A stretch of 64,000 nucleotides of DNA from Bryobacterales bacterium. Lineage in GTDB: Bacteria; Acidobacteriota; Terriglobia; Bryobacterales; Bryobacteraceae. This document shows positions 1 to 64,000 of this stretch, piece by piece (positions within the stretch are counted from its first letter, which is position 1; each line of letters begins with the position of its first letter). Position numbers and translations under genes: made by a program. The notes below the pieces were generated by a model. It ran no database searches. It was not told the origin of the DNA and saw only the letters and a program-made list of their open reading frames with translations. The DNA lies in contig CANIIC010000001.1 of NCBI GenBank assembly GCA_947467395.1, positions 368 through 64,367 on the forward strand, written 5' to 3'.

Positions 1-70
1 TCAGCAGATCCAGTGGTGTCTGTGCGATCAGAGACACAGCGGCCAAAAGGAAGGCCAGCGGGAGTTTCAT
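1..70 (-). CDS. 5' end of a gene for an exported protein running off the left edge (partial)
   Basis: The reverse complement of 70..2 reads MKLPLAFLLAAVSLIAQTPLDLL, which looks like a signal peptide. The frame stays open to the window edge. Too short to name. Confidence 0.3.
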   Translation of the reverse strand, partial: MKLPLAFLLAAVSLIAQTPLDLL

Positions 71-222
71 GTTAATGAAGTGTAGAGAGCAGAGGTGATC
101 ATTCGATGAGCAGTGAGTGACAGTTTCGTCTCAAGCCCCAATTGTCTTGTTGACGAGCAGAAAGACACGGTAGCCTCATCGGCCTGTAACGCCCTCGACA
201 AACGGCGACGCTACTTTGGAGC

Positions 223-1350
223 ATGTCTCGCCGATTTGTATTGCTCCTCGCGTACTTGGTAGCGCTCTCGAACCTACATGCGCAGCCCGCTCCCCAGCGC
301 GCGAAGAACGTGATCCTCTTCCTGGCCGATGCAGCAGGACTTCCAACGCTGAATGCCGCGAGTGCCCTTGGATATGGCGCTCCGCAGAAGTTATACGTTC
401 AGAGCTGGAATCACATCGCCCTCTCCGACACCTCGACGGCATCGGAATGGGTGACGGACTCGGCGGCGGGCATGACCGCAATCGTTACTGGCAAGAAGAC
501 CAACAATGGCGTCCTGAGCCAGAGTTCTGCATCGCAGCGCGGCAAAGTCGACGGTGCTCCCCTGAAGACGATCGTTGAGTATGCGGAACAACGCGGCGTT
601 TCCACCGGCGTACTCACCAACGTAAATATCGCAGACGCAACTCCGGCGGCTTGCTACGCGCACGTCAACGAACGCGGAAAGTTCGGCGAGATCTTCTCTC
701 AACTGTTCCATCCCAGATTCGGAGATGGAGTCGATGTCGTGATGGGCGTCGGCCGTAGCCAGATCTCCGACAACCTGCGGCCCAGCGGCAAGACACTCGA
801 CGATCTCTCGAAAGAAGGCAACCGGCCGGTGTACTCCACACTCGAAGAGATTCCCTCCATCGCCACCCGCCCGATCGCGGTTCTCAATGGGAACATCGAC
901 CTCCCGGCCGCCGCTCGCACGGCGATCCACAAGCTCTCCGCCAATCCCAAAGGTTACTTTCTGATGATCGAGTGGGACGCGCACACCGACAATCCAGAGA
1001 AGGGCCTGAATAATCTGATCGCCTTCGACAAACTCATCCGCGAGATCGCCACAACCGTTGACCTCGAGGACACGCTCCTGGTATTCACCGCAGATCACTC
1101 CTTCGACCTGCGCGTTCATGACGGCCAACGCTCCGACTCTGTCCTCAAAGGCTTCCCCGAGTGGCAGCGCTCCGGCAGCAAAGACAAGGTCATCGATCTC
1201 CCCGTCATCCGAGTGCACGACACGCACACCGGCGAGGAAGTGCTCGCGACCGCTCAGGGGCCGGGTTCGGAACAACTGAACGGTTTCATTCCAAACACGC
1301 GATTGTTCGAGATCATGATGGCCGCCTTCGGGTGGCCGATCGAACAATAG
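223..1350 (+). CDS. Secreted alkaline phosphatase (PhoA family)
   Basis: Signal peptide MSRRFVLLLAYLVALSNLHA. PhoA-type blocks NVILFLADAAG, VTDSAAGMTAIVTGKKT (Ser nucleophile context), WDAHTD and FTADHS. The antisense ORF 391..1368 is judged a high-GC artefact. Confidence 0.85.
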   Translation: MSRRFVLLLAYLVALSNLHAQPAPQRAKNVILFLADAAGLPTLNAASALGYGAPQKLYVQSWNHIALSDTSTASEWVTDSAAGMTAIVTGKKTNNGVLSQSSASQRGKVDGAPLKTIVEYAEQRGVSTGVLTNVNIADATPAACYAHVNERGKFGEIFSQLFHPRFGDGVDVVMGVGRSQISDNLRPSGKTLDDLSKEGNRPVYSTLEEIPSIATRPIAVLNGNIDLPAAARTAIHKLSANPKGYFLMIEWDAHTDNPEKGLNNLIAFDKLIREIATTVDLEDTLLVFTADHSFDLRVHDGQRSDSVLKGFPEWQRSGSKDKVIDLPVIRVHDTHTGEEVLATAQGPGSEQLNGFIPNTRLFEIMMAAFGWPIEQ

Positions 1351-1359
1351 GAGAACCGC

Positions 1360-1890
1360 TTGAGTCACGATCTCGGCGCGGTTGTTCGAAGTATTTTCAC
1401 TGACCCCACTTTTCTGCTTCGACAGTGGAACTGGAAATCCGCAATCTTCAGCTCCCTGTGCCGGAGCGCCGTGTTCTTCCTAACGACACTCCCGTTCGGG
1501 ATGCGAGCCGCCACCGGGGCCATGTTTGCCGAGTTCGTTTACCGGGCGTTCTCCGCCGGCTTCTATGGAGGACTCACGCAATCGTTCCGGCGGGTGAAAC
1601 CTCGTCAGGTCGCCACCCTGGCAGCGATGATCGGGATTCCGGCATTCTCGCACACGATCGAATTCTTGATGCACTGGCTGCGCGGAACTCCAAACTTGGC
1701 CGTGAGCATCTCTGCCTCGTTCTTGTTCACCATCATCTCCACGGCTTTCAATTTGCACGCCATGCGGGAAGGAGTTCTGGTCGTCGGGCAGGAAGGTGGT
1801 TCTCTCCTATCTGACATGCGAGCCTTGCCGTCCACCATGTTCACATTCATCACCAGCGGCTTCGGACTCTTCGGCACCGCCCGGGAATAA
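1360..1890 (+). CDS. Small integral membrane protein, unknown function
   Basis: TTG start 7 nt after AGGAG (1349-1353). About 4 hydrophobic helices. Its stop lies 1 nt before the next ATG, so it is an operon member. Confidence 0.55.
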   Translation: MSHDLGAVVRSIFTDPTFLLRQWNWKSAIFSSLCRSAVFFLTTLPFGMRAATGAMFAEFVYRAFSAGFYGGLTQSFRRVKPRQVATLAAMIGIPAFSHTIEFLMHWLRGTPNLAVSISASFLFTIISTAFNLHAMREGVLVVGQEGGSLLSDMRALPSTMFTFITSGFGLFGTARE

Positions 1891-1891
1891 G

Positions 1892-3178
1892 ATGGCGCTA
1901 CAAACAGTTCATCTCACAAACGCCTGGCACAACTCGTCGGGCGGTGTGGCGACGTTCTACCGTGCGTTGCTTGCTGCCGCCCATGCGCAGTGGCGGATCG
2001 ACCTCATCGTTCCAGGCGAGACGTCACGCACCGAACGCATCTCCGAGTTCGCGACCATTCACTCCGTGGAGGCCCGTCGGGCACCGCTCAGCAGCGAGTA
2101 TCGCGTCCTCTATCCATCCTCCTACTTAACTCACTCCAGCCCGATCCAACAGATCCTCCGCAACGTTCAACCCGACGTCATCGAGACCACTGATAAATAC
2201 ACTCTCGCCTACATTGCGGGACTGGTACGCATCGGGTGGATCGACGGCCTCCGTCATCGACCTGCACTCATCGGCATCAGCTGTGAACGCATGGATGACA
2301 ACCTTGCCGCGTACACGCACCTGGGCTCCGCGTCATCCTTCTTTGCCCAAGCCTACATGCGGCACATTTACTTCCCCCAGTTCGACCATCACATTGCAGT
2401 GTCGAAGCGGACTGCGCTGGAGTTGCAAATCGCATCCGAAGGGCACAAGCGTACTCGCGGCATCTGGATTCGGGGCATGGGCGTCGACACAACCACATTC
2501 CGGGCCATTCGCCGTTGCCCTGAAAAACAAGTCGAGTTGCGACGATCGACGCAAGCAAACGAATCCACCCCACTTCTGTTGTACGCCGGACGTTTGGCGC
2601 CCGAAAAGAATCTGCCGTTGCTCCTGGACACACTCCGGGAACTTGGCTCAGGCGACGATACACGCTTGTTGATCGCAGGCGATGGTCCGGATCGGGACGC
2701 GTTCTTAACCGCAGCTGAGAACGAATTCCCGCATCGGGTCGTCTACCTGGGTTTCGAGACAGATCGTGAACGCTTCGCCGACTTGTTGGCCAACGTGGAT
2801 GTATTTCTGCACCCCAATCCTCAGGAACCTTTCGGCATCGCGCCGCTCGAAGCCATGGCTTCTGGAAGGCCTCTGGTCGCACCCAACCAGGGCGGCGTGA
2901 CCGAGTACGCTAACGCAGGCAATGCGTGGCTGGTGGATGCAACGGGCGCCGCGTTCGCCCAGGCCGTGCGACAGATCTTCGCAGATCCCCATGCCCGCGA
3001 GACCCGTGTCGCAGCAGCGCTGGAAACGGCACTGGCTCGTTCCTGGAGCCGAATCGCCCGGCAGTTTGAGCTCCTCTATTCAGACCTGAAGGCACGTACC
3101 CAGAGCGCGGCCTACAGCGGAACACAGGAGCCGGACTTCTGGTCCAAACCAATCGGCGATATTGACACACCGCTGTAA
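1892..3178 (+). CDS. Glycosyltransferase family 4 (GT-B fold)
   Basis: ATG 1892 chosen because the upstream part of ORF 1796.. overlaps the previous gene. GT4 C-terminal blocks LLYAGRLAPEKNL and EPFGIAPLEAMASGRPLVAP. Confidence 0.8.
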   Translation: MALQTVHLTNAWHNSSGGVATFYRALLAAAHAQWRIDLIVPGETSRTERISEFATIHSVEARRAPLSSEYRVLYPSSYLTHSSPIQQILRNVQPDVIETTDKYTLAYIAGLVRIGWIDGLRHRPALIGISCERMDDNLAAYTHLGSASSFFAQAYMRHIYFPQFDHHIAVSKRTALELQIASEGHKRTRGIWIRGMGVDTTTFRAIRRCPEKQVELRRSTQANESTPLLLYAGRLAPEKNLPLLLDTLRELGSGDDTRLLIAGDGPDRDAFLTAAENEFPHRVVYLGFETDRERFADLLANVDVFLHPNPQEPFGIAPLEAMASGRPLVAPNQGGVTEYANAGNAWLVDATGAAFAQAVRQIFADPHARETRVAAALETALARSWSRIARQFELLYSDLKARTQSAAYSGTQEPDFWSKPIGDIDTPL

Positions 3179-3212
3179 ACGCACTGAAAAGGGACCTCCG
3201 TAACATGAGGCC

Positions 3213-4046
3213 ATGTACGTGAAGACCCTGGCATCTCTGCTACTCTGCTCTTTCGTGATGACTGCCGCGGGCGGCCCCAAGATCGAAGTCCACGGCCACC
3301 GCGGAGCGCGAGCCCGTTTCCCTGAAAACACTCTACCTGCCTTCGAATACGCGATCGCGCAAGGCGTAGACGTCCTGGAACTGGACCTTGGCGTCACCAA
3401 AGACAACATTGTTGTGGTTTCTCACGATTCTGTTTTGCGCTCTCCGGTCTGCAATGGCCCGCGCAATGAAGTTCCCATCCGTAACCTGACTTTGGCCGAA
3501 GTGCGGCAGTGGGACTGCGGTTCCAAACAGAACCCTCAATTCCCCAGCCAGAAGACGGTCGTCGGCACACGCATGCCCACTCTCGACGAGGTCTTGAGTC
3601 TCGCATCCCGCGGCAAGTTCAAGTTCAACATGGAAACGAAGATCACGCCCATGGAACCCACCTTGGCGCCGGAACCCAAGGAATTCGCGCGGCTGGTGCT
3701 GGAAGTGATCCGCAAGCATCACCTGGAATCGCGGGTGATTCTGCAGTCCTTCGATTTCCGCACGCTCCACGCCATGAAAGAACTGGCCCCGGAAATCGCC
3801 CTGTCAGCCTTGTATAGTGGCCCACCCCGCTCGTTCGTGGAGATCGGCAAAGAAAGCGGCGCTCGGATCATCTCTCCGGAGTATCGTCTTGTAACCGCCG
3901 CCGAAGTGAAGGCCGCGCATACGGCTGGCTTCACGGTGATTCCGTGGACATCCAACGCTCCGCATGAGTGGGATGCACTGATCGCCGCCGGCGTGGATGC
4001 CATCATCACCGACGACCCGGGCGCGTTGATCGCCCATTTGAGGTAG
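3213..4046 (+). CDS. glpQ: Secreted glycerophosphodiester phosphodiesterase
   Basis: Signal peptide MYVKTLASLLLCSFVMTAAG. GDPD motifs HGHRGARARFPENTLPAFEYA and VLELDL, plus the C-terminal VDAIITDDP. Confidence 0.85.
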   Translation: MYVKTLASLLLCSFVMTAAGGPKIEVHGHRGARARFPENTLPAFEYAIAQGVDVLELDLGVTKDNIVVVSHDSVLRSPVCNGPRNEVPIRNLTLAEVRQWDCGSKQNPQFPSQKTVVGTRMPTLDEVLSLASRGKFKFNMETKITPMEPTLAPEPKEFARLVLEVIRKHHLESRVILQSFDFRTLHAMKELAPEIALSALYSGPPRSFVEIGKESGARIISPEYRLVTAAEVKAAHTAGFTVIPWTSNAPHEWDALIAAGVDAIITDDPGALIAHLR

Positions 4047-4047
4047 T

Positions 4048-5280
4048 GTGCGAGATTTCACTCCCCGCGTGGCCTTCTTCACCGATAGCTTCCACGAAGC
4101 CAACGGTGTCGCGCGCACCAGCCGTGAGTTTGCGGCTTACGCGCGCTCTTCATTCTTCCCGTTTCTGGCTGTCCACCCCGGCACCCGTACTGCGCACCTT
4201 CGCCGCGGCACGTATGAAGCGTTCGAACTGGCTCCCAGCGCAGCGACGCTTCAGCTGGAACATGACCTGACGTTTGATCTGTTGTTCATGCGTCACTTTC
4301 GCGCGCTCCGACGCACCGTCGCAGCTTTTGAGCCGGACCTTATTCACATCACCGGACCCGGACACTGCGGAATTCTGGGCGCCATGCTGGCCTACAGTCT
4401 TGGTGTTCCGCTGGTCGCCTCCTGGCATACCAACGTCCACGAATACGCCTCCCGCCGCCTTGCGCGGATGCTGCAAGGTTGGCCCCAGTCCCTGCGCCAC
4501 GCGGGCGTATCGTTCTCTGAACAACGCGCGCTGGATCTGACCGTTCGCTTTTATCAGTTGGCGCGCATCCTGTTCGCTCCCAACCCGGAATTGATGGCGA
4601 TGCTGAAGCAGCGCACGTCGCAACCCGTTCATCTAATGGCCCGCGGGATCGATTGCCGACTTTTCCATCCGCAACGCAGAACTGCAACTGGGCACCCGTT
4701 CACGATCGGCTACGTCGGCCGCCTCTCCACCGAAAAGAACGTGCGCCTGTTCGCCGCACTCGAGGCGCAACTACGCCAGTCCGGAATCACAGATCACCGG
4801 TTCCTCATCGTGGGTGAGGGTTCGGAGCGCGAGTGGCTGCGGCAGAATCTGACCAACGCCGAACTTCCCGGCGTGCTGCATGGGGACGCGCTCGCCACTG
4901 CCTACGCGAACATGGACGCGTTCGTATTCCCCTCGGAGACCGACACCTACGGTAACGTCGTGCAGGAGGCGCTTGCTTCGGGTGTTCCGTGCATCGTTAG
5001 TGCCCACGGCGGTCCGCAGTTCCTGATTGAGGCCGGCGAAACGGGCTTTGTCGCGCAGGATCCTTCAGCCTACGCTACTGCCATCACCCGGCTCATCCAG
5101 GACCCCGCGTTGCTGGCAAGAATGCGCATTCACGCGCGCGCCGCAGCGCTCGAACGGAACTGGAACGCAGTATTCGATGATGTCTACGCGGCCTATCGCA
5201 TGGGCCTGAAAGAGGGAACCATCCCGCGCAGTCGACGCGCGTCCCGCCCGTCGACAAATTGGGCTCGCCGCGCTGTCTAA
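4048..5280 (+). CDS. Glycosyltransferase family 4
   Basis: GTG start 1 nt after the upstream stop. Blocks IGYVGRLSTEKNV and PSETDTYGNVVQEALASGVPCIVS (E-x7-E type). Confidence 0.8.
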   Translation: MRDFTPRVAFFTDSFHEANGVARTSREFAAYARSSFFPFLAVHPGTRTAHLRRGTYEAFELAPSAATLQLEHDLTFDLLFMRHFRALRRTVAAFEPDLIHITGPGHCGILGAMLAYSLGVPLVASWHTNVHEYASRRLARMLQGWPQSLRHAGVSFSEQRALDLTVRFYQLARILFAPNPELMAMLKQRTSQPVHLMARGIDCRLFHPQRRTATGHPFTIGYVGRLSTEKNVRLFAALEAQLRQSGITDHRFLIVGEGSEREWLRQNLTNAELPGVLHGDALATAYANMDAFVFPSETDTYGNVVQEALASGVPCIVSAHGGPQFLIEAGETGFVAQDPSAYATAITRLIQDPALLARMRIHARAAALERNWNAVFDDVYAAYRMGLKEGTIPRSRRASRPSTNWARRAV

Positions 5281-5303
5281 AACATTTCCTTCTTGAAATG
5301 TTT
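5280..5303 (+). terminator. Perfect 9-bp AT-rich hairpin in the AT-rich spacer after the GT4 gene (attenuator or terminator candidate)
   Basis: aaacatttc-cttctt-gaaatgttt directly follows the TAA at 5278-5280. There is no separate T-run. Confidence 0.25.
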
Positions 5304-5350
5304 CATGAGAGATTATTCCGCCTGCAACGAAATATTCGATTTAAACAGGC

Positions 5351-6484
5351 ATGCTGGCAGGCATGAAGCCGTCCATCCTGCATGTGTCGCAGGGCAACAC
5401 ACTCCCCCAACGCTTCCGTACCGGCGTGTCGCTCCACTCCCACACGCTGCACTCAAAAGAATCGCTGAACTTCATCAATCATGCATCGCAGCACTCTGCC
5501 CTGCTGCGGACCGTGCTGCGTCACGGCGAAGCTCGCTACCGGAAACTCCACGGCAAGGAACTGGATCTCAAGCGAGGCTGGTGGACGCCACCATTGGCTC
5601 CACTGGACGCTCTCCGGGTAGAATCCTCGCAGATCGAATCCATGGGCCTCGGTCCGCTGGTTTCTCTCTCCGATCACGATGACATCGAAGCAGGTATGTC
5701 GCTGCAGGCCCTCGATGCCTCCCGCACCGTGCCCATCTCCGTCGAGTGGACCGTGCCGTTCGGAACGACGTTCTTTCACATCGGCGTCCACAACATTCTG
5801 CCCATGCACGCCCGCATGGTGATGCAATGCCTGGAAGCGTTTACCGCCCAGCCTGATCCTGCCAACTTAGGCACGATTTTCTCTGACCTTCACTCTCATC
5901 CGGCGACCCTGATCATCTTCAACCACCCGCTGTGGGATGAAAAAGGAATCGGCGCCGCCCTCCATCGCGAAACCGTTCTGGATTTCCTGCGGCAGCACCA
6001 AGAGTTCATTCACGCCTTCGAACTGAACGGCCTGCGCCCGTGGCACGAAAACGATCTGGCCATTCAACTCGCGGCGCAGTGGAACAAACCCGTGATCTCC
6101 GGCGGCGACCGGCATGCCGTCGAACCCAACGCCATCCTTAACGCCACCAATGCCGGCACCTTCGCTGAATTCGTCGAAGAGGTTCGTGAGGATCGCCACA
6201 GTGAAGTGTTGGTCATGCAGCACTATCACGAGGGCCACGTGAGCCGCATCTTCCACAACATGCTAGACGTGTTCCGGACCTATGATGACCATGGCCGCGG
6301 CTGGACCGAATGGGGCGACCGCGTCTTCTTCACTTCGGAAACTGGCGAAGTGCGCTCACTCCGCCAGTATTGGGGCGAGAACCCGCCATCCGCCGTAGCG
6401 ATCTTCGCGGGTTTCATGCGCCTTGCCGGTCAGTTGCCGGGCAAGGGCACCCTCCGCGCCGGTGCTCAAGTGCAGCGTGACTAA
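5351..6484 (+). CDS. Hypothetical protein, possible PHP-like metal-dependent phosphoesterase
   Basis: His/Asp/Glu-rich blocks in PHP-like order: VSLHSHTLHS, FNHPLWDE, AFELNG, ISGGDRHA. No signal peptide. Assignment is tentative. Confidence 0.5.
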   Translation: MLAGMKPSILHVSQGNTLPQRFRTGVSLHSHTLHSKESLNFINHASQHSALLRTVLRHGEARYRKLHGKELDLKRGWWTPPLAPLDALRVESSQIESMGLGPLVSLSDHDDIEAGMSLQALDASRTVPISVEWTVPFGTTFFHIGVHNILPMHARMVMQCLEAFTAQPDPANLGTIFSDLHSHPATLIIFNHPLWDEKGIGAALHRETVLDFLRQHQEFIHAFELNGLRPWHENDLAIQLAAQWNKPVISGGDRHAVEPNAILNATNAGTFAEFVEEVREDRHSEVLVMQHYHEGHVSRIFHNMLDVFRTYDDHGRGWTEWGDRVFFTSETGEVRSLRQYWGENPPSAVAIFAGFMRLAGQLPGKGTLRAGAQVQRD

Positions 6485-6581
6485 AACACCTCCCTAAAAG
6501 GGGTGTGCCCCGAACCCGTCAGGGTCCGAGGCACGTTCGTCAGGGGTTGATCCAATTACAACCGACGCGCGTTTCTTCCAG

Positions 6582-8345
6582 ATGACGGAGCCATCAATGT
6601 TCACACAGCGATTCAGTCCTCTTAGTTCCGCAATCGGCGACTGGTTGATCAAGGACTTGGCCCGGCGCGGCGAGTGTGCGCGCGTCCAAGCTCACCGCCC
6701 CTATTTCGAAAGCCTCCTGAATGAGTTTGGTCTTGCGTATTCTTGTGAACCCATTGAATCCAGTCGTATCCCGCGTGAGGGACCCGCTGTTGTCGTCGCG
6801 AACCATCCTTTCGGACTCGCCGAAGGACCCATTCTGGGAGACTTGCTCACGCGCTGCCGCCCGGACGTAAAATTTCTCGCCAACTCCCTGCTCACCGCCA
6901 TCCCTGGCCTCGCGCCCTACCTTCTTCCGGTGGATCCCTTCGGAGGCCCTACTGCGGCCCGGCAGAACGTGACCTCGATGCGTCAAGGACTCAAGTGGCT
7001 CGAGGAAGGACACCTTCTGGTCATCTTCCCTGCGGGCGAGGTGGCGTCCTTCCAAGGGCCGCAACTCGGGATTACGGACCCCTCCTGGCACGCCGGTCTC
7101 GCCCGGATCATTCGCCGCAGCAAAGCTTCCGTGGTCCCGGCATTCTTCCACGGCATCAACAGTCCAGCCTTCCATGCCGCTGGCCTCTTGCATCCCCGCC
7201 TCCGCACGCTCCTGCTGCCCTTCGAGTTCCACAACAAGCGAGGCACCACCATTCGCCTCTCCATCGGGTCTGCGATCCCGGCCCGTCGGCTCTCTCATCT
7301 GACCGGAGACTCCGAACTCATTCAGTACCTGCGGCATCGCACTTACCTACACGCAGGCCAGCGGGCTCGAACCTCGAAGCCCACTGCGGCAGCGGCACGC
7401 GCCAAGATCGCCAACCCCAGCGAACCCGCGGCGCAGCGCGAAGAAGTTGCCGCGCTTCGCCCCGACCAGCAACTCATTTCCGCCAACGAATTCGACGTCT
7501 ACATCGCATCAGCCCAGGACATCCCTGCGATTCTTCAGGAGATCGGCCGCCTTCGCGAGGTCACTTTTCGCGAGGCAGGCGAAGGCAGCGGCAACGCGCG
7601 CGATCTTGACGTGTTCGATCAGCACTACCAGCACCTGTTCATGTGGAATCGCGTGAAGGAGGAAGTTGTTGGTGCGTATCGCGTCGCCCGCACCGATGAA
7701 GTTGTCTCGCGCTTCGGCCCCCAAGGCCTCTACACCAGCACATTGTTTCGGCTGAGACCCGGCTTCCTGCAAAGCATCCAGCCCGCGCTGGAACTCGGCC
7801 GCTCCTTCGTGCGCAAAGAGTATCAGCGCAGCTACACGCCGCTGCTGCTGTTGTGGAAGGCGATCGGCAGCTACGTTGTGGCCAACCCTCGCTATAAGAC
7901 ACTCTTCGGTCCCGTCAGCATCAGCCGCGATTACACCACCCGCTCGCAGGAATTGATCGTCGCCTACGCTCAGGCTCGTCGCCGCAACGTGGAGCTCGCC
8001 GGAAGCGTGCGGCCCCGCCGGAAATTTGCCTCTGGCTCGAGCCGTGCTCAGAACCTGCGCTTGCTCGGCGAGATGCTCCCCGATTTGGCGGAACTATCCA
8101 GCGTCGTCTCCGATCTCGAACCGGACGGCAAGGGCATCCCCGTACTGCTGCATCACTACCTCAACATCGGTGGCGAAGTGCTGGAGTTCAGCGTCGACGG
8201 CAGCTTCTCGGACGTCCTGGATGGCCTGGTCGTCGTGGATCTCACGCAGACTAACCGGCGCATGCTCGAGCGCTATATGGGTTCGACGGGAGCCAGTAGA
8301 TTTTTGGGCCACCATCTGGCCCTAGAAGTTGCCGCACCGGGGTAG
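6582..8345 (+). CDS. Bifunctional acyltransferase, OlsF-like (PlsC/OlsA-type O-acyltransferase domain plus OlsB/GNAT-type N-acyltransferase domain)
   Basis: The N-terminal half has VVVANHPFGLAEGP and VIFPAGEV blocks. The C-terminal half has REVTFREAGEGSGNARDLDVFDQHYQHLFMWN..VVGAYRV. Length (587 aa) and domain order match OlsF. Confidence 0.65.
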   Translation: MTEPSMFTQRFSPLSSAIGDWLIKDLARRGECARVQAHRPYFESLLNEFGLAYSCEPIESSRIPREGPAVVVANHPFGLAEGPILGDLLTRCRPDVKFLANSLLTAIPGLAPYLLPVDPFGGPTAARQNVTSMRQGLKWLEEGHLLVIFPAGEVASFQGPQLGITDPSWHAGLARIIRRSKASVVPAFFHGINSPAFHAAGLLHPRLRTLLLPFEFHNKRGTTIRLSIGSAIPARRLSHLTGDSELIQYLRHRTYLHAGQRARTSKPTAAAARAKIANPSEPAAQREEVAALRPDQQLISANEFDVYIASAQDIPAILQEIGRLREVTFREAGEGSGNARDLDVFDQHYQHLFMWNRVKEEVVGAYRVARTDEVVSRFGPQGLYTSTLFRLRPGFLQSIQPALELGRSFVRKEYQRSYTPLLLLWKAIGSYVVANPRYKTLFGPVSISRDYTTRSQELIVAYAQARRRNVELAGSVRPRRKFASGSSRAQNLRLLGEMLPDLAELSSVVSDLEPDGKGIPVLLHHYLNIGGEVLEFSVDGSFSDVLDGLVVVDLTQTNRRMLERYMGSTGASRFLGHHLALEVAAPG

Positions 8346-8376
8346 GGGAAGACCGGGGCGGTGGAAATAGAAGAAG

Positions 8377-8452
8377 TGGTGGGCCCTGATGGATTCGAAC
8401 CAGCAACCAACGGATTATGAGTCCGCTGCACTAACCATTGTGCTAAGGGCCC
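8377..8452 (-). tRNA. tRNA with CAT anticodon (Met, or Ile2 if lysidinylated), CCA encoded
   Basis: The reverse complement is GGGCCCTTAGCACAATGGTTAGTGCAGCGGACTCATAATCCGTTGGTTGCTGGTTCGAATCCATCAGGGCCCACCA. It has a 7-bp acceptor stem, D stem GCAC/GTGC, anticodon loop CTCATAA and T-loop TTCGAAT. There is one C:U mismatch in the T stem. Overall it resembles E. coli ileX more than metT (from memory). Confidence 0.85.
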
Positions 8453-8535
8453 GTGGCGACCATCGTAACATCCAAGCTTTGTATCATGAGAGCTTGCCCC
8501 GACTCTCCGAACAATCCCAACGCTTTCACCAATAC

Positions 8536-9621
8536 ATGCAGGAGCTGAAGCGCAAGACGCCGCTTCATCCCGCGCTGAAGTGGTACCCCTGGTCGTCGCT
8601 CGGCCAATTCGACATTTTGGACCAGTTGCTGCAGGGCGATACCGACGCGTTGCTCAAGATGATCGGCCGTGAGCCTGTGCTGGACGTCGGCTGTGGAGAT
8701 GGCGACATCTCCTTTTTCCTCGAATCCCTCGGTGCGCGCGTCGACGCCATCGATAACGCGCCCACCAACTACAACGCCATGTACGGAGTTCGCGCGCTTA
8801 AGGAAGCGCTGCACTCGCCGCTCCGCATCCAGGCTACCGATATCGATCAGCATCCGCAGTTCCCCGGCGCGCACTACGGCCTCACCATCATGCTGGGCGT
8901 GCTGTATCACTTGAAGAACCCGTATCTGGTGCTGGAATCGCTGGCCCGGTGTTCCGACCACATCTACCTCAGCACCCGCATCGCCCAATTGGCACCTGAT
9001 CGCAAGACCGGCTACGGCGGCAATCCCGTCGCCTACCTGGTCGACGATCAGGAACTGAACGCCGACTACACCAACTACTGGATCTTCACCGAAGAAGGCC
9101 TCAAACGCATTGTGCGCCGCGCGGGCTGGGACATCCTGCATTACAGTGCAACCGGCAACGTTGCTACCTCGGATCCCGTTACGCCGAAGGGTGATTCGCG
9201 AGCCTACATCGTCGCCCGCAGCCGCGTTTCCGGACGCCCCAGCGGCTTCCGGCTACTGGAAGGTTGGCATCATCTCGAAAATGACACGTGGCGCTGGACC
9301 GCTCGTAAATTCGCGGCCGAAATCGATACGGCCGCAGCCTCCGCGCCCACGCTGACGCTGAACTTCTACCTGCCGGAGCCCGTCGCCGCGCAACACCCGT
9401 CGATCACGCTCCGCGCCCGTGCCAACGGGCAGGATCTGCCGCCCATCACCTTTAGTTCGGCCGGGAGCCACTCCTATTCCGCGCGTCTCGACACAGTCCC
9501 TGCTGGATCGGTCCACGTGGAGTTTGAACTCGACCGCTGCATCGGCCCCACCTCGGCCGACCCCCGCGAACTCGGCATCCAAGTGGAGTTCTCCGCCGCA
9601 CCGCCGCTCTCGCTCGCCTAA
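8536..9621 (+). CDS. Class I SAM-dependent methyltransferase with a ~130-aa C-terminal extension
   Basis: SAM motif I VLDVGCGDGDISFFLESLGARVDAIDN. The first 49 codons of ORF 8389.. are the antisense translation of the tRNA, so the start was moved to ATG 8536 (start uncertain). Confidence 0.7.
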   Translation: MQELKRKTPLHPALKWYPWSSLGQFDILDQLLQGDTDALLKMIGREPVLDVGCGDGDISFFLESLGARVDAIDNAPTNYNAMYGVRALKEALHSPLRIQATDIDQHPQFPGAHYGLTIMLGVLYHLKNPYLVLESLARCSDHIYLSTRIAQLAPDRKTGYGGNPVAYLVDDQELNADYTNYWIFTEEGLKRIVRRAGWDILHYSATGNVATSDPVTPKGDSRAYIVARSRVSGRPSGFRLLEGWHHLENDTWRWTARKFAAEIDTAAASAPTLTLNFYLPEPVAAQHPSITLRARANGQDLPPITFSSAGSHSYSARLDTVPAGSVHVEFELDRCIGPTSADPRELGIQVEFSAAPPLSLA

Positions 9622-10100
9622 CGCTGAGCGAGCGCCGGAATCGCGTCGCCAGTGAGACGGAACATCGTCCACTCATCCATCGGGATCGCGCCCAGCTTTT
9701 TATAAAACCCGATCGCGGGATCGTTCCAATCCAGAACGCTCCATTCCACGCGCCCGTAGTCGCGCTCCACGGCGATCTTCGCCAGTTGCTGCAATAGCGC
9801 AAGTCCCACGCCGCGCCCGCGATATTCGGGCTTCACGAACAGGTCTTCGAGATACAATCCCGGCTTGGCCAGAAACGTAGAATAGTTCGGGAAGAACAGT
9901 GCAAATCCGGCGCACACGCCGTCGAGGTAGCCGAGCACCACTTCCGCCCCGGGCCGATCGCCGAACAACGTCTGACGCAGTTGATCCTCGGTCGCCGTGC
10001 AGACGTGCGTCAGCTTCTCGTACTCCGCCAACCCCTGGATCATCGCCAGGATCTCAGGAACATCGGCTTCCGCCGCCACACGAATCTGAATCTCGCCCAT
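9618..10100 (-). CDS. GNAT N-acetyltransferase (diamine/SSAT-like)
   Basis: Internal ATG (MGEIQIRVAAEADVPEIL) chosen to avoid overlap with the divergent gene at 10164. Acetyl-CoA motif YRGRGVGLALL. Confidence 0.8.
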   Translation of the reverse strand: MGEIQIRVAAEADVPEILAMIQGLAEYEKLTHVCTATEDQLRQTLFGDRPGAEVVLGYLDGVCAGFALFFPNYSTFLAKPGLYLEDLFVKPEYRGRGVGLALLQQLAKIAVERDYGRVEWSVLDWNDPAIGFYKKLGAIPMDEWTMFRLTGDAIPALAQR

Positions 10101-10163
10101 CCGACCATCATAGGTTGCACGTTTCCGCGCCGTCTGCGTCAAAGCTGAGGAAGGGAGTTCGCC

Positions 10164-11159
10164 ATGCATCGCTTCTTGCTCCTCGCTCTCACTTTCGCTG
10201 CGCTGGTTTCGGCTCAGACCCCGGAAGATCGCACCCTCCGTATCCAAAATGCGCCCACGCCAGCCGATTTCACCGAGCTGAGCCTGTCCGTCCTCTCAGT
10301 CAGCGGCACGCAGGCCGTGTCGTCTGACGCCGAAGCCCGCCAATTCACGATCCGCGGCACCGATGCGCAATTGCAGGCAGCGCAGTGGGTGCTCACGGAG
10401 CTGGATCGCCCGGCTTCCGCCGCGCCTCCCGTCACCAAGCGACTCACCCTGAACGGCAAGGACGAAGCCAACACCGTTAGCGTGTTCTACCTCAGTCCCG
10501 CGATCTCAGCACAGAGCTTCAACGAACTGCAGACCGCCATTCGCACGATGACCGACATCCGCTACGTCGGCCCCGCAGTCCAAAGGCGCGCGCTGGCCCT
10601 GCGCGGCACCGCGGAGCAAGTTGAATTTGCGACCTGGCTTTTGGCCCAACCCAGTGCACAGCCAGCGTCGTACGTCTTTCCGCAGCGCCCCGACGCCAAA
10701 GAGCAAGCGCTGATGGAGCGGGGCTTATTCGACAATCAGGTCCGCGTCTTCCGCTACGCAAACGCCCCCAGCGTGCAAGTCTTCAACGAATTCCAAACTC
10801 TGCTGCGCACCATCAGCGACATTCGCCGCGTCTATCCGTACGTCGAACAGCGCACCATCTTCTTGCGCGCCACGCCGGATCAAGTGCCGCTCGCGCTGTG
10901 GCTCACGGCTCAGCTCGACAAGAAACTGCCCACCGAATCGAAAGTCGTCTCGGAGGCCTACTCCACGGCCGACGGCGATTTGGTCCGCATCTTCCACTTC
11001 GCCGGCGCCACCGCACAGGACGCCTTCCGTGAGCGCGCCACCGCATTGCGCACCGCTACCGGCATCAGACGCTTCTATCCCTTTGAGTCCGCCCGAACCA
11101 TCGCGGCACGCGGGACGCCCGCACAAATCGCGCAGCTGGAAGCGCTTTTCCAACAGTAG
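10164..11159 (+). CDS. Secreted protein built of four tandem ~75-aa secretin-N/NolW-like repeats
   Basis: Signal peptide MHRFLLLALTFAALVSAQ. Four repeats share the pattern V.VF.....a..F.E....LRT..DIR.V.......i.LRGT..Q...A.WL...LD. Confidence 0.6.
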   Translation: MHRFLLLALTFAALVSAQTPEDRTLRIQNAPTPADFTELSLSVLSVSGTQAVSSDAEARQFTIRGTDAQLQAAQWVLTELDRPASAAPPVTKRLTLNGKDEANTVSVFYLSPAISAQSFNELQTAIRTMTDIRYVGPAVQRRALALRGTAEQVEFATWLLAQPSAQPASYVFPQRPDAKEQALMERGLFDNQVRVFRYANAPSVQVFNEFQTLLRTISDIRRVYPYVEQRTIFLRATPDQVPLALWLTAQLDKKLPTESKVVSEAYSTADGDLVRIFHFAGATAQDAFRERATALRTATGIRRFYPFESARTIAARGTPAQIAQLEALFQQ

Positions 11160-11169
11160 ACCTCGGCAA

Positions 11170-11754
11170 TCAGTGGGACCGGAACAGCGTCAGCAAGTCC
11201 CGCCAATCCCAACCGCGACTGCGCCACAGCACCAGCAGGAACACCACCAGCACCAACACGCCCGCCGCCGTCCATTCGTGCCGCTTCACATCGTCGACCA
11301 GCGTCCGGAACAGATGCCCGCCGCTCCAGCCGATGGCGGCCATGACGATGCTCCACGCAATCGCCCCGGTCAGATTGGTCCAGAAGAATGTGGCCCTCGG
11401 CATGTCCGCCACGCCGCAGGCCAGCGCCGCCGCTGTTCGAAATCCCACCAGGAAGCGCGAAGCGAACAGGAACAGTGCGCCCCGCCGCTGCACCCAACCC
11501 ATCACGTTCCGCAGATGTTCGGCCTTGCGATCCGTCCCGGTCATCAGCGCCGGACCACGCTTTCGCGCAAGCTGATACAGCAGCTGGTTCTGCAAGGTTG
11601 TCGTCACGCTCGCAACCGTGCAGATCCAGCCCAGGTGTAGATACCCGCGATGCGCCAGAAACGCCGCCGAGATCACCGTCGCGTCCCCTTCGAACACCGT
11701 TCCGGCCATCACCATCCAGTAGCCGTACGCCTGCACCAACTGGTCGATCGTCAC
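11170..11754 (-). CDS. DedA-family (SNARE-associated) membrane protein
   Basis: Blocks GTVFEGDATVISAAFLAHRGYL and SRFLVGFRTAAALACG, with multiple TM helices. Confidence 0.8.
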   Translation of the reverse strand: MTIDQLVQAYGYWMVMAGTVFEGDATVISAAFLAHRGYLHLGWICTVASVTTTLQNQLLYQLARKRGPALMTGTDRKAEHLRNVMGWVQRRGALFLFASRFLVGFRTAAALACGVADMPRATFFWTNLTGAIAWSIVMAAIGWSGGHLFRTLVDDVKRHEWTAAGVLVLVVFLLVLWRSRGWDWRDLLTLFRSH

Positions 11755-11809
11755 TGATTCTGAGTATCGCGCAAGGCCGCTATACTAGAGATCTCCCCCA
11801 GCTGTCGCC

Positions 11810-15285
<3,476 letters not shown>

Positions 15286-15289
<4 letters not shown>

Positions 15290-16209
15290 GTTCACCCAGC
15301 CCAGCTCCGCTGAAGGCACCGAACAAAGATTCCAGTAGCGACCCGTCTCCTCAGGAAACACCCACGCCCACCAACATGGCAGAATCCGCTGCACCGACAG
15401 AAACAAACCCCAGCTGGGAGCGAGTCCTACTCGCCCGGCACGCCAAGCGTCCCCATTCGCTCGATTACATCCAGCGTCTGTTCACCGATTTCGTAGAACT
15501 GCATGGCGACCGCGCCTTTGCCGACGATCACGCCATCGTGGCTGGCATGGCCTGGTTCGACGAGCAGCCGGTGATGGTGGTGGCGCAGCAAAAAGGCCGC
15601 GATACGAAGCAGCGTATGTTCCGCAACTTCGGCTACCCGCACCCGGAAGGCTACCGCAAGTCGATGCGCCTGATGGATATGGCAGCAAAGTTTAACCGCC
15701 CGATCATCGCCCTTTTGGACACTCCGGGCGCGTGGCACGGCAAGGACGCCGAAGAGCGCGGCCAGGGTCGCGCGATCGCCAATAACCTGCGGGAAATGTC
15801 GCGCTTAGGCGTTCCCATCGTCGCCGTAGTCCTGGGCGAAGGCGGCAGCGGCGGCGCACTCGCACTGGGCGTCGCCAATCGCATCTATATGATGGAGAAT
15901 GCAGTCTACAGCGTCATCTCCCCGGAAAGCTGCGCCGCGATCATCTACCGCGACTCCTCCCGAGCCCCGGCCGCCGCCGCGTCCCTCAAGATGACCGCAC
16001 CGGACCTGCTGAAGCTCGGTTTGATCGACGGCATCGTGCCCGAACCGCAAGTTGGCGCCCATGCCGATCCCGACGGAGCAGCTGAAGCCCTGCGCGAAAC
16101 CCTGCGGACGGCTCTGGCCGGTCTGCGCGGCATGACCGCCAAGCAGCTCATCGATGACCGCTACGCCAAGTTCCGCGCCATGGGCAGCGCATTTGTCACG
16201 GAGTCCTAA
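15286..16209 (+). CDS. accA: Acetyl-CoA carboxylase carboxyltransferase alpha subunit
   Basis: Blocks LARHAKRPHSLDY, GYPHPEGYRKSMRLM, LDTPGAW and GEGGSGGALALGV. ATGA start/stop overlap with dnaE. dnaE-accA adjacency is also seen in E. coli. Confidence 0.93.
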
Positions 16210-16476
16210 ATGAAGAAGCCTGTCCTGGTGGGAATCCTGATCGTCGCCGCCATCCTGGGGATCATGGTCTACGGCAGCCTCAGCCTTTCCGCCCATCGCG
16301 TCGAGGTCTGCATCAACTTCAAGGGCGTCCTAAACTGCAAAACAGCCCGCGGAGCCACGCAGGAAGACGCCATCCGCACCGCCACGGCCAACGCCTGCGG
16401 CGAGATGGCCTCCGGCGTAACCGATTCCATGGCTTGCACCCGTTCCGAGCCGGCAAAACTTACGGTACTGCAGTAG
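16210..16476 (+). CDS. Small membrane-anchored or secreted Cys-containing protein (88 aa)
   Basis: The ATG directly abuts the accA TAA. N-terminal hydrophobic helix KKPVLVGILIVAAILGIMVYG. Four Cys residues in the soluble part. Confidence 0.45.
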   Translation: MKKPVLVGILIVAAILGIMVYGSLSLSAHRVEVCINFKGVLNCKTARGATQEDAIRTATANACGEMASGVTDSMACTRSEPAKLTVLQ

Positions 16477-16757
16477 GGTGTAATTTGCTTCATACCCCGC
16501 AGGCCGAATTAACGGTCCGCGGCGCTCCGCTAGTACCACCGTTAATCTGAGTCTCTTTCGTAAGATACCTCCATCCGCCATAAAAAGTCCCGCTTTTGTG
16601 GCGCATGACGTACTGATCCAATCCCCGTTTATTGCGCGAGAAGTACCCAAACCAGCGAGCCTCGGATTTGAACCCATAGTTGTGTGAACAAAACAAGCCC
16701 ATCCTCCATCCCTGTAGGGCGGTAAAGCCATCCCAGGTAGCCGCATGGAGGAATTGC

Positions 16758-17432
16758 ATGAAATTTGGTCTACATAAATCTCTTTTGGCTGTCTTAATTG
16801 CGAGCGCGCTCGCTTTGCCGGCCGCCGCGGACACGCTGACACTGAAACTCACCTGCGTGCTTGGCAATACCGCCTGCACTAGCGTCCCCAGCTTCGGCAC
16901 GATCACGTTGGTCGACACGGGTGCCAATCAGGTCCAACTCACCGTGAACGTCCTGAATTCCGGAATTAAGTTCCGTGACTTGGCGCTGAATCTGACCTCG
17001 GCCGGTCTTGTGCTGCCGGACATCACTTCGTCCGTGGGTGAGAATCTGGTGATTAGTTCGAACGGCTTCTCCAACCCCAACTACACGGGCTTCTTTGACC
17101 TCGGCGTCTCCGGCGGCCAAGGCTGGAACACCTCCGGTCCGACGCCCTACGTCACGACCCTGGCCGCCTCACCCACTGGCACGCTGACCGTAGCGATGTT
17201 TAACCAGAAGGATTCCCTGAACAACGTCTACGCCGCGATTCACTTGCAGAGCATCTCTTGCGACGACGGTACCTGCACCCCCGGACGAACGGGTGGGCAA
17301 TCGATCAAAGTGGGTGGCATCCTCGACAGCTACGTCACCACCAACTCGGTTCCTGAGCCGCAGTCCGCCGCGCTCCTCGGTACGGGCTTGATCGGTCTGG
17401 CTTTCGCCGCCAAGCGGATGCGCCGCAAGTAA
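16758..17432 (+). CDS. PEP-CTERM sorting-domain protein
   Basis: ATG 16758 follows GGAGGA. Signal peptide MKFGLHKSLLAVLIASALALPAAA. C-terminus VPEPQSAALLGTGLIGLAFAAKRMRRK (PEP motif + TM + basic tail). Confidence 0.8.
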   Translation: MKFGLHKSLLAVLIASALALPAAADTLTLKLTCVLGNTACTSVPSFGTITLVDTGANQVQLTVNVLNSGIKFRDLALNLTSAGLVLPDITSSVGENLVISSNGFSNPNYTGFFDLGVSGGQGWNTSGPTPYVTTLAASPTGTLTVAMFNQKDSLNNVYAAIHLQSISCDDGTCTPGRTGGQSIKVGGILDSYVTTNSVPEPQSAALLGTGLIGLAFAAKRMRRK

Positions 17433-17455
17433 ACAGTTCACACCCTGCAGTCTCG

Positions 17456-17493
17456 AAGGGCGGCTCCTGCAAGGGGCCGCCCTTTTTCTTTTT
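17456..17493 (+). terminator. Rho-independent terminator after the PEP-CTERM gene
   Basis: GC-rich hairpin aagggcggctcc..ggggccgccctt followed by tttctttttg. Confidence 0.7.
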
Positions 17494-17527
17494 GTCTGAA
17501 ACAAATCTGGTGTAAGATTCGTGACGC

Positions 17528-18388
17528 ATGTCCCGACTTGCCACCCTCGCCCTGCTGGCCCTGCTCGTTCCTCCCGCCTTCGCCCAACTGGACCTCACCG
17601 GCGTCTGGGTCCCCGTCTTCCACGAGGATCAGCCCGAGCGCATACCCGGCCCCGCCCTGGTGGATTACCTGGGCCTCCCCATCAACGACGCCGCCCGCAA
17701 GTGGGCCCTCTCCTGGAACCCCGACCGCCTCACCGCGCAGGAGCATCAGTGCCAGGTCCATACCGCCGCCTACATGTATCGCGGCCCCCTGTTGCTGCGC
17801 GTATGGGAGGAGCGCGACCCCCAAACCCAGAACATCGTTGCCCTGAAGCAGTACATCAACAACTACGAACAGAACCGCACCATCTGGCTGGACGACCGCC
17901 CCCACCCGCCCGAATACGTCGCCCACACCTGGATGGGGTTCTCCACAGGCGAGTGGCAGGGCAACGTCTTCACCGTCTACACCAGCCACATCAAACAGGG
18001 CTGGCATCGCCGCAACGGGCTGCCCTCCAGTGACCGGATCAGCTTGGTGGAGCACTTCATCCGTCACGGCGACACCCTGACCCACGTCAGCATCGTGACC
18101 GACCCCGACTACCTTGAAGAACCGCTCATCAAGAGCCAGGATTTCGTCCTGAGCCCGACCGCCGGCTGGGAGACCGCTGGCACGAACCTGCTCGCTAACT
18201 GGTTGTATCCATGTGAGTACGTCGAAGAAGCCCCGTGGCGGAATCGCGACCGCGTCCAGAGCTTCGCCCCCGGCGAAAACCCGTTCCTGGACGAATTCTC
18301 GAAGCAGAATAACATCCCCCGAGCAGCCGCCCTGGGTGGCGCCGCCACCATGTACCCGGAGTATCGCGATACGCTCCCGCGCCGTTAA
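17528..18388 (+). CDS. Secreted protein of unknown function (same family as 52438..53271 and 53289..53984)
   Basis: Signal peptide MSRLATLALLALLVPPAFAQ. Shares LDLTGVW, W.GFSTGEWQGN..TV.T and DPDYLEEP-type blocks with the two downstream paralogs. Confidence 0.6.
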   Translation: MSRLATLALLALLVPPAFAQLDLTGVWVPVFHEDQPERIPGPALVDYLGLPINDAARKWALSWNPDRLTAQEHQCQVHTAAYMYRGPLLLRVWEERDPQTQNIVALKQYINNYEQNRTIWLDDRPHPPEYVAHTWMGFSTGEWQGNVFTVYTSHIKQGWHRRNGLPSSDRISLVEHFIRHGDTLTHVSIVTDPDYLEEPLIKSQDFVLSPTAGWETAGTNLLANWLYPCEYVEEAPWRNRDRVQSFAPGENPFLDEFSKQNNIPRAAALGGAATMYPEYRDTLPRR

Positions 18389-18480
18389 GTTTGCTCCTGG
18401 TACAGGGTGATTTGGTTCTTGCTACAGTAGGTGTTCATGCGCAAATGCGCGCGACCGAGTAGAGGACATTCGCACACGGA

Positions 18481-19902
18481 ATGAAGAAACGAATCGGAGT
18501 TTTCGGCTGGGGAATCGTAGCCCCGAAATCTCCCAACATCGAGGCTTTCCGCCAAAACCTGGCTTCCGCTGAGACCTGGCTGACGCCCTTCAACGGCTTT
18601 GGTCCCGACAACTTCCTGGTCGGTATGCCGCAGTTTGATTTCGCCGACTATCAGGGCTGGATTGGGGAGCGCTTTGCACCCCGCACCTTCCAGCGCCTTC
18701 TCGACAAGATGGACTACCCATCGCTCTACGCCCTGGGTGCGTTCATTCAGTCCCTGGGCCAAAACCCGGGCATCGAACAGGTGCTGCAGGAACTCGGCAC
18801 GCAGGCGCATGTTTACGTCGGCACCGGGCTGGGCAGTCTGCACACGATTTACGACGTCAGCGTGAAGCTGCATGAATCCCAGAAGCGCTGGGACGAATTC
18901 TGGGCCGGACGCGAGCAGGAACTGCAGGACTACCTGCAGGAACTCGCCAAGATCGACGGCACCTCCATCGAAGGCGGCATTGAAGCCGGCAAACTGCACG
19001 CCATCCGCGATCGCGAAAAGAATCGCGTGAAGCTGCAGGAAAAGTGGAACGCTCCGGAGCCGCCATGGGTGGTGTCCGCGAATCTCATCTGGAACATCCA
19101 GAACACGCCCGCCGCGCAGATCTCCATCCTGGGCAAGATCACCGGCATGGCGTTCGCGCCTGTGGCCGCTTGTTCCACCTTCGGAGTCTCGCTGCGTCTG
19201 GCCATGACCGCGATTCAGAGCGGCGAGGCCAAGGCCGTGGTCATCGGCTCTTCCGACCCTCCGCCGCATCCCTTGACCGTCGGCGCGTTCTACAACGCGC
19301 GCGTACTCTCCGCGGACCGTACGTTATCTGCTCCGCTCACTCGTCTGCAAGGCACCCACGTGGCCGGTGGATCCGTAGTGTGGATCGTCGGCGACATGGA
19401 TTACATGACCTCGCGCGGCTTCAAGCCGCTGGGCATGGAACCGGTGGGCGTGGGCGTCACCTCCGACGCCGAACACATCATCACGCCGTCGCCGGACGGT
19501 CCGCGTGCCGCCATGAACCAAGCATTGATCGAAGCAGGCGCCACCCCAGCCGATATCGGCAGTTGGGATCTGCACGCCACGGCCACGCCGGGCGATTATT
19601 CGGAAGTTACCAACCTGCGTTCGATCTTCCCGGACAGCGTCCTGGTCACGGCTCGCAAGGGCACCTTCGGCCACGGCATGAGCGCCGGCGGAGGCTGGGA
19701 GCTGACTGCGCAATACTTGGGCTACTCCGAAGGCAAGCTGTTCCCCACGCCGCTGTCGCGTGAGGACCTGAACGCCACCATCGGGCAGATGCATCAGAAC
19801 TTCGTGTTCAATACCGCCTGCGATGTTCCGCATGGCTTGAGCGGCAAGCTCTCCATGGGCATCGGCGGCATCAACGCCTGCGTGATTTCAAAGAAACTGT
19901 AG
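18481..19902 (+). CDS. Beta-ketoacyl synthase family protein (KAS I/II-like, Cys-His-His) with a ~65-aa insertion
   Basis: Active-site contexts PVAACSTFG, DLHATATPGD and FGHGMSAGG. There is an extra charged segment HESQKRWDEFWAGREQELQDYLQELAKIDG...KLQEKWNAPEPPW ahead of the Cys. Confidence 0.8.
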   Translation: MKKRIGVFGWGIVAPKSPNIEAFRQNLASAETWLTPFNGFGPDNFLVGMPQFDFADYQGWIGERFAPRTFQRLLDKMDYPSLYALGAFIQSLGQNPGIEQVLQELGTQAHVYVGTGLGSLHTIYDVSVKLHESQKRWDEFWAGREQELQDYLQELAKIDGTSIEGGIEAGKLHAIRDREKNRVKLQEKWNAPEPPWVVSANLIWNIQNTPAAQISILGKITGMAFAPVAACSTFGVSLRLAMTAIQSGEAKAVVIGSSDPPPHPLTVGAFYNARVLSADRTLSAPLTRLQGTHVAGGSVVWIVGDMDYMTSRGFKPLGMEPVGVGVTSDAEHIITPSPDGPRAAMNQALIEAGATPADIGSWDLHATATPGDYSEVTNLRSIFPDSVLVTARKGTFGHGMSAGGGWELTAQYLGYSEGKLFPTPLSREDLNATIGQMHQNFVFNTACDVPHGLSGKLSMGIGGINACVISKKL

Positions 19903-19920
19903 CCAGCAGCTAGGATAAGA

Positions 19921-21108
19921 GTGGTGCCGAACCACTCTGACCTCGCCCTGTCGCTCCTGGTCATCTTCGTCGCAGCCAAGCTGCTGGCGGAGGTCTTCGA
20001 GCGCCTGCACCAACCCGGCATCGCCGGCGAGATTCTGGCCGGCGTCCTCATCGGACCCCACGTGCTCGGCTGGATCGGGCAGAACGATACCGTCGCCGTC
20101 CTGGGCGAGCTGGGCGTCATGTTCCTCCTGTTCCGCGTCGGGCTGGAAGTGAAGGCCTCCGAACTGATCGCTGTCGGCGGTCGCGCTGCGTGGATCGCCA
20201 GCCTGGGCGTCGCCGTTCCCTTTCTTGCGGGATGGGGACTTTCCAAGTGGTGGGGCCTGCCAACGCTGGAGGCTCTGTTTATCGGCGCCGCGATGGTGGC
20301 GACCAGTGTCGGCATCACCGCACAGGTGCTGGCCGCGGGCGGGTGGCTGGACGAACGCGCCAGTAAACTGATCCTGGCCGCCGCAGTGATCGACGACGTG
20401 CTCGGCCTGATCGTTCTCGCCGCCGTCAGCAGCTTGGCGCGCGAAGCGGTCAGTTACACCGAACTCGGAATTACAGCGGCGCTCGCCATCGGCTTCACCG
20501 TCTTCGTCGTCTTGTACGGCAGCCGGATTCTGCAACGCGTGGTTCCCAAAGTCCAAGGCGGCATGTCCGGAGCCGAAGCGCAGTTCACGCTAGCGTTGGT
20601 GTTGCTGTTCGCGCTTTCTCTGCTGGCCACCTACACCGGAGTCGCCGCCATCATCGGTGCGTTTCTGGCAGGCATGGCGCTCTCTGAAGTGGTCGATCAC
20701 CGCGTGCATACGTTGACCGACGGAGTGACGGAGTTGCTGGTGCCATTCTTCCTTGTCGGCATCGGGCTTCACTTCGATCCGGCCACGCTGCGCGATCCTG
20801 CAAACCTACTGTTCGCTGGAATCGTGTTGGTCGCCGCAGTGGCGTCCAAGCTGGTGGGCTGCGGCGTGGGCGCTTTGCCGCTGGGAAGGACTGACGCGCT
20901 GCGTGTCGGTATCGGCATGATCCCGCGCGGCGAGGTCGGGATGGTGGTGGCGCAGATCGGCCTAGGTTTTGGCGTGATGCAGGCGAACGTCTACGGGACC
21001 ATCGTGTTCATGTCCGTCGCGACCACATTGATCGCTCCGCCGCTGCTGCGCCTCGCGTTTCGCGGAGCTAGGCCCGGAGAGCCTGCGGAAGCCTTCCGCC
21101 TCGGCTAG
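19921..21108 (+). CDS. Cation:proton antiporter (CPA2/Kef-type membrane domain, no KTN domain)
   Basis: GTG start. Block LLAEVFERLHQPGIAGEILAGVLIGPHVLG. About 11-12 TM helices. Confidence 0.85.
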   Translation: MVPNHSDLALSLLVIFVAAKLLAEVFERLHQPGIAGEILAGVLIGPHVLGWIGQNDTVAVLGELGVMFLLFRVGLEVKASELIAVGGRAAWIASLGVAVPFLAGWGLSKWWGLPTLEALFIGAAMVATSVGITAQVLAAGGWLDERASKLILAAAVIDDVLGLIVLAAVSSLAREAVSYTELGITAALAIGFTVFVVLYGSRILQRVVPKVQGGMSGAEAQFTLALVLLFALSLLATYTGVAAIIGAFLAGMALSEVVDHRVHTLTDGVTELLVPFFLVGIGLHFDPATLRDPANLLFAGIVLVAAVASKLVGCGVGALPLGRTDALRVGIGMIPRGEVGMVVAQIGLGFGVMQANVYGTIVFMSVATTLIAPPLLRLAFRGARPGEPAEAFRLG

Positions 21109-21494
21109 GCCGGCAGGATCGCCAGCACGGCACACTGCATCAGCGCCCCGGGCGAAACGTCAGCCGTCACGAACGTGTGCCGCGCCGGACGAGCGTGTTC
21201 ATCCGGGAACATCGCCAGCCACTGCTTGTTCACCAGCGCGCGATACGACGGGTCCTTGACCCACACTTCCAACTTGAGGACGTTGTCGGTGGAGCCGCCC
21301 GCGGCCTCCATCAGCCGGCGAATGTTCGCGAACATCACCGCGCACTGCTCTTCCGCGGTCTCCGCGAACGCGCCGCCTTTTTCGGGGTCCTTCCCGAAAA
21401 TGCTGCCGCTCGCGAGAAACGGCCCAATCTTCGAGGCCGACGGGATCGGATTCGTGTGGTGAACGCCAGGAATCTCAACGCTTTGTCGTTTCAT
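21105..21494 (-). CDS. RidA/YjgF-family protein
   Basis: Start set at MKRQSVEIPGVHH (ATG 21494) because the longer ORF overlaps tRNA-Leu. About 129 aa, with RidA-like blocks IGPFLASGSIFGKD and VWVKD. Confidence 0.75.
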   Translation of the reverse strand: MKRQSVEIPGVHHTNPIPSASKIGPFLASGSIFGKDPEKGGAFAETAEEQCAVMFANIRRLMEAAGGSTDNVLKLEVWVKDPSYRALVNKQWLAMFPDEHARPARHTFVTADVSPGALMQCAVLAILPA

Positions 21495-21505
21495 ACAGGT
21501 TTGTG

Positions 21506-21594
21506 TGGTGCCCGGGGTGGGACTTGAACCCACACACCCGTTGCCGGATAAGGGATTTTAAGTCCCTTGCGTCTGCCGATTTCGCCACCCGGGC
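21506..21594 (-). tRNA. tRNA-Leu (anticodon TAA), CCA encoded
   Basis: The reverse complement is GCCCGGGTGGCGAAATCGGCAGACGCAAGGGACTTAAAATCCCTTATCCGGCAACGGGTGTGTGGGTTCAAGTCCCACCCCGGGCACCA. It has a long variable arm and anticodon loop CTTAAAA, and is close in form to E. coli leuZ. Confidence 0.95.
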
Positions 21595-21720
21595 AAGGTG
21601 AACGGGAAAACTCCGGTCTCTGAAGCTCCCTCTATCCATCATACTGAAGCTGTGTGGCTTCTCCGCATTGGCCTGCGTAATTGTGCGGATTACCCGATAA
21701 TGACAATACGCCCCTAGGCC

Positions 21721-22902
21721 ATGAACAGAGCTCGTCGAACCTTTTCCTTTCGGTTGATCACCTCCTCCTACCTGCCGATCGTCGGTGGCTCCGAAATTGA
21801 GGCTCAGCGGGTCTGCGCGGAACTGATTCGCCGCGGCGATCAGGCGGAGGTCTTCTGTCCCGGCGGCGCCCCCATGCCTGCGGAAGCTCATCGTCTGGAC
21901 GAAATGGGTGTTCCGGTCCGGCAGTTTGGGACCAGTGCCAATATTCGGCTCCGCGGCTACGTCTTCGCCGCCGCTGTCGCGTGGGAGTTGTGGCGAACAC
22001 GGGCGGAGTACGACCTGGTGTATTTCCTGATGACCGGCGCGCATGTTGTCTCCGGCAGTATTGCCGCACGGTTGGCCGGCAAACCGATCCTCATGAAATT
22101 TTCCGGCAGCAACACAATTCGACCCCTTCAGCGCAGCTTCATCGGCCGCCTGCAGCTTCGACTGCTATCGAGATGGGCAGCTCGCATCATGGTTCTGAAC
22201 GACGCCATGCGCCAGGAGGGGTGCGAATGCGGTCTCGATAGCCGGAAATTCCTGTGGATGCCGAATCCGGTGAACACAACTGAGTTTGCGCCGCTTCCCG
22301 CGGATGGCCGGTCAGCTCTTCGCAACCTCTTGGGTCTTGCGCCGTCTTCAGAGGTGATCTTGTTCGTTGGTCGCCTTGCTCCGGAAAAGGAGTTGGGTAG
22401 CCTGATCGTGGCATTCTCCCTGGTCGCCAGGAATCGGCCTCAGGCTGAGCTCGTCTTGGTTGGAGACGGCCCGTGCCGTGTCGAATTGGAGAATTCGGTG
22501 CAGCAGATGAGTCTTCAGAATCGCGTTCGCTTCCTGGGAGCACAGCGGGGCGCGGAGGTGCGGTCCTGGCTTCAGGCGGCCGACATCTTTGCGCTGGTGT
22601 CCTCGGTCGAAGGGCTCCCGGTTTCCCTCATAGAGGCCATGTCGACCGGGCTGCCGTCGGTGGTCAGCGATATCCCTGCCAGCACGCAACTGGTCCAAGA
22701 CGGCGTAACCGGACTGGTGGTGAGACTTCGCGATCCGCAGTCGGTCAGTCACGCCATTGAGCGGCTTCTATTCAGGCCGGAAGACCGCGCGCGGATCGGG
22801 TCCGCGGCACGAGAGCGCGTGATGAAGGAGTACTCAACGGACACCGTGGCGGGCAGTTATGAAGCGCTATTCACAGAAGTTTGCGGGGCGGCTGCGCAGT
22901 GA
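21721..22902 (+). CDS. Glycosyltransferase family 4
   Basis: Blocks LFVGRLAPEKELGSL and VSSVEGLPVSLIEAMSTGLPSVVSD. Confidence 0.8.
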   Translation: MNRARRTFSFRLITSSYLPIVGGSEIEAQRVCAELIRRGDQAEVFCPGGAPMPAEAHRLDEMGVPVRQFGTSANIRLRGYVFAAAVAWELWRTRAEYDLVYFLMTGAHVVSGSIAARLAGKPILMKFSGSNTIRPLQRSFIGRLQLRLLSRWAARIMVLNDAMRQEGCECGLDSRKFLWMPNPVNTTEFAPLPADGRSALRNLLGLAPSSEVILFVGRLAPEKELGSLIVAFSLVARNRPQAELVLVGDGPCRVELENSVQQMSLQNRVRFLGAQRGAEVRSWLQAADIFALVSSVEGLPVSLIEAMSTGLPSVVSDIPASTQLVQDGVTGLVVRLRDPQSVSHAIERLLFRPEDRARIGSAARERVMKEYSTDTVAGSYEALFTEVCGAAAQ

Positions 22903-24050
22903 CAGCACAGCTCATCTTCCTGGTCGGGGCCGCGATTCTCTTCTATGTCGTCGCGGGTTACCCGTTATTACTGGGCTGGATGGCGGGGCGCTGGGGCCGA
23001 CCCGTTCGTACGCAGGCGATCGAACCTCATCTCAGCATCCTGGTCCCCGTTTATAACGGCGAGGTCTACCTGGCCGCGAAACTGGATTCGATTCTCCGCG
23101 CCGACTATCCGCGCGAAAAGGTGGAGATTTGGGTGGCTTCGGACGGGTCCACCGACACGACGGCCGACATCGCGCGGGCTTACGCAGATCAGGGTGTTCA
23201 CTTGGTTGAGCTTCCACGGGGCGGGAAACCTGCCGCGTTGAATGCGGTGATCCCGCAACTGCACGGAGAGATTGTCGTCTTGACGGACGTGCGGCAGGTG
23301 CTGGCACCGGACAGTTTGCGGCACCTCGTCACAGCCTTCGCCGATCCTGAAGTTGGCGTAGTCAGCGGAGAGCTGCGCATCCGCGCCGGCCAGAATCAAG
23401 CCGAGGCTGCGATTGGTTTGTACTGGCGGCTGGAAACATGGATCCGCGACCAGCTGAGCACGCTAGATTCGATGTTCGGCGCCACCGGCCCGTTCTATGC
23501 GATTCGTCGCGAACTCACGACACCAGTCCCCGCCGAAGTGTTGCTCGACGACATGTATCTGCCGCTCCATTCCTTCTTCCGCGGTTACCGCCTGGTGATG
23601 CAACCCCTAGCGAAAGCCTATGATTATCCGACGTCGCGCGAGACGGAGTTTAACCGAAAGGTGCGGACACTGGCGGGAAACTATCAGCTCCTGCGATATT
23701 ATCCCCAACTGCTCGGGAGCGGAAACCGCATGTGGTTCCATTACGTGTCCTACAAGGTGGGCCGCTTGCTGCTGCCCTGGACACTGGCCGTGGTCCTGGT
23801 TACGTCGTTTTTCCTGGACGAGCCGGCGCGCACCGTCGCGCTCAGGGTGCAAACGCTGTTCTACCTGGCCGCGTTCCTGGATCCGTGGATCCCGGAACAA
23901 TCGGCATCTAAACGCCTCACCAGCCCCATTTGTACGTTTGTGACAATGATGGCGGCAGCGGTCGCGGGATTGTCGGTTTTCTTTGTCCCGCCACAGCGCC
24001 TATGGAAAGTGACTGGGGCCAGCAACGCGAAGCCCTCAAACCAGCGCTAG
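22881..24050 (+). CDS. Membrane-anchored glycosyltransferase family 2
   Basis: N-terminal TM, then ILVPVYNGEVYLAAKLDSIL, WVASDGSTDTT, VVLTDV and C-terminal TM helices. An alternative GTG at 22899 forms a GTGA overlap with the upstream stop. Confidence 0.8.
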   Translation: MRGGCAVTAQLIFLVGAAILFYVVAGYPLLLGWMAGRWGRPVRTQAIEPHLSILVPVYNGEVYLAAKLDSILRADYPREKVEIWVASDGSTDTTADIARAYADQGVHLVELPRGGKPAALNAVIPQLHGEIVVLTDVRQVLAPDSLRHLVTAFADPEVGVVSGELRIRAGQNQAEAAIGLYWRLETWIRDQLSTLDSMFGATGPFYAIRRELTTPVPAEVLLDDMYLPLHSFFRGYRLVMQPLAKAYDYPTSRETEFNRKVRTLAGNYQLLRYYPQLLGSGNRMWFHYVSYKVGRLLLPWTLAVVLVTSFFLDEPARTVALRVQTLFYLAAFLDPWIPEQSASKRLTSPICTFVTMMAAAVAGLSVFFVPPQRLWKVTGASNAKPSNQR

Positions 24051-25057
24051 CGGTTTGCGTAGTTGGTTTCGTAAAAATTCCGGTATTCCCCACTGAACAC
24101 GCGAGCCACCCATTCAGGGTTGGCCCTATACCATTCGATGGTCTGCTGTAACCCTTCGTCGAAGGTCATCTGCGGCTCCCAACCCGTCTCGCGGGTAAGC
24201 TTGGTATTGGTGAGCGCATAGCGGCGATCGTGCCCCGGCCGGTCCTTTACGGTCTGCATCAGACTGTCCGGCTTCCCCAGCGCTTTCAGAATTCGTTTGA
24301 CCACTTCGATATTCGGCAGCGAGCAGTTGCCGCCGATGTTGTAGACCTCACCCGCGCGGCCTTGTTCGATCACCGCGAGGATTCCCCGGCAGTGATCGTC
24401 GACGTACAACCAGTCACGGATCTGCATCCCGTCGCCGTAAATCGGCAAGGGCTTGTCTTGCATGGCGTTGGAAATCATCAACGGAATCAGTTTTTCCGGG
24501 AAATGGTACGGACCGTAGTTGTTCGAGGCCCGCGAAACACTCACCGGCAGTTTGTACGTTGTGAAGTACGACTGCGCCAGCAGGTCCGAACCGGCCTTCG
24601 ACGCCGAGTACGGGCTGGACGTATGGAACGGGTAGTCCTCATCCGCTTCGTGAGGCGAATCAATGCTTCCGTAAACTTCATCGGTGGAGACGTGGTGAAA
24701 ACGCTGTAGCCCATGGTGGCGCGCGGCTTCCAGAAGCGTAAAGGTACCTATGAGATTCGTTTCGATCACCGGAGCCGGCGACAGAATACTGCGATCCACG
24801 TGCGATTCAGCCGCAAAATGAACCACAACGTCGGGCTTTTGCTCCCGCATTACACTGTCCACCAGCGTCTTATCGCAGATGTCGCCGTGAACAAACGTGT
24901 ACCGCGCGTCCGAGGCGACACTCGTCAGATTTTCTAAGTTGCCGGCGTACGTCAACTTATCCAAATTGACGACGCGCGCCGACGGTTGCGTGCGCATCAC
25001 CAGCCGCACAAAGGCAGAACCAATGAAGCCCGCTCCGCCAGTCACAAGGTATTTCAT
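24047..25057 (-). CDS. rfbB: dTDP-glucose 4,6-dehydratase
   Basis: Blocks MKYLVTGGAGFIGSAFV, HFAAESHVDRS and PYSASKAGSD (Y-x3-K), 336 aa. Confidence 0.92.
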   Translation of the reverse strand: MKYLVTGGAGFIGSAFVRLVMRTQPSARVVNLDKLTYAGNLENLTSVASDARYTFVHGDICDKTLVDSVMREQKPDVVVHFAAESHVDRSILSPAPVIETNLIGTFTLLEAARHHGLQRFHHVSTDEVYGSIDSPHEADEDYPFHTSSPYSASKAGSDLLAQSYFTTYKLPVSVSRASNNYGPYHFPEKLIPLMISNAMQDKPLPIYGDGMQIRDWLYVDDHCRGILAVIEQGRAGEVYNIGGNCSLPNIEVVKRILKALGKPDSLMQTVKDRPGHDRRYALTNTKLTRETGWEPQMTFDEGLQQTIEWYRANPEWVARVFSGEYRNFYETNYANR

Positions 25058-25608
25058 TTGAATTGCGTCTCCCAGTCGTAGTTGATCAGTTCGTGGCTGT
25101 GGGCAATGCGCCCTTCGTCAGACGGATCGTAGAACCGGTTCGTGACGTAGGCCAGCACGGCCGAGGACTCACCAATGATTTTGTAGCCGTGGCCAACCCC
25201 TGGCGGGATCAGAATGTGCCAGGGGCGGAGGCTGCCCACATACATTGTGTTCTTCTTGCCCCAAGTGGGGGAATCCTGGCGGAGGTCCACCAACGCAACC
25301 TGAAACATACCCGCCGATGGACACCAGTAGTCGGTCTGTTTTTGGTGGAAATGGAATGCTTTAATGGTCCCGGGGTAACTGAGGGCCACCGAGACTTGCG
25401 TCGTGGAGGGTTCGAAGTGAGCCGCGAGCCCGTGCCCCAGCCGGATCAGTTCCATGAAGTAGCCACGGTCGTCTGGGTGCAGTGCGGCGGGCGCAACCCG
25501 CACGCCTTCAATTAGTTGCGGGTCATTGACACTCCGAATGATGTCGCCGATGCCGTGGCGCGATTTCTTGTACTGTAGCCAGTCGTTGCCGTCTAAGACT
25601 CGATCCAT
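25054..25608 (-). CDS. rfbC: dTDP-4-dehydrorhamnose 3,5-epimerase-family cupin (RmlC-like; the exact reaction is not resolved)
   Basis: Blocks DDRGYFMEL, AFHFHQKQTDYW, VDLRQDSPTWG and IPPGVGHGY. ATGA overlap with rfbB. Confidence 0.65.
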   Translation of the reverse strand: MDRVLDGNDWLQYKKSRHGIGDIIRSVNDPQLIEGVRVAPAALHPDDRGYFMELIRLGHGLAAHFEPSTTQVSVALSYPGTIKAFHFHQKQTDYWCPSAGMFQVALVDLRQDSPTWGKKNTMYVGSLRPWHILIPPGVGHGYKIIGESSAVLAYVTNRFYDPSDEGRIAHSHELINYDWETQFK

Positions 25609-25917
25609 CCGCCCAAATTCCTTCTTTCTTGTTGGTGTATCGGCAGGTCGTGCCAGAACCTACGCACTCAAGCTTGACGCAGGACCCCGCGGCAGCGGGA
25701 AAGTTGTTCCCGGAATTCCCCTGAACGAAAACCGCCGGAGACCATATTCGGAAAGCCACTCTCGCTCGATAGTTACTATGCGGACGCAACCTGGACTTTG
25801 CGAGACGATTCGAGGTACCCCTATTATTATGCACCTGGAGAGCTACCAGAAACGGCCCGCACAGATTCCCGTATTTTGGGTGGGCTTGTCGCGCCACGTT
25901 CATCCCCAGAGGCCTCA

Positions 25918-27477
25918 GTGAGTGGTGGGAAGGGCTGGGCAGAACGGTTTCTGCTAAACGTGATTTGGAGCTGGATTGGCGTCGGGGTGAACCTCCTCGC
26001 CGGGTTCTTCCTAGCTCCGTACCTGATCCGGAAGCTGGGGGATGAACAGAACGGCATCTGGGCACTGGCGTTCGCGTTTATCGATTACTTCACGCTATTC
26101 GACTTTGGCTTTAAGTCAGCAGCCGTGAACCTGATCTCGGGGTTCCGGGCCAAGGACGACCCGGACCAGATCAACGAAGTGATCAATACCTCCTTGTTTT
26201 ACTTCCTCTGCATCGGAGGCGGTCTCTTCCTGTTGACGTTGGTCCTGGCCGGACAACTGCATCGTGCGTTCGCCATTCCCGAACGATACCTGTCCGATTT
26301 TGCTCTGTTGGTCCGTATCGTCGGAGCAGGATGGGCTGTTGCCATCGCACTGAGCGTCACCATCGCCAGCCTGGAAGCCTTCCAGCAGTTCAAGATACAG
26401 AACAACATCTACATTTTGTCCCTGATCGTCCGGTCTGGAGGCTGCGCGGTGGTACTGTATCTGGGCTATGGCCTGATTGAGATGGGCATCGTCACCACGC
26501 TCAGCCAATTCCTCACCTACGCCCTCAGTTTCAGGGCCGTGCGGCGAATCTTCCCAGAGCTGAAGATCTCTCCCAAACTGGCCAGCCGCCACATGTGGAA
26601 GAAGATGAGCTCCTATGGAGCTAACGCATTTCTGGCATACATCGGGACGATCCTGCTCAATCAGGGACCGTTGATGATGATCGGTCACTTTCGCACCACG
26701 GCCTTTGTCGGCTACTACAGTTCGCCCTCGCGCTTGCTGACTTACATCGTGGAAATGATCACCAAGATCGGAAACATCACGATGCCAAACACCGCCCAGT
26801 TGGCGGCACAAGGCCGGCAGGATCAGATCGCGATTCTAGGAAAGTACCTCAATCGGTATTGCCTCGCGCTGTTCATGCCACTGGGCGCATTCCTGGTGGT
26901 GTATAACTTCGACCTGATCTCGGTCTGGATCACCCCGGGGTTTGCAGCAAATTCGGCGCCCCTCATTCTGCCGCTGGCGCTTTCCACCGGGCTCGCCGTT
27001 GCCGGTCAGTTCAATTCCAGCGTGATCCTATTCGGACTGGCCAAGCACGGCACCTATGCGCGCTTACTGATCGTGGAAGGACTTCTCGCGCTAACCGGAA
27101 TCGCCTTGGTCCTGCCGGGCTTTGGCATTCTGGGTGCCGCCTGGGTGATCGCATCTCTAGCAATTCTGCACCGCGGGCTGGTCACGCCCGTGCTGCTGTG
27201 CAAGGCGCTGGATACGGATCCTTGGGACTATCTCTCCGGAATCTATCTACGGCCGCTGCTGACCGGGATCCCTACAGTCCTGCTGTCGGTGTGGTTGCAT
27301 GGCTTCTTATTGCCCGGGAAGAATTGGCCCCAGTTGATTCTGGCGCTCGGCCTGCTTGCGGTGCAGTATTACGCAGTGGCGCTGTTCACGGTTTCCGAAC
27401 CGGATCACCGTGAGCGCATTCGAGCGCTGGTCCTGGAGCGGCTCCGCCCGGCGGGCGCCGTGGAGAAGAGCGTCTAA
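25918..27477 (+). CDS. wzx: Wzx-type polysaccharide flippase (MOP superfamily)
   Basis: About 12-14 TM helices with charged loops, typical of the polysaccharide biosynthesis protein family. Start set at GTG 25918 after AGAGG (ORF opens at TTG 25798; start uncertain). Confidence 0.7.
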   Translation: MSGGKGWAERFLLNVIWSWIGVGVNLLAGFFLAPYLIRKLGDEQNGIWALAFAFIDYFTLFDFGFKSAAVNLISGFRAKDDPDQINEVINTSLFYFLCIGGGLFLLTLVLAGQLHRAFAIPERYLSDFALLVRIVGAGWAVAIALSVTIASLEAFQQFKIQNNIYILSLIVRSGGCAVVLYLGYGLIEMGIVTTLSQFLTYALSFRAVRRIFPELKISPKLASRHMWKKMSSYGANAFLAYIGTILLNQGPLMMIGHFRTTAFVGYYSSPSRLLTYIVEMITKIGNITMPNTAQLAAQGRQDQIAILGKYLNRYCLALFMPLGAFLVVYNFDLISVWITPGFAANSAPLILPLALSTGLAVAGQFNSSVILFGLAKHGTYARLLIVEGLLALTGIALVLPGFGILGAAWVIASLAILHRGLVTPVLLCKALDTDPWDYLSGIYLRPLLTGIPTVLLSVWLHGFLLPGKNWPQLILALGLLAVQYYAVALFTVSEPDHRERIRALVLERLRPAGAVEKSV

Positions 27478-27479
27478 CC

Positions 27480-29327
27480 ATGTGCGGCATCGCAGGAGTT
27501 ATTGCCGAGAACCGGGATCAAGCCGACATCGCGAAGACGGTCGGCCTTATGACCGCAAGTTTGTCGCGGCGAGGCCCGGACAGCGAGGGGAGCGCTGCTT
27601 GGCCGCATGTCGTCCTGGGACATCGCCGACTCGCCATCCTGGACCTGAGTCCGGCCGGACATCAGCCGATGCTGTCCGAGGAGGGTAACGTCGGACTGGT
27701 TTTCAATGGCTGTATCTACAATTTCCAGCACCTGCGCGATGAATTGATCGCCCGCGGTCACAACTTCAAATCTCAGTGCGATACCGAAGTCCTGCTGCAC
27801 GGCTACCAGGAATGGGGCATTGACGGAATGGTTCCGAAGCTGCGGGGTATGTTTGCGTTCGGCTTGTGGGATCAACGCAAGCGAAGCCTCTGGTTGGTGC
27901 GGGACAGGCTGGGCGTGAAGCCGCTGTACGTCAGCGAATCCGCCTCCGGCATTGCCTTTGCTTCGACGCATGCGGCACTGGCCGCCGCAGGGTTTGGGGG
28001 AGAACTGAATTCTCAAGCAGTATTGGAGTTCATGCATTGGGGCTTCATTTCCGACGAACGGTGCATTCGGATGGGCATTCGGAAGGTTCAGGCCGGGACG
28101 ATTCTGGAGTACCGCAACCGGCAGGTGACAGAGCGTACGTATTGGACGCTGCCCGAGGTGGACCCGGGGGCAAACATTCGCTTTGGGGACGCCGTGGATC
28201 AGACCGAAGCAGTGTTCCTCGAAGCGGTCCGCCTGCGTTTGATTGCCGATGTTCCCATCGGGGCACTGTTAAGCGGTGGCATCGATTCAACGCTGGTTTG
28301 CTGGGCCATGGCCAAGCTCAATGCCAAGATCAGTGCGTTCACGGTGAGCGCACCGGGGGACAAGGCGGACGAAAGCGCTGACGCGCAGCATACGGCTCGG
28401 AAGTTGGGCATCCCTCATCAGATCGTCGCCCTACCGCAGGAAGCGCAACCCGACCTGGATACACTCGTCGACGCATACGGTGAGCCGTTCGCGGCTTCCT
28501 CCGCGCTGGGTATGTTGCAGGTGTCCCAGGCGATCAAGCCCTTCGCCACCGTGCTGCTGACTGGCGATGGCGGTGATGATGTCTTTCTCGGCTACCCCTT
28601 TCATAAGTACTTTTGGATGGCGCAACGAACCGCAAAGTTCCTGCCTGCCTGGGCCAGTTCCCTGTGGAAGCCGATTCACACAAGTCATGGTTCGATCACG
28701 GACCGCGCGAAGCACTTCCTGGATTTCGCAACCGGCGGCCTGGGCGCCGTAGCCCGCATGCAGAATGGCTTGCCGTACCTGGAACGCAGCCGGATGCTGG
28801 GTTCCCGGCTGGACCAGCGTGCCATCGCCGAACGCCAGCTCCCCATGACCGTTGCGGCGGCACGCCAACTACTGCCCGATATTTTGCGTTATGAGCAACG
28901 CACGCGGTTCGTCGGCGAGTTCATGACGAAGGTGGACGGCGCCACGATGCATCACTCCCTGGAAGCTCGCGCTCCGTTCCTGGATCATCATTTGTGGGAC
29001 TTTGCTGCACGCCTGCCGTATCAGGTTCGTATGCACAATGGCCAACTCAAGGCGATCCTGCGCGAAATCGTCCGGCGCCGGATTGGGCCGGAAGTAGCCT
29101 TCCGCAAGAAGCAGGGTTTCACCATTCCCGTGGAGCGCTGGCTGGCGTCACGCTGGCGTAAGCCGCTGGAAGAGTTGTCCCGTGATTCAGTGCTCGAAGC
29201 CGAGGGGTGGATCCGGCCAGGCACATTGCGCCCGGCCGTGAAGGAAGCCTTGCGATCCGGCGTTGCCCCAGTGGCGCTTTGGCACCTGGTGGTGCTCAAT
29301 CATTGGCGCAAGCGCCATCCTGGCTAG
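27480..29327 (+). CDS. Asparagine synthase (glutamine-hydrolysing) family amidotransferase
   Basis: MCGIAG N-terminal Cys nucleophile, GHRRLAILD, and PP-loop LSGGIDST. 615 aa. Confidence 0.85.
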   Translation: MCGIAGVIAENRDQADIAKTVGLMTASLSRRGPDSEGSAAWPHVVLGHRRLAILDLSPAGHQPMLSEEGNVGLVFNGCIYNFQHLRDELIARGHNFKSQCDTEVLLHGYQEWGIDGMVPKLRGMFAFGLWDQRKRSLWLVRDRLGVKPLYVSESASGIAFASTHAALAAAGFGGELNSQAVLEFMHWGFISDERCIRMGIRKVQAGTILEYRNRQVTERTYWTLPEVDPGANIRFGDAVDQTEAVFLEAVRLRLIADVPIGALLSGGIDSTLVCWAMAKLNAKISAFTVSAPGDKADESADAQHTARKLGIPHQIVALPQEAQPDLDTLVDAYGEPFAASSALGMLQVSQAIKPFATVLLTGDGGDDVFLGYPFHKYFWMAQRTAKFLPAWASSLWKPIHTSHGSITDRAKHFLDFATGGLGAVARMQNGLPYLERSRMLGSRLDQRAIAERQLPMTVAAARQLLPDILRYEQRTRFVGEFMTKVDGATMHHSLEARAPFLDHHLWDFAARLPYQVRMHNGQLKAILREIVRRRIGPEVAFRKKQGFTIPVERWLASRWRKPLEELSRDSVLEAEGWIRPGTLRPAVKEALRSGVAPVALWHLVVLNHWRKRHPG

Positions 29328-30292
29328 AGTGCCAGGCTGGCAAGCCGGTCGAGTATACGCTGATATAACTGCTGTTCGCCGCCGGCCGCCTTGGCATAGC
29401 GGAATCCAGCGTCGGCGGTCTTCCTGCGGAGTTCTGTGTCTTCCCAGACAGACCGAATCGCGGCGGCCAACTTCGCTGGCTCCTCCGGGGGAACCACAAG
29501 AACTTCGCCTTCCTGAAACACATCACTCATCCCCGGCCCCTCGGTCCCGATCACACACTTGCCCAGACTCATCGCGTTCAGGCAGGAACTGATGCCCGAT
29601 GCCACCATGCTGGTCTTCAGGATGGGCAGCACCACAATTTTGGCGTTCTCCAGAATCCGAACCTGGGCGTCTGCGCCGCCGTCGTCATCCAGCACGGTCA
29701 GATTGGCAGGGAGTTGCTCCCAGGAACGGGTAAAGCGTGCACCGTGCGTCCGCAGCACCGCGGGATCTTGCCGCGAAATAGCCGCCGGGTAGGGGAGCTG
29801 CTCCACCGCATCGAAGAAGGTGTCGAAGTCGCGCATGGACCTTCCAAAACACAGAATATACTGCTCACTTCCCTGTTCAGGCTGGAGCGTATGGGACTCG
29901 GCCAGATTCGCTTTGAACGGCACGAAGGAGCTGCGGGCGGCGTCGATACCGAAGGTCTCCTGATAAGCACGGACATCCGAGAAATAGTGAATAAAATGGT
30001 CGACGCGCTTGAGCAGAAAACGCTTGACCGACATCGGGAGGGCGTCCCGGAAGCCTTTGGGCCGGCGTAAGACCAGGTCCACGGCAACAAGTTTTGGCCC
30101 CCCGGAACGCAGCAGTTTCCGAAACGCCAAGCGCAGCGTCAGGTGGGGATCACAGTTGACCAGCCAGACCGTATCGGGCCCCTGGTGAGCTAGAAATTCG
30201 GCCGCCGTACGAGCGTAGATCGCCGAACCAACCTTCTGCCCCGGAGCAGACCAAGTGCTCGGGAAATGAACGAAGTTGGTGACAATGATCAT
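29324..30292 (-). CDS. Glycosyltransferase-like protein (short GT-B type), paralog of 47145..48164
   Basis: C-terminal blocks NAMSLGKCVIGTEGPGMSDVF..GEVLVVPPEEPAKLAAAI align with the equivalent blocks of 47145..48164. Confidence 0.6.
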   Translation of the reverse strand: MIIVTNFVHFPSTWSAPGQKVGSAIYARTAAEFLAHQGPDTVWLVNCDPHLTLRLAFRKLLRSGGPKLVAVDLVLRRPKGFRDALPMSVKRFLLKRVDHFIHYFSDVRAYQETFGIDAARSSFVPFKANLAESHTLQPEQGSEQYILCFGRSMRDFDTFFDAVEQLPYPAAISRQDPAVLRTHGARFTRSWEQLPANLTVLDDDGGADAQVRILENAKIVVLPILKTSMVASGISSCLNAMSLGKCVIGTEGPGMSDVFQEGEVLVVPPEEPAKLAAAIRSVWEDTELRRKTADAGFRYAKAAGGEQQLYQRILDRLASLAL

Positions 30293-30647
30293 GAAATACG
30301 CGGCCCCCTACCGTTAGTTGGCCATGCGAAGTACAGCTCACCTGACCGATAGCGTCCCTGGAAACTGTTAGTCTACATGAGGTTGGGGCCAGAGCTACAG
30401 CCTTGCGGGCAGAAAACCTGCCGCGGGGCGCTGGCGCAGACGGACAGCCAGCCCTGTGGATAACGGGCAGAGGTGCCGATAGGAGTTTTGGTAGACTGAT
30501 TACGCTGTCGCAGTCCGGGCAGGTTTGCAGCGCTGCCAGAGAACTATCGTGTCCAAATTCGGCAACATTTCAGCCCCCCGGCGCGTCCAGCTGGGAAGTG
30601 TGGTTCCGCCTCTTCGAACCGGCGCGACCCCAAGAAGTGCTGTGGGG

Positions 30648-32033
30648 ATGGGTACGGGTGGCAGCAGCCAGCCACGGACTTTGTTCCAGGGACAGGGCAC
30701 GGCGCCAGCCCGGGATTTGGACCCGAATTGGGCTGGAGATGAAAACAATCAGGTCCGTGTCCTTGGATTTCTGATCGCACTCGTGTATGTCTTCTTCCGC
30801 ACAGGTATGATTCACGAAGTGATGGCTGCCCGTGTCGGGAACATCTATTTTTTTCCGCTCGTAGGAGCACCCGTTATCCTGCTGGCGTTTGCGAGCGGTT
30901 CATTTCGGCGGATCTTCGCAGCCCGCCCCGGAAAAATGTGGCTACTGTTCGGGGCCTGGATGGCGATATCGGCGCTTTTCAGCACATGGAAGAGCGATTC
31001 GGCAAACCTCTGGTTCGGGTATCTACAAACCAGCCTGGCTGTACTGCTCGTGGTCGGAGGCTTGACGCTGACGGTGCGAGACTGCCGGCGAATGATTGGG
31101 GCCATGGCGCTGGGTGCGGCCGCCATCAGCTTCTCGGCCCGGTTCTTCTTCGAAGTGAACCGGCAGGGCAGCGATTTTGGTGGCAGTATCGGCAACACGA
31201 ACGATTTGGCTGCTCACTTCTTGTTCCTGCTTCCTTTTGTTTTGTGCTGGGGCATGGCGGCAAAGACGAAAGTTGTGAGGTTGAGCGCGGTGATTCTGCT
31301 CACGGTGCTCGTCGCCCAGATTGCGGGAACCGGATCCCGTGGGGCACTCATCGCCGCAGCGGCAATGGTAGCATTCGGGCTGTGGCGAGGGTCCAATGGG
31401 TTGCGGTTGGCCTTCGCGGTATTAACCCCACTGGCCTTATTTCTCGCGGTGACGTTCTTGCCCTCCCAGGTACTGGACCGTTATCGCACCATCTTGGATG
31501 AAGACAGACCCACGACGACCAGTGAAGCGACGGCTTCCACCGAGACTCGAAAATACCTTTTCCGCACAAGTTTACAGGTCACGATGGACAACCCGTTTAC
31601 CGGCGTGGGACCGTCCCAGTTCGCGAATATTGAAGGCGAGACCTCCCGTGAAAACAGGCGTCAAGGCGCGTGGCAGGTCACCCATAACGCCTATACCCAG
31701 GTTTCGAGCGAGCTCGGCATCCCGGGATTTCTGATCTTTGCCGGGGCCCTCATCTCCACCTATCTCGCTTTGGCCCGAACGATTCGGCTTTGCCAGCTGT
31801 ATGCGGCGCAGTTGCCACAGTTGCAGTTCCTTGGGACGGCGTCATTCTGCACGATGTTTTCCCTTGTTGGGTTTGGCGTTGCGATCATTTTCCTGTCGCA
31901 AGCGTACGCGCTATACCTGCCCCTGCTGGCTGGACTGACGATTGCCCTGGAACGGGCCGTTCAGAGGGAGGTCCGGCTGAATGGGACCTCCGTGCCAACG
32001 CTGTCATCCCGCACCGGCGTTCGGGGAATATGA
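30648..32033 (+). CDS. O-antigen ligase/polymerase family membrane protein (Wzy-like)
   Basis: At least 10 TM helices. Block GTGSRGALIAAAAMVAFGLW, then a large loop with HNAYTQVSSELGIPGF. Start uncertain (ATG 30648, TTG 30681 or TTG 30717). Confidence 0.65.
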   Translation: MGTGGSSQPRTLFQGQGTAPARDLDPNWAGDENNQVRVLGFLIALVYVFFRTGMIHEVMAARVGNIYFFPLVGAPVILLAFASGSFRRIFAARPGKMWLLFGAWMAISALFSTWKSDSANLWFGYLQTSLAVLLVVGGLTLTVRDCRRMIGAMALGAAAISFSARFFFEVNRQGSDFGGSIGNTNDLAAHFLFLLPFVLCWGMAAKTKVVRLSAVILLTVLVAQIAGTGSRGALIAAAAMVAFGLWRGSNGLRLAFAVLTPLALFLAVTFLPSQVLDRYRTILDEDRPTTTSEATASTETRKYLFRTSLQVTMDNPFTGVGPSQFANIEGETSRENRRQGAWQVTHNAYTQVSSELGIPGFLIFAGALISTYLALARTIRLCQLYAAQLPQLQFLGTASFCTMFSLVGFGVAIIFLSQAYALYLPLLAGLTIALERAVQREVRLNGTSVPTLSSRTGVRGI

Positions 32034-32118
32034 CTGTGTAAATACTGAAGTTGGCCCGGAAAACCGAGCACTCCGGGGTGGCCCCTCATCAATCTGTCTG
32101 CGTTATTCTGATACTCAC

Positions 32119-33258
32119 ATGCATAAGTCTCGCAAGATCCTGTTCATTTTCGGGACTCGTCCGGAAGCTATCAAGTTGTGCCCCGTCATTCGGCATTTCC
32201 GGGAGAAATGGCCGCATTTGGGGGTCCGCATCTGCATCACGGCGCAACATCGCGAAATGCTGGACCAAGTCATGCGGGTGTTCGATGTTGTAGCTGACCG
32301 CGATTTGAACGCCATGCGCCCGGGCCAAACGTTAGCGTCCGCCACGGCGCGGATTCTGGCTGAATTGGAGCCGGTCCTGGCACAAGAAAAGCCGGATCTT
32401 GTTCTGGTTCAAGGCGACACGGCCACAACCCTCAGCGGCGCATTGGCGGCCTTCTATTCGCGCATTCCGCTAGGGCACATTGAAGCGGGCCTGCGCACTG
32501 GCGACCTTCAGCAGCCCTTTCCGGAAGAGATGAACCGGGTGGTGGTCTCCCGGCTGGCGCAGATGCACTTTGCCGCCACCCCAGCCGCCGCGGCTAACCT
32601 GCTGGCCGAAGGCATTGACGGGACGAACGTCACCGTGACGGGGAATACAGGCATCGATGCCGTGCTCTGCATGCGGGACCGGCTGGAAAGTGGCGGGATT
32701 CAAGGACCGGATTGGAGCTTCCTCGATCAGTCGCGCAAGTTGGTATTGGTGACAGCGCACCGGCGGGAGAGCTTCGGGGAAGGGTTCGAGCGAATCTGCC
32801 AGGGTATTCAGAAGATCGCAAGCAGGTCCGATGTACAAGTTGTGTACCCTGTGCATCCCAATCCGAACGTATCGGAACCCGTGTACCGGCACCTGTCCAA
32901 CCACGCAAATATTTCGCTGATTGAGCCGCTAGATTATGTCTCGTTTGTCGATCTGGCGCGGCGTTCTTACCTGATCCTGACGGATTCCGGCGGTGTGCAG
33001 GAAGAAGCGCCATCGCTGGGCAAGCCGGTGCTCGTGCTGCGCGAAAAGACGGAGCGGCCAGAGGCCGTGGAGGCGGGAACGTCTACGTTGGTAGGCACGG
33101 ACGTGGCCAAGATTGTCGACAATACCACGTGTCTGCTGGATGACGCGGCTGAGTACGGCCGCAGGCAGCGCATTCACAACCCCTATGGCGACGGCCGTGC
33201 CAGTGAACGCATCGCGGCCTATATTAGTGCTTTTTTTGAGAGCACGCTGCACCAATGA
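32119..33258 (+). CDS. wecB: UDP-N-acetylglucosamine 2-epimerase (non-hydrolysing)
   Basis: ATG 32119 (MHKSRKILFIFGTRPEAIKLCPV). Blocks HIEAGLRTG and LTDSGGVQEEAPSLGKPVLVLR. Confidence 0.9.
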   Translation: MHKSRKILFIFGTRPEAIKLCPVIRHFREKWPHLGVRICITAQHREMLDQVMRVFDVVADRDLNAMRPGQTLASATARILAELEPVLAQEKPDLVLVQGDTATTLSGALAAFYSRIPLGHIEAGLRTGDLQQPFPEEMNRVVVSRLAQMHFAATPAAAANLLAEGIDGTNVTVTGNTGIDAVLCMRDRLESGGIQGPDWSFLDQSRKLVLVTAHRRESFGEGFERICQGIQKIASRSDVQVVYPVHPNPNVSEPVYRHLSNHANISLIEPLDYVSFVDLARRSYLILTDSGGVQEEAPSLGKPVLVLREKTERPEAVEAGTSTLVGTDVAKIVDNTTCLLDDAAEYGRRQRIHNPYGDGRASERIAAYISAFFESTLHQ

Positions 33259-34427
33259 CCCCATCGCCGATTCGAGTTTTGGCCCTGATGGAAGCCTCCG
33301 TCGTGGGCGGGCCCTCCAAAAATCTGATTCAGATGGCGAGGTTCGGTAAGCAGGTGGACCTCTCGCTGGTGACGTTTCAACGGGGATCTTCCAACGCATT
33401 CGTCACCGCCGCCCGGGAGGCCGGGATCTCGGTGCACGTATTGCAAGAACGACGACGCTTTGACCTGGCGCCGCTTCAGCAATTGAGGTCTGTAGTGGAG
33501 CAGGTCCGTCCACATATCCTCCAGAGTCATAACATCAAGTCTCATCTGTTCGTCCATATTCTGGGCCTGCACAAGAGTTATCCGTGGATTGCGTTCCAAC
33601 ACGGCTACACCCAAACCGATCTTAAAGACCGCATCTACAACCAGGTGGATCGTTGGACGTTACCGCATGCGCATCGAATCGTGACTGTATGCCAAGCATT
33701 CGCGAAGCGCTTGGAGTTGCGCGGAATCAGGAGAGACCGTATACGCGTACAGCACAATTCGGTGGGCCCCTTCGTGGCATCCCCGGCGGAAGAGGTGGCG
33801 GAGTTGCGGCGGCGGTGGAATTTGGGAGACGCGAGCGTCATTCTGGCGGTGGGCCGCTTGTCGTTCGAAAAAGGCCAAGCCGATCTGGTGCGCGCCGCAG
33901 CAGTCTTGAAGCAGCTGAATCTGGAAGTGCCGTGGCGTTTTGTTCTGGCCGGGGACGGTCCGGAATTGGACTCGCTCCAAAGATTGGCGGCGTCACTGGA
34001 CGTAACCGAGCGTCTCGTCTTTGCTGGCCATCAGACCAACTTGCAACCGTACTATTCGATGGCCCGAATCCTGGCGCTGCCCTCGCACTCAGAGGGATCG
34101 CCGAACGTGATCCTGGAGGCGATGGCGGCGGGACTGCCCATTGTGGCGACATCTGTCGGTGGCGTGCCGGAAATCCTGGCGCACGAGCAGACCGGGCTGC
34201 TAGTTCCATCGGGCGATTCATCCGCCATGGCCGAGGGGCTAGCACGCTTGCTGAAGAATCCGGCGCTTGCCAGCACACTGGCGATCGCCGCGCAGCGGCG
34301 GGCCGCCAGTTCCTATTCCCCGGAAGCGAAGTATCGTTCCCTAGTAGCGATTTATGAGGAATTGCTCCGGGAGCGTTTGTCGGGAAAAGGGGAGGATCAT
34401 GCGCATTTGTCTCGTCTACCAGTCTGA
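33255..34427 (+). CDS. Glycosyltransferase family 4
   Basis: ATGA overlap with wecB. Blocks AVGRLSFEKGQ and PSHSEGSPNVILEAMAAGLPIVATSVGGVPE. Confidence 0.85.
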   Translation: MTPSPIRVLALMEASVVGGPSKNLIQMARFGKQVDLSLVTFQRGSSNAFVTAAREAGISVHVLQERRRFDLAPLQQLRSVVEQVRPHILQSHNIKSHLFVHILGLHKSYPWIAFQHGYTQTDLKDRIYNQVDRWTLPHAHRIVTVCQAFAKRLELRGIRRDRIRVQHNSVGPFVASPAEEVAELRRRWNLGDASVILAVGRLSFEKGQADLVRAAAVLKQLNLEVPWRFVLAGDGPELDSLQRLAASLDVTERLVFAGHQTNLQPYYSMARILALPSHSEGSPNVILEAMAAGLPIVATSVGGVPEILAHEQTGLLVPSGDSSAMAEGLARLLKNPALASTLAIAAQRRAASSYSPEAKYRSLVAIYEELLRERLSGKGEDHAHLSRLPV

Positions 34428-35592
34428 ATTTCCAGACTCTGAGCGCATTGAGAAGACCGCTAAATCTCTGGCTTCTGCTGGACACGAAGTATTCCTGCTG
34501 GCGAACAACTACGGCAAATTTGCCGAGCACGAACAACAAGTGGACGCACTACACGTGTTGCGGCTAGGGCCCACGTTTCGACGCCGTCTGTGGAACCGGC
34601 TGCTCAAGTTCCCGATTTTTCTGAACCCATTGTGGATCGCCGCAATCTACCGCGTCGTTCGAACCCACCGTATAGAGGCTCTCCAAATCATTGATGTCCC
34701 GCTTTCGGTCGCAGTGTTGGGGATTGGCCGGCTGTTTGGGCTGCCGGTGGTCTATGACATGTGGGAGAACTACCCGGAAGCGCTGAAGGGCTGGGGGCAA
34801 CGGGATTGGAAGACGCGACTTTTTAAGAATTATCGCGTCGCGCGAGCCGTCGAGCTGTGGGTTACGCGGCGTGTCGATCACATCTTTACGGTTGTGGAGG
34901 AGGCCCGCGAGCGCCTGTTGGCCGATGGCGTGGACCCTCAACGGGTTTCCGTGGTAACCAACGGCGTGGATCTCGATATGTTCCTGACTGATTGCCCGCC
35001 CACCGCCCCACCCGACTGGAACCCGGACACTTACAAAATGCTGTATGTTGGCTGGATTACAACCGAACGCGGCCTGGACGATATGATCGGCGCTTTGCCT
35101 TTGCTGGCTGATCGGCTGCCACAAGCCGAACTGTTGATCGCCGGGAGCGGTAATGACGAGCCTCGCTTGCGCGCCCTTGCCGCACATCTGCACGTCCAGG
35201 ACCGCGTTCACTTCCTGGGTTGGGTGCCGTTCAAGCAGATCCATGGTTATGTGGAAAACAGTGACCTTTGCCTGGTTCCACACATTTACAACGATTTCAT
35301 CAACACAACTATCCCCAACAAGCTGTTCCAGTATATGGCTCTGGCGAAACCGGTATTGGTTTCCAACGCAAAGCCACTGGCGCGCATCGTACGAAGCTGT
35401 GATTGCGGGTTTGTGTTCGAATCCGGAAACCCGGCGGACGCCGCAGACAAGATTGTGGAGGCGTATCGGGCGCGACTCGATTCATCGCTGGGTTTACGGG
35501 GGCAGCAATGTGCCCTGGAAAAATACACGTGGGAAAAGGCCGCCAGCGAGCTGCTTCGTGTATACGCCCAGTTTGCCCGAAAGACTGCGTAG
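34399..35592 (+). CDS. Glycosyltransferase family 4
   Basis: ATG 34399 follows GGGGAGGA. Blocks MRICLVYQSEFPDSERIEKTAKSLASAGHEV, YVGWITTERGLDD and IPNKLFQYMALAKPVLVS. Confidence 0.75.
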   Translation: MRICLVYQSEFPDSERIEKTAKSLASAGHEVFLLANNYGKFAEHEQQVDALHVLRLGPTFRRRLWNRLLKFPIFLNPLWIAAIYRVVRTHRIEALQIIDVPLSVAVLGIGRLFGLPVVYDMWENYPEALKGWGQRDWKTRLFKNYRVARAVELWVTRRVDHIFTVVEEARERLLADGVDPQRVSVVTNGVDLDMFLTDCPPTAPPDWNPDTYKMLYVGWITTERGLDDMIGALPLLADRLPQAELLIAGSGNDEPRLRALAAHLHVQDRVHFLGWVPFKQIHGYVENSDLCLVPHIYNDFINTTIPNKLFQYMALAKPVLVSNAKPLARIVRSCDCGFVFESGNPADAADKIVEAYRARLDSSLGLRGQQCALEKYTWEKAASELLRVYAQFARKTA

Positions 35593-35614
35593 AAAGCACG
35601 TTCCAGGCAGGACG

Positions 35615-37093
35615 CTAGCGCACAAGTTCCAGGTCGCCATTGGGAAGCACGCGGAAGCATTCCCGAGACCCGGTGCACTGTTCGGGCAATGCGTCTGGCT
35701 GGACGACGCGGACCCTGAGGGCCCGATTTCCAGCAACTAACTGGGCAGCCCATTCGGCGACCGGCATTCCCGGCTCCATGGGATCAATGGTGGACAGTCC
35801 GTGGTAGCCGTAGATGCCGTAGCGGTGCAAAGGAGGCTCCTGGGGAGTGCTGGCCAGGATGACATCCCAAGAACCTTGGCCCCAGCGACCAACCGGGAAC
35901 TGGCTCACGATCTTTTCAGCCGTAGCTGCGCACGCGATCACATTTTCAGTGCGTACAAGCGTTCCCGAAATCGCAAGCGTGAGCAACAGGCCGACGGCGA
36001 GAAAAAACGATCGCCCGGGAAGCAGGCGCCAGAGTGCCGTCGTAAGAATCAACGAGTAGAACGCGATCGGGGAGTAAAGGTAGGTCTCAGAGGCATGCGG
36101 CGTAAAGACCAGGTACGGGGAGAGACACGCGATGGTCGCAACGGTGAAGAAGCCCAAGGTCTTCCAGTCGAGCTTCTTGAACCTGATCCTCCAGAGCGGC
36201 TGCCGCAGCAGATATGCGAAAGCCAGAACCAGCGCCACACCCGCAGCGGCAAGACCGAGCACCAAATTACGAGTCAGGTGCACTTGAGAGGGCAGGGGAG
36301 TTTCCCAAAGCGAATTCGCCAGCAGGCTGTCCACCGGAAGCAGCGTGGCGCCAGCATAGACCAGGAGATTTTTCGCGATGAGGCCGAGCGGGGTAACCGC
36401 GGTTTTCTGGGCGACGAAGATGAAGCGAGGCACGACGAACAGGGTAAGTGTCAGCCCAGAGCCAAATGCCAAGGCCGGCAGGTACCTGCGCGGTAGGGGC
36501 TGGTGCTGCCGCCACCAGAGGAGCAGGTATAAGGCGATGAAGCCAAAGTTGACGATGACCGGCTCATAGGTGAGGAGGCCAAGGAGCATCGAGGCGAAGC
36601 TGCCCGTGAGGGCCAGTGCCCAATGTTTGCAGCGCAGGGAGTAGAGGAAAAGAAAGAAGGAAAGGAACAGGAAGGCGTAGGCCGCCGTGACCCCCCAACT
36701 GGCAACAATGACGGATTGATGGGCAAGCGGGTGAATTCCGAAAAAAAGGCCTGCGATCGTAGCGGGAACCGCGGCGCCCAGCATGAACCACCCGATTCCG
36801 TAGATGCAATACGCCACCAGCAAATGAAACGCGAGGTTGCGAACCCGGAACGGCGGTGCCGTATGTGCTCCCCAGGTCCAGGTAATGAAACTCAGGCCAC
36901 GCTGCACCGGCCGGTATTTGGTGGTGCCAAAGTGCGTCGTGGTGAGGATTTTGAGCGGATCGCCCGAATCTTCAAATTGCGCGCGGTGGATTTCGGCGAA
37001 ATCATCGTAACCGCAAAAATACGAGTTGAGACTGCGTCCATAGCCGGCAAGAATCGCCGCTGAGATCAGAACCAAAGCGAATAGGTGCTTCAT
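35615..37093 (-). CDS. Polytopic membrane protein, candidate GT-C-fold (ArnT/PMT-like) glycosyltransferase
   Basis: About 11-12 TM helices. Acidic motif CGYDDFAE in the first extracytoplasmic loop. A ~90-aa soluble C-terminal domain. Family not confirmed. Confidence 0.45.
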   Translation of the reverse strand: MKHLFALVLISAAILAGYGRSLNSYFCGYDDFAEIHRAQFEDSGDPLKILTTTHFGTTKYRPVQRGLSFITWTWGAHTAPPFRVRNLAFHLLVAYCIYGIGWFMLGAAVPATIAGLFFGIHPLAHQSVIVASWGVTAAYAFLFLSFFLFLYSLRCKHWALALTGSFASMLLGLLTYEPVIVNFGFIALYLLLWWRQHQPLPRRYLPALAFGSGLTLTLFVVPRFIFVAQKTAVTPLGLIAKNLLVYAGATLLPVDSLLANSLWETPLPSQVHLTRNLVLGLAAAGVALVLAFAYLLRQPLWRIRFKKLDWKTLGFFTVATIACLSPYLVFTPHASETYLYSPIAFYSLILTTALWRLLPGRSFFLAVGLLLTLAISGTLVRTENVIACAATAEKIVSQFPVGRWGQGSWDVILASTPQEPPLHRYGIYGYHGLSTIDPMEPGMPVAEWAAQLVAGNRALRVRVVQPDALPEQCTGSRECFRVLPNGDLELVR

Positions 37094-37851
37094 GTTGTGG
37101 GTGTGGCAGGCTGCGAAGACGGAATGACTCTGATCTGGCGGGCCGGGTTGCCAGCAACGATTGTGTTGGCCGCAACACTGCTCATCACGATGGAACCAGT
37201 GGACACAATACTGTTGTCGCCTATGGAGACGCCGGAGTGAATGATGACGTTGCTGCCGATCCAGACATTATCGCCAATGGTGACGGGACGAACGTCTTCC
37301 TGGTTGGCGGGCTTGCCGGCCATGCGGTCCGCGGGATCGACGGGGTGGCCGGAGACGTCGAAGATCTGAATACCGGCCGCAAGGCGACAATGCTTCCCGA
37401 TGGTGATGCGGTTACCCACAACGAAGGAGCAGGAGTGACCAATGCCAGTGTGGTCCCCAATGACCAACGTTGGATTCTGCGTGTAGCGGGCGGCAAAGAA
37501 GAAATTGCAGGCACCGTCGATGATCACGTTGTCGCCAATGATCAGATCCCCACGTCCTTGGACCCAGTGCAGGAACACGCCTGTGTGCAGATTACGGCCA
37601 TAGCTCTTGCAATACGCCTTAAACAGTGGCTCGCAAAAGAACACACGCACCAGAAAGTAGTAGACGCTTCGAACAAACAGAACCACGGTGAGAATCGGGC
37701 GGACAATCAGTTTAGGTGCGGGAACACTGATGTTGCGAATGGCTTTATAGATCTTGCGGATGGCGCGCGCGAGACGGCTCTCCGAGGTAGCAAGGTAACG
37801 ATGCGATTGTGCGAACAAAGACGGTGTCCTCTCCCAGTCGTTACCAGCCAT
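37090..37851 (-). CDS. Hexapeptide-repeat (LbH) O-acetyltransferase with an N-terminal TM segment
   Basis: Left-handed beta-helix repeats IGDNVWIGSNVIIHSGVSIGDNSIVSTGSIV. ATGA overlap with the downstream gene. Confidence 0.8.
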   Translation of the reverse strand: MAGNDWERTPSLFAQSHRYLATSESRLARAIRKIYKAIRNISVPAPKLIVRPILTVVLFVRSVYYFLVRVFFCEPLFKAYCKSYGRNLHTGVFLHWVQGRGDLIIGDNVIIDGACNFFFAARYTQNPTLVIGDHTGIGHSCSFVVGNRITIGKHCRLAAGIQIFDVSGHPVDPADRMAGKPANQEDVRPVTIGDNVWIGSNVIIHSGVSIGDNSIVSTGSIVMSSVAANTIVAGNPARQIRVIPSSQPATPTT

Positions 37852-38689
37852 ACAAGAAGTCGCCCGAGGCGTGAACGGCCGTTTGATAGGGACGGCTGGC
37901 CATCACTTCCGCCGAGATGACCTCCAGATCATCGGGGAGATGATAGATGCACAGCGCGAGTTTCGGGGCGAATCGAGCTAGCGTCTGGCGGGCGCCGCGC
38001 AGGGCGTGGCGCTCCGCGCCTTCGATATCCGCCTTGATAAAATCCACCCGATCGAGGCCAAGGCGCGCACACGTGGCATCCACCGTTACAGCCGAGACCT
38101 CCGCGCCCGATTCGCCTATTTTGCCGGTCAAGCTATCGCCGCCGAACTTTACGGGGACCTCTTCGCTCCACAGTGGAGCAGCGACCACGACGACCTTGCC
38201 GGAGGCAGCTTCAGCCGCGAAGGTCTGCTGCAGGCAGCCCACCAGCTGTGGGTTGGCTTCAAAGCAGATCACGCGTGTGGCCCCGTGCCGGAGAGCGATG
38301 AGGGCAAAGATACCCAGGTTGGCTCCCATATCGAGCACCACGTCGCCAGAGTGGATCTGCACTGGACCGTGGAAGTAAATGTTGGCCAACATCTCTAAAA
38401 CGGTGAGCCCCAGAGCCGCCTGTTCGTCAGGTGGGGCCCACATCTGCCCAAAGGGCGTCGCAAACAGCGTGCGCCCTCCCTCGGAGCGCAGGGGGTGCGC
38501 AAACGGTAGCCTGGGCCAGGCGTTCGTGCTTTGGGGCAACAGGCGCACCAGCGACATCCATGAGAACCCAGGCAGGCGTCCGGCCAGTTTGTGTAGCAGG
38601 ATATTGCGGCGAAGAGTGAGAGAGTGTGACATTTCTAGTGGAAATCTATCGGCAGAAGATCGGCCATTCTCAAGACTCTTCAGGGGCAC
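37841..38689 (-). CDS. FkbM-family methyltransferase
   Basis: Blocks VVLDMGANLGIFALIAL and IDFIKADIEGAE. GTG start (an alternative ATG lies at 38632). Confidence 0.75.
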   Translation of the reverse strand: MPLKSLENGRSSADRFPLEMSHSLTLRRNILLHKLAGRLPGFSWMSLVRLLPQSTNAWPRLPFAHPLRSEGGRTLFATPFGQMWAPPDEQAALGLTVLEMLANIYFHGPVQIHSGDVVLDMGANLGIFALIALRHGATRVICFEANPQLVGCLQQTFAAEAASGKVVVVAAPLWSEEVPVKFGGDSLTGKIGESGAEVSAVTVDATCARLGLDRVDFIKADIEGAERHALRGARQTLARFAPKLALCIYHLPDDLEVISAEVMASRPYQTAVHASGDFLYGW

Positions 38690-38890
38690 AGCTGCCTAGC
38701 TGGGTGCTCAGAGCGTCCTGATTGTAGCATCTATGCCGCCGAGGTTGAGCCGCGGACCGATAACACACGACTGATGAATTAAAACACTAAGGATTACATG
38801 CGTTTACAGACAACACCGGAGGGAGGACGCAAGACCGGCTGTGCTAACAAGATGGTCGGCGGATACTGATCCACCCTAGGGGAGAGTTCG

Positions 38891-39847
38891 ATGAATATTC
38901 GGCAGATCATTGTGTGCATTTCGACGCTGTGCTGCGCGTGGAGTCAGACACAGGTGGACCTCAAAACCCAGGCCAAGAGCAACGTGGACTTCAGCCAAGC
39001 GATGTTGACGAAGCCCGTGCGGGCGGGAGCCGTACTGCCAGCGACGTGCACGGCCGCGGAGATGTTTTTCAAGACAAACGCGAGTGCTGGGCAGAACCTG
39101 TTCGCATGCGTCGCAACCGACACGTGGGCCCTGCTAAGTGGCATTCCCGACGCTGCGTCCCTGTTGCCGCCATTGGCCGGGAACGCTGGCAAGCTGTTGA
39201 CCACCGATGGTACCGATGTCACCTGGAGCGCAGTGCCGCCGGGGAGCGTCACCATCCAGAACGGAGCGGCGATCGTGGGGACGCGCCCGGCGATGGAGTT
39301 CATAGCGGGAACAGGCCTGATCAGTGCAATCAGCGATACGGGGTCGGAGATTCGGGTGCAACACACGGTGGACACATCGGTGATAGAAACAGTTCAGTCG
39401 CATCAGTCGGGGACACCATTGCTGTGCGCAGCGGAGACGGGCTCGAGTTCAGCCTATTTGTGTTCTTTGAACCCAGCCCTGACGGGCTACACGAGGGGGA
39501 TGCGGCTCCATTGGGTACCGGACGTAAGCGGAGCAGGCGGTGTCACCACCCTCAATGTGGATCTTTTGGGGGCCAAGCGGGTGATGCTGGCAGGGGGTGA
39601 GGCCGATCCAAGCGCCGCCGACATTCAGGCAGGGGTAATGTACGATCTCTGGTATGATGGCACTGAATTCCGGTTTGTGTCGCCCGACGGGCTGCTCACC
39701 GAAAGCGTAGCCACCCCGCGTCCAACTTGTGAAGCTGGCATTTCCGGGCGTATCTCATATTCACACGGAGGGCCCGGAGTAAAGGACGAACTCTCAGTGT
39801 GCTCTAAAGATCAGGCAGATGCCTATGGTTGGAGAATACTCTACTAG
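38891..39847 (+). CDS. Secreted protein of unknown function (beta-rich, tail-fibre-like segment)
   Basis: GGGGAGAG RBS. Signal peptide MNIRQIIVCISTLCCAWSQ. The segment GNAGKLLTTDGTDVTWSAVP resembles a recurrent phage tail-fibre motif (from memory). Confidence 0.55.
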   Translation: MNIRQIIVCISTLCCAWSQTQVDLKTQAKSNVDFSQAMLTKPVRAGAVLPATCTAAEMFFKTNASAGQNLFACVATDTWALLSGIPDAASLLPPLAGNAGKLLTTDGTDVTWSAVPPGSVTIQNGAAIVGTRPAMEFIAGTGLISAISDTGSEIRVQHTVDTSVIETVQSHQSGTPLLCAAETGSSSAYLCSLNPALTGYTRGMRLHWVPDVSGAGGVTTLNVDLLGAKRVMLAGGEADPSAADIQAGVMYDLWYDGTEFRFVSPDGLLTESVATPRPTCEAGISGRISYSHGGPGVKDELSVCSKDQADAYGWRILY

Positions 39848-39882
39848 GCGGTCGCCGGGCTTGCGAGTGGAATAGGCAAAAC

Positions 39883-42800
39883 ATGAGACACGTTAAGTTC
39901 ACTGCTGTATTGATGTTGTTGATCCCATCTTTTGGCGCGGGCCAGGCGCTTCGGTCAGTCACTTTTGGCACATCTCAGGCAACTTACTCGGTTTCCGATC
40001 TGACTGCTGGCGATATGGTGGCAGAATTCCGGATCCATAACTTTGCACCACCGGTTTCCATAGATCGAGATATTTTCGGTGTGGCTGAACCTTTCCCTAT
40101 CCAGTTTTGCCGCATTCTGGCTAATACCCTGACGCTGCGGTGCTCATTCAGCAACGACGGTGCCCCGGACGGTTTGACGGACTTCGACTTAACAGGGAAG
40201 ACGGACGTGCGCGTCCGGTACCTGCGCTCCGGCACGGATAAGACTACGGTTCTGTCCACGTGGGACGGTGACTGTTCCAGTCCACAGACGCACATCAAGT
40301 CGATTGGCACGGTGGCAGGGCAGCCATTTGTGACCAACGGGCAGACGTTCGGAGTCGGGGGACAAGGGCTGTCCCTTGGCTTCCTGCGAATTTCAACAGT
40401 TGTCGCCCCGTCGACAATCTGCCCCGCCGATGTTGCATCGGCAGGATACCTGTCGCTGCTGTTCGATAACAACACGTTCGCGGATACCAGCGGACGAAAC
40501 CATCACTTCTCTACTAACCAGGCCACTTATACTGCCTCGCCGGTGTACAATCCCCGAGCGGTCATCTCAGGCCTGCAGACTTACAAGCGGGTTGTGCGCG
40601 CAGGCGACCCCATGACCCTGACCTCACAAGGTTCGACCACTTTCTCAGGTAATGGCGTTCCAGTCCAATATGATTGGGCTCAGGTGGCTGGCCCAGACGA
40701 AGCGAGCCTCGACTCCCGCAACAGTCCTACTGTAGTAATCAAGCCTCCAGTGACGGGTGAGTACACGTTCCGGCTTTCCGTTCGGGACGCCGAAGGAAGA
40801 ATCGGCTCAGTGGATCAGAAAATTGGAGTGGTAGCCAGCGATAGTAGAGGTTTAGTTGCTATCGAAAACCAGGAATTGGCAGGGGTTTTGGGGCCCTTGA
40901 CCCGGCACGGAGTGAATCCATGGCCCTGGTACGACGTCGCCGAGGCGGCGGATGCGGATGCTCTGGAAGCAGCGGGCATGTTGAACCCGCTCACGGGATG
41001 CTGCACGTCGATGGCTGGAACCGTCACCGTTACCGCAGCCCCTCCTAACACGACCGAAGGCACTTTCATATGCTGCACCCCTGTCGTAACCGGAACAGGT
41101 ACCCATTTTGTTTCAGACTTACACGTAGGGGATGCCTTGTTCCTGTGGTGGGATGTCGGAGGCGATGGTTCCAACCGCGGGCGGGCGCTGGTCGCTGTGC
41201 AGCAGATTCTGGACGACACTCATTTTCGGATTGCGGACTACTACTGGACCCGTCCGCTGAGCTTGTCGTCAAGCATGAACTATTCAAAGGCGGGACCGGA
41301 CATTGCCGGCTATACGTATTACGGCCAACCGAGCACGTCATGGAACTACTACGACGCGATCCTCGGGTTGGGTCGCCTGTGGCAGCGAACTGGACTGGAG
41401 CACTATCGAGACTCTTTTCGGTTGGCATGCGAGCAATGGTGGGTCTATGGCCTGGATTCAGGCTACGCATCCGTGATCCCGCGCAATGCGGGGTGGCACG
41501 CCATGGCGGCCTGCGCGGCAGACAATCACCCGGATTGGTGGGAAGGACTGGCGCGGAACGTGGCGAGAACAGTGGGTAACACTCCATCACCGGTGACGAA
41601 TGGCAACAACTCTTTTGACTCACGGGAAATCGGTTTCACCACGCGCGCGACGGCTTTACTCGCGAAGTATTACCCGGCTCATGCGGCCGACGCAACGGCG
41701 GCAAGGACGCTCTGGTGCGGACATCTGAGCCGTCTGGTAAATGAGATCTGGATCCATAACTTCGTGACGCTGAACGGCGGTCGCCATGGCTACTGGCCGG
41801 AAGACTTATACTCTGTGGATCTCAACATTCCAACCGGCATTTCGGAAGAAACCGGAGCGTTTGGAACTTCTCCCTGGCGGTCCAACGGGATCGTGAACCT
41901 AGCCTTGATTCGGGCGCATGACGCATACACTGATGCCGCCTCCTGTAACAATCCAACGCTGGCGGACACGCTGTTGGACGTGATCAAGAAGTCAGCCGCT
42001 TTTATGTATGACTACGGCCGTTCGCCGGATGGGGGGCTGTACTACAACGTTCTGTATGCCACCAATCAAGGGCTGGCGGCGGGAACGGTGTGGCGTAACA
42101 ACGATACCCCGGGCAGCATTGCTGTGATAAACGGGGACACCGCTATCGTTGGGACATCGACCACGTTTCCAACATCTTTTTCCTGCGACGGTTCGGACCG
42201 TATAACAATATTGCAGTCCAGCGGCGCGAGTGCTGACTATCAGGTCGCTGGCTGCGTCGATGCAACGCACGCACGTTTGGCAACCGCCTATGTAGGTCCG
42301 ACGGGTTCGGGTTTGAGTTATTCCAACGCAGGCCGAATCGCCGTTACAAACGGGAGCACCACTGTAACGGGAACTGCGACGTCGTTCCAACCAGTGTTCG
42401 CTCCTTGCGACGGCACAACATACATCGGAATCCCAGGTCAGAGGGATCGCTGGGTATACAAGGTGGTTGGATGCCCCAGCAATACTTCGCTCACCCTTGA
42501 AATACCCTATCGCAGTAGCACCGAGTCAGGGATCCGTCTGTTTACGAGAGGGTCCAAGGCGCCGAGCAACTGCGCGCCCTCCATCGCGAAGTCCTGCGAA
42601 GCGGATTTATACGATGGACGCAACCTCGCACACGATCCCATGGCGTCGTTCGCGTGGCTGTACTTCAAGACCGGGGAGAGCTCTTGGAAGGACGCCGCCG
42701 AGTACTTCGGCGGGCGCGCTTACGGCGGGCCCGCGGCAGGTCCGGGGGCCATCGGACCACCGTTTGGACCGGAGGCGGACGGACATCCGAACAACTTCGA

Positions 42801-43194
42801 TGATCCGCTGCTGGCGTGCAGTCAGAATGGCGGCATCCCACCATGCGGGAAGGGCTTCGGCGCCAGCGTCGTCCTGGGCAAGCCGTTCGGGATGAGTGCA
42901 GGGATAGGTGATGCGCCCAACGCATTCGCGTACCTGGTTGGCGGTCCTACGCGGTTCGCGAACGCTAGTTTACCCGTCTCTATTAACGCACCGGCGGTGG
43001 AGGGTGCGGCCTTCGCGCGCCTGACCGTCACGCGTCCCACCCGGGAGACCGCGGTAACCGACTGCGCAGCACTTCCGTGCTCAGTGCAGGTGGATCGGCG
43101 ACTGGGGACGCATGTGCTCGCCATCGATTACTTGTCGCCGGCAGGGCAGGTGCTGCGGTCGGTGAAATTCATGGTGTACGGGGACCGGCCCTAG
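39883..43194 (+). CDS. Large secreted multidomain protein (beta-sandwich N-terminal region, PKD-like Ig domain, helical repeat/toroid-like centre, beta-rich C-terminus)
   Basis: ATG 39883 gives signal peptide MRHVKFTAVLMLLIPSFGAGQA. PKD-like block VQYDWAQVAGPDEASL...GEYTFRLSVRDAEGRIG. The central region is W/Y-rich and helical. Confidence 0.6.
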   Translation: MRHVKFTAVLMLLIPSFGAGQALRSVTFGTSQATYSVSDLTAGDMVAEFRIHNFAPPVSIDRDIFGVAEPFPIQFCRILANTLTLRCSFSNDGAPDGLTDFDLTGKTDVRVRYLRSGTDKTTVLSTWDGDCSSPQTHIKSIGTVAGQPFVTNGQTFGVGGQGLSLGFLRISTVVAPSTICPADVASAGYLSLLFDNNTFADTSGRNHHFSTNQATYTASPVYNPRAVISGLQTYKRVVRAGDPMTLTSQGSTTFSGNGVPVQYDWAQVAGPDEASLDSRNSPTVVIKPPVTGEYTFRLSVRDAEGRIGSVDQKIGVVASDSRGLVAIENQELAGVLGPLTRHGVNPWPWYDVAEAADADALEAAGMLNPLTGCCTSMAGTVTVTAAPPNTTEGTFICCTPVVTGTGTHFVSDLHVGDALFLWWDVGGDGSNRGRALVAVQQILDDTHFRIADYYWTRPLSLSSSMNYSKAGPDIAGYTYYGQPSTSWNYYDAILGLGRLWQRTGLEHYRDSFRLACEQWWVYGLDSGYASVIPRNAGWHAMAACAADNHPDWWEGLARNVARTVGNTPSPVTNGNNSFDSREIGFTTRATALLAKYYPAHAADATAARTLWCGHLSRLVNEIWIHNFVTLNGGRHGYWPEDLYSVDLNIPTGISEETGAFGTSPWRSNGIVNLALIRAHDAYTDAASCNNPTLADTLLDVIKKSAAFMYDYGRSPDGGLYYNVLYATNQGLAAGTVWRNNDTPGSIAVINGDTAIVGTSTTFPTSFSCDGSDRITILQSSGASADYQVAGCVDATHARLATAYVGPTGSGLSYSNAGRIAVTNGSTTVTGTATSFQPVFAPCDGTTYIGIPGQRDRWVYKVVGCPSNTSLTLEIPYRSSTESGIRLFTRGSKAPSNCAPSIAKSCEADLYDGRNLAHDPMASFAWLYFKTGESSWKDAAEYFGGRAYGGPAAGPGAIGPPFGPEADGHPNNFDDPLLACSQNGGIPPCGKGFGASVVLGKPFGMSAGIGDAPNAFAYLVGGPTRFANASLPVSINAPAVEGAAFARLTVTRPTRETAVTDCAALPCSVQVDRRLGTHVLAIDYLSPAGQVLRSVKFMVYGDRP

Positions 43195-43206
43195 TTCCTG
43201 CTGATT

Positions 43207-43247
43207 TGGTGCTGCAAGGGGCGCTTTGCCCGTCCCTTGCAGCACCA
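43207..43247 (+). terminator. Strong 14-bp hairpin after the large secreted-protein gene (terminator candidate, no T-run)
   Basis: tggtgctgcaaggg-N13-cccttgcagcacca begins 13 nt after the TAG at 43192-43194. Confidence 0.4.
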
Positions 43248-43453
43248 TGTCCAGTCTCTTTGCCGCGCCCTAAACTGTTCCGGAGAGTAAGCCGATGGAC
43301 CTATGAGTAGCGCTGCTTGTATTTACGAGTATTGTAGGAATAGGCTCGAGTGGATCATAAATCGATAGATGCGGTCAGGCAACGTATCCGTGGTTTAACC
43401 CGGCTGGATGGCGGTGAGCGTCGAAGCTTCCTGTGGGCCACAGGGCCACAAAC

Positions 43454-44407
43454 ATGATCCAATCACTTTCGATCGTTATTCCCATCTATAACTCTGAAAA
43501 GAGTCTTCCGATTCTCTTGGAGCGCTTGGGCAATCAGCTGCCTAGATTGGCGGAGCACTGGGAAGTCATCCTGGTGAACGATGGCAGCCCGGACCGAAGT
43601 TGGCAGGTAATCCAAGGCGCATTGGCGTCCCACGCATGGCTGCGCGCGATTGACCTGATGCGCAACTACGGGCAGCACAACGCTCTTCTGTGCGGCATTC
43701 GGAACGCCCAGCACGAAGTGATCGTGACCATGGACGACGATCTTCAGAACCCGCCGGACGAGATTGGCGGCCTACTTGCCAAGCTTCAGGAAGGGTATGA
43801 CGTCGTTTACGGGTATCCGCGGGAAGAGAGCCACGGCCTGTTGCGCAACCTGGCATCCCGAATCACAAAAAAGGTGTTACAGGCCGGCATGGGCGTCGAC
43901 GTCGCAAGCCGGGTCAGCAGCTTTCGGGCATTTCGAGCTGAAGTTCGGGAAGGATTTGAGGGCTATCGGGGCGCCTTCGTGTCGATTGATGTGTTGTTGA
44001 GTTGGTCTACCGCTCGCTTCGCCGCAATTCCGGTGAACAATCCGCCTCGCGAATTGGGTGAATCCAACTACACCCTGCGCAAGCTGATCGCACACGCCCT
44101 GAACATGGTGACCGGCTTTAGCATCGTTCCCTTGCAAATTGCCAGCATCCTGGGGTTTGGCTTCGCCGTTTTCGGGATGGGGACGTTGGGGTACGTGGTG
44201 GTGCTGTACGTCATAAACGGCGGCAGCATACCGGGTTTTCCCTTTTTGGCCTCTCTGATCTCCATCTTCTCCGGCGTGCAGCTGTTCTCCCTGGGCATTT
44301 TGGGCGAGTATCTGGCGCGCATTCATTTTCGAACCATGGACCGGCCGTGCTACGCGGTTCGTACCGAGCGGACAAGCACCACAAAACCCGGAGGTCCAGC
44401 GAAATAA
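43454..44407 (+). CDS. GT2 polyprenyl-phosphate glycosyltransferase (ArnC/GtrB/DPM1-like)
   Basis: Blocks LSIVIPIYNSEKSLP, VNDGSPDRS, RNYGQHNALLCG and MDDDLQNPP, plus two C-terminal TM helices. Confidence 0.85.
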   Translation: MIQSLSIVIPIYNSEKSLPILLERLGNQLPRLAEHWEVILVNDGSPDRSWQVIQGALASHAWLRAIDLMRNYGQHNALLCGIRNAQHEVIVTMDDDLQNPPDEIGGLLAKLQEGYDVVYGYPREESHGLLRNLASRITKKVLQAGMGVDVASRVSSFRAFRAEVREGFEGYRGAFVSIDVLLSWSTARFAAIPVNNPPRELGESNYTLRKLIAHALNMVTGFSIVPLQIASILGFGFAVFGMGTLGYVVVLYVINGGSIPGFPFLASLISIFSGVQLFSLGILGEYLARIHFRTMDRPCYAVRTERTSTTKPGGPAK

Positions 44408-44423
44408 GAGCTGGCGAAACGGC

Positions 44424-45257
44424 ATGGACATGGCACAGTTCGCTCGGAATTTGCGGCGGAACGACCGCGGCGTGTGGTCCCCCGATTCACAGTCGGCCAT
44501 CTCCTCTCCGGCGCATGGAAATAGTGTGTACTTCGATGTAGAAGGGAAATCCTTCTGGTTCCAACATCGCAACCGCTGCCTCCTGGAGTTGCTCCAGCAA
44601 TTCCCACCGCAAGGGACGATCTTCGATGTGGGCGGGGGCAACGGCTTCGTGTCACTCGGCTTACATCAAAATGGTCACTCCGTGGTGCTGGTGGAACCGG
44701 GGCCCGAAGGCGCGATGAACGCACAGCACCGGGGCATTCAGAACGTGGTCTGTTCCACTCTGCAGGACGCCGGGTTCGTGCCGGCATGCATGGACGCCGC
44801 GGGGCTCTTTGACGTGGTGGAACATATCCAGGACGAAGTGGGCTTCCTGCGCGATGTTTTTGCGGGGCTCCGCGCCGGTGGGCGCTTGTATTTGACCGTG
44901 CCCGCCTATTCGTCCCTCTGGTCGCAAGAGGATGTGGATGCGGGCCATTACCGGCGCTATACGAAACCGCAGTTGTCTGCGGCGCTTGGTCGCGCGGGCT
45001 TTGAAATCGAATATCAGACATACCTCTTCCAGTTCCTGATTCTGCCCCTCTTGCTGCTGCGCGGCTTGCCGTATCGTCTGGGTCTCGCGCAGAGCGGATG
45101 CGACGCGGAACAAGTCAATCAGAGTCATCAGTTGCCCGGAGGTGCGGCCGGCCGGTTCCTGCAAGCGTGGCTGGACCGTGAAATTGCAGTGATCCGCTCG
45201 GGCGGGGCTGTGAGTTCGGGCACCAGCATCCTGGCGGTAGCTAGAAAACCCCGGTAA
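44424..45257 (+). CDS. Class I SAM-dependent methyltransferase
   Basis: Motif I TIFDVGGGNGFVSLGL, with acidic residue VLVEP and post-I LFDVVEHI. Confidence 0.75.
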   Translation: MDMAQFARNLRRNDRGVWSPDSQSAISSPAHGNSVYFDVEGKSFWFQHRNRCLLELLQQFPPQGTIFDVGGGNGFVSLGLHQNGHSVVLVEPGPEGAMNAQHRGIQNVVCSTLQDAGFVPACMDAAGLFDVVEHIQDEVGFLRDVFAGLRAGGRLYLTVPAYSSLWSQEDVDAGHYRRYTKPQLSAALGRAGFEIEYQTYLFQFLILPLLLLRGLPYRLGLAQSGCDAEQVNQSHQLPGGAAGRFLQAWLDREIAVIRSGGAVSSGTSILAVARKPR

Positions 45258-45262
45258 AGAGC

Positions 45263-46012
45263 ATGCAAAACCCGTCTATGACCGACGTCTGCCACCTGTT
45301 GGACTGGGATACCGGGTTTTTCGGCGTTCGCATCGCGCGCCTGGATCGCACCGCACCGACAGCTGCTGAACTGCAGGATGCCTTGATCTGGTGCGAAACC
45401 GAGCGGATCGAGTGTTTGTATCTACTGGCGGACGCCAATGATCCGGCCACAACGCGACTGGCCGAAGATGCCGGATTCCATCTGCGCGACATCCGGATGA
45501 CACTGGCTCGAGCGCTGGCCGGAAGCGCTGCGGGTCTGCCGCCCGGCATCCGGACTGCCACCGAAGGAGACATCGATGGGTTGGCGCGTATCGCTGAAAC
45601 CAGCCACACCGATTCGCGGTTTTACTACGATCCGGGCTTCCCCCGGGAGCACTGCGACGCTCTGTACCGAACCTGGATTGAGAGGAGCTGCCGCGGATAT
45701 GCGCAGCAGGTATTTGTCGCGGATCACGAGGGAGTGGCAGCCGGGTATATCACTTGCCACAAGGATGAGGACGCCGGCCGGATTGGCCTGTTGGCTGTCG
45801 CCGAAGCCGCGCGAGGTGGCGGGCTGGGGAGCCGTTTGATCTCTGCGGCACTTCAGTATTTCGCCGCGTCCGGATTTGACCAAACGACGGTAGTCACACA
45901 AGGCCGCAATACGGCAGCACAGCGGCTCTATATCCGCCACGGCTTCCTGCCTCAAAGTACAGAGGTATGGTATCACCGCTGGTTCAGACAGCCTGAACAA
46001 GAACACAAATGA
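45263..46012 (+). CDS. wecD: dTDP-4-amino-4,6-dideoxyhexose N-acetyltransferase (WecD/RffC-like GNAT)
   Basis: Collinear with E. coli WecD as recalled: LLDWDTGFFGV, DSRFYYDP, YRTWIERSCRG, GRIGLLAV and VVTQGRNTAAQRLYIRHGF. Confidence 0.8.
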   Translation: MQNPSMTDVCHLLDWDTGFFGVRIARLDRTAPTAAELQDALIWCETERIECLYLLADANDPATTRLAEDAGFHLRDIRMTLARALAGSAAGLPPGIRTATEGDIDGLARIAETSHTDSRFYYDPGFPREHCDALYRTWIERSCRGYAQQVFVADHEGVAAGYITCHKDEDAGRIGLLAVAEAARGGGLGSRLISAALQYFAASGFDQTTVVTQGRNTAAQRLYIRHGFLPQSTEVWYHRWFRQPEQEHK

Positions 46013-47148
46013 GCCCAAGAATTCCATTCAACAAACCCTGCCTGGAAGGCAAGGAATTACTCTACGTTGCCGAAGCGATCCTGCTGGGACATGCGGCCGG
46101 CGATGGATCCTTCACAAAGCGATGCCACCAACTGCTGGAGGGCGGGCTGGGGGCGGCTCGCGTGCTATTGACGACATCCTGCACCCACGCGCTGGAGATG
46201 AGCGCCCTTCTGCTGGACATTCAACCCGGTGACGAAGTGATCGTACCGGCGTTTACGTTTGTGTCCACCGTCAATGCGTTTGTTCTCCGGGGCGCCACCC
46301 CAGTATTTGCCGATATTCGGCGGGACACGCTGAACATGGATGAGAAACTGCTGCCGGACCTCATCACGTCACGAACCAAGGCCATCGTTCCCGTCCATTA
46401 CGCGGGCGTGGCTTGTGAGATGGACACGATCTGTGCCCTTACCTCCCGGCACGGGATTCCCTTGGTGGAGGACAATGCGCATGGACTCTTTGCGCGTTAC
46501 AAGGGACGCTTTTTGGGCACCTTCGGCTGCCTGGCCACCCAAAGTTTCCACGAAACCAAGAACATCACTTGCGGTGAGGGCGGGGCGCTCATCATCAACG
46601 ACCTATCGCTCAAGGAACGGGCGGAGATTATTCGCGAGAAAGGCACCGATCGCAGCCGGTTCTTCCGCGGTCAAGTGGACAAGTACACTTGGGTGGGCAT
46701 CGGCTCCAGTTATCTGCCCTCCGATATTCTGGCCGCCTATCTGTGTGCGCAACTCGAAGCCTGGACCGTGATTCAGAGCAAACGCAGCAATATCTGGCGC
46801 CGCTATGCGGAGGGTTTGAAGCACTGGGCCGAACAATCCGGCGTACAGATGCCCGTGGTTCCCGAAGAGTGCGAGCAGGCCTATCACATGTTTTACATCC
46901 TGCTGCCTTCGTTGCGTGTGCGGCAAGCCATGATTGAGCACCTCAAGGCCAGCGGCGTCATGGCGGTGTTTCACTACCTGCCGCTGCATCTTTCGGCGAT
47001 GGGAGAGACCTTTGGCGGGAGGGTAGGCCAGTGCCCGGTCACTGAGGACGTCAGCGATCGCCTGCTGCGCCTGCCCCTCTACAACGATCTGAGACCCGCC
47101 GAGCAGGATCGGGTCATTGACGCTGTCTGCTCGTTTAAGGTCGATTAA
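46009..47148 (+). CDS. wecE: dTDP-4-amino-4,6-dideoxygalactose transaminase (DegT/DnrJ/EryC1 family)
   Basis: Near-collinear with E. coli WecE as recalled: IPFNKP, LLTTSCTHALEMSALLLDIQPGDEVIVPAFTFVSTVNAFVLRGA, VPVHYAGVACEMD, SFHETKNITCGEGGALIIND, REKGTDRSRFFRGQVDKYTWVGIGSSYLPSD and LLRLPLY. Confidence 0.92.
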   Translation: MSPRIPFNKPCLEGKELLYVAEAILLGHAAGDGSFTKRCHQLLEGGLGAARVLLTTSCTHALEMSALLLDIQPGDEVIVPAFTFVSTVNAFVLRGATPVFADIRRDTLNMDEKLLPDLITSRTKAIVPVHYAGVACEMDTICALTSRHGIPLVEDNAHGLFARYKGRFLGTFGCLATQSFHETKNITCGEGGALIINDLSLKERAEIIREKGTDRSRFFRGQVDKYTWVGIGSSYLPSDILAAYLCAQLEAWTVIQSKRSNIWRRYAEGLKHWAEQSGVQMPVVPEECEQAYHMFYILLPSLRVRQAMIEHLKASGVMAVFHYLPLHLSAMGETFGGRVGQCPVTEDVSDRLLRLPLYNDLRPAEQDRVIDAVCSFKVD

Positions 47149-48164
47149 AGCAGGGCGTTGCCGATGCCGTGGAGCGCCTGCTGAATGGCCGCGTAATAAG
47201 CGGCGGCGGAAAATCGCTCTGCAGCGGCCTTACGGGCCTGTGCCGCCGTTTGCTCCACCAGCTCGGGTGAAGCAAGCAGGGTGCGAATCTGCTCCCGAAG
47301 CGCGCTGGGATCGGCCGGTGGCACCAGGAAACCGGTCTTGCCATGCTCAATATAGCTGGCGGCACCAGTGTTATCGTTCACCACTACACACTTCCCCAAG
47401 CGCATCGCCCCAACATAGGTGATCACACCTGGCCGGCGAATCACATCTTTTTCAAGCGCCAGCACCAGGAGCCGCGCCGCACACAGTTGACGCCAGTATT
47501 CGGCTTCGGGAATACGGCCCAGAATCTTCACATTACCCGGCACCGCGAGTGAGCGAAAGTGTTCCTGAGGGGCCACCACGCGGATCTCCACCGGGAGATC
47601 CTTAACCGCCGCCAGTAGAGTCGGGTAGTCGCGCTGATGCACGCCGCTGGTCAGAATATAGTCGCCCGTGACCGGCTCCAATTCCGAACCGGCGTCGGTA
47701 CAGTACGGAATCCACACAAACTTCTTCTGGTCGACCCCAAAATACCGGGCGTAGTTCGTCGCTTCGGCGTGACAGAACACCTGAATCCGCGAGGCTCCAG
47801 CAACAATACGCCGGTGCAGCCAGCGATTCAGGTGGATTCGCCAGCCGGTTTTATACGTTTCGTACCATTCAATGTCGAGCAACAGGCTTGGTCTGCGCAG
47901 AAACGGGACCATGCCCTGCAGCAACATCAGCAGTTCTCCATAGCGGCCGGTTACAACCGCGGCATAGCGTCCGCGCCGGCGGAAGAGCGTGTAGGCCAGC
48001 CAAAGCCGCGCAAGATGTTCCGTCTTCCCGCCAAGGGGGTAGTTACGTTGAAACTCGGTAGACAGTTCGGCCTCATCCGCCAAAACGTCGAAGCACCCTG
48101 GCAGCGGGACGTTCCGGGGGGCGGTCAGGGGGCGGGTAAACAACACGTTCATGCGGTGGTCCAT
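47145..48164 (-). CDS. Glycosyltransferase-like protein (GT-B C-terminal half), paralog of 29324..30292
   Basis: Block GAMRLGKCVVVNDNTGAASYIEHGKTGFLVPPADPSALREQI. An alternative start lies at 48152. Confidence 0.6.
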   Translation of the reverse strand: MDHRMNVLFTRPLTAPRNVPLPGCFDVLADEAELSTEFQRNYPLGGKTEHLARLWLAYTLFRRRGRYAAVVTGRYGELLMLLQGMVPFLRRPSLLLDIEWYETYKTGWRIHLNRWLHRRIVAGASRIQVFCHAEATNYARYFGVDQKKFVWIPYCTDAGSELEPVTGDYILTSGVHQRDYPTLLAAVKDLPVEIRVVAPQEHFRSLAVPGNVKILGRIPEAEYWRQLCAARLLVLALEKDVIRRPGVITYVGAMRLGKCVVVNDNTGAASYIEHGKTGFLVPPADPSALREQIRTLLASPELVEQTAAQARKAAAERFSAAAYYAAIQQALHGIGNALL

Positions 48165-48359
48165 GCGGGAATTGCACGATCCGTTTGCAGCAATTTCAGG
48201 GGCAAGCTATTGAGGCGGAACCGCAATGCCGATAGGACGGATATGTCCAAGGGTCGCGCTTGTGGGGCAACCTCGACCGCGATTCCGGCGGCGCGCGCAA
48301 GCGTAATCAGTTTGGGGCGAAACTCTCGCATCATCTGTCACAATAGAACAAAACTTCCT

Positions 48360-48587
48360 ATGGAATCGAATCTTCTCGAAATTCTGGCGATTATCAAGCA
48401 ACTGGGGGGCCTGGCGAGCCTCGACGCGGATCAGGATTTTTACGAAGCTGGGGTCAGTTCGGTCCAGTCCCTGCCGCTGCTCATGCAGATCGAAGATGAA
48501 TACAGCATCAGCATACCCGATGAGCGGTTTACCGAAATCCGTACCGCCCGCCAGTTGAGTGCCCTGGTAGGAGAACTACACGCGTGA
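48360..48587 (+). CDS. Acyl/peptidyl carrier protein (75 aa)
   Basis: Phosphopantetheine site context FYEAGVSSVQSLPLLMQIEDEY. This is only the last 75 codons of ORF 47637..48587. The rest of that ORF is antisense to the glycosyltransferase gene. Confidence 0.75.
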   Translation: MESNLLEILAIIKQLGGLASLDADQDFYEAGVSSVQSLPLLMQIEDEYSISIPDERFTEIRTARQLSALVGELHA

Positions 48588-49753
48588 GCACACGAACTAT
48601 TCCGCTACGTATTCCGGCCACGGAGATGGCTCAAGAAGAGATTCGCAAACAAGTCGCGTTTTTGTCGCGCGCGGTGGGCAACGTCCGGTTTTCTGAGGAT
48701 GGGGCTTCCCTGCTGTTTGATGTAACCGGCGAGGCGCCGTCGGATCTGGACACCTCGGCGCAGCAGTTGGCGAATCAGGTGGCGCGCGCGTTGCGCAGCC
48801 TGGAACGCAAGGTGGTGTTTACCAGCCCGGCCTGCGCGGCACCCCAGTTCGCCCCGGAACTGGACTACACGGGCATTCACTTTCTGGGAACTGGACAGGT
48901 CGCTATGCAGGGAATCCCGCTGCGGTTGTTCCGCTACTTTGACCGTATTTTCGAAGGCTTCGGCGACGCCTGGAAAGCGGGCCCGTTGCTGACACCGACG
49001 CTGATTCCCACCAAAACACTTTCGCTGTGCGACTACTTTCGTTCGTTCCCGCACAATGTGACGTTCGCGTCCCACCTCCGTGAGGATGCGCACGTCATCG
49101 ATAACTTCCGCAAGCGACACCAGGAAAGCGATGACGTGGACGAACACGCCTTGGGGGACATGGAGCGGCCTGAGGCATGCCTGTCGCCCGCCGTCTGCTA
49201 TCACGTGTATCATCTGCACGAAAACCAGACCCTGCCGGCCGAAGGCACCGTCTATGGCATCTGCGGAAAATGCTTCCGCTATGAGTCTTCCAACCTGGAA
49301 GACCTGCGGCGTTTGTGGGACTTCACCATGCGGGAAGTGGTCTATCTGGGTTCTCGCGAATACGTCTTGTCGCAGCGGGAAATTTCTATTGAGATGATGG
49401 CGGCCTTCATGGAGACGCACCGCCTGGCCGGTGAAATCCGCACGGCCAGCGATCCTTTCTTCGTGGCTCCGGAAGCAGCCTCGAAGACCTACTTCCAATT
49501 AAGCTCCGACTCAAAATTCGAAGTCTCTCTGATGCTGCGCGATGGAGGCCGCCTGGCGGTGGGTTCCCACAACTACCACTCCGACTTTTTCGGCCGTGCG
49601 TTCCATACCAATATCGAGGGTGCGGCCGCCATGCACAGCGTTTGCATGGCGTTTGGACTGGAACGCTGGGTCCACGCCTTCCTCGATCAACATGGCGCCC
49701 ATCCGCGGCGCTGGCCCGATGCAATTCGGAACGCGCCAGAATTCCAGAAGTGA
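48584..49753 (+). CDS. Amino acid--[acyl-carrier-protein] ligase (SerRS-like class II aaRS homolog lacking a tRNA-binding domain)
   Basis: GTGA overlap with the carrier-protein stop. Its blocks match those recalled for Bll0957-type ligases: CLSPAVCYHVY, GKCFRYESS (motif 2), RLWDFTMREVVYLG, ASDPFFV, FEVSLML, SHNYHSDFFG and HSVCMAFGLERW (motif 3). Cys/Glu/Cys sit in Zn-ligand positions. There is an extra ~80-aa N-terminal region. Confidence 0.8.
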   Translation: MSTRTIPLRIPATEMAQEEIRKQVAFLSRAVGNVRFSEDGASLLFDVTGEAPSDLDTSAQQLANQVARALRSLERKVVFTSPACAAPQFAPELDYTGIHFLGTGQVAMQGIPLRLFRYFDRIFEGFGDAWKAGPLLTPTLIPTKTLSLCDYFRSFPHNVTFASHLREDAHVIDNFRKRHQESDDVDEHALGDMERPEACLSPAVCYHVYHLHENQTLPAEGTVYGICGKCFRYESSNLEDLRRLWDFTMREVVYLGSREYVLSQREISIEMMAAFMETHRLAGEIRTASDPFFVAPEAASKTYFQLSSDSKFEVSLMLRDGGRLAVGSHNYHSDFFGRAFHTNIEGAAAMHSVCMAFGLERWVHAFLDQHGAHPRRWPDAIRNAPEFQK

Positions 49754-49765
49754 GCATTTTTAGAA

Positions 49766-50653
49766 GTGAACATTGAAGTTCGATCGGTAACCGGCGCGGA
49801 TTTCGCCGGCGATGGCAGCCAGGTGCTGATGGCTGCGTGGGCTCCTCCGTCGCTCCGCTATTCCCCTCAGTACGTCGAGTGGCAACTGACGTTCCCAGGT
49901 CCGTGCGAGGCTCCGGCAGTCGCTGCATTTGAGGGCCGGCAGACAGTGGGCTTCGCCGCCAGTACTCATCGCCGCGTCTTCTCGGGCGGCCACCCGCTGG
50001 ATCTCCTCGTGGTGACCTTTGTCGCCGTCGATCCCAGAGTTCGTGGCCAAGGCATCGCTCACCGGCTTTACGCGGCGCTGCTCTCCGAAATCCGTCGCAC
50101 TGGGCTGCCTGTGATCACCTACGGTCGCAGTAACTCCTCCGGCCAGCGCGCGATTGAGCAGGCGTACCCACTCGCCGGCTTTTCCTTAAGCATCTTTGGT
50201 GAGTATGCACCCTATGCGACCATCCCCCGAACGGCAACGTCCGAAGGGTGGTCCAAATCGACGCTGTTGCCCCCCATCCCACAAGATGGTGACTTCGAGT
50301 ACAGCGCCCCCACTCCGGAGCAGTTTGCGCATTATTTTCGCGATCCGCGGGGACGCCACCTGTGGGCTCATGAGGGTGGCGGTTGGGCGTGGGCGACCGA
50401 AGTGGAATTTGTCTCCCCCAAGGGCGTAGAGACGGTCACATCCCTGGAATCGATCACCGGCGTGCCCATTGAGGCCCTCCCCGGCCTGGCGGCGGCAGCG
50501 GGTCAGGGCAAGTTGGTGCACGCGCCAAATTTACTCGGATACACCTCGCAGGAGTTGAGGCCGTTGGGTTTCCGCCAGACCACAGCCGCTTGGATCGGGT
50601 ACTGTGCTGGCAGGTCCACCAGCGCGCGCGGAATTAACCTCGAAATCATTTAA
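49766..50653 (+). CDS. Two-lobed GNAT-superfamily acyltransferase
   Basis: CoA-binding motif VDPRVRGQGIAHRLYAALL in the N-terminal lobe, plus a ~140-aa second lobe. GTG start without a clear RBS (start uncertain). Confidence 0.6.
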   Translation: MNIEVRSVTGADFAGDGSQVLMAAWAPPSLRYSPQYVEWQLTFPGPCEAPAVAAFEGRQTVGFAASTHRRVFSGGHPLDLLVVTFVAVDPRVRGQGIAHRLYAALLSEIRRTGLPVITYGRSNSSGQRAIEQAYPLAGFSLSIFGEYAPYATIPRTATSEGWSKSTLLPPIPQDGDFEYSAPTPEQFAHYFRDPRGRHLWAHEGGGWAWATEVEFVSPKGVETVTSLESITGVPIEALPGLAAAAGQGKLVHAPNLLGYTSQELRPLGFRQTTAAWIGYCAGRSTSARGINLEII

Positions 50654-50667
50654 AGCGCCTGCGGCTT

Positions 50668-51753
50668 CTAATCCGCTTTGTTGGAGAGCTTCAAAATTTC
50701 GATGAGCACGACGCCACCCATCAGCAGAGCCAGATCTGTGATCTCTGGAGTTCGGCCAGGAAGATACCGCTGCATCCATTCCCCCACCGCTAAGACTCCG
50801 AAGGGAAGGCCGACAGTCCACAGCAATCGCATGCCGGATCGTTGCAGGAACCAGGTAGTCGCCGTGTAGAGGAAGAGTTTTCGGAAGACCACGGTGTAAT
50901 ACTCGAGCCCCACCGCATCGAACCACGTGGAGAAGGGCGCCCAGGAGAACTCCTGCGGCGTATTCAGGAACGTGAAGGGCCGGAGTTCGTCCACCAGCAG
51001 CCAGATCAAGAGTCCTGCCGCGAACCACGACCGAGGGAGTTTGGGAAACGCCAAGACGGCGCCGGCCGCGGCACCCAGCACCACGTGGGGAGACAGGCTT
51101 CGATCCAGGATCACGAATTGTCCCACGGTCGCGGCAAACGCAAGCACCAGCCACGGGGTGGTGGCCTTGGCGTAGCGCAGCACAGCGAACCCGAACATGG
51201 CGGCAAAGAATAGCGGCCATGACCAAGCCGCGGGGTGGGTCCACTGGACCAATGTTGACGACCAGGAAATTCGGGGGACAAACGGGAAGAGCTGCCAGGA
51301 GAACCACAACCCGGTGAACAGGGCGGCCATGGGAGCCAGCCTCAATTGTTCAAGATGGCGGCGGAACCAGGGCGATGGGTTGCCCCGCAGGAATTCTGCC
51401 AGCAGGGCGCCCACCGCGGAACCAGCGGAGTTCGTCACAAGGTCATTAAGCGTGCTGTATCGCGACGGGGACCAGATCTGAAGATACTCAACCACGAAGG
51501 AAACACCGGCTGCGGTCAACGTCGCCAGCAGGACCATCCTGGAATTTCCTCCCAACGCGGAGCGAATGGAAAAGCCCAGAGGCACATAGAAGAGCAGGTT
51601 GAGAATCGCATCCAGCGCCTGCCGCCGGCCTGCCATCGGCAGCCACAGAAATCCCTCGCCCGGAGTGGGCGAAAACGTGCCCGGATACAGCGAGAGGTAG
51701 GCGATAACGGAGATGTAGAGGATCGCGAAAATACGTGCCTGGCGTGGTCCCAT
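50668..51753 (-). CDS. VanZ-like domain membrane protein with an extra C-terminal multi-TM region
   Basis: ATG 51753 (MGPRQARIFAILYISVIAYLSLYPG). VanZ-like blocks DAILNLLFYVPLGF, VEYLQIWSPSRYSTLNDLVTNSAGSAVG. About 6 further TM helices. Confidence 0.55.
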   Translation of the reverse strand: MGPRQARIFAILYISVIAYLSLYPGTFSPTPGEGFLWLPMAGRRQALDAILNLLFYVPLGFSIRSALGGNSRMVLLATLTAAGVSFVVEYLQIWSPSRYSTLNDLVTNSAGSAVGALLAEFLRGNPSPWFRRHLEQLRLAPMAALFTGLWFSWQLFPFVPRISWSSTLVQWTHPAAWSWPLFFAAMFGFAVLRYAKATTPWLVLAFAATVGQFVILDRSLSPHVVLGAAAGAVLAFPKLPRSWFAAGLLIWLLVDELRPFTFLNTPQEFSWAPFSTWFDAVGLEYYTVVFRKLFLYTATTWFLQRSGMRLLWTVGLPFGVLAVGEWMQRYLPGRTPEITDLALLMGGVVLIEILKLSNKAD

Positions 51754-51985
51754 GGAGGAAGCTCCAGCGTCGCATGCGGTTGGCGCGGACGGCAAGCAAT
51801 GTGACGCGACGAAACGCAGGAGGTCTTGCTCGCCTCGAAGCACCAGCCTCGCTTTTACCCCACGGTCCCAGGATCGTGCAACCGCAGAAGCCCCCTCCGA
51901 TTGTCATCGGGGCAGTTTCCCGGTTCTAAGTCACCTTGACTTCAAAAGCACCCACCGCTAGCATTAGCAACCGGGGGGAAGTTGG

Positions 51986-52372
51986 ATGAAATGGAATCGT
52001 TTCGCAACTCTGGCGGTCCTTGCTGGGCTGCCATTGAGCGCGCATCACTCGTTCGAAGCCGAATACGACGCCAAAAAGCCGATCACGATTGTTGGCAAGG
52101 TGAGCAAGATGGACTGGATGAATCCGCACATCTTCATCCACATCGAAGGCACGGACGACAAGGGCAACAAGGGCACGTGGTCGTGCGAAGGCGGGAACCC
52201 GAACTCACTCCGGCGCAACGGGTGGGTGAAGAACACCGTGCAGGTGGGCGATGAGATCACCATCGAAGGCTCGCGCGCGAAGGACGGCTCGAACTTCTGC
52301 AACGCCCGCGCCGTGAAGCTGGCGAGCGGCAAGCGTATTTTCGCAGCCTCTTCGGGCGGCGACGGCAACTAA
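51986..52372 (+). CDS. Small secreted protein (resembles the family annotated DUF6152, from memory)
   Basis: Signal peptide MKWNRFATLAVLAGLPLSA followed by HHSFEAEYD, and blocks MDWMNPHIFIHI and EGSRAKDGS. Confidence 0.55.
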   Translation: MKWNRFATLAVLAGLPLSAHHSFEAEYDAKKPITIVGKVSKMDWMNPHIFIHIEGTDDKGNKGTWSCEGGNPNSLRRNGWVKNTVQVGDEITIEGSRAKDGSNFCNARAVKLASGKRIFAASSGGDGN

Positions 52373-52388
52373 AGAACCAAAAAACAAA

Positions 52389-52422
52389 AATGGCGCCGAA
52401 GCGGACCCCCGCTCGGCGCCAT
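52389..52422. terminator. Bidirectional intrinsic terminator between convergent genes
   Basis: 11-bp stem aatggcgccga / tcggcgccatt, flanked by an A-run upstream (a T-run for the minus-strand gene) and a T-rich stretch downstream. Confidence 0.7.
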
Positions 52423-52437
52423 TCGTGTTTCTGGAAC

Positions 52438-53271
52438 CTAGTGTTCCTTGCGTTCGCCGGCGAGATGCAGCACGTCGAGCTGGTTGCCCAGGTCGTCCTG
52501 ATTCTCATTGCAGATGTTTTCCATAATTTCCCAGCCCTCGGCGAGCTGCGAAGTCTGGGTCACCTTCCAGGGCTTGGTGTAGGCGCCCGGATCGTCAATG
52601 GTGACTTCCGCCACCAGCTTGCCCTTTTCCGGACGGGTGTAGCGCTCAGTAACGTGCAGCTGGCTGGTGCGCGGGTGGCCATCGGCATCGAGCCAAGCCT
52701 GATTGGTACGGCCATCGCCGAAGCCCAGGCCCACAGTATCGATGACGAGCGTGTCGCCCTCCCAGTGGCCAACGGAATCGCCCCAGTAGGTTTCCTTCAC
52801 GCTGGGGTCATGCTTGCGGCCGTCCATGAAGATCTGGCGGTAGCCGTGAACGTTTCCTTCATAGAGGAACACGATCAGCTTGTCGGTCTGGATGATTTTC
52901 CAGGGATACGGGTTCACGCGAGGCGTGCCCATGGGGAGGCAGAAGCCTTCCGGATCGAAGCGGCTTTCGTCGATATCGAAACGTTGATGCAGGGCATCCT
53001 TGGCCCACTGCTGCATCGGCACGTCTTCGGGCTTGAGGTCGCGCGCGATATTGTGCGCGAAGCCTTCCTTGCCGCGAACATCGCCGGGGCCATAGCCAGG
53101 AGCGTGATAGACGCCAGTCAAATCCACTTTGCCGTCGGAGGTGCGCGGCGTGGGAACGCCCTTCTTCGCGGCTCCCTTGCCCTTATTCAGCGAACCCGCC
53201 GGAGCCTGCGCGAAGGCCACCGAGAGGGCCATCGCCAACATTGCACTGCCAAATACCAGGTACTTTTTCAT
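52438..53271 (-). CDS. Secreted protein of unknown function, tandem paralog A
   Basis: Signal peptide MKKYLVFGSAMLAMALSVAFAQ. Blocks CLPMGTPRV, WGDSVGHWEGDTLVIDTVG and TIDDPGAYTKPW. The mirrored plus-strand ORF is rejected. Confidence 0.6.
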   Translation of the reverse strand: MKKYLVFGSAMLAMALSVAFAQAPAGSLNKGKGAAKKGVPTPRTSDGKVDLTGVYHAPGYGPGDVRGKEGFAHNIARDLKPEDVPMQQWAKDALHQRFDIDESRFDPEGFCLPMGTPRVNPYPWKIIQTDKLIVFLYEGNVHGYRQIFMDGRKHDPSVKETYWGDSVGHWEGDTLVIDTVGLGFGDGRTNQAWLDADGHPRTSQLHVTERYTRPEKGKLVAEVTIDDPGAYTKPWKVTQTSQLAEGWEIMENICNENQDDLGNQLDVLHLAGERKEH

Positions 53272-53288
53272 TGGTGTTGTCCCTTCCT

Positions 53289-53984
53289 CTAGTGAACCGC
53301 GATCAGGCCCTGTTTGCGCAGGCCGGCTTCGGTGCAGGTGTACTCTTTGATTTCACGATTCGCCGCGGCCAGGGTGTGCTGACGCGTGAAGGTGACCGGC
53401 TTGGTGAACGCGCCGGGATCTTCCATGGTGATGCTGACGTTGAGATGCGTAGCGTCGGGACGCGTATAGCGCTCCACCACATGCAGCTGCTCAGAATGCG
53501 GCAGACCCTGCGCATTCAGCCAGGTAAGGTCATTAAAACCAATGGTATCCACCACCAACGTGTCGCCTTCCCACTTGGCGATCGAATGGCCCATCCAGTT
53601 GTTTTCCCACTCAGCGGCCGGAACGTGCGGCGTGTTCAGGTGGAACTGGCGGAAGCTGTGCGTGCCGCCTTCGAACATCATCAGGACCACGTCCGGAGTC
53701 TGCATGATCTTGAACGGTTCCGCCGTGATACGCGGAACGCCGGTCGGCAGGCAGCGGGCGACGGGATCTTTTTCTTTCCCCTTACCGCTGCGTCGCTCAT
53801 CATAAACCTTCTGCATCTTGGCGTTCAGCGTGACCTGACCCACGTTGGCATAGGTCTTTGCGTCGCTAGTCCAGATCCCGGTGAAGTCCGGCTTACCGTC
53901 TTTCGTTTTTGGCACCGGGCCTTGCGCGGCGACCGGTAGCAACGACACAGCGAACAACGCCGTGAGAATTCCCCACTTCATCAA
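53289..53984 (-). CDS. Secreted protein of unknown function, tandem paralog B
   Basis: Signal peptide MMKWGILTALFAVSLLPVAAQ. Blocks CLPTGVPRI, WMGHSIAKWEGDTLVVDTIG and TMEDPGAFTKP. Confidence 0.6.
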   Translation of the reverse strand: MMKWGILTALFAVSLLPVAAQGPVPKTKDGKPDFTGIWTSDAKTYANVGQVTLNAKMQKVYDERRSGKGKEKDPVARCLPTGVPRITAEPFKIMQTPDVVLMMFEGGTHSFRQFHLNTPHVPAAEWENNWMGHSIAKWEGDTLVVDTIGFNDLTWLNAQGLPHSEQLHVVERYTRPDATHLNVSITMEDPGAFTKPVTFTRQHTLAAANREIKEYTCTEAGLRKQGLIAVH

Positions 53985-54075
53985 ATTGCCCCCCTAGGCG
54001 GATCCGACCCTCCGCAGAGGGTGGAATTCAACGGATGGTAACGCGATCCCTCCAGGGTGTCAATCGGTGGCCGTC

Positions 54076-54104
54076 TTGACCTAGATCCCATGTTGATATA
54101 GACT
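54076..54104 (+). promoter_or_regulatory. Sigma70-like promoter candidate for the TonB-receptor gene
   Basis: TTGACC-N17-TAGACT lies 84 nt upstream of ATG 54188. This is a consensus match only. Confidence 0.2.
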
Positions 54105-54187
54105 TACCGGAGCCTGGAGTGTCTTTACTGGGGGGTCTTTCCATTGAGCCTAGGCTTTTTCGCTCACCAATGTTAGGGGGGTAGTGC

Positions 54188-57100
54188 ATGCGTTTTTTCA
54201 AACTATTAACTTGTGTCCTGATGCTGGCCGCCGTGATGTTCGCCCAAGGCGACCGCGGCACTATCACGGGCACGATCATCGATCCGGGCGGCGCGGTTGT
54301 TCCCAACGCACCAATCGTGGTTAAGAACTCAGAAACGGGTGCGACGTATCAAATCGCATCCACGACCACCGGCAACTACACGCTGCCGGGCCTGCCGGCC
54401 GGCACGTATGAATTGAACGTGACGGTATCGGGCTTCAAGACGTACACCCGCACTGGCCTTACGATTGCCGTCGCGGCAACCGTGCGTATTGACGTGGCTC
54501 TGGAGTTGGGCAATGCGACCGAGTCGGTCACGGTGAGCGATGCGGCTCCGTTGCTGAAGACGGAAAGCGGCGAACTCAGCCACAACGTGACGTCGGATCG
54601 CTTGAACACGCTGCCGGTGCTGGGTATCGGGGCGGGTCAGGCAGGATCGTCCGGCATTCGCAACCCGAACGCGGTGTTGAGCCTGATTCCGGGCGCTTAC
54701 TATACGGCGAACTCGGAAGTGCGCGTGAACGGGGCTCCGGACAATACGCAGTCGCTGCGTATTGAAGGCCTGGACGCAACCAACAGCGGCACGCCCGGCA
54801 CGCCGGCGCAATCGCAGCCGTCGGTGGACGCGATTCAGGAAATCACGGTGCAGACGTCGAACTTCGCGGCCGAATACGGCCAGGTGGGCGGCGGCTTCTT
54901 CAACGTGACGATGAAGTCCGGCACCAACAAGTTCCACGGCACCGGCTATGACTACCTGGTGAACGAAGCGCTGAACGCGGCGCAGCCGTTCACCGATAAC
55001 GGATCGGGCGGCAAGATCAAGACTCGCGCTCGCCGTCAGGATTACGGCTTCACCATCGGTGGACCGGTGTTGATCCCGAAAATCTACGATGGCCATGACA
55101 AGACGTTCTTCTTCTTCAACTGGGAAGAGTTCCGCGAATTCACGCTGCAGAACACAACGTCGCAGACGGTTCCGGCCGCTGCGTACCGCACCGGCGACTT
55201 CACTCGCGCCCTGACCGGCCGCACTCTGTGCCCGTCAGCGGCTTGCACGGCGGCGTTTGCCGATCCTCGTGGAAACTCGATTCTGGAAGGGCAGGTATTT
55301 GACCCGAACTCGACCCAGACGGTGAGCGGCGTTCGCTTGCGCGATGCGTTTGCCGGCAACCAGATTCCGGTGGCGCGCTTCGACCCGGTTGCGGCGAAGA
55401 TCCAGAATCTGATCCCGCTGCCTCTCGGGCCGAACGCGAACAGCCTCACGCTGAACTACCTGCCGACTTACAAGGCGGACCGCGTGACGCACATTCCGGC
55501 AATCAAAATTGACCAGAACATCGGCTCGAAGGATAAAATCTCCTTCTACTGGTCGAAGACCAACACGTCCAGTGCGATCGCTCCGGGCCTCGGCAACGCC
55601 GACGGTTTGCCGGACCCGATCACGTCGGCGATCGGCACGTTCATCCCGTCCTATGTGTCGCGTTTGAACTACGACCGCACCCTGACGCCGACCATGCTGC
55701 TGCACTTGGGCATCGGTTACCAGAGTGTGGATCAAGGCGTGCCTTCGGTGAACACCGACGGTACGGTGCGCAACTACGACGTCGAAAAAGAGATCGGCCT
55801 CAAGGGCGGTATCATCAACAAGTTCTTCCCGACCTTCAGCGGCCTGACATTCGGCGGCGGCACGGGTGGCATGAAGAACTTCGGCTCACAGTCTGATACG
55901 CACAACTACACGCAAAAGCCGACCTTCAACGCCAGCTTGACGGACGTTCGCGGCAACCACAGCTTCAAGTACGGCGCGGAACTTCGCCTGGAAGGATACC
56001 CCGCGAAGAACTTCGGCACGGCGGGCGGCGCGTATGGATTCAGCTACGCGCAGACGGCGCAGCCTTACTGGAACGGCAACCTGATTTCCGGCACCACGTC
56101 GGGCTTCCCGTACGCCAGCTTCCTGCTGGGTCAGGTGAACAACGGCACCATCGGCAACCCGGTGACGCCGCGCCTGGGCAAGAAGCAGCTGGGCATCTTC
56201 GTGCAGGACACGTGGAAGCTGACGCGCAAGCTGACGCTGGATTACGGCCTGCGCTACGACTATTCCACCTACCTGCAGGAACAGTACAACCGCATTCCGT
56301 GGTTCTCTGAAAACGTCGTGAACCCGACGGTGGGCCGCAACGGCGGCGTGATCTTCGATCAGACCGACACGTTGGGCAAGTTGGCAAAGAACTACCCGCT
56401 GGCGTTCGGTCCGCGTTTGGGTGTGTCTTATCAGTTGGATTCGAAGACGGTGGTTCGCGCGGGCTTCGGTGTGGTGTACAACGGTACAGCACCGAACAAC
56501 AACGCGGGTGGTGGCTTGGCTAACTCGACCAACAACTTCACCACCAGCCAGTTCGGCGATCCGATCACCACGTTGGCCGTAGGCATCCCGACCAGCTTCC
56601 GCCCGGTGGCGTGGCCGAACACGAACCCTGGCCTGTTCCCGTTGACCCGCACGTCGGCTCCGGCTGCAATGCCGGCTCCGCGGTTGGATCAGAACGCGGG
56701 CCGTCCGGCCCGCCAGTATCAGTGGAGCATCGGCATCCAGCGTGAAGTCACGCGGGACCTGGTGATCGAAGCCAGCTACGTCGCCAATCGCGGCGTGTGG
56801 TGGAATGCACCGGCTCTGCTGAACCTGAACGCGCTGACTCCGGCGATGTTGCAGAGTGCGGGCCTCGACTTCAGCAATGCCGCAGATCGCACTCTGCTGA
56901 CGTCGACGCTGTCTTCGGCTGCGGCCACGGCGCGCGGCTTCAACACACGTCTGCCATATTCGGGTTTCTCGACCGGCCAGACCGTCGCGCAGTCGTTGCG
57001 CGCGTTCCCGCAGTTCACCACGATCCAGACCTACTGGGATCCGCTGGGCAAGACCTGGTATGACTCGCTGCAGGCGAAAGCCACACAGCGCTTGTCGCAC

Positions 57101-57865
57101 GGCCTGAGCCTGACGGGCACCTTTACTTGGTCGCGCAGCTTGCAGTTGGGTGCCGAACGTGACCCGAACCCGGGTTCCACGGGTAACGTCGTTACCAACG
57201 ACGTGTTCAACCGCAACAACAATAAGTACCTCTCGCTGCACGATCAGCCGTTCCTCTTCAACATTGCGGCAACGTATCTGACGCCGGCGGCCATGGACCA
57301 GAAGGTGGTCAAGTGGTTGACGCGTGACTGGAGCATCGGCACGTACCTGGCATACGGAAGCGGTCTGCCGCTGCCGGTGCCGACGGCGAATAACAACTTG
57401 AGCAACCAGTTGTTCCAGGGCACATTCGCCAATCGCGTGGCCGGTGAGCCGCTGTTCACCGCCGACCTGAACTGCCATTGCTTCGATCCATCGACCACCT
57501 TCGTGCTGAACCCGAAGGCGTGGTCGGATCCGGCGGCCGGCCAGTTCGGCAGCTCCACCGCGTACTACACGGACTTCCGTAAGCAGCGCCGTCCCAACGA
57601 GAACTTGAACGTTGGCCGTACGTTCCGCTTGAAGGAAGGCATCACGCTGAACGTGCGCGCGGAGTTCACCAACATCTTCAATCGTTGGGTGGTGAACAAC
57701 CCGGTGAGCGGCAACGCGAACCAGGCGCAAACGCGGAACGCGAACGGCACGACGAACGGCGGTTTCGGCTTCATCGACCGCACGACGCAGACCGGTGGTA
57801 CCACGGCTGCGATTGTGAACATCTCTCCCAGGAGCGGTGTGCTGGTGGGTCGCATCACGTTCTAA
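54188..57865 (+). CDS. TonB-dependent receptor-like outer-membrane protein with a carboxypeptidase-regulatory-like N-terminal domain
   Basis: Signal peptide, then GTITGTIIDPGGAVVPNAPIVVKNSETGATYQIASTTTGNYTLPGLPAGTYELNVTVSGFKTY, then a plug-like region, a long beta-strand-rich barrel and a C-terminal Phe (GRITF). 1225 aa. Confidence 0.85.
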   Translation: MRFFKLLTCVLMLAAVMFAQGDRGTITGTIIDPGGAVVPNAPIVVKNSETGATYQIASTTTGNYTLPGLPAGTYELNVTVSGFKTYTRTGLTIAVAATVRIDVALELGNATESVTVSDAAPLLKTESGELSHNVTSDRLNTLPVLGIGAGQAGSSGIRNPNAVLSLIPGAYYTANSEVRVNGAPDNTQSLRIEGLDATNSGTPGTPAQSQPSVDAIQEITVQTSNFAAEYGQVGGGFFNVTMKSGTNKFHGTGYDYLVNEALNAAQPFTDNGSGGKIKTRARRQDYGFTIGGPVLIPKIYDGHDKTFFFFNWEEFREFTLQNTTSQTVPAAAYRTGDFTRALTGRTLCPSAACTAAFADPRGNSILEGQVFDPNSTQTVSGVRLRDAFAGNQIPVARFDPVAAKIQNLIPLPLGPNANSLTLNYLPTYKADRVTHIPAIKIDQNIGSKDKISFYWSKTNTSSAIAPGLGNADGLPDPITSAIGTFIPSYVSRLNYDRTLTPTMLLHLGIGYQSVDQGVPSVNTDGTVRNYDVEKEIGLKGGIINKFFPTFSGLTFGGGTGGMKNFGSQSDTHNYTQKPTFNASLTDVRGNHSFKYGAELRLEGYPAKNFGTAGGAYGFSYAQTAQPYWNGNLISGTTSGFPYASFLLGQVNNGTIGNPVTPRLGKKQLGIFVQDTWKLTRKLTLDYGLRYDYSTYLQEQYNRIPWFSENVVNPTVGRNGGVIFDQTDTLGKLAKNYPLAFGPRLGVSYQLDSKTVVRAGFGVVYNGTAPNNNAGGGLANSTNNFTTSQFGDPITTLAVGIPTSFRPVAWPNTNPGLFPLTRTSAPAAMPAPRLDQNAGRPARQYQWSIGIQREVTRDLVIEASYVANRGVWWNAPALLNLNALTPAMLQSAGLDFSNAADRTLLTSTLSSAAATARGFNTRLPYSGFSTGQTVAQSLRAFPQFTTIQTYWDPLGKTWYDSLQAKATQRLSHGLSLTGTFTWSRSLQLGAERDPNPGSTGNVVTNDVFNRNNNKYLSLHDQPFLFNIAATYLTPAAMDQKVVKWLTRDWSIGTYLAYGSGLPLPVPTANNNLSNQLFQGTFANRVAGEPLFTADLNCHCFDPSTTFVLNPKAWSDPAAGQFGSSTAYYTDFRKQRRPNENLNVGRTFRLKEGITLNVRAEFTNIFNRWVVNNPVSGNANQAQTRNANGTTNGGFGFIDRTTQTGGTTAAIVNISPRSGVLVGRITF

Positions 57866-57883
57866 GCAACTCACAAGTAGAAC

Positions 57884-57926
57884 CAAACGCCGGCTGGCCT
57901 TCGGGTCCGCCGGCGTTTTCTTTTAT
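57884..57926 (+). terminator. Rho-independent terminator after the receptor gene
   Basis: aaacgccggc..tggccttcgggtcc..gccggcgttt followed by tcttttat. Confidence 0.75.
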
Positions 57927-57936
57927 ACTTGTGCTC

Positions 57937-59250
57937 ATGAAATTGGGGCACTTGGCGGTTGTTTCGATCCTCGCGGTGAGTTCCTGCGCGGGCCAAAGCG
58001 TGGAGGCGGCGTTCCAGAAGTTCTGGTCTGCCGATTCGCCGAGCTCGGCGGCGAAGGCTGCGAGTGAGATCGAGAAGGCCAAGGTCAGCTTCGACGAGGC
58101 CCTGCGGCGGTTGAAGGCGGGGCGCAGCTACGGGCCACAGAAGAGTGACGTGGTGCAGATGAAGAATCGCACCTCCGATGGCGTGGAGCACTTCTTCTCC
58201 GTCAACGTGCCTCCAAACTACGATCCAGCGAAGCGCTACCAAGTGCGATTTCAGCTGCACGGAGGCGTGGGCGGACGCGTGGACAATCAGCCACGCGGCA
58301 CAGGCGAGATCGGGCAGTTGGCGGGGGCCGAACAGATCTACGTGCTGCCGTATGCGTGGGATACGCAACCGTGGTGGGGCAACGATCAGGTGCTGAATCT
58401 GGCGGCGATCGTGGATGCGCTGAAGCGGAATTACAACGTCGACGAGAATCACGTGGTGGTGGCTGGTGTATCGGACGGCGGCACGGGCGGGTACTTCGTC
58501 TCGATGCGCGACACCACTCCCTATGCGAGTTTCGAGATCTTGAACGGCTTCATCGCGGTGCTGAGCAACTCGGAGATCGATGACGGCAAGATGTACCCAA
58601 ACAACCTCCGCAACAAGCCGTTGTTCGTAATCAACGGTGGCAAGGATCGGCTGTATCCGACGAGTGTAACCGAGCCGTATACGCGCTACCTCATGAAGAA
58701 CGGCGTGCAGATCGAGTATCATCCGCAACCCGAAGGCGAGCACAACACGCGCTGGTGGCCGGAGATGAAGGGTCCGTTCGAGGCGTTCGTCGCGGGGCAT
58801 CCGCGCGATCCGCATCCAGACAAACTGACGTGGGAAGCGAGCGATGCGGCGCACGGGCGCGCCCACTGGCTGGTGCTCGATGCGTTCGGCACGCTGCCGG
58901 GTGAGCGCGCGATTCTGCAGGATCTGAACGACGTTCCATCCTCGGAGAAGGGCCTCTACGACTACACCGGCGGCGCCATCTTCAACCGGGCGAAGAATCC
59001 AGGTCGCGTGGATCTCGTGCGCAAGGGCAACGTGGTGGAGGCGACCACGCGCGGAGTAACGGCGTTCACACTGTTGCTTTCGCCCGATGAGTTCGATTTT
59101 TCGAAGCCGGTGCAAGTAGTGGCGAATGGCCGGGACGTGTACAACGGACCGGTGGCTCGCGATGTAAAGACGCTGCTGAAGTGGGCGGCCGTCGATAACG
59201 ATCGCACCATGCTGTACGGGGCGGAACTGAAGATCACCCTCAAGAAGTAA
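57937..59250 (+). CDS. Secreted alpha/beta-hydrolase (esterase or S9-like peptidase)
   Basis: ATG 57937 gives signal peptide MKLGHLAVVSILAVSSCAGQ. Nucleophile elbow VVAGVSDGGTGG, with later GGKDRLYP and EGEHNT (Ser-Asp-His order). The antisense ORF 57871..59283 is rejected. Confidence 0.7.
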   Translation: MKLGHLAVVSILAVSSCAGQSVEAAFQKFWSADSPSSAAKAASEIEKAKVSFDEALRRLKAGRSYGPQKSDVVQMKNRTSDGVEHFFSVNVPPNYDPAKRYQVRFQLHGGVGGRVDNQPRGTGEIGQLAGAEQIYVLPYAWDTQPWWGNDQVLNLAAIVDALKRNYNVDENHVVVAGVSDGGTGGYFVSMRDTTPYASFEILNGFIAVLSNSEIDDGKMYPNNLRNKPLFVINGGKDRLYPTSVTEPYTRYLMKNGVQIEYHPQPEGEHNTRWWPEMKGPFEAFVAGHPRDPHPDKLTWEASDAAHGRAHWLVLDAFGTLPGERAILQDLNDVPSSEKGLYDYTGGAIFNRAKNPGRVDLVRKGNVVEATTRGVTAFTLLLSPDEFDFSKPVQVVANGRDVYNGPVARDVKTLLKWAAVDNDRTMLYGAELKITLKK

Positions 59251-59301
59251 TTTTCCCGGAGAATCTGGAGCGGCGCGGGGCACTGTAACTCAGTACCCCG
59301 T

Positions 59302-61119
59302 ATGATCAGACTCTGGATTCCGCTTCTTCTGACGGCCGGGATGGTGTGTGCGCAGGCTCAAGACCCGGCCTATGAACCTCTCGACCGCGCATACGCGGCA
59401 CTACGCGACAAACATTACGAACAAGCGATCGCGGGGTTCCAGCAGGCGATCACCGCGGCCCCGGCGCGCGCGTCGATTCACAAAGATCTAGCCTACACGC
59501 TGCTGAAGGTGGGCGAGACAGTTGCGGCTCGCGAGCAGTTCGCCGAGGCGATGCGCCTGGACCCGGCCGACGATCACGTCGCGCTGGAGTACGCGTTCCT
59601 GTGTTACGAAACCAAGGAGCCGGTCGCGGCCCGGCGGGTGTTCGACCGCTTGCGCAAGAAGGGTGATGCGACGGCGGCGCAGGCATTTGAGAACGTCGAT
59701 AAACCGCTGCGCGACGGGATCGCACGGTGGCAGCAGGTCTTGCGCGCGGCTCCGGAAAACTTCAGCGCGCATGAGGAGCTGGCTCGGCTGGCCGAGCAGC
59801 GCGAGGAGCTAGCGCTGGCAGCGGAGCACTTTGAGCTCGCGTGGCGATTGCGCACGGGACGTCGGGATTTGTTGCTCGACTTGGGCCGAGTGCTGAAGGC
59901 GCAGGGCAAGACCGAGCAATCGATCACGGCGTTACTGGCGGCATCGCGCGGGGCGGAGGCTCGGGTCGCGGAACAAGCGCGGGAACTCTTGCCCGCGCGG
60001 TATCCGTACGTCTACGAATTCGAGAGCGCGCTGCAACTGGATCCGGCGAATGAGGAACTGCGTCGCGAGCTGGCGTACCTACATCAGGAAATGGGGAATC
60101 GCGATGCGGCGTCGCGCGAGTTCCAGAAGTTGCCGGAGCGCGCGCCTGCGCGGCCTGCGACGGTGCAGCCCATCTTGTTGGAGCACGATGAGCCTGGGCC
60201 GGATGCGAAGGCCATGGCAGAGCGCAGTTTTGAGAAGGGCTACTTGAACGATGCCGTTCGTTACTTACGGTCGGCGTATGAGACGGACCCGGCTGATTTT
60301 GGCGTGATGCTGAAGCTCGGCTGGACATACAACATCCTGAAGCAGGATCGGGAAGCGGTGCGGTGGTTCGACTTGGCGCGGAAGAGCCCCGACGCATCCA
60401 TCGCAACCGAGGCATCGCAAGCGTATCGCAATTTGGCATCAGGACTGCGGCGGTGGCACACCACGGTGTGGGCGTTCCCGATGATTTCAACGCGGTGGCG
60501 CGATACGTTCGCGTACGCGCAGGCCAAGGCGGAGTTGAAGGTGCCAGGCTTGGCGATCAAGCCGTACCTGAGTGTGCGTTTCATCGGTGACTTGCGGGGA
60601 TCAGTCCGGCCGATCGTCGGCATGGGTCCGCAGTCTTTATCGGAGCGCAGCATCATCACAGCGACGGGCGTCGCAACGCCGGTGAAGCACGGAGCCTTCG
60701 CGTGGTTTGAAGCAGGCGTTGCGCTGCCGTATTCGGGCGGATCGGTCAAGCGCGATCTTCGCGGAGGATTTTCGTACGCAAGAGCGATCACGCATCGGCG
60801 ATTGTTCGCGGAGACGACCGATGATGTGTTGTTCGTGAGCCGCTTCGGAAACGACACACTGCTGTATTCGCAGAATCGCACGGGGCGGCGGTTGGGCGAG
60901 TCGATCGATGTGTATTGGAACTGGAACGCGACCATGGACGCGAAGCGCCAGTATTGGGCGAACACGGCCGAGACGGGCCCAGGTGTGCGTTGGCGCTGGG
61001 ATGCGTTGCAGTTTTCGGTGAACTTCCTGCGTGGTGCTTACTTGCGCAATCTGGGCAATCCGTATCGGCCCAACTACAACGACCTTCGAATCGGGATCTG
61101 GTATGCGTTCTCTCGTTAA
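59302..61119 (+). CDS. Secreted TPR-repeat protein with a beta-strand-rich C-terminal ~220 aa (possible outer-membrane barrel, PgaA/BcsC/PelB-like architecture)
   Basis: Signal peptide MIRLWIPLLLTAGMVCAQA. Multiple TPR-like A..Y......A...F..A....P helices across aa 20-390. The C-terminus alternates hydrophobic residues and ends IGIWYAFSR. Confidence 0.55.
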   Translation: MIRLWIPLLLTAGMVCAQAQDPAYEPLDRAYAALRDKHYEQAIAGFQQAITAAPARASIHKDLAYTLLKVGETVAAREQFAEAMRLDPADDHVALEYAFLCYETKEPVAARRVFDRLRKKGDATAAQAFENVDKPLRDGIARWQQVLRAAPENFSAHEELARLAEQREELALAAEHFELAWRLRTGRRDLLLDLGRVLKAQGKTEQSITALLAASRGAEARVAEQARELLPARYPYVYEFESALQLDPANEELRRELAYLHQEMGNRDAASREFQKLPERAPARPATVQPILLEHDEPGPDAKAMAERSFEKGYLNDAVRYLRSAYETDPADFGVMLKLGWTYNILKQDREAVRWFDLARKSPDASIATEASQAYRNLASGLRRWHTTVWAFPMISTRWRDTFAYAQAKAELKVPGLAIKPYLSVRFIGDLRGSVRPIVGMGPQSLSERSIITATGVATPVKHGAFAWFEAGVALPYSGGSVKRDLRGGFSYARAITHRRLFAETTDDVLFVSRFGNDTLLYSQNRTGRRLGESIDVYWNWNATMDAKRQYWANTAETGPGVRWRWDALQFSVNFLRGAYLRNLGNPYRPNYNDLRIGIWYAFSR

Positions 61120-63127
61120 TCGGTTTGTTCTCCTCGTATGCGCCGCGGGGCTGACCTCGAGTCACGTCCTCGCGGCGTCTTTTTCATTTCAGGTAAACGG
61201 CACGGAGCGATCGGCGTGGACGGAGGCGCTGGAATCACTCGGGCTGCATGAGGCGAAGCAGGGAAGTGCGGACGTTGTCGTGTTGGGGGCAGGCGCGACG
61301 GGCGAATATCGCTCGCGTTTGTCGCGCGGGACGATTCTGATTCTCGAAGGCGATTCGCCGGTGGCCGCTTCGTTCGGAATTCGTGCCACGGCGAAGCAAG
61401 TGTCGATGCGGTCCATCGTGGATGCGCGCGCACCGAAGCTCGCGATCGTGTGGGAGGAAGCGGTGTCTGCGGCTCGTTTCGATGTGCCAGCGCAGGCGAC
61501 GGTGTTCGCGCGGGAGAAGTGGGGGCAGGCTCCTGTGCTAGCGGGATTTCGGGTGGATGCAGGCGCGGTGTTGTGGCTCGCGACGCCGCTGGGCGCTCGC
61601 GGATACAGCCGCTATCCGTACTTGCCGCAGGCGCTGACCGATCTGGGCCTCGCTCTACCGTTTCGCTCGGCGCGCTTGTGGGCGTTTTTCGATTCGGCGT
61701 ATCGGGCACATGTAGATCTCGATTACTTCGCGCCGCGCTGGCGGGCTGCTGGGATCTCCGCACTGCATGTCGCCGCGTGGCATTACTGGGAACGTGATCC
61801 GGAGGCAGATGCGTACCTGGAGCAACTCATCGAAGCCTGTCATCGTAACGCGATTCAGGTGTATGCGTGGGTGGAGTTGCCGCACGTGAGTGAGCGGTTC
61901 TGGGAGCAGCATCCCGAATGGCGCGAGAAGACGGCCATCGGGCAGGACGCGCAGCTGGATTGGCGCAAGTTGATGAACCTGACGAATCGCGACGCGTTTC
62001 GCGAGGTTTCGAAGGGACTGCGCGATCTCACGACGCACTTCGATTGGGACGGAATCAATTTGGCTGAGTTGTACTTTGAATCGCTGGAAGGCCACGAGAA
62101 TCTGGCGCGCTTCACGCCGTTCAATCGCGATGTGCGCGCGGAGTTCGCGAGCGCTTCCGGCTACGATCCGGTGGATGTGTTCTCCGTTGACTCGCCGCAT
62201 CACTATTCACGCTCGGCGGAGTCGCTGGATGCGTTTCTCAATTTTCGCGCCGAGCTCGCCCGCAAGCAGCAGACAGAGTGGATCGGAGAGATTGAGACGA
62301 TTCGCAAGACGAAGCCGTGGTTGGATCTGACGCTGACGCACGTGGATGATCGGCTCGACACCAGCATGCGCGCGAAGATCGGGGCCGATACATCGAAGAC
62401 GCTGCCTCTGCTGGATACGCACGATTTCACGTTCCTGGTGGAGGATCCCGCCACAACCTGGAGCTTGGGCCCGCAGCGCTACCCGCAGATTGCGGCTCGC
62501 TACAAGGACGTGACCCCGAGGCCGGAGAAGTTGGCGGTGGACATCAACATCGTCGAGCGATATCAGGACGTGTACCCGACCAAGCAGCAGACCGGACTGG
62601 AGCTGTTCCAATTGGTGCATGCGGCGTCGGGGGCGTTCCCTCGCGTCGCGTTGTATTTCGAGAACTCCATTGCTGCCGCAGATCTGCCGCTCCTGAGCGC
62701 ATCTGGAGTCATCGTAGAGCGCGCAGAGAATACGAGCGGCAAGTGGGTAATCACCTCCCCGCGCGGTGTCGGACTCGACTGGGCGGGAGCGGTGTTAGTG
62801 GATGGGCGTCCGTGGCCGGTTCGCGGCGCGCATACAGTGTGGCTACCGCCGGGGACACATGCGTTGCAGGCTACGGCACAGGAGCCACTATTGCGCGTCA
62901 CCGACCTCAATGCAGACCTGAAATCAGCTACGACTTTGCCGACGGGAATTGAGTTCGTGTATCAAAGTTCAGCGCGAGCATTAGCGTTGCTGGATCGCGA
63001 GCCAGCGCGCGTGGAGATCGATGGCGATGCGGCACCCGGGGCGCTGTCCGGCACGATGCTGAAGCTGCCGCGAGGACAGCATATCGTGACGATTACGAGC
63101 CGCTCAGATACACGAAGCGCGCGATGA
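61103..63127 (+). CDS. Secreted glycoside-hydrolase-like (TIM-barrel, GHL-type) protein with a beta-rich C-terminal domain
   Basis: ATG 61103 (17-nt overlap with the upstream gene) gives signal peptide MRSLVNRFVLLVCAAGLTSSHVLAA. The central region has blocks ISALHVAAWHYWERDPE, QVYAWVELPHVSERFWEQHPEWREKT and FDWDGINLAELYFE. Family not confirmed. Confidence 0.5.
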   Translation: MRSLVNRFVLLVCAAGLTSSHVLAASFSFQVNGTERSAWTEALESLGLHEAKQGSADVVVLGAGATGEYRSRLSRGTILILEGDSPVAASFGIRATAKQVSMRSIVDARAPKLAIVWEEAVSAARFDVPAQATVFAREKWGQAPVLAGFRVDAGAVLWLATPLGARGYSRYPYLPQALTDLGLALPFRSARLWAFFDSAYRAHVDLDYFAPRWRAAGISALHVAAWHYWERDPEADAYLEQLIEACHRNAIQVYAWVELPHVSERFWEQHPEWREKTAIGQDAQLDWRKLMNLTNRDAFREVSKGLRDLTTHFDWDGINLAELYFESLEGHENLARFTPFNRDVRAEFASASGYDPVDVFSVDSPHHYSRSAESLDAFLNFRAELARKQQTEWIGEIETIRKTKPWLDLTLTHVDDRLDTSMRAKIGADTSKTLPLLDTHDFTFLVEDPATTWSLGPQRYPQIAARYKDVTPRPEKLAVDINIVERYQDVYPTKQQTGLELFQLVHAASGAFPRVALYFENSIAAADLPLLSASGVIVERAENTSGKWVITSPRGVGLDWAGAVLVDGRPWPVRGAHTVWLPPGTHALQATAQEPLLRVTDLNADLKSATTLPTGIEFVYQSSARALALLDREPARVEIDGDAAPGALSGTMLKLPRGQHIVTITSRSDTRSAR

Positions 63128-64000
63128 AGATCGCGGCAAGCAGGTAGACCAACCAGTCGGATTTGCGCACATCGCCGCGCGCGAGTTTGAGGAGCGCGTA
63201 TGTAGTGAAACCAATGGAAAGTCCCGTCGCGATGCTGGCGGTTAGAGGGATGGTGAGGATCGTCAGGAACGCGGGGATCGCGACGGCGGTGTTGCTCCAC
63301 GGGATCTCTCCGACATGCGACATCATGAGCGAGCCCACCACAATCAACGTGGGTGCGGTGGCTGCAGCGGGGACCGCGCCCACCAAGGGTGCAACGAAGA
63401 GCGCGACCAAGAAGAGCAAGCCTGTGACAATCGCCGTGACGCCACTGCGTCCTCCCGCGACCACCCCTGCTGCGCTTTCGATGTAGCTGGTAACCGTCGA
63501 GGTGCCTGCGATGGCGCCCACCATGGTGGCTGCGGAATCAGCGATCAGGATGCGCTTGATGCGAGGGATCTGCTGTGAGGAATCAATCAGCCCAGCCTTT
63601 TTCGTCACACCCACCAGCGTCCCGACGTTGTCGAAAATATCCACAAACAAAAAGACGAAGACCACGTCAAGCAAGCCGAGCTTCGACGCGGCTGCGATAT
63701 CCAGCTGGCCGAAGGTCGCGCCTAAATCCGCGAAGCCATACGTCTGCGGTTGCCAATGCACCAGCCCTGTCATCGCTCCAACGGCGGTCGTTGCTAAGAC
63801 CCCCACAATCATGGAGGCCTTCACGCCGCGCACTTGCAGGGCTGCCGTGAGGAATAGACCGAGGATTGCGAGCAGTGTGTGCGGCTCGCGCAGATTACCG
63901 AGCTGCACCAGCGTCGCGGGGCTCGCCACGATCAAGCCAGCGTTCTTCAACCCCAACATCGCGATGAACAGGCCGATGCCCGCGGCGACCGCGGCGTAGA
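63093..64000 (-). CDS. NCS2/AzgA-family purine (adenine/guanine/hypoxanthine) permease, N-terminus beyond the right edge (partial)
   Basis: The frame stays open upstream of the listed Met: the reverse complement of 63998..63957 reads YAAVAAGIGLFIAM, continuing into LGLKNAGLIV. Downstream blocks include DNVGTLVGV and SYIESAAGV. Confidence 0.85.
   Translation of the reverse strand, partial: YAAVAAGIGLFIAMLGLKNAGLIVASPATLVQLGNLREPHTLLAILGLFLTAALQVRGVKASMIVGVLATTAVGAMTGLVHWQPQTYGFADLGATFGQLDIAAASKLGLLDVVFVFLFVDIFDNVGTLVGVTKKAGLIDSSQQIPRIKRILIADSAATMVGAIAGTSTVTSYIESAAGVVAGGRSGVTAIVTGLLFLVALFVAPLVGAVPAAATAPTLIVVGSLMMSHVGEIPWSNTAVAIPAFLTILTIPLTASIATGLSIGFTTYALLKLARGDVRKSDWLVYLLAAIFIARFVYLSGS

Follow-up and report, generated by a model that had tools for sequence, protein, structure and literature searches.

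A carrier protein–ligase–GNAT cassette in a Wzx/Wzy-type locus

Three genes that together span positions 48360-50653 of the window (the whole 64,000-nucleotide stretch of DNA analysed here) encode a carrier protein (CP), a protein resembling amino acid:[carrier protein] ligases and a two-lobed GNAT protein, in agreement with the open reading frames and coordinates proposed by a first-pass annotation made from the sequence alone. The features on which the analysis draws are the following.

21721..50653, no strand assigned: surrounding Wzx/Wzy-type polysaccharide locus (Pfam and NCBIfam annotation)
35615..37093, minus strand: polytopic membrane protein, 492 aa, at least 8 hydrophobic segments (hydropathy)
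37090..37851, minus strand: hexapeptide-repeat (LbH) acyltransferase of a module-specific subfamily, 253 aa (Pfam Hexapep)
47145..48164, minus strand: GT4 glycosyltransferase, divergent from the cassette (Pfam Glycos_transf_1)
48360..48587, plus strand: dedicated CP, 75 aa (Pfam PP-binding, E 4.5e-11)
48584..49753, plus strand: long-form amino acid:[carrier protein] ligase-like enzyme, 389 aa (class II aaRS core at about residues 100-383)
48584..48823, plus strand: N-terminal domain of the ligase, about 80 aa, beta-alpha-beta-beta-alpha-beta (AF2 secondary structure)
49766..50653, plus strand: duplicated (two-lobed) GNAT, 295 aa (Pfam Acetyltransf_1 and Acetyltransf_9, residues 31-117 only)

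Pfam and NCBIfam annotation of the surrounding locus identifies GT4 and GT2 genes, RmlB, a cupin, Wzx, an AsnB-like gene, Wzy, a UDP-GlcNAc 2-epimerase, an FkbM methyltransferase, a PKD protein, an ArnC-like GT2, a methyltransferase, a WecD-like gene and WecE. The cassette is set in a polysaccharide locus, but it does not adjoin wecE directly: the GT4 gene, on the opposite strand, lies between them. Our comparison set comprises 72 related loci, drawn from at least 7 phyla; apart from the window, only 4 of these contain a WecE-like gene and none contains WecD, so that the adjacency is local, not conserved. In two other loci (L013 and L020), homologues of this GT4 with 56% identity follow closely on the module, and the enzyme is tentatively the transferase of the decorated sugar. 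Among the genes annotated in the 10-52 kb part of the window, no MBOAT (DltB) or LPLAT (AlmG) transferase is found.

The ligase and its carrier protein

The CP stop codon TGA overlaps the GTG start of the ligase (cacGCGTGAgc, the GTGA at 48584-48587), and the ligase stop codon (49751-49753) is followed after 12 nt by the GTG start of the GNAT at 49766, both as first described. Likewise confirmed is the phosphopantetheine (Ppant) attachment site: the serine is S34 in the motif AGVSS, and it is kept, within AGV(S/T)S, across a 69-member CP family alignment. Among NCBIfam models, the CP matches those of ACPs, including a weak match to DltC.

The class II aminoacyl-tRNA synthetase (aaRS) core and Cys/Glu/Cys zinc site initially assigned to the ligase are borne out by alignment with Bll0957 in the PDB (E 1.1e-21, residues 82-383 against 30-328), in which the triad C205/E234/C354 falls on the zinc ligands; these residues, together with motif-2 R232 and motif-3 R361, are invariant in 35 homologues. 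Foldseek comparison places the ligase close to methanogen-type SerRS (E ~1e-22) and, as the first-pass annotation anticipated, to Bll0957 (TM 0.75), and the Pfam family tRNA-synt_2b is matched at E 2e-6, with 28.4 bits narrowly missing the GA of 29.3. The proposed family assignment stands in part: the NCBIfam model NF005479, 'amino acid--[acyl-carrier-protein] ligase', is matched at E 5.5e-42, but the 143.8 bits lie below its equivalog cut-off of 357. Taken together, these comparisons support the view that the enzyme is, as judged from its sequence, an aaRS-core, zinc-type relative of the amino acid:CP ligases with a dedicated, translationally coupled CP.

Bll0957 and Atu2573 load glycine or alanine-type amino acids, which have no side-chain amine. 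Like the window ligase, Bll0957, Bll6282 and Atu2573 (Mocibob et al., 2010, 2013; NF005479) possess a class II aaRS core derived from methanogen-type SerRS, the Cys/Glu/Cys zinc site and a small dedicated carrier protein encoded alongside. A 2022 review still called the biological role of these ligases unknown (PMC9437257). The window ligase is set apart from them by a sequence identity of only ~26% and by a length ~60-70 aa greater, with a conserved ~80-aa N-terminal alpha/beta domain; long-form ligases of its kind make up a large clade of their own, 319 clusters at E <= 1e-30. Neighbourhoods differ as well, since the Bradyrhizobium-type ligases are accompanied by an acyl-CoA dehydrogenase and a 293-aa protein of unknown function, with neither an LbH nor a duplicated GNAT.

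A proposed fourth component, an LbH protein with a predicted membrane anchor

Across the 72 loci, the ligase gene is immediately preceded by a CP homologue in 68 and immediately followed by a GNAT in 48, and conservation of the CP–ligase–GNAT trio far beyond chance is supported. The trio is nevertheless incomplete as originally drawn: an LbH protein is present in 60 of the 72 loci and directly upstream of the CP in 52, and all four genes (LbH, CP, ligase and duplicated GNAT) are contiguous in 38. In the window, the LbH gene is displaced within the same Wzx/Wzy locus, 10.5 kb from the cassette on the other strand, and its product is 55% identical to the LbH that sits directly upstream of the CP in another locus (L001).

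The core of this protein (residues 130-243) matches Maa and LacA in the PDB (E 1e-21), in an alignment that covers SGHP and an invariant catalytic histidine, H169. A hexapeptide-repeat core with a catalytic histidine is what it shares with the sugar O-acetyltransferases Maa, LacA, WbbJ and WcaF, from which the window LbH differs by an N-terminal extension of ~120 aa that contains a hydrophobic segment (~residues 41-73 by hydropathy) and by being genetically tied to a CP rather than free-standing. Assignment as a plain Maa, LacA or WbbJ member was rejected, given this extension in place of the compact ~185-aa architecture; against the NCBIfam models for Maa, LacA, WbbJ and WcaF, all scores fall below cut-off (best 85.9 bits versus 314). 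Generic LbH loci (L105-L160, n = 56) contain the ligase in no case, indicating that the association is specific to the N-extended subfamily. A reverse search recovered at least four full-length LbH relatives with no CP or ligase in the flank available.

The LbH is the most widely linked and retained partner found here and is predicted to be anchored in the membrane by its hydrophobic N-terminal segment. Several loci (L030, L068, L079 and others) carry LbH, CP and ligase without the canonical GNAT, and a distant clade at 40% identity has the gene order CP–ligase–LbH–LbH. Since the LbH accompanies CP and ligase even in loci that have no GNAT, it is the better candidate for the aminoacyl transferase. 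Given its Maa/LacA-like core, of a kind that normally transfers acetyl from acetyl-CoA to sugar hydroxyls, it could also be an ordinary O-acetyltransferase.

The gene for the 492-aa membrane protein overlaps the LbH stop codon by 4 nt. The protein has no match in Pfam, NCBIfam or the PDB; strong homologues occur right after the LbH in one locus (L016) and near the module in a second (L007), and it is a tentative accessory part of the module.

The two-lobed GNAT

The first-pass annotation proposed the GNAT as a FemX-like enzyme that might transfer the amino acid. Its division into two alpha/beta lobes is confirmed by AF2 modelling (pLDDT 93.6), but the FemX affiliation is not: Pfam FemAB gives no match, and all 50 Foldseek matches listed are to N-myristoyltransferase (NMT; TMq 0.73, E 4e-15). 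Membership in FemX/FemABX was rejected on these grounds; to our knowledge, FemX has no CoA/pantetheine motif of the type that the N-lobe of the GNAT contains (R93-x-x-G96-x-A98). The likeness to NMT is one of fold only, as Pfam NMT and NMT_C do not match the window GNAT, although a divergent GNAT paralogue in another locus (L028) weakly matches the Pfam NMT N-domain (E 1e-4). Both proteins consist of two GNAT lobes, with the N-lobe serving an acyl-pantetheine donor, and both have a strictly conserved chain terminus, which in the GNAT family reads ...NLEII and ends at the same column in 30 of 30 homologues. In NMT, the C-terminal carboxylate is the catalytic base acting on the alpha-amine of glycine. 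The GNAT differs from NMT in being bacterial, ~100 aa shorter and only 10-12% identical.

In two loci (L003 and L013) an Fmt/ArnA-like formyltransferase takes the position of the GNAT. This exchange, together with the resemblance to an enzyme that N-acylates alpha-amines, suggests that the GNAT performs N-capping rather than aminoacyl transfer, although the formyltransferase could, by analogy with ArnA, act on an amino sugar instead. That the GNAT works in the same pathway as the ligase is supported by their fusion in Chondromyces.

The GNAT could itself be the aminoacyl transferase, moving the amino acid from the carrier to a WecE-made 4-amino-4,6-dideoxyhexose, with the LbH an unrelated O-acetyltransferase. 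Consistent with such a role are its frequent position directly after the ligase, the fusion of ligase and GNAT in Chondromyces (a 743-aa open reading frame; P0279), the pantetheine-binding motif retained in the N-lobe and the existence of carrier-protein-dependent GNATs such as SbzI and FeeM (PMC11685415). WecE, the WecD-like gene and RmlB are all present in the window locus, and N-aminoacyl Qui4N is known chemistry. We nonetheless consider this proposal unlikely. It would leave the GNAT-less LbH–CP–ligase sets, including those of the distant clade, with no transferase, and it sits poorly with the formyltransferase exchange, with the NMT-like rather than FemX-like fold and with the scarcity of WecE-like genes and the absence of WecD from the other loci; moreover, the WecD-like enzyme of the window would already cap, by acylation, the 4-amino group to which the amino acid is supposed to be passed.

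A proposed aminoacyl-carrier pathway and its acceptor

We therefore favour the LbH as transferase and propose a four-component, tRNA-independent aminoacyl-carrier pathway, comprising the anchored LbH, the CP, the long-form ligase and the duplicated GNAT, with a glycan as acceptor; we give this reading a probability of about 50%. The probable outcome would be a cell-surface glycan that bears a small amino acid. As homology strongly suggests, the zinc-dependent class II core would adenylate a small amino acid and link it as a thioester to the Ppant arm that Ser34 of the CP carries. Gene linkage points to the membrane-associated LbH as the enzyme that would then take the aminoacyl group from the carrier and pass it to a membrane-bound acceptor at the cytoplasmic face, here most likely one of the sugars in the repeat unit that the surrounding Wzx/Wzy locus builds on undecaprenyl. 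More tentatively, the NMT-like GNAT might N-acylate the amino acid at its alpha-amino group, while it is still on the carrier or once it has been transferred, and in some relatives the formyltransferase might achieve an equivalent N-formylation. The end product would be an N-acyl-aminoacyl substituent of a kind known from O-antigen chemistry, in which N-formyl, N-acetylglycyl, N-acetyl-alanyl and related groups are documented on 3- or 4-amino-6-deoxyhexoses (PMC3210612). Counting against this reading are the distance between the LbH gene and the cassette in the window, the LbH relatives with neither CP nor ligase in the available flank, the Maa/LacA-like core of the LbH and the loci devoid of glycan genes.

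The survey of gene neighbourhoods suggested by the first-pass annotation agrees with a glycan acceptor outside the Myxococcota, where 35 of 50 loci have at least two polysaccharide markers within 10 kb, but not inside, where none of 22 does. The 35 are glycosyltransferase-rich loci of Wzx/Wzy or ABC type from five or more phyla, and in two loci (L030 and L079) the module forms one gene string with GT4/GT2, deacetylase or Bac_transf genes. All 22 myxobacterial loci lack polysaccharide genes, glycosyltransferases included, indicating that glycan decoration is not universal. A usual association with NRPS or siderophore genes, which was to have counted against the proposal, is not seen, although one locus, in Singulisphaera, has a 2813-aa PKS after the ligase.

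The acceptor might instead be a membrane lipid or small molecule, the product being a lipo-amino acid, say, or a glycolipid or phospholipid that bears an aminoacyl group, and the co-location with polysaccharide genes in some phyla a matter of general clustering of envelope genes. The myxobacterial loci fit this well, as do the ~380-aa LPG_synthase_TM protein (MprF flippase-like, PF03706) encoded just upstream of the LbH in Sorangium, a Gemmataceae locus with no glycan genes, the Singulisphaera PKS, the predicted membrane anchoring of the LbH and the precedent of lipid A glycylation by AlmEFG. Set against the polysaccharide context of the 35 loci, the two shared gene strings and an LbH core of the sugar O-acyltransferase type, an acceptor other than a polysaccharide seems rather improbable. 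A broader version of the four-component pathway, in which amino acids are built and N-capped on the carrier and then delivered by the LbH to surface glycans and to myxobacterial lipids, as a route to amino-acid or N-acyl-amino-acid substituents on both, is a tentative possibility.

If correct, this broader version would explain what a large clade of amino acid:CP ligases, with over 300 clusters at 50% identity, does in the cell, and attachment to a glycan would represent the first testable biological role for the ligase family. An LbH that uses an aminoacyl-S-carrier in place of acetyl-CoA would also add a new donor class to the LbH sugar acyltransferases. The earlier expectation of a function for the whole family goes too far, since canonical enzymes of the Bll0957 type are encoded among different neighbours, and whatever function the module has need not hold for them.

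Comparison with other carrier-dependent systems

AlmEFG and DltABCD follow the same logic, in which a ligase loads an amino acid onto a small Ppant carrier for tRNA-free delivery to an envelope glycolipid or polymer: in Vibrio cholerae, AlmEFG passes glycine by way of its carrier protein to lipid A (PMC4278540), and DltABCD D-alanylates teichoic acids. By analogy, we infer that the module is a new variant of Dlt/Alm-type decoration. The module differs from them in that the window ligase is class II aaRS-like and not of the ANL type of DltA and AlmE, the candidate transferases are the LbH and the duplicated GNAT rather than an LPLAT (AlmG) or MBOAT/SGNH proteins (DltB/DltD), and transfer is probably cytoplasmic.

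The rfbKLMNO genes of Vibrio cholerae O1, which direct N-acylation of perosamine with tetronate, offer a further parallel: an O-antigen locus there carries its own acyl carrier protein, adenylating ligase and acetyltransferase-like enzyme for N-acylation of a 4-amino-6-deoxyhexose. The ligase, however, is of the ANL type, and a hydroxy acid takes the place of an amino acid as the acyl group.

Membrane-anchored left-handed beta-helix domains that draw aminoacyl groups from a carrier thioester, as proposed for the LbH, are found in Pls and PosA, whose polymerisation domain has been modelled as three such helices using aminoacyl-S-PCP (PMC10522769). A split analogue of these epsilon-poly-lysine and delta-poly-ornithine synthetases, with the ligase standing for the A domain, the free carrier for the T domain and an anchored LbH trimer for C1-C3, might make a short amino-acid homo-oligomer or polymer; the tandem LbH genes of one locus (L072), the several loci without glycan genes and a weak NCBIfam match between the LbH and the terminal domain of Pls/PosA are in keeping with it. 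That match is confined to one generic hexapeptide stretch, however, the Gly/Ala-type substrates of the known ligase relatives provide no side-chain amine, and the strong polysaccharide context in most phyla would go unexplained, leaving this a very improbable account. Pls and PosA, furthermore, each unite an ANL A domain with three fused LbH domains, set between six TM helices, in one NRPS-like polypeptide, and they make diamino-acid polymers; the window components are separate proteins whose similarity to them is limited to generic hexapeptide repeats.

The N-terminal domain of the ligase

The extra ~80 aa of the ligase is folded, so that the first-pass view of an enzyme without a tRNA-binding domain is not fully settled. 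The domain has no meaningful sequence relative in Pfam or the PDB and no detectable similarity there to tRNA-binding domains, and it is too small for the ~165-aa N-domain of methanogen SerRS; Foldseek alignments of the ligase to SerRS extend over ~390-415 columns. Methanogen-type SerRS profiles are matched over the core only (residues 102-383), far below their cut-offs (NF002120, 102.8 bits versus 611; TIGR00415, 62.4 versus 489), and assignment to that family by profile was rejected, a full-length match including the N-terminal tRNA-binding domain not being found. An origin of the ligase as a seryl-tRNA synthetase paralogue, degenerate or divergent, that acts on tRNA or is inactive and whose neighbours are coincidental is hardly credible: many source databases do name its homologues 'seryl-tRNA synthetase', its best Foldseek E-values are to methanogen-type SerRS and its additional domain has no assigned function, but the invariant catalytic residues argue that it is not degenerate, and such a reading accounts neither for these scores, nor for the size of the domain, nor for a CP that adjoins the ligase, with start/stop overlap, in nearly every locus.

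The AF2 model of the domain (pLDDT 76-91) comprises strands at residues 2-7, 31-36, 42-47 and 77-80 and helices at 14-24 and 55-69. It is common to the long-form clade, with most of the best 150 representative clusters aligning from residue ~5-20, and its invariant residues are A16, E18, E19, I20, K22, F36, R68 and R75.

A dedicated carrier and a long-form ligase

The three cassette genes are co-directional, and the coordinates, overlap and spacing assigned to them in the first-pass annotation were confirmed by an ORF listing and direct reading.

Genes of the cassette
48360-48587, +, carrier protein (CP), 75 aa
48584-49753, +, ligase, 389 aa; GTG start overlapping the CP TGA (GCGTGA)
49766-50653, +, duplicated GNAT (dup-GNAT), 295 aa; starts 12 nt past the ligase stop

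A promoter and terminator scan of 48100-50800 was uninformative, with counts no higher than in shuffled sequence. The 75-aa product is a PP-binding carrier protein (Pfam, E 4.5e-11) whose Ppant attachment serine, S34 within AGV(S/T)S, is conserved across a family alignment of 69 members.

The biochemistry and structure of aaRS-like ligases of the amino acid:[carrier protein] type (aa:CP ligases) have been known since 2010. The proposal that the 389-aa protein has this aaRS core is borne out by HMM, PDB alignment and structural model, although its match to the NCBIfam model NF005479, 'amino acid--[acyl-carrier-protein] ligase' (E 5.5e-42, 143.8 bits), falls far under the equivalog cut-off of 357. 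NCBIfam models of methanogen-type SerRS match more weakly than NF005479. The best PDB sequence match is Bll0957, the canonical Bradyrhizobium enzyme (E 1.1e-21, residues 82-383 against 30-328), onto whose zinc ligands C205, E234 and C354 align; these three residues, together with motif-2 R232 and motif-3 R361, are invariant in 35 homologues. An AlphaFold model of the ligase (pLDDT 78.5) retrieves methanogen-type SerRS (E ~1e-22) and, in the same search, Bll0957 (TMt 0.75, 26% identity). Judged by homology, the ligase is a predicted adenylating enzyme with a zinc-dependent class II core and a dedicated Ppant carrier.

Sequence comparison places the ligase in a distinct and large 'long-form' clade. 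A word-index search at E <= 1e-5 gave 1635 relatives, the best 120 of which are all 374-405 aa long and at least 62% identical, and an exhaustive search of representatives yielded 1741 clusters at E <= 1e-3, of which 319 reach E <= 1e-30. Because most of the top 150 clusters are 380-410 aa long and align from ligase residue ~5-20, the N-terminal region is a character of the clade. Residues 1-80 are modelled as a beta-alpha-beta-beta-alpha-beta fold (pLDDT 76-91) with invariant A16, E18, E19, I20, K22, F36, R68 and R75. Profile searches of PDB and Pfam gave no meaningful relative of this domain: matches to designed WD-repeat proteins were discarded as artefacts (per-domain i-Evalues in the hundreds), and a COMMD9 match was non-significant.

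A four-gene module conserved across phyla

Related loci, 72 in all, were collected by a scan of one genome per GTDB species and analysed by tblastn and HMM searches. The taxa represented are Acidobacteriota (Bryobacterales, Terriglobia, Vicinamibacteria), Planctomycetota, Armatimonadota, Gemmatimonadota, Verrucomicrobiota, Acetobacteraceae, Solirubrobacterales and Myxococcota, the last including 16 Sorangium genomes (So ce56 among them) and Chondromyces apiculatus DSM 436. A fourth conserved component of the module, overlooked in the first-pass annotation, is an N-terminally extended hexapeptide-repeat acyltransferase (LbH). The window copy, 55% identical to its Gemmataceae counterpart, is displaced from the cassette within the same polysaccharide locus.

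Window copy of the acyltransferase
37090-37851, -, LbH homologue

Gene order at the 72 loci
CP directly upstream of the ligase: 68/72
LbH (~240-270 aa) directly upstream of CP: 52/72 (present in 60)
dup-GNAT directly downstream of the ligase: 48/72 (present in 54)
All four genes contiguous: 38/72

Polysaccharide-marker HMMs were built from recurrent neighbours whose identity was confirmed with Pfam (GT4, GT2, Wzy_C, ABC_tran, Asn_synthase, Epimerase_2). At least two markers lie within 10 kb at 35 of the 72 loci. The suggested co-occurrence with polysaccharide genes is thus common outside Myxococcota (35/50) but absent inside (0/22). In Sorangium and Polyangiaceae, a ~380-aa PF03706 membrane protein (LPG_synthase_TM, MprF flippase-like) is instead conserved immediately upstream of LbH-CP-ligase-GNAT (for example, L066:~7400-8600), which hints at a lipid-linked product in these groups. 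An 829-aa Sorangium ORF called at this position is over-extended, the real gene being that of the ~380-aa protein. In So ce56 the module maps to about 9.134-9.137 Mb of NC_010162.1 (locus L066).

LbH as the likely transferase

In its C-terminal half, LbH can be aligned to maltose and galactoside O-acetyltransferases (E 1e-21), and the match takes in the catalytic His (H169, SGHP), which is invariant; against NCBIfam models the protein falls below every cut-off. Its N-terminal extension of ~120 aa carries a hydrophobic segment around residues 41-73, suggesting that LbH is membrane-associated.

Several observations single out LbH as the component retained alongside CP and ligase. The orders LbH-CP-ligase or CP-ligase-LbH occur without the canonical GNAT, for example in L030, L068 and L079; in L030 the set is followed by GT4, GT4, deacetylase, GT4 and GT2 genes, and L079 reads CP-ligase-LbH-GT2-GT2-AsnB...Bac_transf...EpsI. 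A distant myxobacterial clade (40% identity) has CP-ligase-LbH-LbH and lacks GNAT. In a reverse search of metagenomes with the LbH family as query, restricted to full-length hits of at least 44% identity, LbH has CP and ligase next to it in L083, L089 and L093, and a CP at the contig end in L085 and L090; L081, L082, L088 and L091, at least, have neither within the available flank. Among 56 generic LbH loci checked for a ligase (L105-L160), it turned up in none, so the link is specific to the N-extended subfamily; its position is not obligatory, as the window shows.

The first-pass annotation had cast the dup-GNAT as the possible aminoacyl transferase, acting on a sugar in the repeat unit, and this is one of the main alternatives. 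Carrier-dependent GNATs do exist, SbzI being an example (PMC11685415). However, LbH is kept with CP and ligase where the GNAT is missing, and this moves the likely transferase from GNAT to LbH.

The duplicated GNAT and its formyltransferase replacement

Pfam GNAT matches to the 295-aa protein are confined to residues 31-117, and its model (pLDDT 93.6) has two alpha/beta lobes. Among the matches that Foldseek listed for this model, 50 of 50 are N-myristoyltransferases (NMTs; TMq 0.73, E 4e-15). NMT is the archetypal duplicated GNAT, so the label 'two-lobed GNAT' was right, whereas 'FemX-like' was mere analogy. NMT acylates the glycine alpha-amine, using its own C-terminal carboxylate as catalytic base; the dup-GNAT chain end, ...NLE(I/V)(I/V), is strictly conserved in 30 of 30 homologues.

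The dup-GNAT clearly belongs to the same pathway as the ligase. In Chondromyces apiculatus DSM 436, one 743-aa ORF (L057:86-2317) joins ligase, a ~35-aa linker and GNAT, and a 743-aa representative (P0279) was also retrieved by the global ligase search. Apparent fusions in L047, L062 and L076 proved to be ORFs extended out of frame, leaving only the Chondromyces fusion in frame. A second GNAT paralogue (419-aa ORF, L057:2546-3805) follows it. At L003 and L013, both from Bryobacterales, the place of the GNAT is filled by an Fmt/ArnA-like formyltransferase (Formyl_trans_N + C), its gene in L003 overlapping the ligase stop. For the acetyl/formyl-type swap, the NMT-like fold and the conserved chain end, the simplest explanation would be that the substrate acylated by the GNAT is an amine, the most economical candidate being the alpha-amine of the amino acid on the carrier.

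The polysaccharide locus of the window

By Pfam and NCBIfam annotation, ~21.7-51 kb of the window is a Wzx/Wzy polysaccharide locus. It encodes GT4 and GT2 glycosyltransferases, RmlB (scoring over its curated cut-off), an RmlC-like cupin, Wzx, an AsnB-like amidotransferase, Wzy, UDP-GlcNAc 2-epimerase and another GT4; an operon of FkbM-methyltransferase, LbH and a 492-aa polytopic membrane protein; and an ArnC-like GT2, a methyltransferase, a WecD-like gene and WecE, followed by a GT4 and then the cassette.

Features in and beside the locus
24047-25608, -, RmlB and RmlC-like cupin
35615-37093, -, 492-aa membrane protein; 8 or more hydrophobic segments, overlap of 4 nt with the LbH stop
38891-39847, +, 318-aa secreted protein, signal-peptide-like N-terminus
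39829-43194, +, 1121-aa K319L-type PKD protein, after the 318-aa protein
43433-47148, +, ArnC-like polyprenyl-phosphate sugar transferase (GT2), methyltransferase, WecD-like GNAT, WecE
50668-51843, -, VanZ-family membrane protein, 391 aa; convergent with the dup-GNAT, 14 nt between stop codons

WecE scores 564 bits, over its cut-off, and the WecD-like GNAT 110 bits, under its cut-off of 219. The proposed link to wecE/wecD holds within the window but is not general: WecE-like genes lie near the module in only four other loci, and homologues of WecD and of the 277-aa methyltransferase in none, so the 4-amino-sugar link is local. The set of ArnC-like GT2, methyltransferase, WecD-like GNAT and WecE, with RmlB and the RmlC-like cupin, looks like an Arn/Gtr-style route placing a 4-acylamido-6-deoxyhexose onto a lipid carrier for periplasmic transfer.

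For the 492-aa and 318-aa proteins, searches of Pfam, NCBIfam and PDB yielded nothing even at E 10. The former has strong homologues just after LbH in L016 and close to the module in L007, and a GYDDFAE motif near its N-terminus resembles GT-C enzymes by eye. Homologues of the 318-aa protein are found, in divergent orientation, just upstream of the CP gene in L003, L011, L012 and L014, and PKD proteins recur in Bryobacterales loci. VanZ was rejected as part of the module, its homologues occurring only in copies of the same contig.

A model for the module

We infer that an LbH anchored at the cytoplasmic face of the membrane would use the aminoacyl-S-carrier as donor for acylation of a membrane-bound acceptor, which in the window organism is most likely the Und-PP-linked repeat unit, and that the dup-GNAT or formyltransferase would cap the alpha-amine; each of these functional steps reaches past homology. 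AlmEFG and Dlt are precedents for carrier-protein-mediated aminoacylation of envelope molecules (PMC4278540), and Pls/PosA for membrane-anchored LbH domains with aminoacyl-S-carrier donors (PMC10522769); a Pls-like oligomerisation is unlikely here. A further precedent is that N-formyl, N-acetylglycyl, N-acetyl-alanyl and N-(3-hydroxybutyryl)-alanyl groups are found on 3- or 4-amino-6-deoxyhexoses of bacterial polysaccharides (PMC3210612). Another main alternative, a lipid or small molecule as acceptor, is favoured by the myxobacterial contexts.

The ligase fold, the carrier-loading chemistry and carrier-mediated aminoacyl decoration of the envelope (Dlt, Alm) are already known. What appears to be new is a separate long-form aaRS-derived clade whose ligases are tied to an N-extended LbH and an NMT-like GNAT in one four-gene module, the frequent placement of this module in polysaccharide loci, and the shift of the likely transferase from GNAT to LbH. 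A 2022 review describes aaRS-like aa:CP ligases as still without an assigned biological role (PMC9437257); our literature search found no paper giving them one, nor any report of aa:CP ligases in polysaccharide clusters. The window has led to a defined, widely conserved module with tractable myxobacterial hosts, Sorangium cellulosum So ce56 (complete genome) and Chondromyces apiculatus DSM 436 (cultured type strain), which make this 15-year-old question directly testable. Should glycans be what the module decorates, this would account for the origin of the N-acyl-aminoacyl sugars long known in O-antigen chemistry, provide an aaRS-driven counterpart to the Dlt/Alm systems that tune envelope charge, and extend the use of carrier-protein thioesters by LbH enzymes beyond lipid A synthesis and Pls-type synthetases.

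Other contexts and neighbouring genes

Glycan genes are absent from the Gemmataceae locus. In a Singulisphaera MAG (L051:11234-19675), a 2813-aa PKS (AMP-binding, KS, DH, ACP, KS, AT) follows the ligase, which is 58% identical and of the same clade, and MacB/FtsX-type ABC transporter genes precede the CP-ligase pair, a natural-product-like context for the long-form clade.

The canonical Bll0957-type proteins, at least 7859 at E <= 1e-10, form a very large family separate from this clade. Its Bradyrhizobium ligase (L080:6122-9893) has as neighbours an acyl-CoA dehydrogenase, a divergent CP and a 293-aa protein, with neither LbH nor dup-GNAT in the neighbourhood; extension of the module context to the canonical type was rejected, as the neighbourhood differs. 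The 293-aa protein has no Pfam match and is GNAT-like by eye, but was rejected as a dup-GNAT relative (hhalign probability 0.9%). A third, different context for aaRS-like ligases is seen in a Planctomycetota MAG (L078:7685-12044), where a 30%-identical relative has a sulfotransferase, an AurF-like N-oxygenase and an alpha/beta hydrolase around it.

Upstream of the polysaccharide locus, window positions 15286-19902 (+) encode an acetyl-CoA carboxylase carboxyltransferase subunit and the two proteins below.

Features upstream of the locus
16680-17432, +, PEP-CTERM protein
18481-19902, +, KS-like protein

The PEP-CTERM protein points to an exosortase system, like those of related loci with EpsH or EpsI.
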